Shown: piece after piece, positions 1 to 64,000 of the stretch
Numbering within the stretch: the stretch's first letter is position 1
Layout of the letters: each line of letters opens with the position of its first letter
NCBI RefSeq assembly: GCF_039654945.1
Contig: NW_027361716.1
Span: 11,904,001 to 11,968,000 of the forward strand
Direction of reading: 5' to 3'
Origin: Dendrobates tinctorius
Lineage: Eukaryota
Length of the DNA: 64,000 nt
Made by a program: the position numbers and the translations under genes
The notes under the pieces: model-generated
The model's input: the letters and a program-made list of their open reading frames with translations, nothing else
Told to the model about the DNA's origin: nothing
Databases searched by the model: none

Positions 1-1439
1 AAGGTACCAAAAGTAATTGGACAGATTAAATAATTGTAAATAAAATGTTCATTTCTAGTACTTGGTTGAAAACCCTTTGTTGGCAATGACTGCCTGAAGT
101 CTTGAACTCATGGACATCACCAGACGCTGTGTTTCCTCCTTTTTGATGCTCTGCCAGGCCTTCACTGTGGTGGTTTTCAGTTGCTGTTTGTTTGTGGGCC
201 TTTCTGTCTGAAGTTTAGTCTTTAACAAGTGAACTGCATGCTCAATTGGGTTGAGATCAGGTGACTGACTTGGCCATTCAAGAATATTCCACTTCTTTGC
301 TTTAATAAACTCCTGGGTTGCTTTGGCTTTATGTTTTGGGCCATTGTTCATCTGTAGTATAAAACGACGACCAATCAGTTTGCTGCATTTGGCTGGATCT
401 GAGCACACAGTATGGCTCTGAATACCTCAGAATTCATTCGGCTGCTTCTGTCCTGTGTCACATCATCAACAAACACTAGTGACCCAGTGCCACTGGCAGC
501 CATGCATGCCCAAGCCATCACACTGCCTCCGCCGTGTTTTACAGATGATGTGGTATGCTTTGGATCATGAGCTGTATCACGCCTTCGCCATACTTTTCTC
601 TTTCCATCATTCTGGTAGAGGTTGATCTTGGTTTCATCTGTCCAAAAATGCTTTTCCAGAACTGTGCTGGCTTTTTTAGATGTTTTTTAGTCCAGTCTAG
701 CCTTTTTATTATTGATGCTTATGAGTGGCTTGCACCGTGCAGTGAACCCTCTGTATTTACTTTCATGCAGTCTTCTCTTTATGGTAGATTTGGATATTGA
801 TACGCCTACCTCCTGGAGAGTGTTGTTCACTTGGTTGGCTGTTGTGAAGGGGTTTCTCTTCACCATGGAGACTATTCTGCGATCATCCACCACTGTTGTC
901 TTCCGTGGGCGCCCAGGTCTTTTTGCATTGATGAGTTAACCAGTGCTTTCTTTCTTTCTCAGGATGTACCAAACTGTAGATTTTGCCACTCCTAATGTTG
1001 TAGCAATTTCTCAGAAGAGTTTTTTCTGTTTTTGCAGCTTAAGGATGGCTTGTTTCACCTGCATGGAGAGCTCCTTTGACCGCCATGTTTCCTTCACAGC
1101 AAAACCTTCCAAATGCAAGCACCACACCTCAAATCAACTCCAGGCCTTTTATCTGCTTAATTGAGAATGACATAACGAAGGGATTGCCCACACCTGTCCA
1201 TGAAATAGCCTTGGAGTCAATTGTCCAATTACTTTTGGTCCCTTTAAAAACAGGGTGGCACATGTTAAGGAGCTGAAACTCCTAAATTCTTCATCCAATG
1301 TTAATGTGGATACCCTCAAATGAAAGCTGAAAGTCTGAACTTCAACTGCATCTGAATTGTTTTGTTTAAAATTCATTGTGGTAATGTCTAGAACCAAAAT
1401 TAGAAAAATGTTGTCTCTGTCCAAATATGGGCCTATCTG
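1..1439 (-). mobile_element. Tc1/mariner DNA transposon (IR/DR type), frameshifted transposase, one end outside the window
   Basis: ORFs 687-893 (HTH region, RRIVSMVKRNPFTT) and 55-408 (WPSQSPDLNPIE); inner repeat taccaaaagtaattggaca near 5-23 is inverted at ~1222-1240; terminus ...ctg|TA at 1439. Confidence 0.9.
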
Positions 1440-1854
1440 TATCAACATGCATTAGTCTGGGAATGTTACTGCACTAAAATGCGGACTAGCAGGCCTCGCC
1501 AACCACCGTCTTTCCCATCAACCACATCTGATGCTTCTTCCTCCTCTGTCAGTGTGGCAAGTGTTCTCACATGTCTAAAGTTGCAGAATCTCCACTTTAC
1601 AGTCGGTGTGAGTGAGCTGTTATGGAAGTGGAGATGCCTGTATTTTTTTCATGGAGCATACCACATTTTGCTCAATCCACCATAACATCTAAACATTCAC
1701 CTCACTCACAGTGCAACACTTTGTCATGTTCATCCTACTCCACCCTCCCTCAGCACAGAAGGCAGCCCTTGGTCCAGCAATTGTGGTCACATAAAAATTG
1801 TTTCCTCCTACACATGCCAAAGCTAAGAGCTTCAAGCACTTCCCCATCTTGCAA

Positions 1855-2240
1855 ACTTCTATTTATTGAACTACTTTTTTCTTTTATTGTGTTTCATTGT
1901 GTTTCACTGTATGTAGATTTTTAAATGTATGAAGAATGGTTTTAAGTGATATACTCCATTATATTTTATGATTGTTTGATGTGTTTATGATGTATATATG
2001 TGCCTAAGTCTGATTCCCCGCCCATTGGGTGTGGCCTTTTTTTTTAAAGGAGGCGTCTCCGTCTGCCTCCTTTGCTATAAGTAGCAGACCCTGTATGTGT
2101 ATGTGTATAGACTGTCCTAAGGAAGTGGTGTGATCACCATGAAACACGTAGAAATAAAGTCTATTTTCTATTACATCCACTTGGACTCCTCTGGTCCATC
2201 ATCCTGACAGGCGAACAGCGCAGTCTGATGCCCCATTCAC
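1855..2240 (+). mobile_element. Penelope-like element remnant with degenerate hammerhead motif
   Basis: T-rich tract, then ctaagga-a-gtggtg/caccat-gaaacacgta followed by aataaa; boundaries approximate. Confidence 0.5.
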
Positions 2241-2259
2241 TTCACCTAGCAAAAGAAAA

Positions 2260-4060
2260 AAAGCTAAGAACTTGAACTCCACCATCTCCAATCTATTGGC
2301 CATGGTAAAGCTGCCATTCTTTCTTGTGGATACAGATGATTTCCAAAAGCTGATGGCTGTTGCAGCCCCCTAGTACCAGTTGCCCATTCGCCATTACTTC
2401 TCTATGAAAGCCGTGCCTGCGCTAAACCAGCATTTCACAGACAGCATCACCACTTACTTGAAATAAAAATCTTTGTCTGCCAGGGTGCATTTCACCACTG
2501 ACAATTGGACGAGCAAACATGGGAAAGGACTTTACATCTAACTAACTGGGTACTGGGTAACTCTGGTGGCTGAGGGGGCAGGTGGGCAAGGGTCTGCTCC
2601 ACAAGTCTTGGAACCCCTAAGGTTTGTGGGACAAACTTCTGTAACTAACAGTTTCTCCACTGCTTCTGCCTCTACCACCTCCTCAAGGGCCTTCAGCTGT
2701 GCCCTGAACCTCTCCCTTAATGAGATGCATTCCAACAGTGCAGAGATAATCCCTCCCACCTCCATACTGTGCAGCCAGGGCTCATCAAGCAGTGTTACAA
2801 TTAATATGCCTTGCAGATCGCAGTCACACAGCTCAAGAGTTGTGGACAGGTATTAATGCAGAGTTTGAGCAATGGCTGTCTCCACTGAACCTGGAGCCAG
2901 GGAAGGTCGTGTGCGATAACGGTGGCAGCTCTACTCCGGAGCAACCTCACACATGAGCTTTGCATGACTCCCATCCTCAACCTGGTTTTACAGCAATTTC
3001 TCCATCACTATCCTGGCCTGAATGCTCTGCTTCATAATGCACGGTCGCTGTCTGCTCACTTTCACAGTTCGCACCCTGCAGGTCTTCGACTTGCATCACT
3101 ACGGAGGTCCTTCATCCTACCAGGTAAATGTTTGATATGGGATGTGCCGACATGGTGGAATTCCACTCTGCAAATGCTGCAGCGGCTGTGGCAGCAGTGA
3201 CGAGCCCTTGTGCAGTATGTCTTTTTGCATAGGCCAATACAGTATGGAAAGAGTGCAAATCACGCTTGTGGAGTGGGCACAGATGAAGGATCTCTGCACC
3301 CTTCTGCAGTTTTCAAATGGCTACTAAGATGGTTATCGCTGACAATGCCATTATGAGCATCGCTATTCCAGTCATCTGAGGTGGTGATCTCAGAGGAAAA
3401 GGTAATAGCAAAGGAGGATGTGGAAGGGATAACAATATCTCTAAGTTCCATACTGTTGTCGCACAGGCATGTGCCATGGGAGGGTGGATTACAGAAATCG
3501 AGGGCGTACCAGACAATCTTTTTGTGAAGGTGTGGGTGGGCAGCACGGTGGCTCAGTGGTTAGCGCTGCAGCCTTGCAGCGCTGGGGTCTTGGGTTCGAA
3601 TCCCACCAAGGACAACATCTGCAAGGAGTTTGTATGTTCTCCCCGTGTTTGCGTGGGTTTCCTCCGGGTGCTCCGGTTTCCTCCCACACTCTAAAGACAT
3701 ACTGATAGGGAATTTAGATTGTGAGCCTCATCGGGGACAGTGATGATAATGTGTGCAAACTGTAAAGCGCTGCGGAATATGTTAGCGCTATATAAAAATA
3801 AAGATTATTATTATTATTATTTATTATTATAAGGTGTAGTAGCTGAGGACGAAATGAAGGACAAAGAGGAAGAGGTGATGGGCGTGCAACAGTCAGGAGA
3901 TGAAGAGCATAATGATCCCCTCTCTGTTGTCCGTGGTTGGCAGAGGAGATGGAGGAAGCAAGCTTGAGTGTTACCTCCCCACCAATATACCATGGACTTG
4001 AACCTCATGGAAGCACCTGATACATGAGTGTCTTCTTGCTGCACATGCTGCCTGTGTTCT
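2260..4060 (+). pseudogene. Decayed hAT-family transposase
   Basis: Motifs VHFTTDNWTS, VVCDNG, LNLVLQ and DVPTWWNST across frameshifts and stops; interrupted by a SINE. Confidence 0.8.
3534..3830 (+). mobile_element. tRNA-derived SINE (V-SINE-like) with L2-type 3' tail
   Basis: A box tggctcagtgg, B box ggttcgaatcc, central gtttgtatgttctccccgtg domain, (tta)n tail, 7-bp TSD aaggtgt (3527-3533 / 3831-3837). Confidence 0.92.
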
Positions 4061-4074
4061 TAGTGTTAAAATAA

Positions 4075-6043
4075 TACTGGGTCACCCCCGCGGGCTTCAC
4101 CCAGGGCAGCGGGGTACTCGGTACCGGCCCGGTGTCAAGGCGGGAATGTGTCACAGCAGCGGTGACCCGGTCCGTGACCCTGGGCGCCCAATATCAATGG
4201 CGGTGATGTTAATGGTGTTAGAGTTTATATGAATAGTTTGTGATGTCACCCGTGGTGTTTGGCAAGTAAGATGGTAAGCCAAGGCTGCATACAGATCTGC
4301 TGGGACTGATGGTGTGGTGCAGCAGAGATGGTATAGCTCCCCACAGGTGGAGCTGTAGTCCCAGGGCAGTGTAGGTGCAATGGGTGAGGAGAGGCACAGA
4401 ATGGTATGGAGGCTGGTACCCAGGTGTAGTGGTGCGGGAATAACTGGAGGACACCAGGGTGTGCGGTTCCAAAGCTTTACTCACTGTTTGCAGTTCACAC
4501 AAATGCCTGCCTCCGTACCGTGTTCTCCAGTTCAGGGCCCTAGCCAACCTCCAGGCAGGATAGGAATTCTCCCTTCCACACTCCGCCAACATGTACCTTA
4601 CTGAACGACTCCTCCAATGCGCCTTTAGTTGCGAAACACTCCAGTACTTAGTTACCCTGGAATGCCTCTCTCTAGGTGTTCCTAGTCTTTACTTGTATGA
4701 CAGACAGCTGTAGCCTGCTTCGGGGACTCCTCACTGCGTCCCGGCTCTCTATTTGGTTGCTGTTGTGTCCCAAGTCTATGATGGGAGCAAGGCGTTAGCG
4801 GCTCCCTACTCCTCCGGTGTCTGTTGCAGGACATAAAGATCCAATCAACCTCGGGGACCGGGCCCCGGCCTTTGCGCTCTCTGGACTGGAAGGGTTCTCT
4901 ATCTTTCTTCAACCAGCTTCCCACCGTCCTTCTATTCTCCTTCATTCTGATCTGTTCTATCTCTCTTATGGAAGGTTAGGTTATCAATCTTATCAGTCTC
5001 TTTCTCTGGTCTTTCTCGTGCCAGCAGCCCAGATCACTGGGACCTGCTGCAGCACGTCCCTCAGGCATCCATCTTCTCTCTTCTCTCTCCTCTAACCAAC
5101 TAACCACTAACTCTCGCCCTTCCCACTCTTTTATATCTATCTCCACCCGCCTCCCCAGCACCTCTCGTGTTACGAAGCCAGGGACCACAAAAGCACCCTA
5201 TGACCTTTCCAGCATAAAGCATGGATGGGTCCCTGCTGAACTATCCTGTGTGTGGGGTGCAGGTGTTGGAATGTGGAAAGGAGTTCCCAGCCTACCTTAG
5301 GAGAAGGTGCAGTACCTCTGTGGCGACTGAAGCCTCAGGGGCACCACATACTTGTACGGCAGACAGCTGTAGCCTGCTTCGGGGACTCCTTGCTACTAAG
5401 TCCTGGCTCACTCTCCAGTTGCTGTTGTGCCCCCAAGTCTTGTGTGGGAATAAAGTGGTCACTACTTCTATTCCTCCGGTGTCTGCTGCAGGACCATTAG
5501 TATCCATACAACCTCGGGGACCGGGCCCCGGCCTTGCGTTTAGAACTTCTTGGAAGGGTTCTCTTCTAACCCACGTCCTCTGTTCTCTCTTACTCCTCAC
5601 ATTCCGTGCTAATCTTTCCTTCTATGGAAAATCAGGCTTTCAGTCTACATTGCTCTTTCTCTCCCTCTCCCGTGCCAGCAGACCGAGGTCACTGGGATCC
5701 GCTGCAGCACCTCCATCCTTCCATCCCTCTCTCCGGGGATCTTCTCCTCTCCAACTCTCTAATCAACTGACCTCCAATCCTAAACTCTTCCAGCTCCTTG
5801 TAATGTAAACTAACTCCACCCACCTCCAAGCACGTTTCACGTTCCAAGCAGGGAGCCACCAATGGGTGCTTTGCTATACTCCAAGAAGGGAGCTGCCGAA
5901 GGTGCTTTGCTACACTACTTTGTGGTGTGGGGTGCAGGTGTTGGAGTGTGGTCAGGAGTCTCCACCTTACTTGGATGGTGGGATACTACACCTCAGGAGG
6001 AGGTGCAGTACCTCTGTGGCGACTGAGCCTCAGGGGTGCCTCA
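4075..6043 (-). mobile_element. Gypsy-type LTR (~4075-5348) followed by a partial second LTR (5349-6043)
   Basis: Homologous to 62922-64000 and, at its termini, to 60129-61343; LTR ends gcaccaca (5348) and gtgcctca (6043). Confidence 0.8.
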
Positions 6044-6569
6044 TTGCTCATCAATGTTTAAGCTAGAAATCATGGTCCAAGCCCTGTCCCAGGTCCTGTC
6101 CCATGAATTATTGCTGCACATTTATACTATTTGCACTCTTGGTAAATTAATGCCACTTTTCTCCATGTCTTCAGCTTGGCTGATTTGCAAGGGGGTGAGG
6201 TGGAAGACAGATGCCCATGTCAGCTGGTGCCTACTGCTATTTCAGCAGTGGACTGGGTGGATGACAATGTGAAGGAACTGGAGGCTCTCTCAGCCATCCA
6301 ATCTAAAACTGCTTCAAAATGTTCTGGCCTCACCATTCATCTAGCAGTACTTGGGCCTATGAAATTACTCAGAACGTCCTGTCGGAGGAATGTGTTTCAT
6401 CTGGGCACGTAGCAGGCACAGAATGACCATGTCCTCTCCCTGTAACAGCTACATCACCACCACCAGCAGCACCACCACCACACCAACATCCCCTATTTAA
6501 TGTGCTCCTCATTTTTTTTGCACCCCTAAAAGTATACAGTAGAGAAGAGAAAGTGTCCAGCAGATTATT

Positions 6570-6880
6570 ACACTGTTAGTGTACCTTACACCAGGCTGTT
6601 ATGGCACTGTGAACCAGGCTGTTAGGGCAGGCTACACCAGGCTGTAAAAGCACTCTGCACCTTGTTGTTAGGACAGGTTGCACCACGCTGTTATAGCACT
6701 CTACACCAGGATGTTATGGCACTGTGCACGAGGCTGTTAGGGCACGCTGCACCAGACTGTTATGGCACTGTACACCAGGCTGTTATAGCAGTGTGCACCA
6801 GGTTGTTAGGGGAGACTGCACCAAGCTGTTATTGCACTGTGCACCAGGCTATAAGGGCAGGCAATGCCAGGCTGCTATAG
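6570..6880. repeat. ~21-bp degenerate tandem repeat (caccaggctgttatggcactg); resumes at ~8350-8520
   Basis: Directly visible units, split by the 6881-8341 insertion; probably subterminal repeats of a hAT element. Confidence 0.8.
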
Positions 6881-8341
6881 TGTAAGGAAGGTCCAGGACA
6901 GTAGTCATAGCTGAGGACACCGGGGTTCTGGTGTCCTGGGCTCTCCTCACATAAAAATCATGCTCACTAGTCAGCCTACCTATGTCTCCGGATTCGGCTA
7001 CTACAGGGTCCTCCCTATGCAGTGGGAGACTGTTTCCTGGAAAATTCACATCAACTGAGACACAGTCTATCATAACTTAAACAAAGACATCTTTACTTGA
7101 TTCATTACAAAGCACTTCCAAAGTCTTCACAGCTTTTACAACAGGCTTCACATAACAAGGTTCCTTCTCTTTCCCTGTACTGTTTCCACTGTTACTCTTC
7201 ACAGACCCAGGCCAGACCGTCCCTGATGGTTTCTCAGTTTCCTCTCTATCCAGCTTGGCCATGGCCAAGCATCCCTTGGTCTGTTTCGCCCCAGACACAA
7301 GATCATTAGTCGCCGGAGTCGGTAGACACTGAGGATGAGCCCTGATCTGTTGTACTGCTCTCTGTACTGGCCCCACTTCTTTTCCATCTGTACTTACTGC
7401 TTCTGTGGGTTCCCCTGACCGTTTCACCCCGGTCTTAAAGGTATTTGCCCAAGCAATGAGTTGCCACATTGTACTGTACTGTCCCATTGTTGTGCTGTGC
7501 TGGTGAGGAGGAAGGCTGGGCTTCTCACTTTTAACATTGCAAGACTGCTGCCGCGTCCTGGCACTTTAGCACCTGAGGGGTTAAATCTTATTATTGAAAA
7601 AGTCATTTAACTAAACCCCTTTTTTAGTATATTTTAATATATTTTATTCAGTTTTTTCATATATTGTCTTATATATTTCCCTTCATTTTATTGTTGTAAT
7701 TGTGTTTTATATTATGCCCGTGTAATTGCTCTTTTCCTCCTTTTATTTTAATTATGCCTCCTACTCAAGTGTCCCTAATGATTGCACCTTAATTGTGATT
7801 GGCTGTCAGCCCTTTTTATGCTCCCTTTCCCCCACTTCCTGTACCTGCCACCTGATGAAGACGGACGTCTATCGAAACGCGTAGTGAAACTTAATAAAGA
7901 AGAAAACCTTTCAAGCTTCTCCCTTTCCTTCACGCTCCTCTGCGATCGGGTTACCCTGCTTCCCATGCTGTGGTGTCCTGGGCTTTTTGCCCATGTGGAA
8001 CCTTTGGGTGCCTCTGGCCCTCTGCCCTAACCCAAGGCTGCCACTAGCTTATCCAGAAGCAGCCCCTCCTACAATTAACTATGTGTTTATACTATCTTCA
8101 CTATCTAGGAACTGTGAACAGTAACATGCCCCCCATCTAGTGGCCAACCCTGCTAACTGCACTCTCCCTAACCTTGTGCACATCAGTGTAACAATATACA
8201 TGTCATACATTATACACTTAACAGTAAATGGTAATACAGTTAGACGTGTAGCAGTACCACAACTGAACATTGGTAATACACCTAGGGGTGAAACAGTACC
8301 AGCATAAAGATAAACAAACATATTTTTCTCATCCCCTTACA
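6881..8341. mobile_element. Probable solo LTR containing a Penelope-like remnant (~7500-7960)
   Basis: tgtaagg...ccttaca termini, flanks atag/attg, interrupts the tandem repeat. Confidence 0.6.
7848..7886 (+). ncRNA. Minimal type I hammerhead ribozyme (Penelope-type)
   Basis: cac-CTGATGA-a-gacgg acgt ctatc-GAAAcgcgTA-gtg, followed by aataaa. Confidence 0.75.
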
Positions 8342-8809
8342 ATTGCTCCTTTCACCAGGCTGTTATGGCATTGCGCACTAGGCTGTTAGGGTACTATACA
8401 CAAGGCTGCTAGGGCACTATACAACAGGCTATTAAGGCACTCTACACTAGACTGTTATGGCACTGTGCACAAAGCTCTTAGGGCACACTGCACCAAGCTG
8501 TTAATACACTCTGCACTAGTGCAGGGCAGCGCAACCCGCAATCTGGATTTTATAAAGGGCGGGCAATGTGTTGCACAGGCCAAGCTCAACCTTGCCAATA
8601 CAGACTTCTGGGAAAAAAGTCCATGTTTGGAGTTTGGCCCAGGACACCTTTACCCAAACAAGGAGAGTTTTTCCAGTGAGCATTGGAGGAACTCTCCTTG
8701 TTTGAATACAGCTGTGCTTAGTTTGGACCAAACTGCATCCGTGCTGGAGCATCTTAAACGGCCGTCACAGTGGAGAGCTGAAATTTAATAATTTTTTCCT
8801 TTACAGGAC

Positions 8810-9138
8810 ACCTTTACAGTTTGGGCTTGCTTATCCCTACCTAGCACCTCTGGGAAGTCCTTCATAATTGTTGAAAAGCGATGCCAGGTGATTACCTGAT
8901 AAAGCTGCTTGAGAGAATGACATGGTGCTGTAAAAGCTGTCATCAGAGTAAGAGAAGGTTATTTTAAGGAATTTAAGGTTCAATACGTATTCCGGTTTGT
9001 TTCACACGTGTTTCTTTGCTCTTTATTTCCATATATGTCCCTGCATGTTTTTGCGGCCTTCAGTCTGAATCTACAATCCCAAAATGAACATGGAAACCAT
9101 AGGATCAACAGATGTGTCCAAACTTTTGACCAGCACTG
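8810..9138 (+). mobile_element. Old Tc1 3' end remnant
   Basis: gagagaatg...aaagctgtcatc C-terminal coding remnant and TIR gtgtccaaacttttgaccagcactg. Confidence 0.6.
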
Positions 9139-9841
9139 TTTGTTTCTTGAAATCTATGGGTTAAACTGACGGAAGCAGACTAGTCAGAGAACTACAGAAG
9201 CGACTGTCACATTTTTAGCACAGGCTAATATAATCTAAACACAATCACAAACAGGTGCATTAGCTTCCATCGAGTCCTAGCACTGAATGTTCCTGCCAGT
9301 CTTAATAACAATGGAAGAGAGGAAGCTGGCAAAGACCTGACAGTAACTGCCAACAAACCGAGCAGAAAGTGTGCGCTACAGATAAAGAGCATCTTCAGGT
9401 TTAATCCTGTGATGTCACCAGTCTGTCTCTCTTACATTATGGAGGGAGTGTGCCCTGTAGCTGCAGTCATAAAAGGAACATCACTCATTGTCTCACTCTT
9501 ATGTAGAGCAAATAAAAGTTTGGTAAAACCTGGAAGCTCCCAGGCAGAATTTATCACAAAGCAGTGAAACTTCTCATTTTAAAGGCATTTATAACATGGG
9601 AAAGATGGAAAGTTGTCCCTGCGTTATGGACACTTTTATCCAGATATATATTTTCTTTTTTATTTCATGTCTTTCAAAAGGCCATTGACATAAAATACAA
9701 AGTCATTTCCAACGTTTAGTCCTAAACGTCTAGGTCAATGGAAGGTGAAAGGACGGTATGTTTTGTGGATGCACAATTTGACTTTTAATAAAAGCTGATA
9801 ATCTGATATTTTAGATCTACATAAAAATAGGTAACATTTTC

Positions 9842-10018
9842 CACTGGCGGACACAGACAGAAAAGGGCCCCTGTGTGAGAACAATATATGAGCCCTTAGC
9901 AGTCCAAGAGCTCTTAAAATTGCAAAATTGCACCTGCTTTGGAGGTAGAAATGACCCCCCTTACCTCTGGGGCCCCTGTATGGCTGCACAGGTTGCACCA
10001 ATGATATGTCCGCCCCTG
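9842..10018. mobile_element. hAT MITE
   Basis: TIR cactggcggaca / tgtccgcccctg; perfect 8-bp TSD acattttc. Confidence 0.85.
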
Positions 10019-11174
10019 ACATTTTCACAATTTATAATTGAGCTGGATGCTCCTAGAAAAAAGATAGCGGCTTATCGCCAATGTATTGTCCAACATGTCA
10101 GACGTTTCACCTGCATATTGTTGCACAGTTTGTTGTATAGCTCCTTGAATATCCACAGTTCAGTAGAAACCTTCACAGAGCAGATTACATAGGATAACAA
10201 GATTTACTTGTCAGAACATGAGGTAAAAGAAAAATGCACAGTCATACAATGCTGCATCCCAGAGGAGGCAAATCATGCAAAAATTCTTGTCCTTTGTTGA
10301 AACCCTGTGGTGATGTAGGGGGAATTCAGTCCTGGCATTTGAAATTATACAGACCCATGCTATCCCCATTCCCATAAACCAGATGGGATGTATTACTAAT
10401 ATTACCCTGGATGGAGGAAAGGAAGATTTACTACAAAATCAATATTTCTAATGATACCCGTGGCCTGTTGGGTTAAGTGACGGACTCAGTACTTTATGCT
10501 CCGTCACAATTCTTAACAGTATAAGTGTCTTGAGAACACTGATTCTGTTAACAACGTAGCAGACAAGGCAGCTCACAACCAGACAGGGCCTTCTGGCATT
10601 TGTCAGATGGTCAGGCCGGCCCTGAGCAGAGAGGATATGCAACTCTGTTACTTATATAGGTAGAAACAGAGTGCAGAAAAATGAGAGTGTTTAGCACCCT
10701 GTGACATCAGCAAGGCACCTGAGAGGGCCCTTTGGTTAGTGGCAAAAGCATGCTACAGTGAGAAGCAGAAAGAGAGACCGAAAGCTGCGAATATTGGAGG
10801 AATGAGTATAGAGCTCTGAGCAAGATTGTGCATCAGACTTCCATCCGGGGCATCAACCTTTAGTAGGAGAGAGGAAGAAGGAAGCCTCCATGGTAGAGAG
10901 ATAAGTGCCCCAAACAGGTGGATAGCTGCCAACACAGGTACCCAAACTATACCCAATAAGAATGCACTAGTGAAGCTTGTTATGTGTCAGAGGAATGGCC
11001 TTGGGAGAATCTGATTGAGAATTTAGGACCAACATAAGGATTCTACAGTAGATCCTAGAGAGTCTGTTATATGGTGATATTAGTACTCTACCTCTGTGAC
11101 AGCCAGCCAGCATGTATATTTATTCTGCCATTCTGCTACTTACTAGACTAGATATTGCAGCCCAGACTATGAAA

Positions 11175-11709
11175 ATAAAGTCTGTGGAGCCTCATTTAAG
11201 AGTCTCAAACACGGGACTAGCCAGATCTTCCTCCAGGGAAGGACCGAGCCAAGGAGTGGCTCCTTTCGGAAACCACCATTACCACCATATTAAGTGGCCT
11301 TTTAAGTCAATATCCAGCTCTTTACGAGTTTACAGATATGACAAGGGAAATACCAAGGCCAAGTATCCATCCACAGACAGCTGTTTCAGGGAGTTGCCCC
11401 TCATCAGTGTGGAGTAGGATTCCCCGATGGGTGGGAGCAATGCCTAGTAGACCAACATCACGAAACAATCACTGACCTCAGAGAGACCAGTCAAAGAAAT
11501 CACTGTGGCAGATGGCAAAGGCGCTCAATCAGTGAAATCCTGGCTAGTACCGTGTTTGAGACTCTTAAATGAGGCTCCACGGACTTTATTTGCATATTTG
11601 TATTTCCCAGGGAGCAATGCAACTAGGATTTCACTGATTGAGCACCATTGCCGGCTGCCGCAGTGTTTTCTTTGACTGGTCTCCATGAGGTCAGTGATTG
11701 TTTCGTGAT
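11175..11709 (-). mobile_element. Non-autonomous hammerhead retroelement (retrozyme/Penelope-associated) with inverted segment
   Basis: 15-bp TSD gcccagactatgaaa (11160-11174 / 11710-11724); 11542-11710 is an inverted copy of both ends of 11175-11541. Confidence 0.8.
11366..11420 (-). ncRNA. Type I hammerhead ribozyme
   Basis: Minus strand reads tccaca-CTGATGA-gggg caact ccct-GAAAcagctGTC-tgtgga; 6-bp stem I plus extension, palindromic stem III. Confidence 0.88.
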
Positions 11710-13598
11710 GCCCAGACTATGAAACATGTCTTCTCCAGAGCCTGGAGGGTGAGATAGGAAGGATGGAAGGCCAGAGAGAAAGAAGGGTCATGTATGATGT
11801 ACGGAACGTTTGAGACTGGAAAAGGATTGCTGAAGTGATAAATTATACTGTAAGATACAAAAATCCTTAAAATGATTAAGGGTGGTCTCTACTAGAGGAG
11901 ACTGACAGATAGGCTGATCACATGTGGAGCACTGGGCAGGGCCGTGGGGTACTCGGTACCGGGCCCGTCGACTTCAAAGGGGGGATCGGAGTCACGTTGG
12001 TGGCGACCCGGTCCGTGGCCCTGGGGCGTCCATTAAATAAAAATGATGAAAGGGGAAGGGGAAAAGTTGTTTGTTGTTGAAATGTGGTAAAAATGAAGAT
12101 AAAGTTTATAGATAATTAAATACGTGACGCCACCTGTGGTATTCTGGTCAGAGATGACCAGCGCTGCGGTGTTGTTCCCCTGAGACTGTTGATGTGGCGC
12201 AGCTGAGGTGAAAATAGCTCTCCACAGGTAGAGCAATAGTCCCAAGGCAAAGATGTTAAATTAATAGTAAAAATGGTTGTGAACGTTGGGGTGCAGAGAA
12301 GTGAGAGGAGGACACACAGAGGTGCAGTTTCTTTACCTTTTACTGGTAATTGGTTGCAATCCGGAGTACCACATACAGGTGATGGAATGAGTCCGGCTTG
12401 CCTGAAGGCATTCATGGGATCCACCATGCCAGGTAGGGATTTTGGACCTTCCTTCTGCGCTTTGTGTGTGGGTCTCCACAGTTTATAACTAGGCTGCGAC
12501 CCTCAATTGCGTGCTGATTTCACTAACCTGTACGGCTGTCAGCATGAGCCTATTCCACGGGTACTGTCCTTTTCACCGTCAGCCCCGGGCTCCTTATCTG
12601 CTGCCGTGCCCTCAGGTGTGCAATGTCGCACAGGAATTTACAATCCCCTGTACTTTCAGATTCGGCTATCAGGACATACAGCTCCTGTCAGCCTAGGACT
12701 CTGGCGTCCTCTTTCTCTCTATTAGCGCTTCGCTCTGGGGTCTGCTATATGCAGTTGTTTAGCTTCCCCAGAGCCTCTCCGTGTCTCTTATCGTCCTTCA
12801 CCTCCTGTCAGATCAGCTCTCCCTCCTGAACTGACAGGATCTTCCAGAAAGATCTTTTTACCTCACATTTTAACTGTCTTGTCATTTTCCTCACAGCTGC
12901 TCTCGTTTCCATGACAACCCCCTCAGCTAACTTCTAGCTGACTCACCAACCCCCTCTGCTGGCCAGAATTTATAAGGCAACTCCCTTTTCTGACCTGCAA
13001 CAGGAATTGTTATTTAATCTATGTTACCTGGCATGGGAGTCCCTTCTGCCTCCAAGCATGACTTCACCTCTTGGAGGGAGGCAATGTCACTGTGACAACC
13101 GCACTCTGGGGTGTCACATTCCCCCCCAGTTAAGTTCAGTACTCTCGGACTGAGGAAACATAGCAAGAATTGTTAACAACCACAATTAATGAAAATCTAC
13201 AAAGTCTCAAAAATGTAAAAATTATCAAAAACCAGACAAGAAAAAGAAACATTAGCACAGTTACTGCAGCGACCAGTCCTTACGCTGCTGTCCAGGAATT
13301 GTCTTTGTGCTTGTACCTGCAGTTTGGTTGGTGGGAACCGCCTTAACCCACTTTGTGTGTCGTTCCTGGGCTTGGCTACAGGGCACTCTGTAGATGGGCC
13401 TGTTTTTCGGCCATGCCGGCGGCTTATTTTCAAGGCCTTTTTGGAGTAACTATTTACAAATACAGTTCTGACCACACATAGTCCTGTGGCCCAATTGTCC
13501 TTTAGCTGGTCATTACGAATACTTTAAAAGGTTCATACAGTAAGTCTCTGTAGGCTCTCTTGCTTAACGGTTAAAACTATACATTCTTATTACTTTAT

Positions 13599-16500
13599 TT
13601 ACATTATGTAATCTCTATAACGGGCAGGGATCTGACCTCTAGTACTACGAGTGGATCTACCCAGTATAGATATTTCTGATGACCTGACCTGTTCTCTAAT
13701 GTCTACTGTTGGTGCACTAGTCACTACGCTATAAGTAGACTTGTGTAATATAGGTATTCTGGACTGCCTTCTCTTGACTCCTAGACTCACCATGAGATTG
13801 ACAGATTTGCTGTTAGCAGGGGACAGATTTCCGCATTCCACTGCAGATGTGGTATCTGTTACTGGAGCCATTTCATTATGAGTCTCTGCTTCATCTGGTG
13901 CAGTAGGCTGATGAAAGGTTAGGACTGGCACTATGATAGCCTGATTTACTTGTGTCCATGTCCGAGGAAATTCTCCAAGGATAGTATGGATCTTTTCTTC
14001 CATCTCTACTGTGGGACGTGGAGTGTCTTGAACTTCTTCCTTGTCTTTCAATTGATCAGGGCACACCTTTAGATGATCTCTTGAGACTGCTTCTAAGGTT
14101 TCTCCTCCATCCTTGCTGATGAGGCTTACCTTGGTGTTATTAAAGTCTGAAGGTATAACCGTGTATGGCTCTGCCTCCCACTGGTCATCTAGTTTGTGAA
14201 CATGTCTCTTTCTTTTGAGTACTTGTTCTCCTGGTGTCAAGGGAACTGCAGGGGCGTTTTGATTGTAATTTCTTTCCTGCCTCTGTCTTGCTTGGGACAA
14301 ACTTTTCTCCACACATTCTTGCACTTTGCGGTATTGTTGCTGTCGCTCTGTATCCCAGTCTGCATCTGGTGATGTTGTCTCTGGTGTTAAGACTCCCATG
14401 TCCAAATCAATGGGTAACTTGCCAGGTCTTGACCTCATCAAGTAGGCCGGAGTGAAATTTGTGGAGTTTACCGGTATATGATTATATAGATCTACCAGAT
14501 CTGGCAACTTCTCTGGCCACTGGTTTCGTTCTTCCAGAGGTAAGGTCTTCAATAAGTCCATGACCATCTGGTTCATCTTCTCACACATGACATTTGTCTG
14601 TGGATGTTACGGTGTCATTCTGATTTTGTTGCAACCGTACATGTTACAGAACTCCTGGAACACTTCTGCCTAAAAGGCTGGACCTTGGTCGGTGAGCACT
14701 TGTTCAGGGTATCCGTGCAGTCGACAGAAGTTCTGCTGAAATGCCTTGGCTGCTGTCTTCGCTGTTTGGTCTTTAACAGGCACGACTACCAAGAACCTTG
14801 AGTAATGGTCCACGATGGTCAAAGCATAGGTGTAGCCATTCCTACTCGGAGTTAACTTCAAGGAATCCAAGTCTACCAGTTCAAGCTGCTGTTTTGTGAT
14901 GATCGGCTGTAATGGTGCTCGCTGGCTGTTTCGGTCTTTTCCGCGCAGGTTGCATGGGCCACATTCTCGGCATCACTTCTCAATGGAACTCCTCATGCCA
15001 ACCCAGTAGAATCTTTCACGAAGTAGGACCTCCAACTTCTTCCAACCGAAGTGTCCTGCTCCATTGTGGTATGCCTCTAAGACCATTGGCGCATCCCTCT
15101 TCGGGACTACCACCTGCCAGACCAATTCGTGTGTGCGCAGGTTGATGTTCCTCCAACACAGTTTTCCCTCGTCGATGAAAAGCTTGCCTCTCTCCTTCCA
15201 TAGCTGCTGTGCTTCCTGTGGGTCATCTGGACCAGGGTGTGCATCAGCTTGTGCCAGTCACTCCTTTACTAGCTGGGTCACTATCTTGTGTCTCTGCCCA
15301 CTCATGATGCGGTAATGGGTTCAACTTACTTCTCGTACAATAAATCACTTATTCCTCACCCCTTGGGAGCGCTGGGCTGCAATTGGACGGTGGAAGGCTG
15401 GTAACTCGATTTCTTCGAGTTCTTTTGGATCTTCTCCCCCGTCTGGTGAATTGGGCATCCTGGACAACGCATCCGCATTAGCATTCTTATGTCCTGCTCT
15501 GTACTTGATGATGAACTCATAGTTGGACAGCCGGGCCATCCATCGCTGCTCAAGTGCCCCAAGCTTTGCCGTTTCAAGGTGGGGTAGCGGATTATTGTCC
15601 ATGTAGATGATGAACTTTGCTGAAGCCACATAGTGCTTGAAGCGCTCTGTTATCGCCCAGACTATGGCGAGGAACTCCAATTTAAAGGAACTGTAATGGT
15701 CGGGGTTCCTCTCAGTGGGACGAAGCTTCCTGCTGGCATAGGCAATCACTCTTTCTCTGCCTTTCTGCACTTGTGATAGCACTGCTCCCAATCCCACGTT
15801 GCTGGCGTCAGTGTAAAGTACAAATGGTTGGTCATAGTCAGGGTAGGCCAGGACCTCATCTCTAGTGAGGGCCAGTTTCAACTTGGTGAAGGACACTTCT
15901 ATCCTTTTGTTCCACTCGAACGGAAGACTCTTATTGTTGGCCTTCTTGGATTGGCCCACTAGAAGTTCTTGCAGCGGTGCTGCTATCTTGGTGAAGTCCT
16001 TGATAAATCTTCGGTAGTAGCCTACTAACCCAAGAAATTGCCTCACTTCATGAATAGTGCTGGGTCTTTGCCAGTCCCGGATAATGGTGACTTTGTCAGG
16101 ATCTGGTGCCACACCTTCCGCGCTCACCACATGACCTAGGTACTGCACCTTGGGTTTCAAATGGTGACATTTGGACGATTTTACTTTCAGGCCAAAGTTT
16201 GACAGGGCTTCGAATACCTCGGCTAGGTGCCTCAAATGGTCTTCGTAGGTTTTGGAGAAGACGATGATGTCATCCTGGCACAGCAGAACGGTTTCAAAGT
16301 TTTTTATGTCCAAGGCAGCATTCCTTTAACTGCTGAAATGTTCCTGGCGCATTGCTAAGCCCGAACGGCATGTAGTTAAACTCGCAGAGGCCCATTGGTG
16401 TTGTAAATGCTGTCTTCTCTTTGTCTGCCTCTGCCACAGGAACCTGCCATTACCCACTGGTGAGATCTAAGGTAGAGAAATAATTAGCAGTTCTCAGTGC

Positions 16501-17700
16501 ATCTAGTGATTCCTCAATTCTAGGCAATGGGTAAGCGTCTTTATGTGTAATGCTGTTAGTCCGCCTGTAGTCTACACACATTCTCATAGTACCATCTTTC
16601 TTTTTAACGAGGACTAATGGAGCTGCCAAGGGGCTACAACTATCTCTGATTACCCCCAGCCTCCTTCATCTCCCGTTACATACTCTTGTCACATTGATAG
16701 TGTGCTGGGGGTACAGGCCGGTGCCTCTCTTTAATGGGTGGATGATCTCCGGTGGAGATATGATGTTGAAGCCCTTTTGCCTACCCAAAGTCTAGAGGAT
16801 GTTTGCTGAAGACCCGTTCAAATTCTCGAGCCACCCGGTAAGCCCCATGCTTTTGGTGTGAAGGGGTGAAGTCAGTGCGTACGTGTAGCTGCTGACACCA
16901 ATCCTCCTGCTGCCCTTCAGAGCCATTCTCTTCCACCTTGTCAGATGGAAGCAAGTGTTCTAGTGTCTCGATTGCATTGTTATTGACAGTGAACAATTTA
17001 GCAAGGGTGGCATACCGGGATAACTGGACCTCTCTCTCCCCACAATTTAAGATTCATATTGGTACTCTCCCCTTGCAGACATCAACTACCCCTCTGGCTG
17101 TCAGGATAGTGGGCCTACTATCAGAGCACATGGGTTCTACCCGGGCTTGGTAATCTTGACCCCTTAGGCCTATTGCTGCCCGACACCAAATTAACATTTC
17201 ACTTCTGGGAGGTACTGCAATGGAGAAAGGATCACTTACTCTGACACTGCCGACTTCTCCACCAGACAGCTCTACCTGTTGTCTCTGCATAAGGGCTCTG
17301 ATCTCCTTTTGCCGAACCCGTTGCTGACTGTAGCTGGTGTTCTCGGCTTCCTGTTGTAACAAAACAATAACTTCTCCAAGACAATTTTCAATTACATTAG
17401 TGCCTAAAGTGATCATAGGATGGCATTCTCGTTTGTCAATATCAACTATAATCAAACCTTGCGATTGCAATTCTACTCAGCCAATCTTGATGGTCAACTC
17501 TTTATATCCCATCTGAGGCAAGGGCTGACCATTGCTGGCAAAAATGGCAAAGTCTTTATTTTGGCTATGAGTAATGTCTGAATCTGCCCAGTACTGCTTA
17601 AAAAGATCATATGGCATCGTTGTCACCTGGGAGCCGGTGTCCAGTAAAGCGTTCATAGGAAAACCGTTAATCACGACAGGCAGGACTGGTCGTCCTCCTA
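13599..17700 (-). pseudogene. Gypsy pol (protease, RT, RNase H, integrase), disrupted
   Basis: LLDTGS; MPFGL; YLDD degraded to CQDD; LYTDAS and IAYASR; IVDHYSRF and LTDQG; multiple stops and frameshifts. Confidence 0.93.
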
Positions 17701-17721
17701 CGTACTTGTCTTGCCTATTTG

Positions 17722-17782
17722 GTGGGCCTGGTCATCTTACTCCTGGGGGTTGGCCCTTTGCCCCAGGGGTTGCTTGTTTAAA
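17722..17782 (-). promoter_or_regulatory. -1 ribosomal frameshift signal at the gag-pol junction
   Basis: Slippery TTTAAAC, short spacer, stem CCTGGGG/CCCCAGG, loop GGGCC complementary to downstream GGCCC; the -1 frame is the protease frame. Confidence 0.8.
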
Positions 17783-18678
17783 TGACAGTATCTTGCTAGG
17801 TGTCCCGCCTTGTTGCAGCGGCGACAGATGGGCTGTCCATCCTCATCGTAGCGATCGCTGTCTCTCCCTCTGGTCGGTGGGATTCTCTTCTGCTGTCGCC
17901 ATGGGACGTCATCTAGATTGGAGGCAAGCTAGATCTTCTTCTTTGGAGTCACTTGCAGGGACTGCACAGTTTTTGTGAGTGCAGCCACACTTTTGGTTAG
18001 TTACTTGACTTGGAGACGTATTTCTGCAGCAGAGTCATCATCTTGGGACGGCTTGTCAGTCTCATTAGGGGTCTTTGGAAAGGATGCTGCCTCCTGCTGG
18101 TATGTAATTGCAGGATGCTTACAGGGCTCTGTGCTGCTAGGGTTTGATTCACGTAGCACCCGTATGGCTCTATCCTTAACGTGTGCAAAGTCCAATTCAG
18201 GATTTTGTAGGGCCATTATGCGCAGCTGTGTCCTTTGGTTGATAGACTGGAGTCCCTCTATGAACTGTTCTGTTAGAAATCTATCTTCATCTTGCACACT
18301 CTCAGAGTCAACATGCTTTACGTCCCGCAGTGCCTCCTGAAGATTAAGGGCATAGTCCCATATACTGTCCTGCACTCTCTGTTTGCACCCAAAGAATCTC
18401 ATTATTATCTCTGTTGCAGTGCGGGTATCAAAAGTGTTCTTCAGTCTGGCCAAGATTTGTTGGACAGTCCCTTTATCAGTGTCCGGCCAGGACTTTACTT
18501 CCCTCTGGGCCACACCAGTTAACTGGCCAATGAGGATACTGACTTTTTGGCTTTCTAACAGGGGGTACACTTTGAAAAAACTACATAGTCTTTCTTTAAA
18601 ATCGCTCAGGGTGTGTGACTCCCCTGTGTACTGATGTAACCTGGCTGCTCCTGGTATATATGGCATCGATAGCGGCAT
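17737..18678 (-). pseudogene. Gypsy gag
   Basis: ORF 18001-18678 is capsid-like (FLTEQFIEGL); zinc knuckle CRRCNKAGHLARYC at ~17785-17830. Confidence 0.85.
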
Positions 18679-18935
18679 TATTTAGGCTGCGACTGCGACC
18701 GCCGCTGAATCTTCACCCGCGTTGGGAATTTTCCTCCTGTTTTTCACTTGCTCACAATAGAGCGCAGCTCCAGCTTCACTGGCACGCCCCTCTCTGCTCG
18801 CACGCACTGTGTGATGCAGTTATGGCGGTTATTTGAAAGCTCAGTAAAGTCTTTAGCACACAATTTAATAAACTCTATGGCACACAGTACCCAGCTTTGC
18901 CAGGCTTCTTTACCCAGCTTCGCTAGGCTCGCTAA

Positions 18936-18953
18936 ATCCTGTTCGTGACGCCA
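18936..18953 (-). promoter_or_regulatory. Primer binding site, probably tRNA-Ser(CGA)
   Basis: tggcgtcacgaacaggat 2 nt after the 5' LTR; matches my recollection of the vertebrate tRNA-Ser-CGA 3' end (...ATCCTGTTCGTGACG-CCA). Confidence 0.8.
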
Positions 18954-19353
18954 GTTCGAGTGCCCGGGCGCGCGCTCGGCGGCGTGAGGAAGCGAGAGAG
19001 TGCGCGCGCTGCAGTGCAGGGCCTTGGGGTACTCGGTAACGGGCCCGTTGACTTCAATGGGGGATGGTGTCACAGCGGCGGTGACCCGGTCTGTGGCCCT
19101 GGGGCATCCATTAAATAAAATGTTGAAAGGGGAAGGGGATAAGGGGAAAAGTTGTTTGTGATGTTGTTAGATGTGGTAGAAATGAAGATAAAGTTTATAG
19201 ATGATTAAATACATGATGCCACCTGTGGTATTCTGGTCAGAGGTGACCAGCGCTGCGGTGTTGTTCCCCTGAGACTGTTGATGTGGCGCAGCTGAGGTGA
19301 AAATAGCTCTCCACAGGTAGAGCAATAGTCCCAGGGCAAAGATTTTAAATTAA

Positions 19354-19601
19354 GGTTGGAGTCACACTAAACGATAAAAAAATCGGTCCAATTTTGACAG
19401 ACCGAAATCGCACAAAGGTTTCTTCACTAGGGATCCGTCTGTCAGCCGAATTTCGTGTGATGATGCGATTTTAATCGCATCTAAGCATCTGTTTAACATC
19501 CGTTTGCTGAGATTTTCTCGCAGGCTAGCAAAATGGACATATAATGGAGCCCAATGACAGGTTTTCAAACACAAACGAAAAAATAGATATAGACACATAG
19601 A

Positions 19602-19651
<50 letters not shown>

Positions 19652-20583
19652 GTCATAGAGACACATTTATATATATATTTTTAATTCATACAGTTCTTCA
19701 TAGCAGAATAGCCGCTGAAACATTTGCCGGCTTTTGTAAAATCATTCCCCAACCCGACATGAAATGACACATGGTTTGCATACAGTTAACCATTTCATTT
19801 CATGTTTTTTTTTAGATGTCTATCACTAGTAATTAGATGAGGGTTTTTGGTTAAAATTTTGGAGTTGTAGGGGTTAATTTAAGGGGTTAATTCGTTGTAT
19901 AAAATTGCAGGGACTCCCGCTGACGTCACTGAGGCTGCAGGGAGTCCCCGTAATTTTTAACAACGAATTAACCCCTTAAATTTACCCCTACAACCCCAAA
20001 ATTTTAACCAAAATCCTTCATCTAATTACTAGTGATAGACATCTAAAAAAAAACATGAAATGAAATGGTTAACTGTATGCAAACCATGTGTCATTTCATG
20101 TCGGGTTGGGGAATGATTTTACAAAAGCCGGCAAATGTTTCAGCGGCTATTCTGCTATGAAGAACTGTATGAATTAAAAATATATATATAAATGTGTCTC
20201 TATGACATGTGTGTATATATATATATGTGTGTGTCTATATCTATTCTTTAGTTTCTTTATTTAACCGGTCAGTGTGATTTTACTGTATTGTTAAAAGAAT
20301 TGCCAGCTTTTTGTAAAGGACACCGGGGGCAATTTTATCGCAAGTCACACATCTGGTCCGTTTGTAATCCGATTTTTTCTCGCCCCCATAGACTTGCATT
20401 GGAGAGTCCGATCCAAAAATCGGTGACAATCGCAGCATGCTGCGATTGTCTCGGTCCGAGGAACGGATCCGATAAAAAAAACGCATGATGGGAGCAGCAC
20501 CATAGAATAACATTGGGACGAATGCAATGAGATTTTTTATCGCATTGCATTCATCCGATTTTATCGCTAGTGTAACTCCAGCC
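19354..20583. mobile_element. PIF/Harbinger-like non-autonomous element inserted in the 5' LTR
   Basis: TIR ggttggagtcacacta / tagtgtaactccagcc; TAA TSD; empty site visible in the 3' LTR at ~12262; contains (TA)n and a long palindrome. Confidence 0.85.
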
Positions 20584-21699
20584 TAATAGTAAAAATGGTT
20601 GTGAACGTTGGGGTGCAGAGAAATGAGAGGAGGATACAGAAAGGTGCAGTTTCTTTACCTTTTACTGGTAATTGGTTGCAATCCGGAGTACCACATACAG
20701 GTGATGGAATGAGTCTGGCTTGCCTGGCATTCAGGGGATCCACCTTGCCAGGTGGGGGTTTAGGACCTTCCTTCAGCTCTTTGTGTGTGGGTCTCCACTG
20801 TTTATAACTAATCTGTGACCCTCAATTGCGTGCTGATTTCACTAACCTGTACGGCTGTCAGCATGAGCCTATTCCATGGGTACTGTCCTTTTCACCGTCA
20901 GCCCCGGGCTCCTTATCTGCTGCCGTGCCCTCAGGTGTGCAATGTCGCACAGGAATTTACAATCCCCTGTACTTTCTGATTCGGCTATCAGGACATACAG
21001 CTCCTGTCAGCCTAGGACTCTGGCGTCCTCTTTCTCTCTATTAGCGCTTCGCTCTGGGGTCTGCTATATGCAGTTGTTTAGCTTCCCCAGAGCCTCTCCA
21101 TCTCTCCTATTGTCCTTCCCCTCCTGTCAGATCAGCTCTCCCTCCTGAACTGACAGGATTTTCCAGAAAGATCTTTTTACCTCACATTTTAACTGTCTTG
21201 TCATTTTTCTCACAGATCACAGCTGCTCTTGTTTCCATGACAACCTCCTCAGCTCACTTTTAGCTGATTCACCAACCCCCTCTGCTGGCCAGAATTTATA
21301 AGGCAACTCCTTTTTCTTACCTGCAACAGGAATTGTGATTTAATCTATGTTACCTGGCATGAAAGTCCCCTTCTGCCTCCAAGCATGACTTCACCCCTTA
21401 GAGGGAGGCAATGTCACTGTGACAACCAGACTCTGGGGTGTCACACATGCACCTCCATCAGCCGCCATTTTATGTAGGTCAGTTTGTGAGTAAAGATGCA
21501 TTATAGAGAGGAAGTAGCCGACCTCTTTAATAAATAAAATTCACAGTTCAGCACTCTTTTTTTATATTGGATGAAGCTATGTGCCTTTTTTGTTGAGTTT
21601 TGTCTGTGAATGGAAAATATTCCTATCCCAAAACTCCTTCAATTGGTCTCCTAACCTCCCACAAGTTTATAGACTGTTTTAATGAAAAGATGGTATGTT

Positions 21700-21860
21700 A
21701 CACAATGGTAGACATGGCTCTGTCCCAACTTTTTTGAGACGTGTTGCTGCCATCAATTTCAAAATTTTTCCGATAAAATGGAAAACTGTCCAATTTCGCC
21801 TTCTGATCTGTGTTCTTCTCATTGTATAGCATCCCAACTTTTCTTTGAATTGGGATTGTA
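21700..21860. mobile_element. Tc1-like terminal remnant
   Basis: Two tcccaactttt DR motifs ending in ...gggattgTA. Confidence 0.5.
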
Positions 21861-22854
21861 ACATATACAGTACAATTAAGATTGCAGACAGACGCAAGTC
21901 AGAATTGACATACAGGAAAATAGAGAAATAATTGTATATATGGAGTAAGCTATGGTTGATGGTAATGATATGTTTTTGCAGAATATCTACCTTTTTGTGT
22001 AGCATTCAAGAATCTGATTTATACTGCAATCAATGGGTTAAATAAAAAAATACCAAATAGGTGTCAGAAAAATATGACAACTGTTCAGTGTTGCTGATAG
22101 AAAAGCTGCACTCTATACGCTGCAGAAGCATTTTTATCCTGTCCTCTTTTGTGTAAGCATGAATGGAATGATTACAGTCAGGGATAAAACTATAGAAAAG
22201 ATCTTCGTTGTGCTGGGAGTCACCGTGAGTGCAAGAGGATCAGGTTTACATCCTGTCAGTCTGTGACTGAATGCTGTATCATTTCCTTTATCAGCAGCTC
22301 TGAACTCCAGGTTTCGGCTTGGCGCTCAGCTGCACTTACCCGCTTAGATTGAGTGCCATATGCCATATTATTGCTGCAATTATGCAAGGAAGTGGAGGTC
22401 AAAAACGTTTCCAATCTGCATGTGGATTAATAACTCTTAAAAAGTCAAATACTACTATATTGATAATAAAAAATCAGAAAAAGGAATTTTTAAAACAAAT
22501 ACAGTCATATGTAAAAGTTTGGGCACCCCTATTAATGTTAACCTTTTTTCTTTATAACAATTTTGGTTTTTGCAACAGCTATTTCAGTTTCATATATCTA
22601 ATAACTGATGGACTCAGTTATATTTCTGGATTCAAATGAGGTTTATTGTACTAACAGAAAATGTGCAATCTGCATTTAAACAAAATTTGACCGGTGCAAA
22701 AGTATGGGCACCCTTATCATTTTCTTGATTTGAACACTCCTAACTACTTTTTACTGACTTCCTGAAGCACTAAATTGGTTTTGTAACCTCATTGAGCTTT
22801 GAACTTCATAGCCAGGTGTATCAAATCATGAGAAAAGTTATTTAAGGTGGCCAC

Positions 22855-23433
22855 TTGCAAGCAGTTCTCCTGTTTGATTCTCCTATGAAGAGTGGCATCA
22901 TGGGCTCCTCAAAACAACTCTCAAATGATCTGAAAACAAAGATTATTCAACATAGCTTTTCAGGGGAAGGATACAAAAAGTTGTCTCAGAGATTTAACCA
23001 GTCAGTTTCCACTGTGAGGAACATAGTAAGGAAATGGAAGAACACAGGTACAGTTCTTGTTAAGCCCAGAAGTGGCAGGCCAAGAAAAATATCAGAAAGG
23101 CAGAGAAGAAGAATGGTGAGAACAGTCAAGGACAATCCACAGACCACCTCCAAAGACCTGCAGCATCATCTTGCTGCAGATGGTGTCACTGTGCATCGGT
23201 CAACAATACAGCGCACTTTGCATAAGGAGAAGCTGTATGGGAGAATGATGCGAAAGAAGCCGTTTCTGCAAGCACGCCACAAACAGAGTCGCCTGAGGTA
23301 TGCAAAAGCACATTTGGACAAGCCAGTTACATTTTGGAAGAAGGTCCTGTGGACTGATGAAACAAAGATTGAGTTGTTTGGTCATACAAAAAGGCGTTAT
23401 GCATGCGCTGTATTGTTGACCGATGCACAGTGA
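22855..23433 (+). CDS. Truncated Tc1 transposase (paired-like DNA-binding domain to first catalytic D); likely start ATG at 22900
   Basis: GRPRK linker and WTDETKIE, then the junction; no internal stops. Confidence 0.75.
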   Translation: MQAVLLFDSPMKSGIMGSSKQLSNDLKTKIIQHSFSGEGYKKLSQRFNQSVSTVRNIVRKWKNTGTVLVKPRSGRPRKISERQRRRMVRTVKDNPQTTSKDLQHHLAADGVTVHRSTIQRTLHKEKLYGRMMRKKPFLQARHKQSRLRYAKAHLDKPVTFWKKVLWTDETKIELFGHTKRRYACAVLLTDAQ

Positions 23434-23764
23434 CACCATCTGCAGCAAGATGATGCTGCCGGTCTTTGGAGGTGGTCTGTGGATTGTCCTTGACTGTTCT
23501 CACCATTCTTCTTCTCTGCCTTTCTGATATTTTTCTTGGCCTGCCACTTCTGGGCTTAACAAGAACTGTACCTGTGTTCTTCCATTTCCTTACTATGTTC
23601 CTCACAGTGGAATCTGACAGGTTAAATCTCTGAGACAACTTTTTGTATCCTTCCCCTGAAAAGCTATGTTGAATAATCTTTGTTTTCAGATCATTTGAGA
23701 GTTGTTTTGAGGAGCCCATGATGCCACTCTTCATAGGAGAATCAAATAGGAGAACTACTTGCAA
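23327..23764 (-). CDS. Truncated Tc1 transposase DNA-binding domain (mirror copy)
   Basis: Nearly identical to the + strand ORF up to HRSTIQR. Confidence 0.7.
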   Translation of the reverse strand: MQVVLLFDSPMKSGIMGSSKQLSNDLKTKIIQHSFSGEGYKKLSQRFNLSDSTVRNIVRKWKNTGTVLVKPRSGRPRKISERQRRRMVRTVKDNPQTTSKDRQHHLAADGVTVHRSTIQRMHNAFLYDQTTQSLFHQSTGPSSKM

Positions 23765-24123
23765 GTGGCCACTTTAAATACCTTTTCTCATGATTTGATA
23801 CACCTGGCTATGAAGTTCAAAGCTCAATGAGGTTACAAAACCAATTTAGTGCTTCAGGAAGTCAGTAAAAAGTAGTTAGGAGTGTTCAAATCAAGAAAAT
23901 GATAAGGGTGCCCATACTTTTGCACCGGTCAAATTTTGTTTAAATGCAGATTGCACATTTTCTGTTAGTATAATAAACCTCATTTGAATCCAGAAATATA
24001 ACTGAGTCCATCAGTTATTAGATATATGAAACTGAAATAGCTGTTGCAAAAACCAAAATTGTTATAAAGAAAAAAGGTTAACATTAATAGGGGTGCCCAA
24101 ACTTTTACATATGACTGTATATA

Positions 24124-25302
24124 GGGCCCAATTTATCAAGACAAATATAGCACAAAAAAGGTCTTAGAGAGCCTCCAAAAATTCAAAAAATACTAGCAAA
24201 AGGCTGAGATGCTTACCTCACAAGGTCTCCAAACAAATGCACCATCAGGATACAGTGGACCCATGTAGTTAAGATGGCGGCAACAAGGTGCAGAAATACC
24301 GATGTGGCAACCACTCACAACCTCCCAATCCCAATGGAAGGGGTGGCTGCTTGGTATATTACTGCACAAAAAAAGACCAAATGGGCCCAACTGCACCCTG
24401 AAAAAATGTTTGCAAAAAACACATATAAAAAATATGTGAGGTATTAATTAATACTTTTGTCAAAATACATAAGCTCGTAACCCACGCCACGGGTCCCCAC
24501 ACTTTCTTTTAAGTGTGGGGACCCATAATGTTGGTTACAAGCTTATGTATTTTGGCCAAAGTATTAACTTAATACCGCACATATTTTTTATATGTGTTTT
24601 TTGCACATTTTTCAGGGTGCAGTTGGGCCCATTTGGTCTTGTAAACTGTGGTGTCTCTTCACTTGGGATGGATTGGATAGCGCTAGGCAGCCCACCTGAT
24701 CTAATAGAAGGGTGTCACTAATAGGTTGTTAACCTGGATGCGGTGCATTTCCATTGTGTGAACAGCGCCGCATACAAGTCTTTTATGTGCAGTAATATAC
24801 CAAGCAGCCACCCCCTCCATTAGGATTGGGAGGTTGTGAGTGGTTGACTCATTGGTATTTCTGCACCTGTGTTGCCCCCATCTTAACTACATGGGTCCAC
24901 TTCATCACGACTTTATCATGGCCAGCATTTTTCACATCGGTTTTGATAAGGAGATGTGTTGGAGAGAGCCGCTCCTGATTAATAAAGAGGCATACATACA
25001 TAAATCTGGAGCCTCAGATAAGCGGCGCGCACCTCTGTTTGCACCTTGCCATAAATCCTACTCCAGTCCTTGCTGGAGTAATATTTGTGGCATAGTTAAC
25101 ACTACCGCTCATCATGTTTAGATGCAGTCATCATGCCCCCACTCCGACCCAGTTCTGCCCACTCTGTTCCACGGTGAAAGTGGTGTGAGAACACCGAAGG
25201 TCTCAAAATTTTATTGTGGCTTCGAGTTAAGGCAAAATGATGTGACTTTTCAAAGCTTTTTATGCCAGAATACTGGCTTAAAAGCTTTGATGAGTTGGGC
25301 CC
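24124..25302. mobile_element. Harbinger-like MITE with nested palindromic insertion
   Basis: TIR gggcccaatttatcaa / ttgatgagttgggccc; 3-bp TSD ata. Confidence 0.65.
24253..24901. repeat. Long imperfect inverted repeat of unassigned family
   Basis: 24253-24368 pairs with 24786-24901; 24374-24502 pairs with 24511-24640. Confidence 0.85.
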
Positions 25303-25411
25303 ATAATTTACATTGTCAAAACTATGTAGTGGTGTTCTCCCATACTTAAGAAGTTAAACTCAAAGGGGCTTTATGATGTAAATATCTGGGTCAGCATCCA
25401 CCGAGCTGGAT

Positions 25412-27718
25412 TGTAACGGTGGCCAAATTCAGGGCCGGCTCCAGATTTTTGAGGGCCCCGGGCGAAAGAGTCTCAGTGCCCCCCCCTTTAACACATACCA
25501 CGATTCATGATGCACAGATACAGCAGAAAAGCCCCTTAGTGACCACCACAAAATCGCGTATTTCTGGTCACTAATGGGGTCAGTGCCCAACCATTACTGA
25601 AGCTTCAGAAACAACGTACAGAAAAACACAATGAAGATCGTACACAGCCGATCACTGAGACTGAACGCTCAATATCTGTAGGGCGCCCGACATAGCGCAC
25701 CAGCTGTGCCCTGGCCAGGAAGGAGCCCACCCACACCTGTGTGCCACAGCCATAAAGACTAATGCCCCCCCTCAGCCACATGCCATGGCCAAGAAGACCG
25801 CCCCCCTCATGTCACGGCTAAGACTGCCCCCCTCATGCCAAGGCCAGGGAGACCACCCCTCCCCCCTCATGCCACGGCCAGGAAGACCGCCTCTCCTCCC
25901 CATGCCATGGCCAGGGAGTCCGCCCCTCCCCCATGCCATGGCCAGGAAGACCACCCCTCCCCCCATACCATGGCCAGGGAGACCGCCCCAGCCACACACC
26001 TCAACCAGGTAGACAGCTGCCCCACACCAGCTCTCATGTGGCAGAGTACATACACTATAACGTCACTTGACCACTGACACAAGAGAACAGACAATGATAA
26101 TCAGGATGCGGCTGCCTGATGACCACCTCACCTTCTCTGAGCCTGGCTGATCCCGCACATCACTACCATATTCTGCCTCAGGGGGAGATATTAAGGCTTG
26201 TTCACATCAGGCAGAAGCCCCCAAAACCTTTCGTCCCCTTGCTCACAGGACCGATGTGCTGTGGGCTGCCCGTGTGTAGGGGGCGCTGCAGCTCTACACA
26301 GCATGGCTTCCCTCCAACTTGTTTCCCCATGTGGATTTCTCTGCACATGTCACACCTACAATTACATTGGACATTTTCAGGTGTAAAATCTCTTGTGGAT
26401 TGTATCGCGGATCCACAGCAAAAATCTGCAACCATCCCAGGAGGCCTCGAGGCGCATGTGCAGCCAATTTCACATGCTGAACAGAAAAGATGAAATCTGA
26501 TGGGGAAAGTCCCAGACACAAACAACAGCAGCGGAGGCGTGGCCCTGAGCCCCCTGCGGAGAGGACAAATCACACAAATCTGCTCAGAAATCCGCAGCCG
26601 ACCCTCGGAAGCTTGCGCTCATCTTGCAGCAGATCATGACAAACTTTACAGCCAATCACTCAATCTGCATCTGTCAGGCGACTGTCAACCGCAGCCCAAC
26701 CAGCGTACTATTCACACAGTGCCGCCGCTCTGTACTCACTGACGCAGGAGCCGCCACTTGGAGGAACCTCAGCGAGTGCCGGGATGTGCCAGACCATTTC
26801 TCAGAGCTGTGCACAAAGCTTCTGTCCTCCGCCCGCCTCGTCCTGTCTCCGCCTCGTCACTTCCTCCCTGCGGCACCCGTGAGAAGAGACAGGGGAGCTC
26901 TTCACCAATCACAGGAAGACAATCCTGACCGTCTGGACTCTGATTGGCTGACGCAATAGTTGTCCTGAATCTTATTTTGAATATGTGTCTGCTGCTGCAG
27001 CCACTGAGCTTTCATTGGTCGCATTCCCAGACAGTGTGAGTGGGCCCCCCTGTATCACCAGGGCCCCGGCACTTGCCCGAGTGCACCGGGTACTGACGCC
27101 GGCCCTGCGGCAAATGGTCACAGTAGTCTCACCGGCCGGTGAACCATCCTCAGTATAATTAAAAGGGGAAAGATATGGAAGCGATTAACAATCAGTCTGT
27201 CTCAAAAAGCTATGTACAGAACTCAGGTGCAACAGGTAAAACCTCACTTTTACTGAAGCAATTGATAACGATGACTACAGCTCTCTGCAGTTATTCAGTA
27301 CATGGAGCCAACAGCCCCTCATGGTGTGATGAAGCCAGCTCTTTTATGGCAATGTGTAGCAGCTCTCCTCACTCCCGCTGCACATAGCACTATACATGCA
27401 CTAAAACTTCTCCCCTCAGCCTGGACCTTGGCATCTACGGCACTTCCGGCTTAAAGGAAAGTACCTCATCTCTCTCTGACAACTGAGGATCGTATCAAGA
27501 CATCTCTCCTCTGATCACTTTTTGAGCCACGCTGGACACTATGTCCCACACGGCTGTACAGATTTCACTGTAGTCCTGACAAAGACCACAGCCAAGACAC
27601 TAGCTGGCTCCCTTCTCTCCAGCACCACTGAATCAAAAGGGCACAGGGTTGTTCCTTCTGAACTCAGGAGTTCTTCTGTGGGGGTTGCTACCCACCAGAT
27701 TTCACAATAGCCCTTACA
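25412..27718. mobile_element. Possible solo LTR interrupted by a hAT element
   Basis: tgtaac...ttaca termini; no matching TSD. Confidence 0.35.
25430..27107. mobile_element. hAT-like non-autonomous element with ~35-bp minisatellite (25780-25990)
   Basis: TIR cagggccggc / gccggccctg; imperfect TSD; repeats catgccatggccagggagacc. Confidence 0.7.
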
Positions 27719-28204
27719 CTAATAATATATGTGTGTAAAAATGGCAGAAGAGCTGGCGTCTCACGCCATCATAGTTCACAGACATTTGTGAAGCCTGACT
27801 TTGAAGTAAAGAAGGAAAGAAGGAAGAAAGAAGAAGGAAGAATAACTACAGCTATTGTACTTGTGTAGTGACAATCCTCAGCACTTGATATTGTGCTCCC
27901 CGGTGGTCTCCTGGAATCAACAATCAGTGGTGAGCAGGAAGTGTCCACTGCAGTCAATCAGTGGCCACTGATCAGCAGCAACTTGTACATTTCATCCAGC
28001 AGGAGACACATTGCCAAATGTAGATGAGAGACGCCAGTATGGAAAGTTAGTATAGAGGTTTTTTTGTTCATTACTCCACCATGAACCCACTGAATTTACC
28101 TTTTAAAGTAGTGGACAACTTATTTAATAATTTAAAAGCAGTATGTTGCAAAGCAAAAAAGGCCAAAAGAGCTTAGCAGAATATATGGTCTTGTGGGAAA
28201 AGAT

Positions 28205-28950
28205 TAGATGGGTTGTCCACAACTAGGAGAATTCCTTCTTAAACTATATGTCTGGCACGAATAAAATATTAAAGCCTTGTTGGAATATGTTTGATGCAAC
28301 AACTCCATACATGTCTATGAGTGTTTAGTTGCTAGACTTGTATGCTGTTTATAACGTTAAAAAAAACTCCCAGAGGCTCACACAGGGAGAGCATGTGACT
28401 GTATTGCCTGTTTTTTTCCTGTGTCTGTGTATGAGAGAAGCAGCCTGCTATGGATGCTGCACAGATAGAGACACAAAATCACTAATTCCTGATCTGTTAA
28501 GTATATTGTTCCTGTTTGTTCCTGAATAAAGAAGCTCTGTTGTCACAGGCTTGGAGAGTATCCTGAGTAATCCACTGCCAAGAAGCCTGTACTCACATCC
28601 TGTGCAGGCGTCATTCCCACGGTGTCGGCAGTGCCTTTCCCCGGGGCTGTGATGCAGTGTTGTGACATGTGATGCCGATGCTCAATCAGCATTGGCAGCA
28701 CTATCTTCACCTTTTAACAAACTGAACATGAGGAGGAAGCCAGGGCTGCAGCTCATCCCGGACATCTTCTTCATGTTCAGTATGTGCAAAGGCAGAGACA
28801 GTGACGCATAACGTGTCATTCCACCACATCACAACCCTGGGGAGAGCGAATGCCAACACCGCTAGAACAGTGCCGGAACGGGAGGTAAGTATAAGCTTTA
28901 TTATTTTAGCGGGGCCAAACATTTTGTTTAAGAAGGGGTTGTCCTAGTAT
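28205..28950. mobile_element. Degraded Kolobok/T2-like MITE
   Basis: gggttgtcc-type ends; actaggagaattccttcttaa is inverted as ttaagaaggggttgtcctagt. Confidence 0.45.
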
Positions 28951-30858
28951 TGTAAGTATAACGTATAACTTGTTGAAATCCCTGCTTGTTCTATGTTCAG
29001 AAATCCAGTAGTTGGTCCTAATCAGTGATCGAAAATCTTCTCTGTATAAAGAGTTCAAGGAAGAATGTTGTGCAGGACCATCTTGGAGCTCATCGGCGCC
29101 CATGTGACCTTGATCGCAGGGTGCTGATGGGTTGCAATGACAGCCAGAGGTCTGTTAAATACCTCTGTGGTTGTCATGACAATTCTGTGAAAGCCAGCAT
29201 TTACCTGGCATTCATAGGAGACTGTAATGTTCACTATGCGTAGCAGTACAGTGGATAACAGTGTACAGCAAAAGTGATCAGACAATTGCAGCTTTAGGTT
29301 TACTAAGGGGACTATTAAATACAGTAAAAGAAAGTTTAAAAAAACATGAAAAATAAAAAAAGCACAAAAGTTCAAATTCCACCCCACTTAAAACCTTCCT
29401 GACATCAGACGTACTATCCCGTTCATGGGCCCCGGGCCCCTATGCCCATGGACGGGATAGTACGTCTAGCGCGATCAGCGGCGCCCACGTGGTGAGCGCC
29501 GCTGCTCGCGGCCGGGTGTCAGCTGATTATCACAGCTGACACCCGGCACTATGTGTCAGGGGTGGTCACGGACCGCCCCCGACACGTTAACCCCTTGCAC
29601 ACCGCGATCAAACATGATCGCGGTGTACCGGGGGTTAAAGGGAAGCATCAGCAGGGAGGGGGCTCCCTCCGTGCTTCCCTGAGCCCCCCACAGCAGCGCA
29701 ATGTGCAGCGCTGCTGCGGGGGACTCCTTTCCTCCAGGCCCCCGGATCCAAGATGGCGACGGGGGCCTTCGGGGGCCTGGAGGAAGCTGGCTTCCTCAGT
29801 GCCTGCAAAGCGCAGGCATGAGGAAGCCTTGTGCACTGCCTGTGACAGATTGCTGATCTGTCACAGTGATCTGTGATGTGACAGATCAGCGCTCTGTCAC
29901 AGGACAGTGATGTCCCACCTGGGACTATGTAATAAAGTAAAAAAAAAATTAAAAAAAAGTGTAAAAATAATTTTAAATAAATTGCCAAATAAATTAGTAA
30001 AAAAAAAAAAATATTCCCCAATAAATTCATTTTTTGAAAATAAAAAAACAAAATAATAAAAGTACACATATTAGGTATCACCGCGTCCGTAACGACCCAC
30101 CCTATAAAACTGTCCCAGTAGTTAACCCCTTTAGCGAACCCCTTAAAAAATAAAAATAAAAAACGAAGCAAAAAATAATGATTTATTATCATACCGCCAA
30201 ACAAAAAGTGTAATAACGCGCGATCAAAAAGACGCATATAAATATCCATGGTACCGCTGAAAACGTCATCTTGTCCCGCAAATAACGAGCCACCACACAG
30301 CATCATCAGTGAAAAAATAAAAAAGTTATAGCTCGCAGAATAAAGCGATGCAAAAATAATTATTTTTTATATAAAATAGTTTTCATTGCATAAAACCGAC
30401 AAAACATAAAAAAACGACCTAAATGAGGTATCGCTGTAACCGTACTGACCCGAAGAAAAAAACCGCTTTATCAATTTTACCGCACGCGGAACGGTATAAA
30501 CGCACTCCCCCAAAAGAAATTCATGAAACGCTGGTTTTTGTTCATTCTGCGTCCCAAAAATCGGAATAAAAAGCGATCAAAAAATGTCACATGCCCGAAA
30601 ATAGTACCAATAAAAACGTCAACTCGTCCCGCAAAAAATAAGACCTCACATGACTCGGTGGGTCAAAATACGGAAAAATTATAGCTCTCAATATGTGGTG
30701 ATGCAAAAACTATTTTTACAATAAAAAGCGTCTTTTAGCGTGCGACAGCTGCCAAAAATAAAAACCGCCATAAATAGTAAATCAAACCCCCCGTTATCAC
30801 CCCCTTAGTTAGGGAAAAATGATAAAATTAAAAAAATGTATTTATTTCCATTTTTCCA

Positions 30859-30966
30859 TTAGGGCTAGGGTTAGGGCTAGGGTTAGGGTTAGGGTTAGGG
30901 CTAGGGTTAGGGTTAGGGTTAGGGCTAGGGTTAGGGCTTGGGTTAGGGCTGAGATTAGGGTTAGGG
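30859..30966 (+). repeat. Interstitial telomere-like repeat (TTAGGG/CTAGGG)n
   Basis: About 18 hexamers directly visible. Confidence 0.95.
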
Positions 30967-30999
30967 GTGTGTTGGGGTTCGGGTTGGAGTTAGAATTGG

Positions 31000-33560
31000 G
31001 GGTTTCCACTGATTGGGCACATCAGGGGCTCTCCAAATGCAACATTGCGTCTGATCTCAATTCCAGCCAATTCTGAGTTGAAAAAGTCATATGGTGCTCC
31101 TTCCCTTCCAAGCTCTGCCATGCGCCCAAACAGTGTTTTACCCCCACATGTAGGGTATCAGCCTACTCAGGACAAATTGCAAAACAACTTTTGGGGTCCA
31201 ATTTCTCCTGTTACCCTTAGGAAATTAAAAAAATGGGGGCAAAAATATCATTTTTGTGGAAAAAAATGATTTTTTTATTTTCACGTCCGAGCGTTATAAA
31301 CTTCTGTGAAGCACTTGGGGGTTCAAAGTGCTCACCACACATCTAGATAAGTTCCGTGGGGGGTCTAGTGTCCAAAATGGGGTCACTTGTTGGGAGTTTC
31401 AATAGTTTAGGTACATCAGGGGCTCTCCAAACGCACATGACACCCGCAGACCATTCCATCAAAGTCTGCATTCCAAAATGGCACTGCTTCCCTTCCGAGC
31501 CCCAACGTGTGTCTATACAGTAGTTTTCTCCCACATATGGGGTGTCAGCGTACTCAGGACAAATTGGACAACAACTTTTGGGGTCCAATTTCTCCTGTTA
31601 CCCTTGGGAAAATGAAAAAATTGGGGACTAATTGATCATGTTTGTGGAAAAAATAAGATTTTTTTATTTTCATGCCCGGGCATTATAAACTTCTGTGAAG
31701 CCCTTGGGGGTTCAAATTGCTCACCACACATCTAGATAAGTTCCTTAGGGGTTCTCGTTTCCAAATTGGGGTCATTTGTGGGTGTTTCCACTGTTTAGGT
31801 ACATTAGGGGCTCTCCAAAGGCAACATGACACCCGCAGACCATTCCATCAAAGTCTGCATTCCAAAACGTCACTACTTCCCTTCCGAGCCCTGACGTGTG
31901 TCCATACAGTAGTTTTCTCCCACATATGGGGTGTCAGCTTACTCAGGACAAATTGGACAACAACTTTTGGGGTTCAATTTCTCCTGTTACCCTTGGGAAA
32001 ATAAAAAAATTGGGGACTAGTTGATCATGTTTGTGGGAAAAATACGATTTTTTTATTTTCATGCCCTGGCATTATAAACTTCTGTGAAGCCCTTGGGGGT
32101 TCAAAGTGCTCACCTCACATCTAGATAAGTTCCTTAGGGGGTCTAGTTTTCAAAATGGGGTCATTTGTGGGGGGTTTCCACTGTTTAGGTACATTAGGGG
32201 CTCTCCAAAGGCAACATGACACCCGCAGACCATTCCATCAATGTCTGCATTCCAAAACGTCACTACTTCCCTTCCGAGCCCTGACGTGTGTCCATATAGT
32301 AGTTTTCTCCCACATATGGGGTGTCAGCTTACTCAGGACAAATTGGACAACAACTTTTGGGGTTCAATTTCTCCTTTTACCCTTGGGAAAATAAAAAAAT
32401 TGGGGAATAATTGATCATGTTTGTGGAAAAAATACGATTTTTTTATTTTCATGCCCGGGCATTATAAACTTCTGTGAAGCCCTTGGGGGTTTAAAGTGCT
32501 CACCTCACATCTAGATAAGTTCCTTAGGGGGTCTAGTTTTCAAAATGGGGTCATTTGTGGGGGGTTTCCACTGTTTAGATACATTAGGGGCTCTCCAAAG
32601 GCAACATGACACCCGCAGACCATTCCATCAATGTCTGCATTCCAAAACGTCACTACTTCCCTTCCGATCCCCGACGTGTTCCCATACAGTAGTTTTCTCC
32701 CACATATGGGGTATCAGCATACTCAGGACAAATTGGACAACAACTTTTGGGGTCCAATTTCTCCTGTTACCCTTGGGAAAATAAAAAAAATGGTGACTAA
32801 AAGATCATGTTTGTGGAAAAAATACGAATTTTTTATTTTCACGCCCGGGCGTTATAAACTTCTGTGAAGCACTGGGGGGTTCAAAGTGCTCACCACACAT
32901 CTAGATAAGTTCCTTGGGGGGTCTAGTTTCCAAAATGGTGTCATTTGTGGGGGGTTTCCACTGTTTAGGTACATCAGGGGTTTTCCAATCGCGACATGAT
33001 GTCCGATCTCAATTCCAGCCAAAAACGTCAAATGGCGCTGCTTCCCTTCCGAGCTCTGCCATGCGCCCAAATAGTGGTTTACCCCCACATTTGGGGTATC
33101 AGCATACTCAGGACAAATTGCACAATAACTTTTAGGGTCCTGTTACCCTTGGGAAAATAAAAATTGGGGTGAAAAGTTCATTTTTGTGGAAAAAATATGA
33201 TTTTTTAATTGTACCGCTGTACGTTATAAACTTCTGTAAAGCCCTTGTGGGTTCAAAGTTCTCACCACATATCTAGATAAGTTCCTTGGGGGGTCTAGTT
33301 TCCAAAATGGGGTCACTTGTAGGGGGTTTCCACTGTTTAGGTACATCAGGGACTCTCCAAACGTGACATGGCGTCCGATCTGAATTCCAGCCAATTTTGC
33401 ATTGAAAAAGTCAAACGGCGCTCCTTCCATTCTGAGCTCTGCCATGCGCCGAAACAGTCGTTCCCCCCCACAAATCAGGTATCAGCGTACTCAGGACAAA
33501 TTGCACAATAACTTTTGCAGTCCAATTTCTCCTGTTACCCTTGGTAAAATAAAAAAAATT
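31000..33560. repeat. ~390-bp tandem array, about 6.5 units, two unit types
   Basis: ttataaacttctgt recurs at ~31294, 31683, 32072, 32462, 32852 and 33224. Confidence 0.95.
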
Positions 33561-34288
33561 GAACCTGAATTATTTTTTTTGTGAAAAAAAGTTAGATGTT
33601 CATTTTTTTTTAAATATTCAAAAAAATTCCTGTGACGCACCTAAAGGGTTAATAAACTTCTTGAATGTGGTTTTGAGCACCTTAAGGGGTGCAGTTTTTA
33701 GAATGGTGTCACTTTTGGGTATTTTCTATCATATAGACCCCTCAAAGTGGCTTCAAATGTGATGTGGTCCTAAAAATAAAATGGTGTTGTAAAAATGAGA
33801 AATCGCTGGTCAACTTTTAACCCTTATAACTTCCTAACAAAAAAAAAATGTGGTTCCAAAATTGTGCTGATGTAAAGTAAACATGTGGGAAATGTTAGTT
33901 ATCAAGTTTTTTGTGTGCCGTATCTCTGTGATTTAAGGGCATAAAAATTCAAAGTTGGAAAATTGCGAAATTTTCAAAATTTTTGCCAAATTTCCGTGTT
34001 TTTCACAAATAAACGCAAGTTATTTGAATGAAATTTTACCACTAACATGAAGTACAATATGTCACGAGAAAACAATTTCAGAATCACCGGGATCCATAGA
34101 AGCGTTCCAGAGTTATGACCTCATAAAGGTACAGTGGTCAGAATTGTAAAAATTGGCCCGGTCATGAATGTGCAAACCACCCTTGGGGGTGAAGGGGTTA
34201 AAAAAACCAATTAAATAAATTAAAAATCCACATATTTGGTATTAAAATAAGCGTAAAAGTCTAATCTATCAAAATATAAAATGAAGTA

Positions 34289-35091
34289 CCGTATATATTC
34301 GAGTATAAGCCAACCCGAGTATAAGCCGAGGCACCTAATTTTGCCACGGAAAACTGGGTAAGCTTATTGACTCGAGTATAAGCCGAGTATGCATTGTCCC
34401 CCTCATCCCTGTCATGCTATGTGTGGCTTTCACCATCCTGTCCCGGTATGTGTAGCTCTCCATGTTGTATGCATGGTTCACCCCCCTCCCATCCTTGTAT
34501 GCATGGCTCACCCCTGTCCCATCCCATCATTGTATGCATGGCTCACCCCCCGTTCCATCCTTGTATGCATGGCTCACCCCCCATCCTTGTATGCATGGCT
34601 CACCCCCGTCCCATCGTTATATGAATGGCTCACCCCCCGTCCCATCCTTGTATGCATGGCTCACCCCCGTCTCATTGTTATATGCATGGCTCACCTCCGT
34701 CCCATCGTTATATGCATGGCTCACTCCCGAGCTACTCACCCTCCTCACGCCGCCCCTGCATCTCCTTCCCGGTGCCAGCAGCTCTCCTGTGCCGAAGGAT
34801 CACATGGTACCGCTCATTAAGGTAATGAATACACGCTCCACGCCTATGGAGACGCTTGCATAGTCATTACCTTAATGATCTATACCACGTGATCGCTCAG
34901 CACAGGGGAAGAGCTGCCAGCGCCAGGATGGAGATGCAGGGACTGAGATGCAGCGACGGAGGGTGAGTATGACGCTCCCCTTCCCCCGCCGGCTTTCTGA
35001 ACAATGACTCGTGTATAAGTCGAGGGGGGGGGGGCGTTTTCAGCACAAAAAAATGTGCGGAAACTCTCGGCCTATACAAGAGTATATACGG
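34289..35091. mobile_element. pogo/Tigger-like MITE with ~32-bp minisatellite (34480-34725)
   Basis: TIR ccgtatatattcgagtataagcc / ggcctatacaagagtatatacgg; TA TSD. Confidence 0.85.
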
Positions 35092-36618
35092 TAATCTGAT
35101 CAGTAAATGGCATAATGAGAGAAAGCAAAACACCAGAATTGGGTCCCTGCACATCTTCCCACGCCTCTCAGCTGTCACTGACAGCTGTCGGCACTGAACT
35201 GTCACCTGCTCATGACGTGCTATGTCCGTTATTGGCTGTAGAGGGGTTAAACACTGCACACGGATGGCGGAAGGATAGCACATGGTTGCCATCTGTGTGC
35301 TGTACGAGTTTTTCACAGTCCCAGACACTTATATTGGTGCTTGTCATTGGTGCTGCCGGAATGCAGCGGACATATGTAGCCCACCATAGGTTATAATGGT
35401 TACATGTGGTATCTGTGAAAAAAACAGATGCCACACGTGCTGGAAACACGAACGTGGGAAAAGAGCTTTAGTTGTTACAGTTTGTTAGTATGTTGTATGT
35501 CCTCCATACTGCATTGTATGAACACTTTGGCTTGCTGTGTAAGCTTCTCCTGTAACCCTTCAAGCTATTTTTATGAAGATAATGGTTTTTGTACGTCAAA
35601 GTAAAACAGTTTATTCTCCCACCATGTGAATCACTTTGCTGAAAGCTGAAATCTGGGACAAAAGTAATCTATAACCAGTAAAGATAGAACTTTCCTTGTA
35701 ATATAAGTAATTTGAGTGGGGATAGCCACCTCTTGAGTTAGTGCGAATTAATTCACAGAACCCAGTCCATCAGCCACGGCAGTACCCTTTGGCCACTGTT
35801 TGGGAGCCCTGCGGTTCTTCTTTTGATGTGTGTACTGTTCTGCCCTCTTAATAGGGCAAAGAATGTTTTATTATGTGCTGGGTTAATTATATCATCATCT
35901 AGTGGTGGCTGAATTTATAGCAGTGTCTTCAAAAGCATTATAAAGCCTGTGACTTTAACAGAAGCAATGCACATGGGATTAAAGCAGTGCTTTGTGGGAA
36001 GGAAGCAATGTATTCTGGGATTAAGAAGGGCCATTTTGCTTCTGTGGATCTCATAGGATGCACGTTATTTTGTCCTCCTGTGTAATCTTTGTTTTTCCTG
36101 CAACTTCTCTACTTGAGTCACTATCCGGCTAAAGCACATCTGTTTTACCGCGCATGTTCTATACTCTTCACAAATAATCAAGCTAGACTACAGAGAACAG
36201 TCTGCTTATTTTGGAAGACAGAGCTGTGGTTTATACTGTATACTGAATTGCACATCGTGTCAGTGTGCCAGAAGAGTAAAACAGATCACCATACACCTGT
36301 GACAGTGAATTCAAGCTGTAAGGGACCGCTATCACTCAGACTGCTTCGCATATGGGTACTACAGCAGCCGCCTTACAGCCACAGGAGACAAGCCCAGGGC
36401 TCAGTAATGGACCGCCAGTTGCACGTGGTGATTGCATAGACTGTACGGGACCGCTAACACCCACTGCTCTGCATACGGGTATCACAGCAGCCGCCATACA
36501 GCCGCAGAAAGCCACTGCAGCACTCCAAGAAGTGCTACATCTTTCCCGCCACGCGGAAGCCCACCATACATAGACTGTTTCCCTCTAATATACTAAGCAG
36601 TACTCAGCTAAACGCACT

Positions 36619-39015
36619 ATGTCTCGGAAAAGTACATCCTCACTCAAAGCAAGGTCATGGGAAAGCTCCAGCAGGTCGTCCTTAGCAGAGCTAGCTGCTG
36701 TCGCTCGTGCCGAGGCCGAAGCAGCCAAAGCGAGATCCTCCTTCGCCGAAAGAGAGATGCATCTAAAGCTGAGACAAGCAGATCAAGATACAGAAACCGC
36801 ACGCCTGCAAATCAAAACCGCACGTCTGCAGGCAGAGAGATTGGTGGAAGCTGCACGCCTGCAAGCCGAAACCGTACGTTTGCAGGCATACAGAGAAACG
36901 GAAACTGCACGTTTGCAAGCAGAGCTAAAAAGACTTGCGGCAGACAAATAGACAGCAGCTGCAATAGCTAAAGCAGAGTGCTTGGAAGCTATGAAGAATC
37001 CTGATTCTGAGAGACACAGCAGCATTCTCGGACCAGATCTAGAGCAGCAAGATCCAGCGCAATGCGTCGCAGAGTACGTCTGTCAACATTCCGGTGTAGA
37101 TGACAGCCCTGGCGCATCATATCGATCAGCCCATGCCGATTACCAGTGGTCCAACCCCGAGCTTCACTACCATAGGCGAGGAGACGCCCAGTACAGAGAT
37201 GTCGACCACAGCTACCGTTCCACTGACAAGAAGGTACAGCTCCCATCATGCCTTAAAGAGACATCTTCTTCACCAACAAGGTACCGCACAGATTATCAGA
37301 TTATCCGGAGTCACAAGCGTCTTACAGGTATGGTGATGCACCAGACACTAGACATGACTATCACACACCAGCTCGTGCCAGCACTGACGGAGCCATCAAG
37401 GACCTTGCAAAGTTCCTTGCCGCCAAGATCTGGTTACAAAGGGATTTGTAAAGTTCACTGACAAACCCGAGAACTATCGGTCATGGCAAGCCTTGTTCCG
37501 GAGCGCCATTTGTGGTCTGGACCTTTCTTGTGGTGAGGAGTTAGATCTCCTGGTGAAGTGGCTCGGAAGTGAGTCAGTCGAGCATGCCAAAAGACTGAGA
37601 GACATTAATGTAAAGCATCCTCGCACAGCCCTGCATAAGGTGTGGGAAAGACTCGATGAATGCTATGGGGCAGTAGCAGTCATAGAGAATGCTTTATATA
37701 AAAGAATTGAGGATTTTCCTAAGATAGGACCTAAAGGTTATTTAAAGATTAGAGAACAGAGAGATTTGTTGAATGAGTTGCAGGTTGCTCAGCAGGAAGG
37801 AGACTTGCCCGGATTGGCATTCTTGGATACAGCTAGGGGTGTCAATCTGATAGTACAGAAACTTCCTTACAACCTACAAGAAAAGTGGATTGCATGTGGT
37901 TCAGAGTACAAACACAATCATAACGTATAATTTCCTTATTTCACTGTATTTGTTGATTTTGTCACCAAACAATCTAGGATTAGAAATGACCCTAGTTTTG
38001 ATTTTACTCTGTCGTGTTCCACTGCCACTGGTGTCAAACCCGGTAAGACACCCGTGACAGTCCACAAAACTAACATTGATTCCACAGGCCCTCCTTACAA
38101 GGTGAATAAACCCCCTCCAGATGAGAGCAAACCTCAGGATGTCAGTAAATATTGTTCTCTACACAAGAAACCACATCCTCTACTAAAATGCAGAGCCTTC
38201 AGGGAGAAGTCTTTAGAGGATCACAAAGGTTTCCTCAAGGAGAGCAACATCTGCTTCAACTGTTGTGCCGCAACCTCTCACTTCATCAGGAACTGTGAAG
38301 CTAGCGTGAAATGTGCAGAATGCAGCAGCAAGGATCACAATACAGCCTTGCACCCTGGATCACCTCCACGAGTGTTGTCGCAAGCAGAGGAGCACGATGG
38401 AAAGCAGAAGGGCACTGACGAAGACACACCGGATGTCAGCTCTAAATGTATTGAGATCTGTAGAGGACTCACCGGAGGAAGGTCCTGTTCAAAAATCAGC
38501 CTTGTCCGAGTCTATCCTGCAGGCCGCAAGGACAAAGCCGTCAAGATTTAGCAATCCTGGATGACCAAAGTAACAGGTCTCTAGCCTGGTCCATCTTCTT
38601 TGACAACTTCAGCATCGTAGGCCCTGGTTCTCCCTACACCCTGAGGATGTGTTCAGGTAAAGTTGAGACGGCAGGGAAAAAAGCAACCGGATACAAAGTG
38701 GAGTCCATAGATGGCCAGACCTGCCTATCATTATCGACCATCCTGGAGTGCCACTAGATTCCTGACAACAGGTCAGAAATACCTTCACGGGAGGTGGCGA
38801 CATATCACCCCCATCTAAAGCGTATAGCCCACCTGATACCTGGACTAGATCCAGGAACCCCAATAGCTCTACTTCTGGGGAGAGATATTCTACAAGTCCA
38901 CAAGGCTAGAGTATGTAAAAACGGCTCCAGGAACACTCCGTACGCACAGAGGCTCGATCTTGGATGGGTCATCATAGGAGACGTCTGCCTAGGAGGAACA
39001 CACAAGCCTGCCTAA
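36619..39015 (+). pseudogene. BEL/Pao gag and protease, disrupted
   Basis: Coiled-coil ARLQAE repeats; triple knuckle CSLH..H..C, CFNC..H..C, CAEC..H..H; protease LDDQS and LLLGRD. Confidence 0.85.
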
Positions 39016-39099
39016 GTCGACAGCATGCTTACCAATACTCTTGAAAATGGATGTCCATCTCTCTTCTAGCCATGTAAGAGTAGCTTCCTGGTAAAAGAG

Positions 39100-40797
39100 T
39101 TGCCACATTATGCTCCTCTACCTTGTCCATTAGCTGATTCTTCCTGTGAAGACCACTCATGTGACGGCCACCAAGATCACATAGGGTGCACAGTTTTCCA
39201 CAGAACAAGAGAGGACAACAAGGTAGCAATGTCCATAGAAGACAGACTGTTTTTGGACATCATGGATCGAGAGATGGTAAGAGATGAGTCAAAGAGTTGG
39301 ATGGCCCCTCTACCATTTAAACCCCAGAGGCAACGCTTACCCACCAGTCAGAAGTCTTGTAAGGGTTGGCACCATTGCAAACACGCATTTACCACTCCTA
39401 ACCTGGAAAACGCCAAAAACACGATAATTCGTACCATACAACGCGAGTGTTACGCTAAAGAAATAGACAACCTCAACAAAGGTCAACCCATTTCTATAGA
39501 CTGCGTCTTGAAAAAGCTTGATCCAATAATTGACCAAAACGAGCTGATACGAATTGGAAGTCGTCTTCAGGAAGCCAAGGTGGAATTCGTGGAAAAACAC
39601 CCTGTAATAATTCCTGGCCATCATCATGTGACTATTCTGCTCGTACAGCACCATCATGTTTTGGTGAAACATCAGGGTCGATCGTTTACCGAAGAGAATC
39701 TACTAACTGCTGGACTATGGATAGTCGGAGCAAAGAGATGTGTGAGTAAACTCATCTTCAACTGTGTGACTTGTCGCAAACTCCGCGGTATGACTCAAAG
39801 CCCAAAGATGGCCAATCTCCCATCAGACAGACTTAGTATGGATCCTCCCTTTACCAACGTTGGACCGGATGTATTCGGGCCGTGGTCTGTGGTTGCATGG
39901 CACACTAGAAGAGTCCAAGCCAATGCAAAACGCTGGGCAGTTATGTTTACCTGCATGTCCATCAGAGCAGTTCACATCGAAGAGATTGAATCCATGGACA
40001 CATCAAGTTTCATAAATGCACTCCGACGCTTCATTGCAATCAGAGGCACCGTGAAACACATTCGCTCTGACAGAGGCACAAATTTCATAGGAGCAGTGAA
40101 AGAACTCCAAATTCCTTCCAACCTAGACATTACGAGTGTGGAAAGATACCTGAATGAACAGGGATGTACCTTGACCTTCAATTTACCACACTCTTCTCAC
40201 ATGGGAGGTGCTTGGGAGAGGATGATAGGAATAGCATGCAGAATCTTAGACTCTATCTTCTTGCAAGAAAGTAGCACAAGACTCACACACGAAGGTTTGA
40301 CTACATTCTTGGCAGAAGTTTCGGCCATCATAAATGCCAGACCATTGACTGCACTCTCCAGTGATGCTGAAGATCCAACCATTCTCACTCCTGCCATGTT
40401 ACTCACTCAGAAAACCAACACTCCTAGCGCTCCACTGGGAGAATTCAGCAGCAAGGACCTCTACAGACATCAATGGAGACAAGTTCAAAGTCTCTGCAAT
40501 ACTTTCTGGGCCAGATGGAGAAAGCAATACCTCTCCACCTTACCGCCTAGGAAGAAGTGGCAGATCGACAAGCCGAACATCAAACCCGGTGATATTGTGC
40601 TCATGAAGGACAGTCAGTCACATCGAAATGAGTGGCCTCTGGGCCTTATCACCAAGGTGTTCCCAAGCAAAGATGAGAAGGTGCGCAGGGTCGAGGTCAA
40701 AGTGTGGAGGGCTGGGGAGAGTAAACTATTCCTCAGACCAGTTGCGGAGCTAATTCTATTGCTTTCGCCTAAAGAGCCTGTAAGTGGCATTAGTTAA
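39100..40797 (+). CDS. BEL/Pao integrase-containing ORF with RT and RNase H deleted
   Basis: HHCC (H..HQG..CVTC), DVFGP, SDRGTNF, GGAWER, WPLG; APLPFK is joined directly to post-RNase H sequence. Confidence 0.85.
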   Translation: MPHYAPLPCPLADSSCEDHSCDGHQDHIGCTVFHRTREDNKVAMSIEDRLFLDIMDREMVRDESKSWMAPLPFKPQRQRLPTSQKSCKGWHHCKHAFTTPNLENAKNTIIRTIQRECYAKEIDNLNKGQPISIDCVLKKLDPIIDQNELIRIGSRLQEAKVEFVEKHPVIIPGHHHVTILLVQHHHVLVKHQGRSFTEENLLTAGLWIVGAKRCVSKLIFNCVTCRKLRGMTQSPKMANLPSDRLSMDPPFTNVGPDVFGPWSVVAWHTRRVQANAKRWAVMFTCMSIRAVHIEEIESMDTSSFINALRRFIAIRGTVKHIRSDRGTNFIGAVKELQIPSNLDITSVERYLNEQGCTLTFNLPHSSHMGGAWERMIGIACRILDSIFLQESSTRLTHEGLTTFLAEVSAIINARPLTALSSDAEDPTILTPAMLLTQKTNTPSAPLGEFSSKDLYRHQWRQVQSLCNTFWARWRKQYLSTLPPRKKWQIDKPNIKPGDIVLMKDSQSHRNEWPLGLITKVFPSKDEKVRRVEVKVWRAGESKLFLRPVAELILLLSPKEPVSGIS

Positions 40798-42429
40798 TGC
40801 CAAGCGGGGAGTATTCTGCCCTCTTAATAGAGAAAAGAATGTTTTATTATGTGCTGGGTTAATTATAACACCATCTATTTGTGGCTTAATTTATAGCAGT
40901 GTCTTCAATAGCATTATAAAGCCTGTGACTTTAACAGAAGCAATGCACATGGGATTAAAGCAGTGCTTTGTGGGAAGGAAGCAATGTATTCTGGGGTGAA
41001 GAAGGGTCATTTTGCTTCAGTGGGTCTCATAGGATGCACATGTTATTTTGTCCTATGTAAGCTTTGTTTTTCCTGCAACTTCTCTACTTGAGTCACTACC
41101 CGGCTAAAGCATATCTTTTTTACTGCGCATGTTCTATACTCTTCACAAATAAACAAGTTAGACTACAGAGAACAGTCTGCTTATTTTGGAAGACAGAGCT
41201 GTGGTTTATACTGTTTGCTGGATTGCACATCGTGTCAGCGTGCCTGAAGGCAGAATATGTACCATGCTGCAATGATGATGTCCCATCAGGTCAGCTAAAA
41301 AGGAATCTGGGATACTGTCAAGAAAAAAGGCAATATTCAGTGCTGCCATCCAGCGGCCACAGATTACTGACATCGCCGATCAGCCAGGTCCTGACAATCA
41401 ATTCATTCCAACTCTATCCACCATGTAAAATAACTTCAGCTGTTATGGGTTGCACTGGTTCAACATTGTTAATGATAGAAGAGCAGTTTACAGAGGATTT
41501 AGACTATTTTTGCCTGATATGAACATGGGTGCCATGCAACCTTCATGTCAGGGCATAGACCTACTTGCAGCCAGTGGAATGTAGTGTGAATACAGTTCCC
41601 TGGTATCTTCTACCTGTGCTGTTTTACACTTTATCATTCACGTTTATTATTTTTATGTAGAAAAGCTGTAGCCTACTTGTAAAATTCAAAATTGAGTCTT
41701 ATATTGCCAGTAAAGGTTTTAAAGTATTTTCAGGCCAAATGTTTCTGTTGTGGACTTTACAGTAAAACACATCCCTTCCAAGAGAATCATTTGATGTTCT
41801 TAGGCAGAACTTTCCCATTTATGATGAAGGTCTACCGGAAGTTCCTCAGGCAGCCCTATAAGCCATAAAAAGCCTTCTCATTTTCCTACCATGCTGGGAG
41901 AGGAACCATTGAAGCTTGTCAATGGCCAGTGCCAAGACCAATAAAGCAATTATAAACCTGAAATTCATGGTGAGCAAAGCCCTAAAACACGGTGGTGAGA
42001 AGTGTAGAATTAGTCCAGTTCATTAAAATCATTAATAGTCATGAAATGAAAAAACCACTAGAGTCCAAAAGGCTTAATGCCCTATCCATATTAATTAGAT
42101 GGAAGCAAATGTGAAGTGAAAAGCAACACATGGTCTGCAGAATTAGCAACTGCTCTCTGCAGACTACACAGATCTCTATTAAAATTCAGTTTAATTAAAA
42201 TTGATCACATTAAGAAACTGATGTGCTTAATTAACTGAATTCCTGGACCTCTTTTCATATATTTCACAGGTGCCTTGTACGCCGATGTCCTTTGTGACAG
42301 TTAATACCGCACCACTCAAAACAAATTTCACAGCTTTAACACCTTCACGTTCAGACTTAGCATGGAAATAACAACTAGATGGAATAATGGGACAGATTTA
42401 CTTAACCTGGCTAAATTTTAGGCAGCATA

Positions 42430-42577
42430 AACTGAGATGAGAAGGAACTGGAACACCATGAGGAAACCATCCAAAAAATAAGGAGAACCTGGAAACTCCT
42501 TGCAGATGTTGCTCCTGATGAGATTCTAAAGAAAAATCCAAGACAACAGTGCCAACCACTGAGCCACCATGCTGGCC
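42430..42577 (-). mobile_element. Degraded copy of the tRNA-derived SINE
   Basis: Reverse complement resembles 3538-3690 (tggctcagtggtt, caacatctgcaaggagttt). Confidence 0.75.
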
Positions 42578-43518
42578 ATTTATATGTTTCCAGCTTTGCA
42601 TTAATGATGACTGACCCTAAACTGGGGTAAGGAAGGTATAGAGAAGAAGAACATTCTGAACACGATGTTTGAGCTGCCATATATCTACTCATGCGTGGGG
42701 GTCATGTCAATCAATGAAGGCATGAATTTCTTTATAGCCGTTCTTGTCCCCTCCAGTATATCTGTAAGCAAAAGCTTCTTTGTACATGAATGTCAATGTC
42801 TAGTGATTAATATTCTAAAATCCATTTAAACCCAGTAAAAGGTAGCTTTCAATTTTGCATTCATTGAAGCCAAGTGATTTCACTAAACAGGCTTGAATTG
42901 ATTTAATTTGTAAGCGAAATTTCATGGATAGTTAATGCATGGCGCCACAGACGTCCCTTGTGCTCCTCTGCGACAGATCAGTAATTGCACACATATTTCA
43001 TAGATATGACCTGAAATCTACTGCTAATTTTGGATATTACCGACTATTTATGAATTACCAATCAAAGTGGGCACAGTTCTTATGCAAAAAAAATGTCCAG
43101 GACTTGGACCAGTAGAATACTTTCTGTATGTCACAGAGATGTAACTTGATGTGCCTTCTTATAGCGTTGTCTGGTATGACGGACGAGCTTTTTATCAGAG
43201 CTTAGCTGGTCAATATACAGGAGCTTAATTTTGGAAGAAATTAAATAATAGCCTGGTATGATATCACTGATTTTACAAAAGCAACAGAATATCCATTTAG
43301 CTCTGCTATATGTGTATATTAATTACCTCCCCAACCTATTGCTATTGACCTCCTGTACAGTTCTGGCTCCATCTTGATTTTGACATGTCCAGGAATGATA
43401 AACCCTCAAATTATGGTTTCATCACATTTCTACCTTTGCTTCTGACCTGTTTCTGATTTCTTAGGTTTCATCTCGCTGTTGACTTTGTTGCCTGAACCCA
43501 CAGCAGTTCACTTTCCGA

Positions 43519-43785
43519 TTGAGACGAGCGGATCGCTTCACACAACCCCAAGCCACGTTCCAGGATCAGTGGTTTCTGGTGGTGGACATTAGCTGTGTAA
43601 ATTTCCTGAACTGTTGGGTTCCCCTGAACGGTGTTTGAGTCACCAGCCTGGCGTGACATCATCTGTGCACCGTGCAGACTGGGATCCCAGAGGCTAAGGA
43701 GAAGTGCACAGCTTCTGTCCACGGCCAGAGAGCACTGACTGGACTGTGGACCGAGGTTGTGTGAAGTGATCTGCCCCACTCTGCT
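43519..43785. mobile_element. Old MITE (hAT-like)
   Basis: gcggatcgcttcacacaacc / ggttgtgtgaagtgatctgc inverted repeat. Confidence 0.4.
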
Positions 43786-43888
43786 TGCCAACGTGTCTAA
43801 TCTAATATTGAGGCAAATACAGAAACTAAATTCAGAATGTGTTCCACCTACCACTAAAAGCCCTGACAATGAACGTTACAAATATGTA

Positions 43889-44576
43889 CAGGGTGGGCCA
43901 TTTATATGGATACACCTAAATAAAATGGGAATGGCTATAAAAATATGTTGAAAAACTACAGGATGGGCCATTTATAATAATAATAATAATACATTTTATT
44001 TCTATAGCGCCGACATATTCAACAGCACTTTACATTTCTATGGCTACACCTAAATAAAATGGGAATGGTTGGTGATATCAACTTCCTGTTTGTGGCACAT
44101 TAGTATATGGGAGGGCGGAACTTTTCAAGATGGGTGGTGACCATGGTGGCCATTTTGAAGTCACCCATTTTGGATCCAACTTTATTTTTTTCAATGGGAA
44201 TTTCATAAGAAAAACAATGGTGTGCTTGGTTTTAGCATAACTTTATTCTTTCATGAGTTATTTACAAGTTTATGACCACTTATAAAATGTGTTCAAAGTG
44301 CTGCCCATTGTGTTGGATTGTCAATGCAACCCTCTTCTCCCACTCTTGGCACACTGATAGCAACGCCAAAATGGCTGACTTCAAAATGGCCACCATGGTC
44401 ACCACCCATCTTGAAAAATTTCCCCCCTCCCATATACTAATGTGCCACAAACTGTAAGTTGATATCACCAACCATTCCCCATTTTATTTAGGTGTAGCCA
44501 TAGAAATGTAAAGTGCTGTGGAATATGTCGGCGCTATAGAAATGAAATTTATTATTATTATAAATGGCCCATCCTG
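43889..44576. mobile_element. Tc1/mariner-type MITE, rearranged
   Basis: TA|cagggtgggccattta ... taaatggcccatcctg|TA; long inverted arms. Confidence 0.85.
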
Positions 44577-44662
44577 TAGTTTTTCAACATATTTTTATAG
44601 TAGCTGGATCTCTATATTATACACACAGAAAACCATATCCATTGATACAAACATATAATTAA

Positions 44663-45068
44663 TAGGAATCTGTCCCCCCGGTTTTGCTACTCTATCTGAG
44701 AGCAGCATAATGTAGGGACCGAGACCTCGATTCCAGGAATGTGTCACTTACTGGGCTGCTTGCCATAGTTTTGATAAAAAAAATTCTGCTGCAGATCTAC
44801 CAGTTCTCTGAATGCTGAGTTCTGTATATCCCCTCTCACATCACTGATTATCAACTTTTTGTGCACACTGTGCATAGGCAGAAAGCTGCCCAATAGTGGT
44901 GGAAGTAGGGCTATACACAGATCATTAATGTTGTGAACTTCCTGGCAGTAGGTTTACTAGTCCTCTACTTATAATATTCTGTGGACAAAACAATGTTTTA
45001 GGAAACCTGCAGCAAGTGTCGGAGATTGCTTTCAGATTTGGTGTTGAAAACCTGGTGGCAGATTTCCT
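44663..45068. mobile_element. Kolobok/T2-like MITE
   Basis: TTAA flanks; TIR ggaatctgtcccccggtttt / aaaacctggtggcagatttcc. Confidence 0.7.
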
Positions 45069-45300
45069 TTAATGTGTAGATCTAGTTATATAGAAAAATG
45101 ACTAGAGTGCAGGAGAGTGTAACATATTTGCTTTTCTGATTACTTTCGTTACCAAATTTTCTATGAAAATAGACACTGATTGGCCACGGCTTGTTGTGTC
45201 CCCTAGGTTTCCAACTATAGTTCGTGAGCCAGGGCTATAGAATGTAATGTGATTTGGAAGAGCTGGCTCCAGCACTGCAAATGAAAACTTAGGAAACAGC

Positions 45301-46195
45301 AAATAATAATAATAATCTTTATTTATATAGCGCCAACATATTCTGCAGCGCTTTACAGTTTAACAGTTTCAAAACACAAGTCATAAGTAACAACTTTAAC
45401 AATACAATAATTAAAGCAAAATAAGACGAAATAAGACGACCCTGCTCGTGAGAGCTTACAATCTACAATGAGGTGGGGGAGATACAAAGTACAGGTGTGT
45501 ATTTACAATGAAGGTCCAGCCATCTTGAGGGAGTGAGGGATGGATGGAGATAGTGAATGGGCTACTCATGCACACTTACACATAGAATGATTTTGGTTAG
45601 TGAACGTAGTGAACGTGATAAGCCGCTCTGAAAAAATGTGTTTTGAGGGAGCACCTAAAACTATGCAAATTGTGGTTAGTCCTTATTTCTTGGGGTAGAG
45701 CATTCCAGAGAAGTCTTGGAGTCGGGAGTGGGAGGTACGGATTAGTGTAGAGGTTAGTCAAAAGTCGTCTGCAGAGCGCAGCAATCGGTTAGGCCAATAG
45801 ACAGAAATGAGGGAGGAGATGTAGGGGGGTGCTGCACTGTGTAGAGCTTTGTGGATGAGAACAAGTACTTTGAATTGGATCCTATAATGAATGGGCAGCC
45901 AATGTAAGGACTGGCAAAGAGCGGATGTGTCCGAGTACCGATTAGCCAGATGGATGACCCTGGCTGCTGCATTAAGTATGGACTGGAGAGGAGAGAGTCG
46001 AGTAACTGGGAGGCCAATTAATAGAGTGTTGCAGTAATCCAGGCGGGAGTGAATCACTGCTACAGTGAGGGTTTTTGTTGTTTCCATGGTGAGAAAAGGG
46101 CGGATTCTTGAGATGTTCTTTAGGTGTAAGTGGCAAGAGCGGGCAAGAGATTTTATATGGGATGTGAAGGAGAGATTGGTGTCAAATATAATCCA
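45301..46195 (-). mobile_element. L2 LINE 3' fragment
   Basis: ORF 45758-46087 SRLDYCN..LQSILNAAAR..LHWLP; 3' UTR ending in (att)n. Confidence 0.92.
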
Positions 46196-46564
46196 TATCG
46201 TTGCCGGGATCGCTGGTGCATCGGTAAGTGTAACGGTACCCTAACACCCAGCAAAGCCATTGAATCAGCAGGGGGTGATAAAATTTTTTTTTATTTTTAA
46301 GCATCCTGGCATGTTTTTGAGGAAACCATTCAGTTTCAGTGATGGGTACCTTTTCTGAGAGCAAGGACCAAGAGATTCTACCGATTTAGCCCGTGCCAAT
46401 CTAATGAAGAAACTTTCTAATTGCTGGCAATACATGCAGGGTGTTTTCTTATCCTGTGAATGGCTATTCCTTCCACAACTCACTGAAATGCTTTTAATTG
46501 AACGGGTTTTATTAGGTTTTTATTTTTTACTATGGACTTAAAAACTCACAGGCAGGTAGTTACT

Positions 46565-47548
46565 AAAAGTGAACCTGGAAATTATAGGCCAGTAAGTCTA
46601 ACCTCCATTGCTGGTAAAATATTTGAAGGGTTTCTGAGGGATGTTATTCTGGATTATCTCAATGAGAATAACTGTTTAACGCCATATGAGCATGGGTTTA
46701 TGAGGAATCGCTCCAATCCAACCAATCTAATCAGTTTTTATGAAGAGGTAAGCTATAGATTGGACCGACCAAGGTGAGTCTTTGTATGTGGTATATCTTG
46801 ATTTTTCCAAAGTGTTTGATACCGTGCCACACAAGAGGTTGGTACACAAAATGAGAATGCTGGGTCTGGGGGAAAATGTGTGTAAATGGGTAAGTAACTG
46901 GCTTAGTGATAGAAAGCAGAGAGTGGTTATAAATGGTATATTCTCTAACTGGGTCGCTGTGACCAGTGCGGTACCGCAGGGGTCGGTGTTGGGACCTATT
47001 CTCTTCAACATATTTATTAACGTTCTGGTAGAAGGTTTACACAGTAAAATATTGATATTTGCAGGTGATACAAAACTATGTAAAGCAGTCAATACAAGGG
47101 AAGATAGTTTTCTGCTACAGATGGATCTGGATAGGTTGGAAACTTTGGCCGAAAGGTGGCAGATGCAGTTTAACAGAGACAAATGTAAGGTTATACACAT
47201 GGGAAGAAAGAATCAATATCACCATTACACACTGAACGGTAAACCACTGGGTAAATCTGACACGGAGAAGGACTTGGGGATCCTAGTTAATGATAAACTT
47301 ACCTTGAGCAGCCAGTACCAGGCAGCGGCTGCCAAAGCAAACAGAATCATGGGGTGCATTGAAAGAGGTCTGGATACACATGATGAGAGCATTATACTGC
47401 CTCTGTACAAATCCCTGGTTAGACCGCACATGGAGTAGTGTGTAGTTTTGGGCACCGGTGCTCAGGAAGGATACATTGGAAATAGAGTGAGTACAAAGGA
47501 GGGCAACAAAATTAATAAAGGGGATGGGGGAACTACAATACCCATAGA
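46565..47548 (+). pseudogene. CR1 LINE reverse transcriptase fragment
   Basis: NYRPVSLTS, YLDFSKVFD, PQGSVLGP, FAGD (FADD mutated), EKDLG. Confidence 0.92.
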
Positions 47549-47549
47549 G

Positions 47550-48500
47550 AATGTATAGCACAAAATATAAATAATTTTTATTCTCACTGAAATTCATATT
47601 ACATATAATCACACATAGATGCCTCAATCCATCAAAAAATCGCTTGCAGCTTGAACAAAAAACACTTCTGTATCCGCCAATTAAACCATTTACTAGTGCA
47701 TAGATGGCAAAAAATACCCATTCAATAAGAAGATAATTGCCGCTGAAAATCCATGTTATGTAAGGTGCCCATGTAACACCAATTTACATCTAAACATAAT
47801 GCCTGGATTCCTACACAGCAAACAACATCCTTTCCATATGATGGGTGATGAACCATAAAAGACGCTACTAAATATATAGGTAGCGATACCTGAATGTGTG
47901 TCCAAGCTGTCACCGCGACCCACCCCGACGCGCGTTTCACCTGTTCTTCTTCCGGGGGCGTGTCTAAGAGGAGGCTGGAAGTCCTTATATATTACCGGTG
48001 ACCAATCATATAAGAAGTAACGGCCCACACATTAATCCACAGGGAGTGTGCTAATAACAAGCCGGATAATATAGCGGCGCATCCGGCGCCGAGACCGCAC
48101 CTCATGGAACGACCCACTTCCGGACAATGGACTGCAGACAATCGGGAGGAAGTTCAGCGCTACCATCTTGGTGCCGGGACTGGGAGATTCAGTGCGATCC
48201 GGGCAGCGCATGCGCACATAAACCGGCAGTGAAAGTACTTAGTGCCTGTTAATAAGTGTAATGTAGTATAAATAAAGTGCGATGTGCATTATTAAAACTA
48301 GCTTTGACCTCTTATATCAAACTAGCGAGTTTAAATTAAAGCTGGGCAACCATATACCCATACAAAAATCACATAGCAACACCTATTAATGTGAATTAGG
48401 GTGAATTATTAAGTGTGTAAACATATATATATTTTACCAACGTAAAGTGCTCAACTATAAAATTACTTCATTGTACCATAATTATTAATAAAGCCACTGT
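47550..48500 (-). mobile_element. Penelope-like remnant with degenerate hammerhead (47923-47958)
   Basis: Minus strand cccc-cggaaga-agaacaggt-GAAAcgcgcGTC-gggg; boundaries approximate. Confidence 0.5.
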
Positions 48501-49220
48501 GAAAACCCGGCTTTATGTAATATGGGGATGGTCTATGGGTAGATAACAATGCAAGTTCTGTGTTCTCAGTTACTTGTAGCTGTGCCAGTACAGAGAAATC
48601 AAGAGTTAAAATTTCTGTGTTTCCTTCTGTGTGGAGCTGCAGACTATTTAATCTCCTGAAAGCCTGCAGTCCACCAACAGTTATAATTTAACCTGCTCCT
48701 AGTCATCTTTGCAGTCCCTGTACGTACCTCCTGGTTCTATCCCTGCTACTAGACTCTACCATACTTGCCAGTTTGCACAACCAAACAGCAGATAACTCCT
48801 TGACCACAGTCAAGGGGGTCCTTGTTAAGTGTAGACCCCTATATAGGTGTTTGTGAGGAGCTTGCCGTTTACTGGTAGGGAGCACTGGTATGTCGATTTT
48901 ATTGTTATGTTTATTAGAGATTTGCTTGCTCTTCGGTTTAAGGTGCACAAATCTCTCCTGGAAAGTGTTCAGCCTCAAATCAATGTTTCTACTCAGTAAC
49001 AGTAAGCAGATTAAGAAGTGTGGGCTGGATCTCATGTATACATAAGACCTACATTAGCATTTATGTCCAGCATCTGGTGCAGGCATGTGTGTCTTTGTTC
49101 CTCTCTGCAGGGGGCATCCCTAATACATAACCCTTCAGGCAAGCTGGAATCTAGGCTTCTGGAACATTATTCAGCAAATGTTTAGATCGTCTTTGGAAAT
49201 TGTAGATCAGTTGCTGGTTG

Positions 49221-49425
49221 GAGCTGGATACAATTGTTACGGTCGAGTTATCTGTCATCTGAAATTGAGGAACTATCCTAAGGACTGTTTCTGCTGGCTG
49301 GTGCTAGATACATGTGCTATGGTCGTAACATCTGTCGTCTGGATTTGAGGAACTATCCTAAGGACTGTTGCTGCTGGATGGAGCTAGATACTTGTGCTAC
49401 GGTAGTGGTATCTGTCATTTGAAGG
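49221..49425. repeat. 80-bp tandem repeat, 2.5 copies
   Basis: gaggaactatcctaaggactgtt at 80-bp spacing. Confidence 0.85.
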
Positions 49426-50252
49426 AGCATGTACTGTGACTATAGAGTATACTGGCGGGAGATACAAAATCTGTAAGGTAACCAAAGGTTGGGAGACAGT
49501 GAGTATTGCCTGGCATGGGAGCAGTGGAAGTACCTGCCTCAGGTTGGAATCTTGTGGACAGGGGGCAATGTATTTTGACCATCTACCTCGAGTTGTTGTA
49601 AGACCATGGACATAAGGAATAAAAAATAGTTGCATTGTGTCATGATCCATGCTGGATCAGGACTGATAAAAAGCACAGGTAACCTTTTTTTTTCTAAGCT
49701 ATGCTTAAGTTTGGTTTTTGCCCCCAGTGGCCATTAGGATTATTGCACTGTGGTGCCGTTTGTTCAAGTTTGCCCCCGGTGGTGGTGAGCATCATTGCAC
49801 TCAAGTTTCTTTAGTTAAGTGCACATGATTATAATGCAGGTGTGATTGCTGGCTCTGCTATAAAAGAGTCACAGGTGTTGCAATCAGTGTTGGTGATAGT
49901 GTTCATTTCAACCATCCTTGGTGGAGGAAGGAGCTGGAGAGCGTTCCTTGCAGCACTGTCTTAGCCCTGGTGTGGAAGGAGTCATAGGGGATTTCATTGT
50001 AGCTCTGACAGAGCTTGGTGGCAGCGATTCAGGAGGAGAGCTGCATTCTGGTGGTGGACTCTGTTGCCAGGAGCAAGTGCAACAGAGTAAAGCTAAGTGG
50101 TGTTTCCCCGTTTGTGTTTTTCCTTAGTGTGTATTAGTACAGCGGTGGGGCCAGTGCCTGCGCCACCCAGCTCCCTAGCAAGGAATAGGTGTAGGGTGTG
50201 CTAGGGCGACAGGTTCCTGATTGGCGCCCAGTGCGGAACAGACATAGGGAAC

Positions 50253-51050
50253 TGTTGTGAGTTCATTTTTCCCTTCACCATTGAGGTCTGATGAACTCCC
50301 TCTTCTGGTGAAGGAAGGTAGTGAGGCTGATTACAAAGCACCTGAGCAGAATGATGACGACTGGGTGACTGGAATTTCTGACTGGATATAAAGCAGCCGA
50401 CGCCCTTCTGCCTTGCGAGTGATTTCTCTGAGGGATTCTTGGAGACCAGTCTGATTCCTGCTCCTCAAAAGCTAAATTTTCTGCTCTGCTTTTTGCATTT
50501 GTGTTTTGGTTTTGTTTTGCCTTGTTTTTCTGGATTTCTGCCTTTCCCTGCTGGGTGAGCTGAATTCCTTTTTGCTCTGTCTTCAGAAAATACCTGAGTA
50601 CTGATATAGTCTTTTTGAAGCCTAGCGTCTTCAGGGCTTTTTTCCCTATCAGTCTGTTGGCTCTTGTTTTGAGATGGTTTTGGCGGATTGCAGACAGCAG
50701 CTTTTCTATCCTGTCCTATTTAGTTAGCTTGGGCCCCATCATTTGCTCAGCCTATCTTTCTATCTGTGTGAGTGTTTTTTCATCTTGCTTCACCGTCATT
50801 ATATGTTGGGGGCTGCCTATTGCTTTGCGGTCTGCTCTGGGGCAGTTTAGATTTCCCTTTCTGTCTTTAGGCTATGTAGTTCTCCGGCTGTGATCGAGGG
50901 GTCTAGGGCACCGTAGGAACCCCCCACGGCTACTGCTAGTTGTTGTTGTTAGGTTCAGGGGTCTGCAATCCGATAGCTGCCAACTTCTCTGGTTTTCTGG
51001 ACTTAGCTAGTATTTCTGTTTTTGCCTCCTACGGTGACTCATTCATAACA
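50253..51050 (+). mobile_element. Solo LTR related to the LTRs of 51164-55793
   Basis: tgttgtgag...ttcataaca; TSD gggaac; empty site in the 3' LTR at ~58573. Confidence 0.92.
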
Positions 51051-52036
51051 GGGAACGTTAGGAGCGTTAGGGACACTGACTCAGGGGAGTGCAGGAGGTC
51101 TCCATGTCCCCTTTCCCTATCGCAGGGCCCACCGTCATAACTGTTTTCCCTTCCCCTTGTCTTTGTTATGAATGAGTCACCGAGGAGGAAAAAACAAAAA
51201 GCAAGCTAAGCCCAGAAAACCAGAGAGGTTGGTAACTAGCGGATTGCAGACCCCTGATCCTATCCACACAACTAGCAGTAGCCGTGGAGCGTGCCTACGG
51301 TGGTCCTAGACGCCTCATCACGGCCGGAGAACTAAATAAGCCTAAAGAAAGAAAGGGTAAATCTAAACTGCCCCAGAGCAGACCCCAAAGCAATAGACAG
51401 CCCCCAACATGTATTGTCGGTGAAACAAGATAAAAACACAAACAGAGATAGAAAGATAGGCTGAGCAAACGATGGGGCCCTCACTAACTAGAAAGGACAG
51501 GAAAGAAAAGCTGCTGTCTGCAATCACGCAAAAAACCCTGTCCAAAAATGTCCAACACGTCTGATAGAAAAAGGCCCTGAAGTCGCTAGACTTCAATTCC
51601 CTATATCAGCACTCAGGTATATTCTGAAGACAGAGCAAAAGAGATCAACTGATCAGAGACAAAATGGGGATTCAGCCCAGTCCCAGCCAGGGCTGGCTGA
51701 ACACAAAAACTAAGTAAACCAGACGGAAGCTCATATGAACAATAGCAGAGAAAACTTAGCTTTAAGAAGGCAGGAACCAAACTGGAAACCAGAAGCCACA
51801 GTCAGGAGAAATCACCAGCAAGAAACTAAGGAGTCGGCTGCCTTAAATCCAATCAGAAATTCCTGATGTCCAATCACAGTCCTCTTCCTCAGGTGGCCGG
51901 TTTCTGCCATTTAGATCAGCTTCATTACCTCCCTTCACCAACAGAGGGAGTCCAGATAGAGAACTCACTACTCCTCTGTCAGCACAGCCAGCTCCATAAC
52001 CCTCACCAGAAGCCAGAGGTAAACCCTAAATTGAGC

Positions 52037-52651
52037 TCACAACAGTACCCCCCCTTGAGGAGGGGTCACCGAACCCTCATCCACACCACCGGGCCGATCA
52101 GGATGGGCCCGATGAAAAGCACGAACCAATCTATCGGCATGAATATCAGAGGCAGAGACCCAAGAATTGTCCTCCTGGCCATAACCCTTCCACTTGACCA
52201 AATACTGGAGTCTCCGTCTAGCCAGACGAGAATCCAGTATTTTCTCTACCTCATATTCCACATTAACTTTAACCAATACAGGGTCAGGAGGTGCCGCCAT
52301 AGGAACTACTGGCTCAACATATCTCTTCAACAGCGACTTATGAAACACGTTATGGATCTTAAACGTAACAGGAAGAGCCAATCGAAAAGAAACCGGATTA
52401 AGAATCTCCAAAATCTTGTAAGGTCCAATAAATCTTGGCTTGAAATTTGGAGAAGCCACCCTCATAGAGATATTCTTTGATGACAACCAAACCATATCAC
52501 CCACTTTAAACTGGGGACCAATGGTCCTATGCCGGTTAGAAAACCGCTGGGCCTTTTCCTGGGAGTGAGACAACTTATCCACTACTTGGTCCCAAATCTG
52601 CTGCATTCTCTCTACGACAGTGTCAACACCTGGGCAGGCTGAAGATTCCAC
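52037..52651 (-). pseudogene. Integrase C-terminus with GPY/F and chromodomain
   Basis: RFIGPY; EYEVEKILDSR..QYLVKWKGY..NSWV. Confidence 0.92.
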
Positions 52652-52666
52652 TTGCCCTGAAGAAAA

Positions 52667-53824
52667 TCAAGGATGAAACCCAAAGTTACAGAAAAAGGGG
52701 GACATCAAGGTGGCAGAACTAGCTCTATTATTTAAAGCGAATTCGGCCAAGGGCAAAAATGAAACCCAATCATCCTGATCAGCAGATATAAAACATCTCA
52801 AATAGGACTCCAAAGTCTGGTTTGCTCTCTCCGTCTGCCCATTGGTCTGAGGGTGAAACGCAGAGGAGAAGGACAACTGAATTCCTAGCTTGGAATAAAG
52901 GGCTTTCCAGAATCTGGAAACAAACTGAACTCCTCTGTCCGATACAATGATCTCAGGAATCCCATGCAACCGAACCACCTGTTGTAAAAACAAGGGTACC
53001 AACTCTGAGGAAGATGGCAACTTTGGGAGTGGTACAAGATGGACCATCTTAGAAAATCTATCACAAATCACCCAGATAACAGTCATTCTCTGAGAGACAG
53101 GAAGATCAGAAATAAAATCCATTGAAATATGGGTCCATGGCTTCTTAGGCATCGGCAAGGGCATCAACAACCCACTAGAGCGAGAACAGGGTTTAGACCG
53201 GGAACAAGTCCCACAGGACTGCACAAAATTCCTGACATCACGAGATAAGGCAGGCCACCAAAAAGACCGACTCACCAATTCTCTGGTACCAAAAATACCT
53301 GGATGACCAGCCAATGCGGAGCAATGAACTTCAGACATCACTCTCTTCCTCCACTGGTCAGGAACATACAATTTTCCCATAGGACAACGATCAGGTTTGT
53401 CCTCCTGGAATTCTTCCAGAGCACGTCTCAAATCGGGCGAGATGGCAGAAAGAACTACCCCCTCACCTAGGATGGTAGTAGGCTTGGTCACAATAGGAGA
53501 ATCAGCAAAGAAACTCCTAGAAAGGGCGTCTGCCTTAACATTCTAAGTGCCTGGAAGAAAGGAGACCACAAAATCAAAATGCGTAAAAAGCAAGGCCCAC
53601 CTTGCCTGTCTAGGATTCAAGCATTTGGCCGACTCAAGGTAAATAAAATTCTTGTGGTCAGTGAGGACCACAACTTGATGTCTAGCTCCCTCCAACCAAT
53701 GTCTCCACTCCTCAAATGCCCATTTCATGGCTAACAATTCCCGATTCCCCACATCATAGTTGCGTTCAGATGGGGAGAACTTTCGGGAAAAGAAGGCACA
53801 GGGACAAAACAGCTCCTGCACCAA
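52667..53824 (-). pseudogene. RNase H and integrase core, frameshifted
   Basis: [16 protein letters not shown]; H..GHPG..CGTC; SMDFI, SDRGVQF, GQTER. Confidence 0.92.
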
Positions 53825-55346
53825 TCTCTGAAGCGTCTACCTCCACCTGAACAGGAAGTGAGACATCAGGTTGCCGCAAAACCGGGGCAGAAGTGAACCT
53901 CCGCTTCAGCTCCTGAAAGGACGAAACAGCCTCTGAAGACCAATTCAGCACATCAGCACCCTTCTTAGTTAAATCAGTCAGTGGTTTAGCAATACCAGAA
54001 AAGTTAGCTATAAATTTACGATAAAAATTAGCAAAACCCAAAAACTTCTGGAGAGCCTTCAAAGAAGTGGGTTGAACCCAATCACAAATGGCCTGTACCT
54101 TGGCCGGGTCCATTTCAATAGTTGACGGAAACAAAATAAATCCCAAAAATGAAATCCTCTGCACACCAAAAAGGCACTTCAATCCCTTAACATACAAGGA
54201 ATTCACTCTCAAAATCCGGAACACAGTCCAAACATGTTCCACATGAGAATCCCAATCCTTGGAAAAGATCAAAATATCATCCAGATAGATGATCAAAAAC
54301 TTATCCACAAAGTCCCGGAAAATATCATTCATGAAGGATTGGAAGACAGAAGGGGCATTAGTGAGCCCAAAAGGCATCACCAGGTACTCAAAATGTCCCT
54401 CCGGAGTATTAAACGCCGTCTTCCATTCATCCCCATGCTTGATGCAAATAAGATTATACGCCCCCCTGAGGTCAAGCTTAGTAAGCCAGCAAGCACCTTT
54501 AACTCTGGAGAATAGATCAGAAATCAGGGGTAACGGATACTGATATTTAACCGTAATTTTGTTGAGGGAACGATAATCAATACAAGGCCTTAATGAACCA
54601 TCTTGCTTGGCCACGAAAAAAAAAACAGCACCTAATGGTGAAGAGGATGGTCTAATATGACCCTTCTCCAACGACTCCTTAATATAAGATCGCATAGCCT
54701 CGCGTTTGGGTGCAGATAAATTGAAAAGTCGACCCTTGGGAAATTTACACCCAGGTCTCAACTCAATTGCACAGTCATAACTCCTATGAGGAGGCAAAGA
54801 CGCAGACCTGCTCTCACTAAATACATCATAAAAATCAGCGAAATAGTCAGGAACATCATGCGACTGGGGAGAGGTGGAGAAAACAGGAGTGTCGCCAAGA
54901 GCAAACCGACAACCCCAACTCACCACAGACACAGATTTCCAATCCAAAACCGGACTATGGATTTGCAACCAGGGAAAACCAAGAACAATGGTATCATGTA
55001 AATTATGCAACACCAAAAATCTGCAATTTTCTTGATGGTCTGGGGCGACCCGCATTATCACCTTGGTCCAAAACTGAGGTTTATTCTTCGCCAAAGGAGT
55101 AGCATCAATACCCCTCAAAGGAATAGGCATCCGCAGAGGTGTCATAGGAAAACCACAATGTTTAGCAAAATCCAAGTCCATCAGATTCAAGGCCGCTCCT
55201 GAATCCACAAAAGCCTTCACGGAAAATGTGGATAAGGAGCAGATCAGAGTAATTGCCAAAAGAAACTTAGGTTGTACGCAAAAAACCCTGCCAAAAAATG
55301 TCCAACACGTCTGATAGAAAAAGGCCCTGAAGTCGCTAGACTTCAA
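53766..55346 (-). CDS. Protease plus reverse transcriptase ORF fused to LTR sequence
   Basis: FVDSGA, CIDYR, MPFGL, YLDD, VDAS; first ~24 codons are LTR-derived with a TTG start. Confidence 0.85.
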
Positions 55347-55914
55347 TTCCCTATATCAGCACTCAGATATATTCTGAAGACAGGGCAAAAGAGATCAACT
55401 GATCAGAGACAAAATGGGGATTCAGCCCAGTCCCAGCCAGGGCTGGCTGAACACAAAAACTAAGTAAACCAGACGAAAACTCATATGAACAATAGCAGAG
55501 AAACTTAGCTTTAAGAAGGCAGGAACCAAACTGGAAACCAGAAGCCACAGTCAGGAGAAATCACTAGCAAGAAACTAGGGAGTCGGCTGCCTTAAATCCA
55601 ATCAGAAATTCCTGATGTCCAATCACAGTCCTCTTCCTCAGGTGGCCGGTCTCTGCCATTTAGATCAGCTTCATTACCTCCCTTCACCAACAGAGGGAGT
55701 CCAGATAGAGAACTCACTACTCCTCTGTCAGCACAGCCAGCTCCATAACCCTCACCAGAAGCCAGAGGCAAACCCGAAAATAAGCTCACAACAGTCTTGT
55801 TGTTTTAGTTACCGGCCTGCGAGCCGTGTCACACAGGACAGTATCACGTGCCACGTCTTGTTGTTTTAGTTACCAGCCTGCGGGTCGCATCACACAGGAC
55901 GGGTCCACGTGACA

Positions 55915-55925
55915 TTATCACCAAC
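55915..55925 (+). promoter_or_regulatory. Self-priming type PBS
   Basis: ttatcaccaac is complementary to gttggtgatag (49889-49899), located 30 nt after the LTR TATAAAA (49859). Confidence 0.7.
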
Positions 55926-55949
55926 CGACAACTTTTTTTCTGCTGAGCC

Positions 55950-57932
55950 ATGGACCCAGTTCAGACCTTTGCCCAAATGCAGCAGACCCTTACTAATGAG
56001 ATTAGGGGGCTGCGTGGAGGGTTAGTGCGGCAGCTGCAGCTGTTGGTGGGCTCTGGGGGCTTGGTTCAGGAACAGGCTCAGCCAGAACCCAAGATATCCC
56101 TCCCTGACAGATTTTCTGGAGGGAGAGATCAATTTTTGCTGTTTCAAAAAGCCTGTAAATTGTATTTCAGGCTGCGCCCTCGTTCATCAGGGAGTGAGGA
56201 GCAACAGGTGGGAATCATTATGTCCCTTCTTAAAGGGGATCCCCAATCCTGGGCCTTCTCCCTACCGGACGATTCTCCATCTTTAGAGTCCGTGGACAAG
56301 TTCTTTGCGGCTTTGGCGCTTGTGTATGGGGATCCTGATGGCGTCGCCCTGGTGGAATCCCGAATCCGTAGGTGTAAACAGGGAGCCCGGGTCGCTGAGG
56401 AGTACTTCTCAGAGTATAGGAGATGGGCCACTAATACTCAGTACTCAGTGGAATGACCCTGCACTTAGGAGTCAATTTGTGCAGGGTTTGTCTCCAAAGT
56501 TGCAGGATACTCTGGTGCAGTACGCCGCCCCCAGGTCGCTGGAGGCCGCCATGTCCCTTGCCATCCGGGTGGATAGACGCCTTAGGGAAAGACATATACA
56601 AAAAGTGCCCCCTGATGTCCTCGCTAGGGAGGAGGACCCACCAGTGTGGACGGAGGAACCCAGACAGCCCGGTGTTGTTGATACAAAAAAGGGGGTGTCT
56701 GAGGCTTGTCATGGTGGGGGGTATCCTTTTCCTGTGGGAAGCCTGGCCATTTTATTAGAGCCTGCCCAGTTCATGCTAAGTCTCCTGTCGAACCTATGCA
56801 AGTAGGAGGAGCTAGTTTGTATTCGGACCTGCCTATGGTTCGGGGAGTGGTGTCGGCATGTTTGTACTGTGGGCAGACTGGTCATGTCCTGAAGGCTTTC
56901 CCATTGCGCGCCAAATTATCTGTGCCATCTGAGAAGCCGCATTCCCCTGGTTGCTTGGAGGGAGGCGACCAGGGAGTATACATTTCCTCCATTTTGCCCT
57001 CCCAAGGTACCATGTCAGCAGAGGTCTTGGCTGGCGGGGTACCGGAGGTGATACCGGTATTTGTGGACAGCGGAGCAGGAGTCAGTCTGGTGGATGCTCG
57101 CTTTGTCCAGACTCATGGTCTGAGGTGTAGGACTCTAGCCCAGCCTATAAGCGTCCAGGCCATAAACTCTGTTCCACTGAGCCAGGGGAGCTTGACCAAG
57201 GTCGTAGAAAATATCCATCTGTGTATAGGACATCATGAGGAGTCCTTGTCATGCTACGTCTTAGAGGGAATGCCAGTACCTATTGTTTTAGGCCTCCCTT
57301 GGCTGAAGAGACACAACCCGGTAATAGATTGGCGGGCGAGGGAAGTGGTCAGCTGGGGGCACTCGTGTGAGGGCTGCTGCCTAGGAACTACTGTCTCTGC
57401 CATCTCTCTTCAATGGACCCCTTCCTCTCTGGTGAGGGCAGCGGATGTGCTGCAGGAGAGTAGGGGCAAGTCTCAACCCTCGCCATTGGCCATCCCTGGG
57501 AGGCGCAGACCTCGTGGTGGAAGGGGTTGGAGGGTGGTGTACCCCTTGGTGAGGTGCGGGGGTGTGAGTGTGGTGACACAGGGGGATGCCTCTGTTGTCA
57601 ATCCCAGAAAGAGTTCTCCAAGTGGTGACAAACGAATGAGTGGCAATAAACGTTCAGGTCCGGACCTGTGTGTGAACGAGCGTGTATGGGTGGCCACCAA
57701 AAAACATTTAGTGGAAGTGTGTTGCGGAGTGTTACCAGCTCATACCAAACATACACATACACAACCCGTTCCCCAGGTCAGCGCTTCGGAGATGTGTGTT
57801 GCCTCCAGAACATACGTTGCCAATACCAGCGGGCTCATTTCTCATCAACCTGACATGCAGCTAGTTGCTGGGGTGAACTCTGGGTCTGGGTGTCCCCGCT
57901 GTAGGTGGTTCCCTGCTGGGGAGTGGTCTTGA
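55950..57932 (+). pseudogene. Ty3/PEG10-like gag plus protease with short pol remnants, two frameshifts
   Basis: PEPKISLPDRFSG, WNDPAL..QF, CGKPGHFIRAC, CLYCGQTGH, FVDSGA, VLGLPWL..HNPVIDW; tactcag duplication at ~56435-56448. Confidence 0.88.
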
Positions 57933-59714
57933 GGGTCCAGAGGCCCCTCATTAAGGGGAGGGTACTGTCATGATCCATGCTGGATCAGGACTGATAAAAA
58001 GCACAGGTAACCTTTTTTTTTCTAAGCTGTGCTTAAGTTTGGTTTTTGCCCCCGGTGGCCATTAGGATTATTGCACTGCGGTGCCGTTTGTTCAAGTTTG
58101 CCCCGGTGGTGGTGAGCGTCATTGCACTCAAGTTTCTTTAGTTAAGTGCACATGATTATAATGCAGGTGTGATTGCTGGCTCTGCTATAAAAGAGTCACA
58201 GGTGTTGCAATCAGTGTTGGTGATAGTGTTCATTTCAACCATCCTTGGTGGAGGAAGGAGCTGGAGAGCATTCCTTGCAGCACTGTCTTAGCTCTGGTGT
58301 GGAAGGAGTCATAGGGGATTTCCTTGTAGCTCTGACAGAGCTTGGTGGCAGCGATTCAGGAGGAGAGCTGCATTCTGGTGGTGGACTCTGTTGCCAGGAG
58401 CAAGTGCAACAGAGTAAAGCTAAGTGGTGTTTCCCCGTTTGTGTTTTCCTTAGTGTGTATTAGTACAGCCGTGGGGCTAGTGCCTGCTCCACCCAGCTCC
58501 CTAGCAAGGGATAGGTGTAGGGTGTGCTAGGGCGACAGGTTCCTGATCGGTGCCCGGTGCGGAACCGGCATAGGGAACGTTAGGAGCGTTAGGGACACTG
58601 ACTCAGGGGAGTGCAGGAGGTCTCCACGTCCCCTTTCCCTATCGCAGGGCCCAACGTTGTAACTGTTTTCCCTTCCTCTTGTCTTGTTGTTTTAGCTACC
58701 GGCAGTATCACGTGATGCGTCTTGTTGTTTTAGTTACCAGCCTGAGGGTCGCGTCACACAGGATGGGTCCACGTGACACATTGTTAACCTGCCTAGGTGA
58801 TTATTACTATCCAAAACCTCAGATCTTCACAGTGATAAAGGGTGAAGACTAGGGCAACCCTTGTGATCTGAAAAACGGTGCCAAGTCCTGTTTGTGGTAG
58901 CCCTCTTTAGAGCTGCCAATTGACCATGTACTGTACTCCATTTCCAATTAGCTGTATTGACTAAAAAATCCTAATATGTATGAAGACCTTAACACATCTG
59001 AGGAAAAACAGGGTGTAAGAGGTAGTATCCACACTTATATGAGATGTGATAATACTAGGAACAACTCTGTTTCAATGTCTTGGGATGTGAAAGAATCAGC
59101 TGCAGCTCTTTTTGGATACTCGGTCAGCTGTTGGATGCTGACATTATGTTCAATAATAATTTAAAATAAAAAATATGAATGGGAGTAGCACGGCAGTGCT
59201 GGAGAATTTGAAGTTTCCAATTGAAGCATTTATTTGTACATGGATAGTGCAGGGCTAGGCATTTCAATACTGAATCACTGCCTTCCTTTGGGCCACTTAA
59301 GGCACAGATTAAGTGCAAAACCCATAGCCCTGCTTATTCTATTCCCATTCCTCTTTTTTTATTTTTAAATATTATAGGTGTAATGTATGTTTTAAAAAAT
59401 AAATACCCTATTTAAAAGTGTTATTTAGGCTTACCCATGAAAACTTACAAGGCCATGCTTCAAAATTGTGCCACCAAATAGCACAGATTTTTACATAGTG
59501 ACAAAAGCAGCTACATAACAACCTTTAGTGTTAATTTTGCATGAAAACACCATCTGCTTGACATAACAATCTTAAGCCCAGGATCTCCTATAGTCTGGGT
59601 ATGCTTAATATGATATCTAAAGGTCACACAAAAGGTTTAATTGCTTGCCATACTACTTAAAGGGCTTAGACACTAGTGCAAAAATATTCTCACTTCAGAC
59701 TGTTTGGCTGCCTA

Positions 59715-59853
59715 NNNNNNNNNNNNNNNNNNNNNNNNNNNNNNNNNNNNNNNNNNNNNNNNNNNNNNNNNNNNNNNNNNNNNNNNNNNNNNNNNNNNNN
59801 NNNNNNNNNNNNNNNNNNNNNNNNNNNNNNNNNNNNNNNNNNNNNNNNNNNNN
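59715..59853. other. Assembly gap adjoining a (CTAT)n microsatellite (to ~59904)
   Basis: N run followed by ctat repeats. Confidence 0.99.
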
Positions 59854-59870
59854 CTATCCCATATCTATCA

Positions 59871-59904
<34 letters not shown>

Positions 59905-60128
59905 TTTTAAATTAATAATTATGCAGCACAACTTGTTTTCTACATTTGGGTTGACCCCATACTGTTGTCAGCATTGTATTATGAAGAATATAGCAAATGT
60001 GGCAGAACTGAATAAATTGCCTCGGTCATAAAAAAATGGTCTTGGGAGCTTTGGAATTAATAAATTCAAAAGTATTAGAGTACCATATATATGGTAGTTT
60101 ACATGGTGTAGATCACTGTAGATGTAAA

Positions 60129-61343
60129 TGTGGCACCCCTGAGGGTCTGGTCACCACAGAGGTACTGCACCTCATCCAGAGCTGTGGTATCCCACACTCA
60201 GGTAAGGAGGGAACACCACACAGGACTCCTATCACTTGCACCCAATACACACCAGACTGGCCAGGAAAGGGTGTTGGGAGGCAGGTGGGAATGGTAGGTA
60301 GAGTGGGAGGAGCTTAGCAGTGGAGTGATAGCTAGGCATCCAATCAGATTGAGGAAGGTGACAGTTGGTGGGAGGAGTTAGTTCTGAGGTAAATAGATCT
60401 TTCCAGAGGGTAGTCAGTTGGTGACAGGATAGCGGAGGAGCAGGACTGGCGCAATGAGAGTCTCAGTCAGTGAGAGAAACATCCAGAGGGAAGCTCCTGA
60501 GAGAAGAGAAGGGGCCTTTGGGGCACGGATCGTGCGTTAAGCCAACCGTGGGACCCGCATCCTGAAACGAGGACCAGGTCGCAGTGAGGAAGCCGGCCCC
60601 TCAAACTAGTGGAGTACTACAAGGCTCAGCTAGAAAGCCGGAGGCTGAGGTGACTTTAAGTACCTCGGCCACAACCGTACACATTCCTAGCAAAGGTGGC
60701 TGTAGAGGATCCCGGGGCCTGACCCCTGTCGCCTGGTGAGATCTGTGGCTGCCGGCTTGGGGACACTGTGTGCGAAGGCGCAGGGCAGGAGAGAGAGGAG
60801 TGAACAGCGCAGAGAGACAACCTAGAAAGGTTAACACAAGGAGGAGTCCTGAAAAGGTGAACCCAATCTACCTTGGAGTTGGCTGGACCCCTCTCCCAGA
60901 GGACACAGTACCAAGCGGGGATTCAAGTAACAAGAAACTTGTGAGTAAAAATCCAGAAACTGCACCCGACTGTGTCCTTTGTCTTCTTACATCTCTTCTG
61001 CCATACACCGCACTCAATATCACCATCACCGGCTCAACTGCCCTGGGACACCGCTCTACCTGTGGAGAGCTTTACCATCCCCGCTGCCCTAACACCGTCC
61101 CAGAGGATCTGCAGAGCAGCGTCGGCTTAACACCCGCATTGCCGAATACCACAGGTGGCGTCACGAATCCCCTTTTCCTAATTCATTTTCCTACCATCTT
61201 CCCTCAACATCTGAACTTCCATCATTGACATTGGACCCCCAGGGCCACGGACCAGGTCACCATCACCACCGTGACACACTTCCCCTTTGAAAGAGCCTGA
61301 AAGGCCCGGTTCCGAGTAACCCCCGGCCCCGCTGGGCACTCCA
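60129..61343 (+). mobile_element. Solo Gypsy LTR
   Basis: tgtggcaccc...gggcactcca; 4-bp TSD taaa; 3' part shares blocks with the LTRs of 11925-21445. Confidence 0.9.
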
Positions 61344-61903
61344 TAAACTGTAGAATACATTTCAATTAATTCCGAAACTTTTAAATGTGTTTTTTGATGC
61401 AAGCGACTGTTTATGTGGTTCTGCCACATTCCCAATATCCTTCACCTGGAGTCAAACTTCTGGTGTCCAAGATCAGACTGTGGCAACATCATAAGTGATT
61501 TCAAGTGATTTCTTGTTGTTGTCAAGAAACATTCCTGGTGAGTGCGGCCTCATTGATTTTTACCTGTTTTTGTATCTGCAGTCCTAAAAATTATAATGCC
61601 TGGTTTTCCTTTTTTTTCTAAGATTGTATTGTGAGCAGGGGTGCAAAGATTATGGTCGCAGAGGGGCCCAACAACACCAGCGCCTATTTCACCTTGTTGT
61701 GTGTCCTTGGACTAACATTAAGCCTAATTTTATTGTGGCACAGAGTTCTGCTTGTTCCATGCACCGCAATACATACTGCCAGCCAATTAGAGACTAGCAG
61801 CAGACGTAGGCTTGCCCGTCACAGGCAGAACATGGCAGCGGCATAAGCCGAAATCAGCTTCTGACTTTTGCACTGGCTATAGAAGATGGAGCAGGGAAGG
61901 TAA

Positions 61904-62891
61904 TGTAACACCCCTTTATGGCTACCACTGTACCCTGGGTGTTATGGGGGGTCTCACCTCTTCTGTACGCAGTGCCTCCACCCGAATCTTGATTGGAGCT
62001 CTGTCTCTGGGCTGCAGAAGGACAGTTATCTTCTGCCAGGGGCTGATTCGGGAAACCCCTGTCACAGCTCGGTACACACTCAGGAAGCAGGAGTAAAACA
62101 GTTTAGCAGATTTATTGCTATGAAGCAGAATTAAAATGGATTTACAGGAATAAACATACGATGTGATTAACTGTGCTCTATAAAAGTCATATACCCATCA
62201 CAGACTAATTAAACCCCGACCCTGCAAATATAACGTGGCCAATTCCCTCTCTTTTGCATTTACTCAGTCCGACCGTTGGGGCCCAGTTGCCGTGGATGTT
62301 GGAGCGCAAAGGAAGGTTGGCGCGCAAAGTAGAAAATGTAGGTGCACTTAAATGAATGTTGCTGTCAATAGTCTGGGTTGTAGTGTACTCACTGTAAGTC
62401 GCACTGATAGAATCACAAGTCTCAGCAGAACACTCACTGTGTCTCCAACAATCGGAGGATTCTTTAGACTCCAACTGAGGGCTGCAGGATTTAGACCTTT
62501 ATCCGATAGGAGTGCCGGCAGAACTCTCTGGATCTTTGCTCTCTCCGGCAACACTGTTATCTCCGCAGGGTCCCCCACACTCTGCAACTTAGGGGAATCA
62601 AGATCCACACTGCTCTGTTTCTCATAACCAGCAGCAGCAGTCACGTTTTCTCTCCTCTCCCTCTTTACTTTCACTTTCTCCTCAGCGTCCTCCCCCAAGT
62701 CCCTCCTCCTCCCTTCTTCTATCATTTCACTGGAACAAGGATCCCTGGGAGTTGTAGTCTTCTGCCACTCAGGAGAAAAATGATTAGTATCTGTAGGTCC
62801 CTGTTTAACAGCCACTGCAAAATTCTTCTTAGAGTCTGTAAGCTCCAGCATGCCGGTAGATGCTCTGACAGTTCCCTGTGCATGTGTTACA
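61904..62891. mobile_element. Solo LTR
   Basis: tgtaacac...gtgttaca; 4-bp TSD gtaa. Confidence 0.85.
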
Positions 62892-62921
62892 GTAAGAACA
62901 ATCATGTGTTTATTTTTATCA

Positions 62922-64000
62922 TGTGCTAGTGGGTCGCCCTCCCAGGGCTGTGGGGTACTCGGTACCGGGCCGGTCTCTCAGAGGGGATTGTCACAGCAGT
63001 GGTGACCCGGTCCGTGGCCCTGGGCGCCCATGTAAAAGGGGGGTATTGAATGGTGGAATAAAGTTGAATGATTCGTGACGCCACATGTGGTGTTAGGCAA
63101 GGGGGGTGTTAGGCCGACACTGCATGCATATCCTCTGGGACTGATGGTATGGCGCAGCAAAGATGTTATAGCGCCCCACAGGTGGAGCTATAGTCCCAGG
63201 GCAGTGTAGATAAGCGTTGTAGGACTGGTGCAGTGTAGGCACAGGGATGTAGTGGTGCAAGGTGTGTGGCGCAGGAATGAGTGGAGGACACCAGGGCATG
63301 TAGTTCCAAAGCTTTACTCACAGTCTGTTGTACAAACAGGTGCCTGCTTCCGTGCCGTGTCCTCCGGGCTAAGGACTCAGTCAACCTCCAGGCCAGATGG
63401 AATACTCCTTTCCAACACTCCGCCAACATGTGCCTTTCTGAACGTCTCCTCTTATAGCGCCTTTAAGTGAAGTACTCCTAGTACTGAGTTACACTGGAGT
63501 TCCTCCTGTCCGATGTTCTTATGAACTCTGCTTGTACAGCAGACAGCTGTAGCCTGCTTCGGGGACTCCTTGCTACTAAGTTCCGGCTCACTATCCAGTT
63601 GCTGTTGTGCCCCCACGTCTTGTGTGGTAATAAAGCGGTCACTACTTCTATTCCCCCGGTGTCTGCTGCAGGAGCATTAGTATCCATACAACCTCTGGGA
63701 CCGGGCCCCGGCCTTGCACTTAGAACTTCTAGGAAGGGTTCTCTTCTAACCCACATCCTCTGTTCTCTTTTGCTCCTCACGTTCTGTACTAATCTTTCTT
63801 TCTATGGAAAATCAGGCTTTCAGTCTATGTCGCTCTCTCTCTTCATTTCCTGTGCCAGCAGACCCAGGTCACTGGGATCTGCTGCAGCACTCCCATCCAT
63901 CTATCCCTCTCTCTGGGGATCTTCTTCTCTCTCCAAGTGAACAACAACTCTCCACCTAAACTCTTCCCGCTCTCTTTAATGCCACTAAGCTCCACCCACC
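62922..64000 (-). mobile_element. Gypsy LTR running off the window, same family as 4075-6043
   Basis: 63530-63940 closely matches 5350-5760; shared terminal blocks. Confidence 0.85.

What the first reader, a model, noticed from the sequence alone, without database searches (positions are those of the whole stretch)
22502..24117. Fold-back Tc1 made of two 5' halves: candidate hairpin-RNA silencer or dominant-negative source
Seen: ~714-bp arms differing by roughly ten substitutions or fewer, an ~190-bp spacer, a short microhomology at the junction (~23402-23406), clean TA flanks, and two convergent open ORFs encoding only the DNA-binding domain. Established: inverted duplications of transposon 5' ends (maize Mu killer) silence their family through hairpin RNA, and truncated transposases can act as repressors. 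Inference: a young element that is still mobilisable in trans and could suppress its own family.
Basis: partly seen in the sequence, partly recalled or inferred. Interest (0 to 1): 0.72.

Follow-up and report, generated by a model that had tools for sequence, protein, structure and literature searches.

The report
Fold-back Tc1 transposon, two left halves
A dead "jumping gene" in a poison-frog-like genome is built from two mirror-image copies of its own front half; the structure is real, but it is a known kind of repair accident, and its proposed self-silencing role is untested.

Summary
Window 22502-24117 is a 1616-bp Sleeping-Beauty-type (IR/DR) Tc1 element with a TA on each side. It consists of the left 902 bp of the element joined to an inverted copy of the left 714 bp.

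- **Arms:** 714 bp, with 8 substitutions and no indels.
- **Loop:** 188 bp, which is simply the continuation of the left copy.
- **Missing parts:** there is no right half, and the second and third catalytic residues are absent.
- **Junction:** it lies at a shared TG, next to a perfect 7-nt inverted microhomology (TTATGCA / TGCATAA). This is the signature of aborted gap repair with template switching, as published for the mosquito Tc1/mariner derivative Goblin.

Ordinary left-plus-right copies of the same family (about 91% identical) occur in Ranitomeya imitator. An assembly artefact is unlikely, because the arms differ, the repeat stops exactly at the transposon tips, and the flanks are unrelated.

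The hairpin-silencer idea is structurally possible. A read-through RNA would fold into a stem of about 700 bp, and each arm carries a poly(A) signal for the opposite unit. No expression or small-RNA data could be consulted. The repressor-protein idea is weaker, because every predicted mRNA would carry its own antisense arm.

The scan noted the same 1614-1616-bp fold-back on other pieces of this genome at least seven times. One was followed up, with the same verdict. I could not check those copies myself. This is a new member of a known kind.

The parts
22500..22501 (.). TA dinucleotide flanking the left tip (target-site duplication or original flank)
22502..23403 (+). Left copy: the first 902 bp of an IR/DR Tc1 element (left IR, 5' UTR, first 168 codons)
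   Evidence: Collinear with full-length relatives: 78.6% to the Cirrhinus element and about 91% to Ranitomeya imitator copies.
22502..22713 (+). Left inverted repeat (about 212 bp), with outer DR about 22502-22532 and inner DR about 22686-22717
   Evidence: Direct-repeat family D1, spacing 185. IR length taken from relatives.
22900..23433 (+). ORF: 168 residues of transposase (PAI, RED, linker, first Asp motif), then 9 junction-encoded residues and a stop
23216..23403 (+). 188-bp single-copy spacer, the loop of the fold-back; it is part of the left copy
23219..23225 (+). TGCATAA, exact complement of the last 7 nt of the left copy; lies 3 nt beyond the end of the arm
23397..23405 (+). Junction: TTATGCA (end of the left copy) plus TG, which is shared by both parents. 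The parent reads TTATGCA-TGG.
23404..24117 (-). Right arm: inverted copy of the first 714 bp of the element (a second left IR, 5' UTR, first 105 codons)
23327..23719 (-). ORF: 107 Tc1-matching residues (PAI and a truncated RED; the last two lie just beyond the arm end) plus a 23-residue tail read from the antisense of the spacer
23972..23977 (+). AATAAA inside the inverted left IR, 145 nt from the right tip. Its mirror image on the - strand is at 22642-22647.
   Evidence: The same motif is present in R. imitator right IRs.
24118..24119 (.). TA dinucleotide flanking the right tip

Best explanation
This is a non-autonomous fold-back derivative of a Sleeping-Beauty-type Tc1 transposon. I take it to be a repair by-product with no shown function.

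**Origin (inferred).** A full-length copy was excised, and the gap was repaired by copying a sister copy.
1. One new strand copied the left end inward for about 900 nt.
2. The other new strand began in the right terminal repeat. The two 212-bp terminal repeats are nearly identical, so it switched to the left repeat and also copied the left half, for about 720 nt.
3. The two new ends paired at a 7-nt inverted microhomology plus a TG, and were joined with loss of 3 nt.

A snap-back of a single nascent strand, followed by transposition, gives the same product.

**Result (shown).** The element has two left ends, four intact transposase-binding repeats, no catalytic core and TA flanks. A family transposase could move it in trans. 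The scan's notes of same-sized copies elsewhere in the genome suggest this has happened.
For: - **Structure and boundaries:**
- **Family membership and truncation:** HTH_SB and HTH_Tnp_Tc3_2 only. The alignment to 340-aa relatives ends just before the WR that follows RRYA. The match to Sleeping Beauty covers PAI, RED and the first 54 residues of the catalytic-domain crystal construct.
- **Symmetric IRs:** left and right IRs are nearly identical over 212 bp and diverge only inside that point. A switch between them is therefore easy and leaves no trace.
- **Junction:** parents read TTATGCA-TGG, the window reads TTATGCA-TG-CGCTG, and TGCATAA sits 3 nt from the arm end.
- **Precedent:** Goblin, from the Tc1/mariner element Ozma in Aedes, has both subterminal regions derived from one end, inverted microhomology at the junction, and a template-switch gap-repair model. 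The same paper lists fold-back MITE families (PMC3814204).
- **Two identical ends can transpose:** shown for mariners, and the paper states the same for Sleeping Beauty (PMC4505599). A Sleeping Beauty substrate with identical left IRs was used in PMC5224488.
- **No sign of selection:** the three coding differences between the arms are all non-synonymous.
Against: - The formation event itself cannot be observed.
- The 7-nt microhomology needs a 3-nt bulge or deletion. A plain 2-nt (TG) end joining is an equally simple reading.
- R. imitator and fish copies read TGCACAA or TACACAA where the window reads TGCATAA, so the perfect 7-mer may have arisen after the event.
- Copy number and movement as a unit rest on unchecked scan notes, not on my own data.
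- Lack of function is a default position, not a result.
Confidence: 0.75

Rival explanations
1. Mu-killer-like silencer. The element is transcribed from its own 5' UTR promoter or by read-through. The RNA folds into a long hairpin, which is diced into small RNAs. These silence transposase-coding copies of the family.
For: - The predicted RNA of the element folds at -1367 kcal/mol, against about -385 for shuffles. In that fold, 709 of 761 pairs are in mirror register.
- The stem covers the 5' UTR and the first 105 codons of the transposase.
- Each arm carries an AATAAA that would end a transcript started in the opposite arm. There is no such signal in the spacer.
- The structure parallels maize Mu killer (my own knowledge).
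- Sense and antisense Tc1 transcripts and Tc1-derived piRNAs are reported in Xenopus embryos (PMC3144230).
Against: - No transcript or small-RNA data were available.
- No promoter was shown.
- In vertebrate germ lines, transposon control runs mainly through piRNAs, which need no hairpin, and long dsRNA is often edited rather than diced (my own knowledge).
- There is no evidence that an active autonomous copy of this subfamily still exists in this genome.
- The arms drift freely.
Confidence: 0.12
2. Source of a dominant-negative repressor. One or both ORFs produce a DNA-binding-only transposase fragment that occupies the terminal repeats or poisons transposase oligomers.
For: - The left ORF keeps complete PAI and RED subdomains and the linker.
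- Both ORFs are open.
- Truncated transposases act as repressors in other families, such as the P-element KP repressor (my own knowledge).
Against: - Any mRNA ending at the available poly(A) signals carries the antisense arm, which would pair over the start codon and ORF.
- All 3 coding differences between the arms are non-synonymous.
- The right ORF lacks the end of RED.
- Open frames of 168 and 107 codons are expected by chance at about 1% divergence.
Confidence: 0.04
3. Two independent insertions of the same family in opposite orientation at neighbouring TA sites, followed by one deletion. The deletion removed both 3' halves and the host DNA between them.
For: This would give the same TA-flanked two-left-end structure. 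The family is abundant in poison-frog genomes.
Against: - It needs three events instead of one.
- It does not explain the inverted 7-nt microhomology.
- If the scan's notes of same-length copies on other pieces are right, the structure predates this insertion.
Confidence: 0.05
4. Assembly artefact: a chimeric palindromic read or a mis-join.
For: Long-read libraries can contain fold-back chimeras (my own knowledge).
Against: - The arms differ at 8 sites.
- The palindrome is asymmetric, with a 188-nt loop.
- It ends exactly at the transposon tips with TA.
- The flanks are unrelated to each other.
Confidence: 0.03

Closest known systems
Goblin, a MITE derived from the Tc1/mariner element Ozma in Aedes aegypti (PMC3814204)
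   Same: - Both subterminal regions come from one end of the parent.
- The junction lies at microhomologous sites that are in inverted orientation on the parent.
- The published explanation is template switching between the terminal repeats during gap repair, followed by microhomology-mediated joining.
   Different: - Goblin is a miniature element without coding sequence, built from the right end.
- This element is full-sized (1616 bp), built from the left end, and duplicates the 5' UTR and the DNA-binding part of the ORF.
Mu killer of maize (inverted duplication of the 5' part of MuDR)
   Same: Both are inverted duplications that include a terminal repeat and the 5' part of the transposase gene, and both could give a long hairpin RNA.
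   Different: - Mu killer is a single locus in a plant, transcribed from a flanking promoter, with demonstrated siRNAs and heritable silencing.
- Here none of that has been tested.
- This element keeps two usable ends, so it may itself move.
Sleeping Beauty and other IR/DR Tc1 elements of fish and frogs
   Same: - TA target.
- Tips starting CAGT.
- 212-bp IRs, each with two DRs.
- Paired-like PAI plus RED domain.
   Different: There is no right half and no complete DDE domain.
Fold-back MITEs with long TIRs (C. elegans PAL and CeleTc2/Tc5 families, Xenopus Xfb, MADE1 from Hsmar1)
   Same: They are non-autonomous Tc1/mariner-type derivatives that are essentially hairpins. Some are sources of small RNAs.
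   Different: Those are short (tens to a few hundred bp) and non-coding.

Membership tests
Tc1/mariner, IR/DR (Sleeping-Beauty-like) subgroup | TA target-site dinucleotide at both tips | tested here: met
   TA at 22500-22501 and 24118-24119
Tc1/mariner, IR/DR (Sleeping-Beauty-like) subgroup | Long terminal inverted repeats with two direct repeats (transposase-binding sites) per end | tested here: met
   The outer and inner DRs are 185 bp apart in both arms (D1 and D3). The IR is 212 bp in relatives.
Tc1/mariner, IR/DR (Sleeping-Beauty-like) subgroup | Paired-like N-terminal DNA-binding domain (PAI plus RED) | tested here: met
   HTH_SB at 1.5e-15 and HTH_Tnp_Tc3_2 at 7.5e-23. Matches to PDB entries 2m8e, 5unk and 5cr4.
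Tc1/mariner, IR/DR (Sleeping-Beauty-like) subgroup | Complete DDE catalytic domain (needed for an autonomous element) | tested here: not met
   Only the first Asp motif is present. There is no DDE_3 hit. It is therefore a non-autonomous derivative.
Template-switch or abortive-gap-repair fold-back derivative (Goblin type) | Both halves derived from the same end of the parent | tested here: met
   Both arms align to the left 714 bp of full-length relatives. Nothing matches the 3' half.
Template-switch or abortive-gap-repair fold-back derivative (Goblin type) | Junction at microhomology that is inverted on the parent | tested here: met
   TTATGCA paired with TGCATAA, plus a shared TG. The pairing needs a 3-nt bulge.
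Template-switch or abortive-gap-repair fold-back derivative (Goblin type) | Amplified as a family with one junction and different flanks | not testable with these tools
   - There is no second copy in the window.
- The junction 24-mer is absent from the metagenome contigs.
- Scan notes list at least 7 same-sized fold-backs on other pieces, which I could not check.
Mu-killer-type hairpin silencer | Inverted duplication of a terminal repeat plus the 5' part of the transposase gene | tested here: met
Mu-killer-type hairpin silencer | Transcribed into hairpin RNA and processed into small RNAs | not testable with these tools
   Only the predicted fold and the poly(A) signals are available.
Mu-killer-type hairpin silencer | Silences autonomous copies of the family | not testable with these tools
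   This needs genetics or reporter assays.
Classical Foldback (FB) or Galileo elements | Long arms built of tandem sub-repeats, with P-superfamily ends and 7-9-bp duplications | tested here: not met
   The arms are unique Tc1 sequence with TA flanks.

The most novel reading that the evidence does not exclude
The fold-back is a mobile, self-spreading silencer. Its two preferred left ends let it parasitise the family transposase and amplify to many copies. Each copy expresses a hairpin of 300-700 bp against the 5' UTR and DNA-binding region of the transposase, using the element's own promoter and poly(A) signal. The more the family transposes, the more silencer copies it seeds, giving a built-in brake on a Tc1 burst in a giant poison-frog genome.
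Probability: 0.1. Interest if true: 0.7.

Novelty: new member of a known kind. Interest (0 to 1): 0.33.

Why it matters
Poison-frog genomes are swollen with Tc1 elements, and how such bursts stop is an open question. A full-sized fold-back that keeps two usable ends and could express a hairpin against its own transposase would be a natural vertebrate counterpart of maize Mu killer. It is directly testable with small-RNA and long-read data.

As it stands, it mainly gives a clean, dated example of template-switch repair producing a two-left-end Tc1 derivative. The example is dated by the 1.1% divergence between the arms.

Tried and rejected
- **Other copies in the window:** none. A search for the tip 30-mer and blastn/tblastn of the element found only the two arms, plus an unrelated Tc1-like fragment at 597-1079 (-) with 36% amino-acid identity.
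- **Paralogous empty site for the flanks:** none in the window. The window-wide comparison with the R. imitator loci also shows no match at the flanks.
- **Junction 24-mer in metagenome contigs:** 0 hits.
- **Protein databases:** there was no hit above 88% identity in the word-indexed search. The one 90% hit in the representative search is the Astyanax gene model. No protein carries the junction-encoded tail, so this genome's copies are not in those collections and copy number could not be counted. For that reason I did not spend exact-sequence look-ups on the window's own ORFs.
- **Left versus right IR type:** I tried to tell whether the right arm's IR is left-type or right-type, to separate in-situ formation from snap-back plus transposition. 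This failed, because left and right IRs of the family have no diagnostic differences.
- **Rfam:** no family match anywhere in the window.
- **Xenopus Tc1 families:** in the supplement of PMC3144230, only Tc1-7_Xt shares the DR core. None is this element.
- **Host-gene context:** whether the site is intronic, and on which strand, was not determined. The long ORFs nearby that have a Pfam match are all retroelement genes; three others match nothing.

Full report
**Observation.** The window holds a near-perfect inverted repeat with arms 22499-23215 and 23404-24120, 99% complementary, 188 nt apart.

- A gapped alignment and a script count 8 substitutions and no indel in 714 bp.
- The 30-mer that begins TACAGTC occurs exactly twice, once at each outer end in opposite orientation, with 0 expected by chance.
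- The flanks on the two sides are unrelated to each other and are not repeated elsewhere in the window.
- The only N run is far away, at 59715-59853.

**What it is.** Both arms encode the N-terminus of a Tc1 transposase.

- Pfam finds HTH_SB and HTH_Tnp_Tc3_2 and no DDE domain.
- PDB sequence matches are to the Sleeping Beauty PAI subdomain, the RED subdomain, and the first 54 residues of the catalytic-domain crystal construct.
- Each arm has the IR/DR layout, with an outer and an inner direct repeat 185 bp apart (families D1 and D3).
- Related proteins are 80-88% identical fragments from fishes (Esox, Oncorhynchus, Erpetoichthys, Prochilodus, Cirrhinus) and from the poison frog Ranitomeya imitator. 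Full-length members have 335-340 residues.
- I fetched a full-length fish element, L001, of 1639 bp with 212-216-bp IRs. The window's left copy aligns to its first 893 bp at 78.6%.
- I also fetched two R. imitator loci, L002 and L003. [quoted passage not shown]
- Against these, the window's left copy runs collinearly from the tip to 23403. The "spacer" 23216-23403 is therefore just the part of the left copy that the shorter right arm lacks.
- Nothing in the element matches the 3' half of the family.
- The left ORF (22900-23433) ends after GHTKRRYA, which is past the first catalytic Asp motif but before the second Asp and the Glu. It then reads 9 residues across the junction.
- The right ORF (23719-23327, minus strand) has 107 Tc1-matching residues, breaks inside RED, and reads 23 residues from the antisense of the spacer.

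**Is it an artefact?** This is unlikely.

- The arms differ at 8 sites.
- The palindrome is asymmetric.
- It stops exactly at the transposon tips with TA.
- The flanks are not palindromic.

**The junction.**

- Parental copies read TTATGCA-TGG (R. imitator L003 and fish L001).
- The window reads TTATGCA-TG-CGCTG.
- The TG at 23404-23405 can come from either partner.
- In addition, TTATGCA (23397-23403) is the exact complement of TGCATAA at 23219-23225, which lies 3 nt beyond the end of the arm.
- The two partners can therefore pair over 7 + 2 nt, with a 3-nt bulge that is missing from the product.

This is the pattern described for Goblin, a derivative of the mosquito Tc1/mariner element Ozma. 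In Goblin, both subterminal regions come from one end, the junction microhomologies are inverted on the parent, and the authors propose template switching between the terminal repeats during gap repair, followed by microhomology-mediated joining. The same paper lists many fold-back MITE families (PMC3814204).

In this family the left and right IRs are nearly identical over 212 bp and diverge only inside that point. A nascent strand started in the right IR could therefore re-invade the left IR without leaving a trace. It follows that the fold-back could have formed in place, and the clean TA flanks do not by themselves prove later transposition. A snap-back of one nascent strand followed by transposition is equally compatible.

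One caveat applies. R. imitator and fish copies read TGCACAA or TACACAA where the window reads TGCATAA, so the perfect 7-mer may be younger than the event.

**Age and selection.** The arm divergence is 8/714, or 1.1%.

- With the fish copy as outgroup, four changes are derived in the right arm, two in the left, and two are undecided.
- The three changes inside the shared coding part are all non-synonymous: Q34 in the left ORF, D36 and R88 in the right, where relatives have L, V and L.
- That is what neutral drift gives.
- Open frames of 168 and 107 codons are expected at this divergence, so the intact ORFs are not evidence of function.

**Mobility.** All four DRs and the tips are identical between the arms; the first difference is 147 nt from the tip.

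- Elements with two identical preferred ends transpose at least as well as natural ones in mariners. The same is stated for Sleeping Beauty (PMC4505599).
- A Sleeping Beauty substrate with identical left IRs was used in PMC5224488.
- Mobilisation in trans is therefore plausible.

The scan's own notes list at least seven other fold-back Tc1 findings of 1614-1616 letters with 714-bp arms on other pieces of this genome. One was followed up, with the verdict [quoted passage not shown]. If these are distinct loci, the element is a family that has spread. I could not verify this, for three reasons:

- The window has no second copy.
- The junction is absent from the metagenome contigs.
- The protein collections hold no product of this genome's copies.

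**Hairpin-silencer reading.**

- An RNA of the whole element is predicted to fold at -1367 kcal/mol, against about -385 for shuffles. In that fold, 709 of 761 pairs are in mirror register.
- The only canonical poly(A) signals are AATAAA at 23972 (+) and its mirror at 22647 (-). Each lies inside the IR, 145 nt from the far tip.
- The same motif is present in the right IRs of R. imitator copies, so it is probably the family's natural signal.
- A transcript started in either 5' UTR would thus run through the loop into the antisense arm and end there. It would carry a stem of several hundred base pairs that includes the start codon and the ORF.
- This makes a hairpin RNA structurally plausible, and it makes efficient translation of either ORF unlikely. 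That argues against the dominant-negative protein idea.
- No promoter, transcript or small RNA could be examined.
- Tc1 sense and antisense transcripts and Tc1 piRNAs are documented in Xenopus embryos (PMC3144230). That work concerns ordinary copies of other families.

**A lead from fish.** An Astyanax mexicanus gene model (P0122) begins with 125 residues 90% identical to this transposase. It continues directly with 26 residues that match the antisense-frame translation of the same Tc1 region at 81%. This suggests an independent fold-back with a short loop in a fish copy of the lineage. I could not fetch its DNA, and a mis-spliced model is not excluded.

**Verdict.** The thing is a two-left-end fold-back derivative of an IR/DR Tc1 element, most likely a product of aborted gap repair with template switching. 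It may be a member of an amplified non-autonomous family in a poison-frog-like genome. It is a new member of a known kind. The silencer hypothesis is possible but untested, and the repressor-protein hypothesis is unlikely.

Noticed in passing
window 24249-24906: Directly right of the element lies a nested inverted-repeat structure that looks like a MITE. The outer arms are about 24249-24373 and 24781-24906 (92-93% complementary). They enclose an inner palindrome at 24373-24640, with 33-nt perfect arms and further arms with a 6-nt loop.
   Followed up: no
L002:8520-8545 (Ranitomeya imitator): This ordinary R. imitator copy has an internal deletion of roughly 90 bp. Its left breakpoint lies within about 10 nt of the window's fold-back junction, just after AAAAAGGC. 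This may be a preferred stalling point of repair synthesis, or a coincidence.
   Followed up: no
protein P0122 (Astyanax mexicanus, UniRef A0A3B1J718), residues 1-148: This host gene model starts with Tc1 residues 1-125 in sense and then has 26 residues of the antisense frame of the same Tc1 region. It hints at an independent fold-back Tc1 in a fish.
   Followed up: partly
window 31100-33557: A tandem array of 6.3 units of 390 bp, 88% matching. The same unit occurs at about 79% identity in R. imitator locus L003:25600-26527.
   Followed up: no
window 597-1079 (-): A fragment of a different Tc1-like family, 36% amino-acid identity to the fold-back's ORF over 163 residues.
   Followed up: no
window 13599-16313 (-), 39100-40797 (+), 46782-47438 (+), 52667-55346 (-), 56706-57932 (+): Several retroelement ORFs: RT/RNase H, an integrase with DUF5641, a lone RT fragment, protease-RT-integrase, and gag-protease. 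The window is mostly transposable elements, and no host exon was recognised.
   Followed up: no
window 34465-34728: A minisatellite of about 30-bp units, 8.7 copies, rich in C runs.
   Followed up: no

Follow-up and report, generated by a model that had tools for sequence, protein, structure and literature searches.

A Duplicate Primer-tRNA Acceptor-End Site Abutting a Predicted Pseudoknot in the LTRs of Ty3/Gypsy Elements of Dendrobates tinctorius

The LTRs of a very large Ty3/Gypsy family of Dendrobates tinctorius, referred to here as family A, contain an inner copy of the acceptor-end part of their own primer-binding site (PBS), and a predicted RNA pseudoknot ends directly at this copy. The inner site has a defined motif and position and is conserved, the helices ahead of it covary, its sequence follows the primer tRNA from family to family, and no short LTRs ending at it were found. 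The architecture is real and conserved, and its predicted function, judged from sequence, is that of an undescribed form of extended primer-template interaction. Binding of the tRNA to the inner site, in whatever role, is probable. The specific reading that we prefer, in which the inner site and the pseudoknot dock the primer tRNA without priming and hand it to the PBS, is given somewhat less than an even chance.

The window, i.e., the whole stretch of 64,000 nucleotides that was analyzed, comes from a host genome assembly of 6.36 Gb and contains five LTR copies, two of which belong to a decayed full-length element (Table 1). Assignment to Ty3/Gypsy was based on TG...CA termini, a 4-bp target-site duplication, gag, RT, RNase H, and integrase, and a PBS for a host tRNA. 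In the element at 11925-21445, which has TG...CA LTRs and a 4-bp target-site duplication, RVT_1 and RT_RNaseH were matched by Pfam and PNMA was below the cut-off; its integrase-like frame had no Pfam match, and an integrase match 3′ of RT was obtained in the gene-order test of families A and Thr (L424). The 5′ LTR of this element is interrupted by an inverted-repeat insertion and terminates in a GC-rich segment about 60 nt long (18954-19015) that is absent from its 3′ LTR; the LTR ends of L119 and L123 resemble this GC-rich end. Inverted-repeat insertions with 305- and 717-nt arms were seen at 19354-20583, 22499-24120, and 30847-33600, and among these features a TTAGGG-like tract lies beside a 390-nt tandem repeat. 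Two nested chromovirus-like Gypsy elements occupy 49638-58578 and 51526-55795, one with a chromodomain-like integrase end, and no tRNA-type PBS was seen in them. Since a poly(A)-signal motif lies upstream, the module is predicted to be in U5; L114 and L091 carry other PAS variants at the position of this hexamer. No transcript end was found for the family-A LTR in contigs of four presumed-RNA sequencing runs.

Table 1. Positions of the elements, LTR features, predicted helices, and primer-complementary sites in the window
Feature	Coordinates	Strand	Remarks
Decayed full-length Ty3/Gypsy element	11925..21445	-	PNMA-like Gag, RT, RNase H, integrase-like frame
True 18-nt PBS of the 11925-21445 element	18936..18953	-	18/18 to host tRNA-Ser(CGA) + CCA
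Solo LTR, Gypsy family A, TG...CA	60129..61343	+	4-bp target-site duplication
Likely poly(A) signal	60944..60949	+	Identical hexamer there in 27/30 loci
Helix a: 61043-61049 with 61097-61103	61043..61103	+	Compensatory pairs; encloses hairpin b
Hairpin b: 61053-61057 with 61066-61070	inside 61043..61103	+	Compensatory pairs
Hairpin-b loop = 5′ strand of pseudoknot helix c	61058..61065	+	
Second pseudoknot helix d: 61083-61087 with 61116-61120	61083..61120	+	
Hairpin h	61122..61145	+	Two-sided changes in 4/5 pairs
Helix c, 3′ strand	61149..61156	+	Last base = first base of inner site
Inner site, 12 nt, complements primer-tRNA 3′ end	61156..61167	+	Acceptor strand, discriminator, CCA
5′ arm of local hairpin (helix i)	61256..61260	+	95.7% of cells paired
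Second motif, complement of tRNA-Ser(CGA) nt 1-10	61266..61275	+	
Inner site, another LTR copy	63072..63083	-	12/12
Inner site, 3′ LTR of the 11925-21445 element	12121..12132	-	11/12
Inner site, 5′ LTR of the 11925-21445 element	~19210..19221	-	Decayed
Inner site, fifth LTR copy	~4237..4248	-	Decayed

The original prediction held that the first 12 nt of the PBS recur inside the LTR, exactly in two copies of the window and partially in three others, and that the primer is tRNA-Ser(CGA). The recurrences were confirmed (Table 1), and a single host tRNA-Ser(CGA) gene with exactly both ends was found. The 18-nt PBS of family A has 4,785 exact matches genome-wide. In the first 30 of these, picked by the PBS alone, an inner copy was present in 30/30 loci at 149-192 nt upstream of the PBS, with 0, 1, and 2 mismatches in 12, 14, and 4 loci, respectively, and at least 28,264 LTRs with the site were detected by a pattern that links the inner 10-mer with the domain following it. 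The 12-mer of the other family never came below three mismatches in a Ser versus Thr cross-test, so the inner copy is not a chance match. Positions 1-9 match the tRNA complement in 49-55 of 55 LTRs and positions 10-12 in 41-55 (positions 11 and 12 in 47/55 and 55/55, respectively), and the equivalents of PBS positions 14-18 match in only 0-14 of the 55. The match thus ends at 10-12 nt, which corresponds to the acceptor strand plus CCA. The linker on its 3′ side varies freely in length and letters, and the inner site is conserved beyond this neighboring sequence, the point at issue in the proposed conservation check. A metagenome scan for the PBS yielded 29 loci, none of which was recognized as an LTR junction, and an 11-nt inner copy never came below three mismatches there.

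Five helices were predicted ahead of the inner site, a structure that the original prediction missed and that is new here. Helix a surrounds hairpin b, the loop of b pairs with the bases just before the site to form helix c, helix d crosses helix a, and h is a hairpin. Together with three helices of the distal domain, they have 92.7% of cells paired in 38 rows, and 59 cells show two-sided change, which is more than in all 500 shuffles and far more than in slid controls, with the structure derived from the tested sequences and the counts inflated by related rows. Family A2, with 1,269 LTRs and an RT 70% identical to that of family A, has four two-sided changes in helix c, amounting to a full compensatory swap, and the 12-mer still lies directly behind it; the four A2 rows showing the swap represent one evolutionary event. 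Helices a and d are also changed in A2 and the inner 12-mer is kept, so that between the two families the site is the same and helix c, the linker, and the LTR end are not. One apparent recombinant (L495) has a main-family pseudoknot domain joined at the inner site to an A2 linker and distal domain.

In 24/26 family-A, 13/13 A2, 25/25 Thr, and 3/6 Leu-392 loci, a helix of 6 bp or more has its last pair at the base preceding the inner site; random positions attained a 6-bp helix in 17-33% of trials. The helix abutting the true PBS averages just 3.6-4.8 bp. Three tandem duplicates and the truncated L022 were excluded from the abutting-helix, pseudoknot-free-fold, 5′-end-shuffle, and other-arm tests; the duplex-energy test excluded the duplicates and kept L022, and L058 was left out of the abutting-helix and 5′-end-shuffle tests. 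Rfam covariance models gave no matches in 60100-63999 and, on eight loci, three weak matches far below gathering, none of them on the module. HDV-like, pistol, and twister RNAs have characteristic topologies, and these folds were ruled out by strand order and Rfam.

A complement to the tRNA 5′ end had also been proposed, giving an LTR with complements to both ends of the primer. The claim held for the 3′ end in 30/30 loci and only partly for the 5′ end. The 10-mer is present in the solo LTR (Table 1), and its counterparts in the other four LTRs of the window are wobble-compatible or have one mismatch. Across 59 rows of family A, the LTR bases opposite tRNA nt 1-10 form Watson-Crick or wobble pairs in 51-59, those opposite nt 11 in 43, and those opposite nt 12 in 1, with about five of the 59 rows anchored on a wrong 5-mer yet counted. 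About 99% of shuffles score below the cognate run in A and A2, compared with only 85-90% for the Thr and Leu-392 sets, and the signal is absent in L396 by the shuffle test. tRNA-Thr 5′ ends score nearly as high as the cognate in A and A2. Five of the ten letters of the motif are explained by the local hairpin, in which the 61256-61260 arm also pairs with the last 5 nt of the motif, and by the fact that every acceptor stem is complementary to itself. Its variants are mostly changes of the CpG type. The 5′-end complement of family A is real but modest, and it is not a general feature across families. Complements to the D, anticodon, variable, and T arms did not exceed shuffles in U3-R, U5, or the leader.

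Mutual pairing of the inner site and the second motif, as originally envisaged, is not supported as a favored fold: it was found for 6 of 288 site positions in the pseudoknot-free fold. A different cis pairing deserves weighing, in which the inner copy, with no tRNA on it, sequesters an anti-PBS stretch that could occlude the true PBS. Bases 2-7 of the site can form a 6-bp helix with the first bases of the distal domain, each pair being compatible in 32-37 of 37 rows; the matching stretch persists in A2; and a PBS decoy would track primer identity as well. We nevertheless consider such a switch unlikely. No cis partner was found for positions 11 and 12, although they are kept, the variation of the partner is also explained by pairing with the LTR end, and the adjacency of site and pseudoknot is left unexplained. 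In addition, at the wobble pairs of the tRNA, the second motif fits the 5′ strand of the tRNA rather than the inner site (C in 55/59), and the Leu-392 second motif, an invariant 6-mer in 5/5 copies, behaves likewise. Loop variants of the second motif break a possible cis partner in 10-13 of 37 rows and stay compatible with the tRNA.

The two tRNA complements also bear on tRNA-bridged dimerization or packaging, another function put forward originally, in which the inner site retains a second tRNA that links two genomic RNAs, either through the near-palindromic 5′ ends of two tRNAs or by one tRNA spanning both RNAs. The 5′ 12-mer of tRNA-Ser(CGA) forms the strongest self-dimer of 14 host tRNA 5′ ends (-15.5 kcal/mol), and the inner site covers the acceptor strand alone, which frees tRNA nt 1-7. 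The Thr and Leu primers, however, self-pair more weakly (-10.3 and -11.1, respectively). The accessible text of PMC4974528 and PMC1635307 provides a precedent for bridging, and that of PMC4974528 and PMC11381356 describes Ty3 packaging as independent of the PBS segments of Ty3. On balance, a dimer signal is rather unlikely to be the role of the site.

The same design was found with other primers. The Thr family, found through PNMA Gag matches, has an 18-nt PBS for host tRNA-Thr(AGT), and its own 12-mer lies about 78 nt upstream of the PBS in 29/30 copies with two or fewer mismatches, directly behind an 8-bp helix whose other strand is in a hairpin loop. Positions 13-18 are lost from the inner copy in the Ser and Thr families alike, and one Thr subfamily has a fixed mismatch with the tRNA at position 10. 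In one Thr subfamily (L042-L071), 9 nt complementary to the 5′ end of tRNA-Thr overlap the inner site in 12/25 loci. Since the Thr primer has 789 gene matches in the host genome, primer scarcity is not the general reason for the module. The tRNA-Leu-primed Leu-392 family is of the Gmr1 type, with integrase before RT, a gene order not shared by families A and Thr. It has a 10-11-nt inner copy in 5/6 loci, which recurs in the 3′ LTR and sits behind a loop-pairing helix covarying between copies, the evidence for the module here being five copies. An inner Leu copy is also present in the single locus L396 and in the L273 group, and no pseudoknot was established for them.

No inner copy was detected in the tRNA-Ser(GCT) family (24 loci), the L310 group (5 loci), the SCAN-Gag families, or six other Leu-primed groups. 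Predicted duplex energies of tRNA 3′ ends with the 300 nt before the PBS are cognate-specific in three positive sets (-19.6, -21.5, and -23.0 for the cognate, compared with -11.3, -12.4, and -14.2 for shuffled sequences, respectively); in seven other family sets, they are flat, with no cognate signal. In an RT tree of 13 rows, built without A_L018 and Leu_L405 (nested foreign elements), a single clade of the six module-bearing rows was rejected (p-AU 1e-32) for a test group defined with a first tree already in view, and families without the module sit beside those bearing it. The module therefore arose more than once or was often lost, and because close relatives thrive without it, it is not needed for Gypsy priming in general.

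Further searches added no family: 20 weaker PNMA matches were the Thr family again or fragments, the PF20846 profile search found nothing, and in 30 loci with PF03732 matches, which resemble self-primed chromoviruses, no tRNA-type PBS accompanied by an upstream copy was seen. In the first Leu search, 28/30 loci came from one tandem array. Serial LTR-end plus PBS repeats were seen in eight Leu-primed loci (L285, L356, L387, L391, L392, L398, L401, and L405), and a 50-nt tandem array at G000:C2:301415-304373 has a full Leu PBS in each unit. The SCAN-Gag families (L218-L247) show several PBS variants differing within the 18 nt.

Because the inner site follows primer identity across unrelated families, a tRNA-related role is supported. 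A decoy or target in host silencing, acting through 3′ tRNA fragments or PBS-binding zinc-finger proteins, would track the primer too, and targeting of the PBS by 3′-tRFs and KRAB-ZFPs has reportedly been published (PMC7472051, PMC12853362, and PMC8931336). This explanation, together with that of a CRE-like DNA motif, is very improbable. Positions 13-18, against which the 5′ part of a 3′ tRNA fragment would lie, are missing from the site, and an extra site on the RNA or DNA of the element itself gives the host one more target. An RNA helix abutting the site would be superfluous for a DNA motif, and the sequence of the site is not the same from family to family.

Variants without the site remained rare. 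The family-A variant lacking it (L109/L111) has two copies genome-wide, and 8/26 sampled A2 copies with a mutated site share their flanks, which identifies them as a host duplication; both were therefore rejected as site-less lineages. The A2 site mutation was not found in the first 100 of the 1,269 A2 LTRs. The PBS of another tRNA-Ser, a tRNA with 186 gene matches versus one for the primer tRNA-Ser(CGA), has 29 matches compared with 4,785 for the cognate PBS, and 18 of the 24 loci listed are scattered family-A copies. The 3′ part of the primer has 113 matches, and the 26 sampled are elements and not genes. The rarity of non-cognate PBSs despite an abundant tRNA suggests determinants beyond the PBS. 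In a duplicated family-A copy with a different tRNA-Ser PBS (L314/L315), the inner site is 11/12 identical to the new PBS, and several A-to-G changes nearby suggest editing.

The inner site is preceded by CA plus 2 nt, like an integration end, and in L038 the 5′ LTR runs from the inner site directly into the leader, as would be expected if the site primed reverse transcription and yielded short-LTR progeny, or if solo LTRs started reverse transcription there. The 3′ LTR of L038 is full length, however. None of 28 family LTRs lacking the two bases after the CA ends at this CA, and among the first 30 of 270 looser matches there is likewise no LTR that terminates at the inner site with a target-site duplication. 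The priming switch and the solo-LTR priming suggested originally thus found no support, and priming from the inner site is the least credible of the explanations considered here.

Seven family-A duplications of the PBS plus distal U5 were found (L112-L115, L455-L457, and L458-L465). Four of them read from the LTR through exactly 18 nt of the PBS into distal U5 again, one with a target-site duplication, and were probably produced by plus-strand mis-transfer. The other three have junctions inside a shared 12-13 nt, including one element with both LTRs extended inside the target-site duplication and another with the 3′ LTR alone extended; a template switch at the foot of the pseudoknot may have generated them, or alternatively unequal exchange in the genome. 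The seven duplications show that the inner site mis-pairs during copying, a rare cost of carrying it, and they suggest a route by which it could have originated through PBS duplication.

This raises the explanation that the inner site is a neutral relic, a copy not yet decayed in LTRs that grew by capturing the old LTR end and PBS. The duplications with both junction types, the element extended on both sides within its target-site duplication, a Leu-392 LTR with serial PBS copies of the duplication type, and the resemblance of the bases before the inner site to the LTR end fit such a history. A relic is nevertheless improbable, since the site is the same in A and A2 despite the differences around it, loss is restricted to positions 13-18 in two families, and site-less variants did not spread. 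In A2 (L473-L498; 113 matches), the PBS extends to 24 nt, into the tRNA T loop, and its last 5 nt are then repeated, as if read-through past the usual stop had been fixed in a lineage; in L486, the PBS reads further into the tRNA than in other A2 copies.

Under the preferred reading, that of non-priming docking, only the acceptor stem of the tRNA would open on the inner site. The tRNA 3′ end would stack on helix c, and this helix would prevent extension in the manner of a template boundary, such as that of telomerase. In the Ser family, the freed tRNA 5′ strand (nt 1-11) may pair with the second motif, and the tRNA would then move to the true PBS by strand exchange. The duplex predicted for the true PBS is about 13 kcal/mol stronger than that for the inner site (-33.9 versus -20.8 kcal/mol). 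The module likely originated when the LTR end and PBS were duplicated in reverse transcription and then trimmed to the acceptor-stem part. Several observations count against docking: bases 2-7 have a possible cis partner, the predicted openness of the inner site in the pseudoknot-free fold is no greater than average (0.41 versus 0.48), one Thr subfamily has the fixed mismatch, many relatives lack the module, the Thr primer is abundant, and the second motif is not general. More broadly, the pseudoknot and the CCA-end complement could be a repeatedly evolved device of vertebrate Ty3/Gypsy LTRs, a tRNA-sensing switch that captures the primer through the acceptor arm, keeps it on a template where extension is blocked, and then either passes it to the PBS or switches the leader between translation and packaging; we regard this extension as possible yet doubtful.

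Among known systems, Ty3 of Saccharomyces cerevisiae, whose bipartite PBS was invoked in the original prediction, has an 8-nt 5′ PBS plus 3′ segments pairing with the T and D arms, according to the accessible text of PMC5371799, PMC4974528, and PMC11381356. As far as these sources go, Ty3 is likewise a Ty3/Gypsy element with primer-tRNA complements outside the PBS, and the tRNA-mediated dimers proposed for it through the tRNA 5′ palindrome would be a similar possibility here. Its additional segments, however, lie at the other end of the RNA, whereas the extra site here is in the predicted U5 and abuts a pseudoknot. A Ty3-type arrangement was not found: the PBS is a full 18 nt in 4,785 exact matches, the extra site repeats the same acceptor-strand target, and the T and D arms have no complement above shuffles in U3-R, U5, or the leader.

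Drosophila gypsy has a second 11-nt tRNA-Lys2 site that is non-priming and dispensable for cDNA synthesis, and its tRNA can bridge RNAs (PMC1635307, accessible parts). That site is near the 3′ end and pairs with the anticodon and T stems, and the accessible parts of the same paper mention no pseudoknot. The site described here differs from this type in that it pairs with the tRNA 3′ end and lies 3′ of the likely poly(A) signal. The self-priming of the Tf1/sushi type does not apply either, because the copy in the LTR has the same sense and the PBS matches a host tRNA.

In FIV, there is pairing with the tRNA 5′ end. U5 motifs of HIV-1 (A-loop/PAS) and RSV bind regions of the tRNA that become free once the PBS is annealed, and they determine which primer is used, as described in the accessible portions of PMC11181671 and PMC5371799. 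The second motif here would work like such U5 motifs. As far as those portions extend, the retroviral contacts target the anticodon loop or T stem, for which no signal above shuffles was obtained here, and a second CCA-end site is found instead. Ty1 has a functional 5′ pseudoknot in its leader that is needed for efficient initiation; in the accessible text (PMC4974528), this Ty1/copia pseudoknot is built from R and gag sequences and no duplicate PBS follows it. In HIV-1, aberrant plus-strand transfer misjoins tRNA-templated PBS ends and leaves a genomic record (PMC12657518, accessible text), and these misjoins resemble the four 18-nt-junction duplications and the A2 PBS read-through. The HIV-1 misjoins given there are defective proviruses, whereas the acceptor here is a conserved built-in site. 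No description of a duplicate acceptor-end site behind a U5 pseudoknot was found in the literature covered, with subscription papers, Repbase reports, and supplements mostly outside this coverage.

How a tRNA is chosen from hundreds and loaded while early priming is avoided is known in few viruses and yeast elements. Three lineages with three primers share a single short RNA design that can be tested and for which nature supplies compensatory variants, and the module is a candidate reason for the fidelity of a very large family to an apparently low-copy tRNA gene. The duplications are a genomic record of LTR growth by capture of the own PBS. For annotation, there is a warning that LTR boundary calls based on the PBS can err by 80-600 nt. 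As for tRNA genes of the host, tRNA-Thr(AGT) occurs with tRNA-Ser(GCT) genes in large tandem arrays at G000:C203:1.59-1.86 Mb, and large tandem arrays of another tRNA-Ser type are located at G000:C150:0.45-1.24 Mb.

Follow-up and report, generated by a model that had tools for sequence, protein, structure and literature searches.

Within the window, a 64,000-nucleotide stretch of the Dendrobates tinctorius genome (GCF_039654945.1, NW_027361716.1, positions 11,904,001 to 11,968,000), a solo long terminal repeat (LTR) of a Ty3/Gypsy element lies at 60129-61343. It has TG...CA ends and is flanked by a 4-bp target-site duplication, and its last ~300 bases encode a conserved RNA. The first 130 bases of this RNA fold into a covariation-supported double pseudoknot, which ends in a 12-base copy (here, iPBS) of the element's own tRNA-Ser primer-binding site (PBS). 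This suggests a way of handling the reverse-transcription primer that we could not find described.

LTRs and their shared 3' region

The ordered blocks of the solo LTR recur in four further LTRs of the window, all on the minus strand, at 62930-63219, 4088-4381, 11922-12267, and 19003-19354. Between families, only the first ~126 nt and the last ~300 nt of the LTR align. The five LTRs represent three lineages (here, A, B, and C) of one gag clade that share LTR termini and PBS. The LTRs at 11936-13118 and 19016-21445 are the two LTRs of one element (element C; 89 to 94% identical), and those at 4100-5115 and 62941-63952 belong to one family (B2 and B1; 74% identical). The gag is PNMA-like, and reverse transcriptase (RT), RNase H, and integrase domains are present. 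Sequences from outside the window are given L numbers.

TABLE 1. Positions of the LTR features within the window, with lineage variants
Position	Strand	Feature	Observations
60129-61343	+	Solo LTR of lineage A (TG...CA), flanked by the duplication TAAA	Ends align with other LTR copies
60944-60949	+	Invariant AGTAAA, followed by ACTGCA (60959-60964) and TGTGTCCTTTGTC; putative poly(A) signal, cleavage site, and GU-rich element	88-127 nt upstream of the module in every main lineage; would place the R/U5 border near 60964
61039-61167	+	5' domain: five helices, two pseudoknots, and iPBS	122-135 nt in all 18 copies
61043-61049	+	Helix b, 5' strand CUGGGAC; pairs with 61097-61103	CUGAGGC/GCCUCAG (L004), CCGGGGC/GCCCCGG (L002b), CUGGGAG/CUUCCAG (L006)
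61053-61070	+	Hairpin a, GCUCU[ACCUGUGG]AGAGC; stem 61053-57/61066-70, 8-nt loop L 61058-61065	Stems GCUCU/AGAGC, GCUCC/GGAGC, GCCCU/AGGGC, CCCCU/AGGGG, ACUUC/GGAGU
61082-61089	+	Helix c, 5' strand (CGCUGC at 61082-61087); pairs with 61114-61121 and interleaves with helix b (first pseudoknot)	Position 7 is A-U, G-C, U-A, C-G, or G.U in different lineages; core changes from C-G to A-U in L006
61097-61103	+	Helix b, 3' strand GUCCCAG
61114-61121	+	Helix c, 3' strand (GCAGCG at 61116-61121)
61122-61145	+	Hairpin e; follows helix c with no gap	Stem differs in each lineage: UCGGC/GCCGA, CUGGUC/GACCAG, GCGGUC/GACCGC, GCGGCU/AGCCGC, GUGGUG/CACCAC
61149-61156	+	L', CCACAGGU; pairs with loop L (second pseudoknot)	L/L' variants ACCUGUGG/CCACAGGU, ACCCACGG/CCGUGGGU (family D), CCCGUGG/CCACGGG (L004), UCAAG/CUUGA (L006)
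61156-61167	+	iPBS, UGGCGUCACGAA; equals the first 12 nt of the true PBS, complementary to the last 12 nt of tRNA-Ser(CGA)	In L004 both PBS and iPBS read UGGCGUAGUCGG, matching tRNA-Ser(AGA/UGA)
61168-61236	+	Variable A/U/C-rich spacer	About 30-110 nt in other copies
61237-61343	+	3' half: CCCAGGGC 61238-45, ACCAGGUC 61251-58, CGUGAC 61270-75, GGCCCGGU 61303-10, GGCCCCGCUGGG 61325-36, and LTR end	Conserved and self-complementary; ACCAGGUC/GGCCCGGU (helix d) has one mismatch in this copy
63072-63203	-	5' domain of copy B1	LTR ends at 62930
4237-4368	-	5' domain of copy B2	CpG decay in the iPBS; LTR ends at 4078
12121-12249	-	5' domain in the 3' LTR of element C	LTR ends at 11925
19210-19338	-	5' domain in the 5' LTR of element C
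18935-18953	-	True PBS of element C, TGGCGTCACGAACAGGATT	gag follows at 18678-18001

A preliminary description of the window had reported these blocks (helices b, c, and d, hairpin a, and its loop partner), together with compensatory changes between copies, and this observation is confirmed: every block lies where it had been placed, and the cited changes (gctct/agagc versus gctcc/ggagc and gctgcg/cgcagc versus gctgca/tgcagc) are real. Its interpretation, a selected multi-pseudoknot RNA in the U5 or leader of five LTRs from divergent families, is only partly supported. A selected, multiply pseudoknotted RNA exists in the 3' part of the LTR, folds on the sense strand, and probably lies in U5, but it is in the LTR and not in the leader. 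Of the functions that had been listed (IRES-like, packaging, dimerisation, priming, or catalytic), priming is the one that the data favor. Hairpin e, the iPBS, and the change of the iPBS together with the PBS had been missed.

Coding potential does not explain the conservation. One block showed a third-position-like substitution pattern in frame with an open reading frame at 60770-61228, but the frame shifts between blocks, stops fall at different places in the copies, and this frame has no Pfam hit. ARAGORN finds no tRNA or tRNA-like gene in the window. No Rfam family matches the window at gathering score, and the only hit at E<=10 is SNORD18 (E=4.7), on the opposite strand.

Covariation in the 5' domain

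On the five window LTRs alone, complementarity is high (90.8% of cells paired, against 34 to 42% for slid controls), but covariation is not above chance: two pairs have two-sided change, and 212 of 500 shuffles reach that value. We added 13 copies from Dendrobates, Phyllobates, and Anomaloglossus assemblies and one Logan contig. On an unfitted MAFFT alignment of 18 copies, 90.1% of cells in the 5' domain are paired, against 36 to 44% for slid partners, 15 pairs have two-sided change, against 3 to 8, and the covariation score is 0.292, against 0.08 to 0.12. None of 500 shuffles reaches the observed value. The shuffle control does not preserve relatedness, whereas the slid-partner controls do. 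In an exact permutation test over eight lineages, with one representative per lineage, only the identity permutation of 40,320 reaches the observed pairing. Single helices give 2 to 240 of 40,320 (2 to 4 for hairpin e), and the result is the same when cognate and noncognate strands are optimised equally. The sequences were, however, chosen by similarity, and the structure was derived from them.

Three wholly different L/L' sequences stay complementary, and junction lengths are nearly constant across lineages. G.U outnumbers A.C 29 to 10, so the sense strand folds. Thermodynamic folding alone is unremarkable (z-scores of -1.2 and -1.6, not significant), although minimum free energy folding cannot represent the pseudoknots.

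The support does not extend to the 3' half. RNAalifold gave a weak consensus there with a covariation penalty, and our helices g, d, and f are 84% paired with no pair showing two-sided change. Likewise, CCCAGGGC near 61238, proposed as an alternative partner of CUGGGAC, lacks covariation and is not kept in L004 or L002, where helix b is kept through compensatory changes.

Covariance models of the module, run over 309 kb and 171 kb, found no copies beyond the 18, plus one truncated copy. Exact-pattern scans for CCACAGGTGGCGTCACRAA gave five hits in metagenome collections and none in viral collections. A search with the module profile (nhmmer) matched three of the five weakly, over about the pattern only, and missed the other two, and we take all five as chance. 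A gag-profile search of 1.84 billion representatives was followed by inspection of the contigs. Relatives in assembly GCA_028390025.1 share the tRNA-Ser PBS but have A/T-rich LTRs without the module, and Logan contigs L012, L020, and L021 break at or near the PBS, giving no LTR and no transcript-end information. A second protein search with the L004 gag found no new proteins.

The internal copy of the primer-binding site

The true PBS lies 3 to 4 nt after the LTR end in L001, L002, and L005 and shortly after it in the interrupted element C. It is complementary to the tRNA-Ser(CGA) 3' fragment tRF-Ser-CGA-013. The iPBS is identical inside the LTR in lineages whose spacers are unalignable, and it lies 150 to 165 nt upstream of the true PBS in the uninterrupted 5' LTRs. 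It repeats the first 12 nt of the true PBS and is therefore complementary to NCCA plus the acceptor 3' strand of the primer tRNA-Ser. In L004, the one lineage whose PBS (TGGCGTAGTCGGCAGGATT) matches the tRNA-Ser-AGA/TGA 3' end, the iPBS is TGGCGTAGTCGG, so six substitutions changed together. This co-switch is a single evolutionary event (two near-identical LTRs).

The match between iPBS and PBS stops at 12 to 13 nt in every lineage, which argues against passive copying of 18 tRNA nucleotides. An unbiased scan for repeated TGG-12-mers found, outside repeat-rich stretches, only the iPBS/PBS pairs and two isolated matches in L005. Cognate iPBS-tRNA duplexes have predicted energies of -20.8 and -22.5 kcal/mol, against -9.4 and -10.2 for the cross pairs. 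Because 3' and solo LTRs carry the whole region up to the LTR end, productive priming occurs at the downstream PBS. The invariant AGTAAA block about 100 nt upstream suggests that the module lies in U5; this is an inference from poly(A) site anatomy, made from sequence alone.

Possible functions and related systems

Our preferred reading, which remains tentative, is that the module is a cis-acting RNA in the long U5 of the genomic RNA of a clade of Ty3/Gypsy elements of dendrobatid frogs, and that it is a scaffold with an auxiliary, nonpriming docking site for the primer tRNA. In the fold, helix b encloses hairpin a and one strand of helix c, helix c closes across helix b, and the iPBS is left as a 12-nt single strand immediately 3' of L'. 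In this view, the tRNA helix would stack on L-L', giving 7-8 + 12 bp, about the length of a PBS duplex, and extension from the iPBS would be disfavored because the template just upstream is occupied by loop L. Docking could open the acceptor stem, raise local primer occupancy, and hand the tRNA to the full 19-nt PBS; alternatively, it could gate access to the PBS. The structure is well supported: our analysis establishes the five helices, their covariation, folding on the sense strand, the identity of iPBS and PBS, and the change of the iPBS together with the primer tRNA. The U5 location (with the transcription start and poly(A) site), actual tRNA binding, and the docking or hand-over role are inferred. 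Several points weigh against this view. Related elements in another frog assembly (L014-L019) use the same PBS without any such module, which is therefore not required for tRNA-Ser priming. Moreover, a second site for the same 12 tRNA nucleotides cannot bridge one tRNA to two places and is a liability for plus-strand transfer.

A more far-reaching version, which we consider doubtful although it is not excluded, is that the domain is a eukaryotic, retroelement-encoded tRNA-end receptor. The scaffold would capture the free 3' NCCA and acceptor strand of one specific tRNA isoacceptor family on a 12-nt platform and stack it on the L-L' helix. It would then either pass the opened tRNA to the PBS by toehold-type displacement or gate the start of reverse transcription according to the supply of uncharged tRNA-Ser, which would be T-box-like logic in a vertebrate mobile element.

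Among the alternatives, the one that survives best, though it is unlikely, is a fossil combined with an internal switch. The 5' domain would be the ancestral U5 end (...CCACA), a 2-nt spacer, and the ancestral PBS, carried into the LTR when priming moved to a downstream PBS copy. The iPBS would no longer bind tRNA but would compete with the true PBS for an internal anti-PBS segment (CGUGAC at 61270-61275), which would set whether the PBS is open or closed. The sequence ...ACCACA|GG|TGGCG... indeed has the anatomy of an LTR end plus PBS. CGUGAC or UGUGAC pairs with GUCACG of the iPBS and PBS, and in L004 the homologous place reads GACUAC, complementary to GUAGUC of its changed PBS and iPBS. Cognate duplexes are -10.2 and -9.0 kcal/mol, against -5.6 and -4.2 for the cross pairs. 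However, the anti-PBS is only 5 to 6 bp and was found post hoc, a search for one conserved anti-PBS by duplex folding showed that the best partner of the iPBS in the 3' half differs between lineages, and the 3' half shows no statistical covariation. A fossil alone explains neither the six coordinated changes in L004 nor the sharp 12-nt limit of the match.

Somewhat less likely is a packaging or dimerisation signal, recognised by Gag or linking two genomic RNAs through L-L' pairing between molecules, with the iPBS incidental or secondary. Covariation cannot distinguish intramolecular from intermolecular L-L' pairing, an 8-nt loop fully complementary to its partner is sterically easier to pair in trans, and structured U5 and leader domains serve packaging in retroviruses and in Ty1/Ty3 (PMC4974528). 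On the other hand, L and L' are not palindromic, the constant junction lengths suggest one compact intramolecular fold, and this reading does not explain why the 12-mer must equal the PBS and change with it.

Another RNA machine (a self-cleaving ribozyme of the HDV-like nested double-pseudoknot type, an exonuclease-resistant RNA, or an IRES) is very unlikely. The nested and interleaved topology and the G-poor junctions are compatible with compact tertiary folds, and a hairpin loop inside a closed helix pairs with downstream sequence, as in xrRNAs. However, nothing points to an IRES or a ribozyme: Rfam families, including HDV-like, hammerhead, twister, and other ribozymes, xrRNAs, and IRESs, gave no relevant match, the helix order differs from the HDV order P1-P2-P3-P1-P4-P2, and the domain lies more than 500 nt upstream of the gag start codon in element C. 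None of these roles explains the link between iPBS and PBS.

A DNA-level element is less likely still. In this case the blocks would be transcription factor sites (E-box-like, RUNX-like, and CRE half-site-like), the A/T-rich spacer would hold a TATA box, and the 5' domain would be in U3. TATAAA occurs in the spacer of lineage C and of B2, CATAAA occurs in L005, and CACCTG, ACCACA, and CGTCA resemble known factor sites. However, two-sided compensatory changes occur in all five helices, the G.U over A.C asymmetry shows one strand folding, TATA-like hexamers are absent from A, L001, L003, and L004, no TATA box was found about 30 nt upstream of the domain, and the AGTAAA block fits a poly(A) site better. 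That the covariation merely reflects shared ancestry and selection by similarity is the least likely, given the lineage-level exact test, the slid-partner controls, and the L/L' variants, although the window alone gives no significant covariation.

Primer selection and placement is a rate-limiting and poorly understood step in the replication of LTR elements, and the known auxiliary contacts (Ty3, Ty1, Drosophila Gypsy, HIV-1, and RSV) all use other parts of the tRNA. A double pseudoknot that presents a second copy of the PBS, and that changes with it when the primer changes, would be a different solution. The covariance model also gives a structural marker for annotating a large Gypsy clade in the giant, repeat-rich genomes of poison frogs, and the domain is one of few examples of a structured noncoding RNA conserved across vertebrate retrotransposon families whose LTRs are otherwise unalignable.

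The bacterial T-box leader presents a short single strand (UGGN) that pairs with the free NCCA end of a specific tRNA, but it is a transcription or translation control element with a separate anticodon-reading stem; the analogy is one of logic only, and no homology is implied. The 5'-terminal long-range pseudoknot of Ty1, a Copia-type yeast element, is needed for reverse transcription; it involves the PBS region and gag coding sequence, has no duplicate PBS, and shows no sequence relation to the frog module. The HIV-1 primer activation signal and the RSV U5-IR/U5-TΨC interaction are U5 motifs upstream of the PBS, embedded in structure, that contact the TΨC arm of the primer tRNA and regulate initiation. 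Here, loop L is ACCUGUGG, ACCCACGG, or UCAAG in lineages with the same PBS, and in L004 it follows L' and not the tRNA-Ser(AGA) T arm, so that L and L' pair with each other, not with the tRNA, and the tRNA-matching part duplicates the PBS. Tf1-type self-priming does not apply, because the PBS matches 17 to 19 nt of the tRNA-Ser 3' end and the only internal complement is a 5- to 6-nt segment. Nor does the LTR resemble those carrying small-RNA genes (Cassandra and Helenus; PMC10886601), since the iPBS is antisense to only 12 nt of a tRNA and the flanks do not continue the tRNA complement.

Drosophila Gypsy has two sites of 11 to 12 nt that bind the primer tRNA-Lys,2, of which only the 5' PBS is needed for cDNA synthesis, so the second is nonpriming; no pseudoknot scaffold is described there (PMC1635307). 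In the bipartite 5'-3' PBS of Ty3 (Gabus et al. 1998, as reviewed in PMC5371799), a second genomic segment complementary to the primer tRNA likewise exists in addition to the PBS next to U5. It lies in U3 at the RNA 3' end and pairs with other parts of the tRNA (the TΨC and D arms), so that one tRNA bridges both ends. In the frog elements, the second site instead repeats the same 12 nt as the PBS, so both sites need the same tRNA nucleotides; it lies about 150 nt upstream of the PBS in the same LTR and sits at the 3' edge of a pseudoknot.

The LTRs and additional copies of the module

The 64-kb window is repeat-dense vertebrate DNA. The gag open reading frame (ORF) next to one of the LTRs has its closest relatives, at 57-69% identity, in proteins annotated from Dendrobates tinctorius, Anomaloglossus baeobatrachus, and Phyllobates terribilis; the source is therefore a poison-frog-like genome, and nothing in it is human. 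The lineage A LTR starts with TG, ends with CA, and is flanked by TAAA on both sides, so it is a solo LTR. Self-comparison shows that the five LTRs, which the preliminary description took as representatives of divergent families, are three lineages (A, B, and C). The two lineage B LTRs are 74-88% identical, and the two lineage C LTRs, which belong to one minus-strand element (element C), are 89-94% identical. Between lineages, only the first ~126 nt and the last ~300 nt of the LTR align.

The observation made in the preliminary description held: the complementary blocks that it named in the LTR at 60129-61343 are all present where it placed them, they recur in the same order in the other four copies, and the two compensatory changes that it cited are real. 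On the five window copies alone, complementarity is high (90.8% of cells are paired, against 34-42% when the partners are slid), but covariation is not above chance, since two pairs have two-sided change and 212 of 500 shuffles reach that value. The region is not coding, because reading frames shift between blocks and stops fall at different places. A search against Rfam returned nothing, and ARAGORN found no tRNA.

To obtain more copies, the gag protein and its relatives were used to fetch the encoding contigs. This gave 13 further copies: three in contig L001, two in L003, and one in L005 (all from Dendrobates), two in L004 (from Phyllobates), two partial copies in L002 (from Anomaloglossus), three copies of a much more divergent family (family D) on the minus strand of L002, and one in a Logan contig, L006. 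Two covariance models, one searched over 309 kb and the other over 171 kb, found no further copies. More-distant gag relatives in another frog assembly (L014-L019) have the same primer-binding site (PBS) but A/T-rich LTRs without the module.

Coordinates of the features (window positions unless a contig is named)
Feature	Location	Strand	Remarks
Lineage A LTR	60129-61343	+	Solo LTR
Lineage B LTRs	4100-6045; 62941-64000
B2 LTR, internal duplication	4690-5349 / 5349-6044		About 660 nt
Lineage C LTRs (element C)	11936-13118; 19016-21445	-	The 5' LTR is interrupted by a 1.2-kb insertion
Insertion and extra stretch in the 5' LTR of element C	19353-20584; 18956-19015		1.2-kb insertion; extra GC-rich stretch of about 50 nt just before the LTR end
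gag ORF	18001-18678	-	Next to one of the LTRs
PBS of element C	18953-18935		TGGCGTCACGAACAGGATT, downstream of the 5' LTR; gag follows
LTR 5' end	60129-60254; 5923-6045 (-); L012 5549-5568		TGTGGCACCCC..., about 126 nt, also conserved between families; its first bases recur after a purine-rich tract in a distant Logan element
Putative poly(A) block	60944-60980		Homologous places in L001-L005; family D and L006 lack a canonical hexamer there
Helix b	61043-49 with 61097-103
Hairpin a	61053-57 with 61066-70
L-L'	61058-65 with 61149-56		Hairpin a loop with its partner
Helix c	61082-89 with 61114-21
Hairpin e	61122-26 with 61141-45		Absent from the preliminary description
Internal PBS copy (iPBS)	61156-61167		UGGCGUCACGAA
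Older copies of the internal 12-mer	4237-4248; 19210-19221; L001 8723-8734; L003 9440-9451		Departures from TGGCGTCACGAA
Possible anti-PBS	61270-61275; L004 about 9445-9452		CGUGAC or UGUGAC; GACUAC in L004
PBS of distant gag-clade members	L014-L019 9946-9965; L020 1-14; L021 13-32; L012 41-60		tRNA-Ser(CGA) PBS; LTRs lack the module; short-read contigs end at or near this PBS
Sequence typical of a tRNA-derived SINE	3560-3690	-	Ends in GGGATTCGAACCC...GCTAACCACTGAGCCACC; beside the B2 LTR
Inverted-repeat pairs	22499-24120; 43935-44600		727 nt at 98.5% identity; 240 nt at 94% identity
Tandem array	30996-33610		Unit of about 390 bp; copies 79-87% identical
BEL/Pao-like LTR element	35838-41249		Direct repeats 35838-36274 / 40814-41249 (93% identical) flank an ORF with an integrase core and DUF5641 (39100-40797)
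Second nested pair of Gypsy elements	49638-58685		LTR pairs 49638-50252 / 57966-58578 and 51526-52046 / 55276-55795, both 97% identical; protease-RT and integrase ORFs on the minus strand (52667-55346), zinc-knuckle/protease ORF on the plus strand (56706-57932)
Run of N	59715-59853

A covarying double pseudoknot in the 5' domain

From the conserved start UGCC to the end of the block UGGCGUCACGAA, the 5' domain of the module is 122-135 nt long in all 18 copies, and it contains five helices. Helices b and c interleave, and loop L lies inside helix b and pairs outside it, which makes two pseudoknots. Junction lengths are nearly constant across lineages. Divergent lineages supply many compensatory changes: CUGGGAC/GUCCCAG, CUGAGGC/GCCUCAG, CCGGGGC/GCCCCGG, and CUGGGAG/CUUCCAG in helix b; GCUCU/AGAGC, GCUCC/GGAGC, GCCCU/AGGGC, CCCCU/AGGGG, and ACUUC/GGAGU in hairpin a; and ACCUGUGG/CCACAGGU, ACCCACGG/CCGUGGGU, CCCGUGG/CCACGGG, and UCAAG/CUUGA in L-L'. 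In helix c, one position is A-U, G-C, U-A, C-G, or G.U, whereas the stem of hairpin e differs in almost every lineage.

On a plain MAFFT alignment that was not fitted to any structure, 90.1% of cells are paired (against 36-44% for slid partners), 15 of 33 pairs have two-sided change (against 3-8), 48 cells have two-sided change (against 5-17), and the covariation score is 0.292 (against 0.08-0.12). No shuffle out of 500 reaches the observed values. The 18 copies, which fall into about eight lineages, were all chosen by similarity. Because relatedness can inflate such numbers, we took one representative from each of eight lineages and enumerated all 40,320 ways of assigning 3' strands to 5' strands. 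Only the true assignment reaches the observed total, while each helix alone is reached by 2-240 permutations. The result holds when the position of the 3' strand is optimised equally for cognate and noncognate combinations. Furthermore, G.U pairs outnumber A.C oppositions 29 to 10; the folding strand is therefore the sense strand, that is, the RNA. Minimum free energy folding alone is unremarkable (z-scores of -1.2 and -1.6). It also cannot represent the pseudoknots.

The 3' half of the module is conserved, but its structure is unproven. Helix (d) of the preliminary description and further complementary blocks that we noted (CCCAGGGC with GCCCUGGG, and GUCAC with GUGAC) are 84% paired in 12 copies, yet they show no pair with two-sided change, which is no better than shuffles. 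RNAalifold gives a weak consensus, and the compensations seen by eye in L004 and L002 require register shifts. The alternative partner that had been proposed for CUGGGAC (CCCAGGGC near 61238) is not maintained in L004 or L002, whereas helix b is. The earlier interpretation of the blocks is supported in part: a selected, multiply pseudoknotted RNA in the 3' part of the LTR is supported, whereas helix (d) and the alternative partner of helix b lack covariation.

An internal copy of the primer-binding site

The sequence that element C carries downstream of its 5' LTR, TGGCGTCACGAACAGGATT, lies 3-4 nt after the LTR end in L001, L002, and L005. It is the exact complement of the human 3' fragment tRF-Ser-CGA-013, TCCTGTTCGTGACGCCA (PMC9659620), and is therefore the PBS for a tRNA-Ser. 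The conserved block that ends the 5' domain, UGGCGUCACGAA, is identical to the first 12 nt of this PBS, and we call it the iPBS. Its first U is also the last base of L', so it starts where L' ends. In the uninterrupted 5' LTRs, it lies 149-165 nt upstream of the PBS. In L004, the PBS is TGGCGTAGTCGGCAGGATT, which is complementary to the 3' end of tRNA-Ser-AGA-1-1 and tRNA-Ser-TGA-2-1 (PMC10359600), and the iPBS of both L004 LTRs reads TGGCGTAGTCGG, so that six positions changed together, although this co-switch is one event.

The match between iPBS and PBS ends after 12-13 nt in every lineage, which argues against passive copying of the 18 tRNA nucleotides during plus-strand synthesis and for selection on exactly this length. 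Departures from the 12-mer in older copies are mostly G-to-A or C-to-T transitions, most of them at its two CpG sites, consistent with methylation decay after insertion. An unbiased scan of all frog loci for TGG-initiated 12-mers repeated within 80-500 nt found, outside repeat-rich stretches, only the iPBS/PBS pairs and two isolated matches in L005. Cognate iPBS:tRNA duplexes are calculated at about -21 to -22 kcal/mol, against about -10 kcal/mol for the cross combinations. Solo and 3' LTRs contain the whole region up to the LTR end; productive priming therefore occurs at the downstream PBS, and the iPBS is a nonpriming site.

The position of the module in the transcript is inferred from sequence alone. 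Logan contigs break at the PBS, and no TATA box was found about 30 nt upstream of the domain. An alignment of the upstream 200 nt shows an invariant AGTAAA 88-127 nt before the domain in all main lineages, followed after 10-14 nt by A(C/U)UGCA and then by a UGUGUC or UUGUCU run. This matches the anatomy of a vertebrate poly(A) site, which comprises a hexamer variant, a CA cleavage site, and a GU-rich downstream element. By this inference, the R/U5 border is placed near 60964 and the whole module in a long U5, and the module would then be present at the 5' end of the genomic RNA, between R and the PBS.

Inferred mechanism and comparison with known systems

Our analysis shows the structure of the 5' domain, the strand that folds, and the identity and covariation of the iPBS with the PBS, whereas the location in U5, tRNA binding, and any role in handling the primer are inferred. 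The most economical reading is that the pseudoknot scaffold presents a single-stranded 12-mer that docks the NCCA end and the acceptor 3' strand of the primer tRNA-Ser. In this view, the docked helix would stack directly on L-L', the two together spanning about 19-20 bp, the size of a PBS duplex, and loop L would occupy the template just upstream, which would disfavour extension from the iPBS. Such a site could capture and unwind the tRNA and pass it to the full 19-nt PBS, or it could regulate PBS use.

A variant of this reading is that the iPBS competes with the PBS for a short internal mimic of the tRNA end. This segment, CGUGAC or UGUGAC, mimics the tRNA acceptor 3' strand, can pair with GUCACG of the iPBS and PBS, and may be an anti-PBS. 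In L004, the homologous position reads GACUAC, which is complementary to its changed PBS; however, this is a 6-nt post hoc observation from one lineage. The sequence ...CCACA|GG|UGGCG... also looks like an old LTR end plus PBS, and the domain may therefore have originated when priming shifted to a downstream PBS copy. That explains its origin but not its maintenance.

A literature search for the PBS string found nothing, and the module is not a tRNA-like LTR of the Helenus/Cassandra kind. Ty3 has a bipartite PBS whose second part lies in U3 and pairs with other arms of the tRNA (PMC5371799). Drosophila Gypsy has a second, 11-nt tRNA-Lys,2 site near the genome 3' end. The HIV-1 PAS and RSV U5 contacts pair with the T-psi-C arm. 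The frog module shares with these the idea of an auxiliary tRNA contact, but it lacks their defining feature, because its second site duplicates the PBS itself. Loop L does not track the tRNA.
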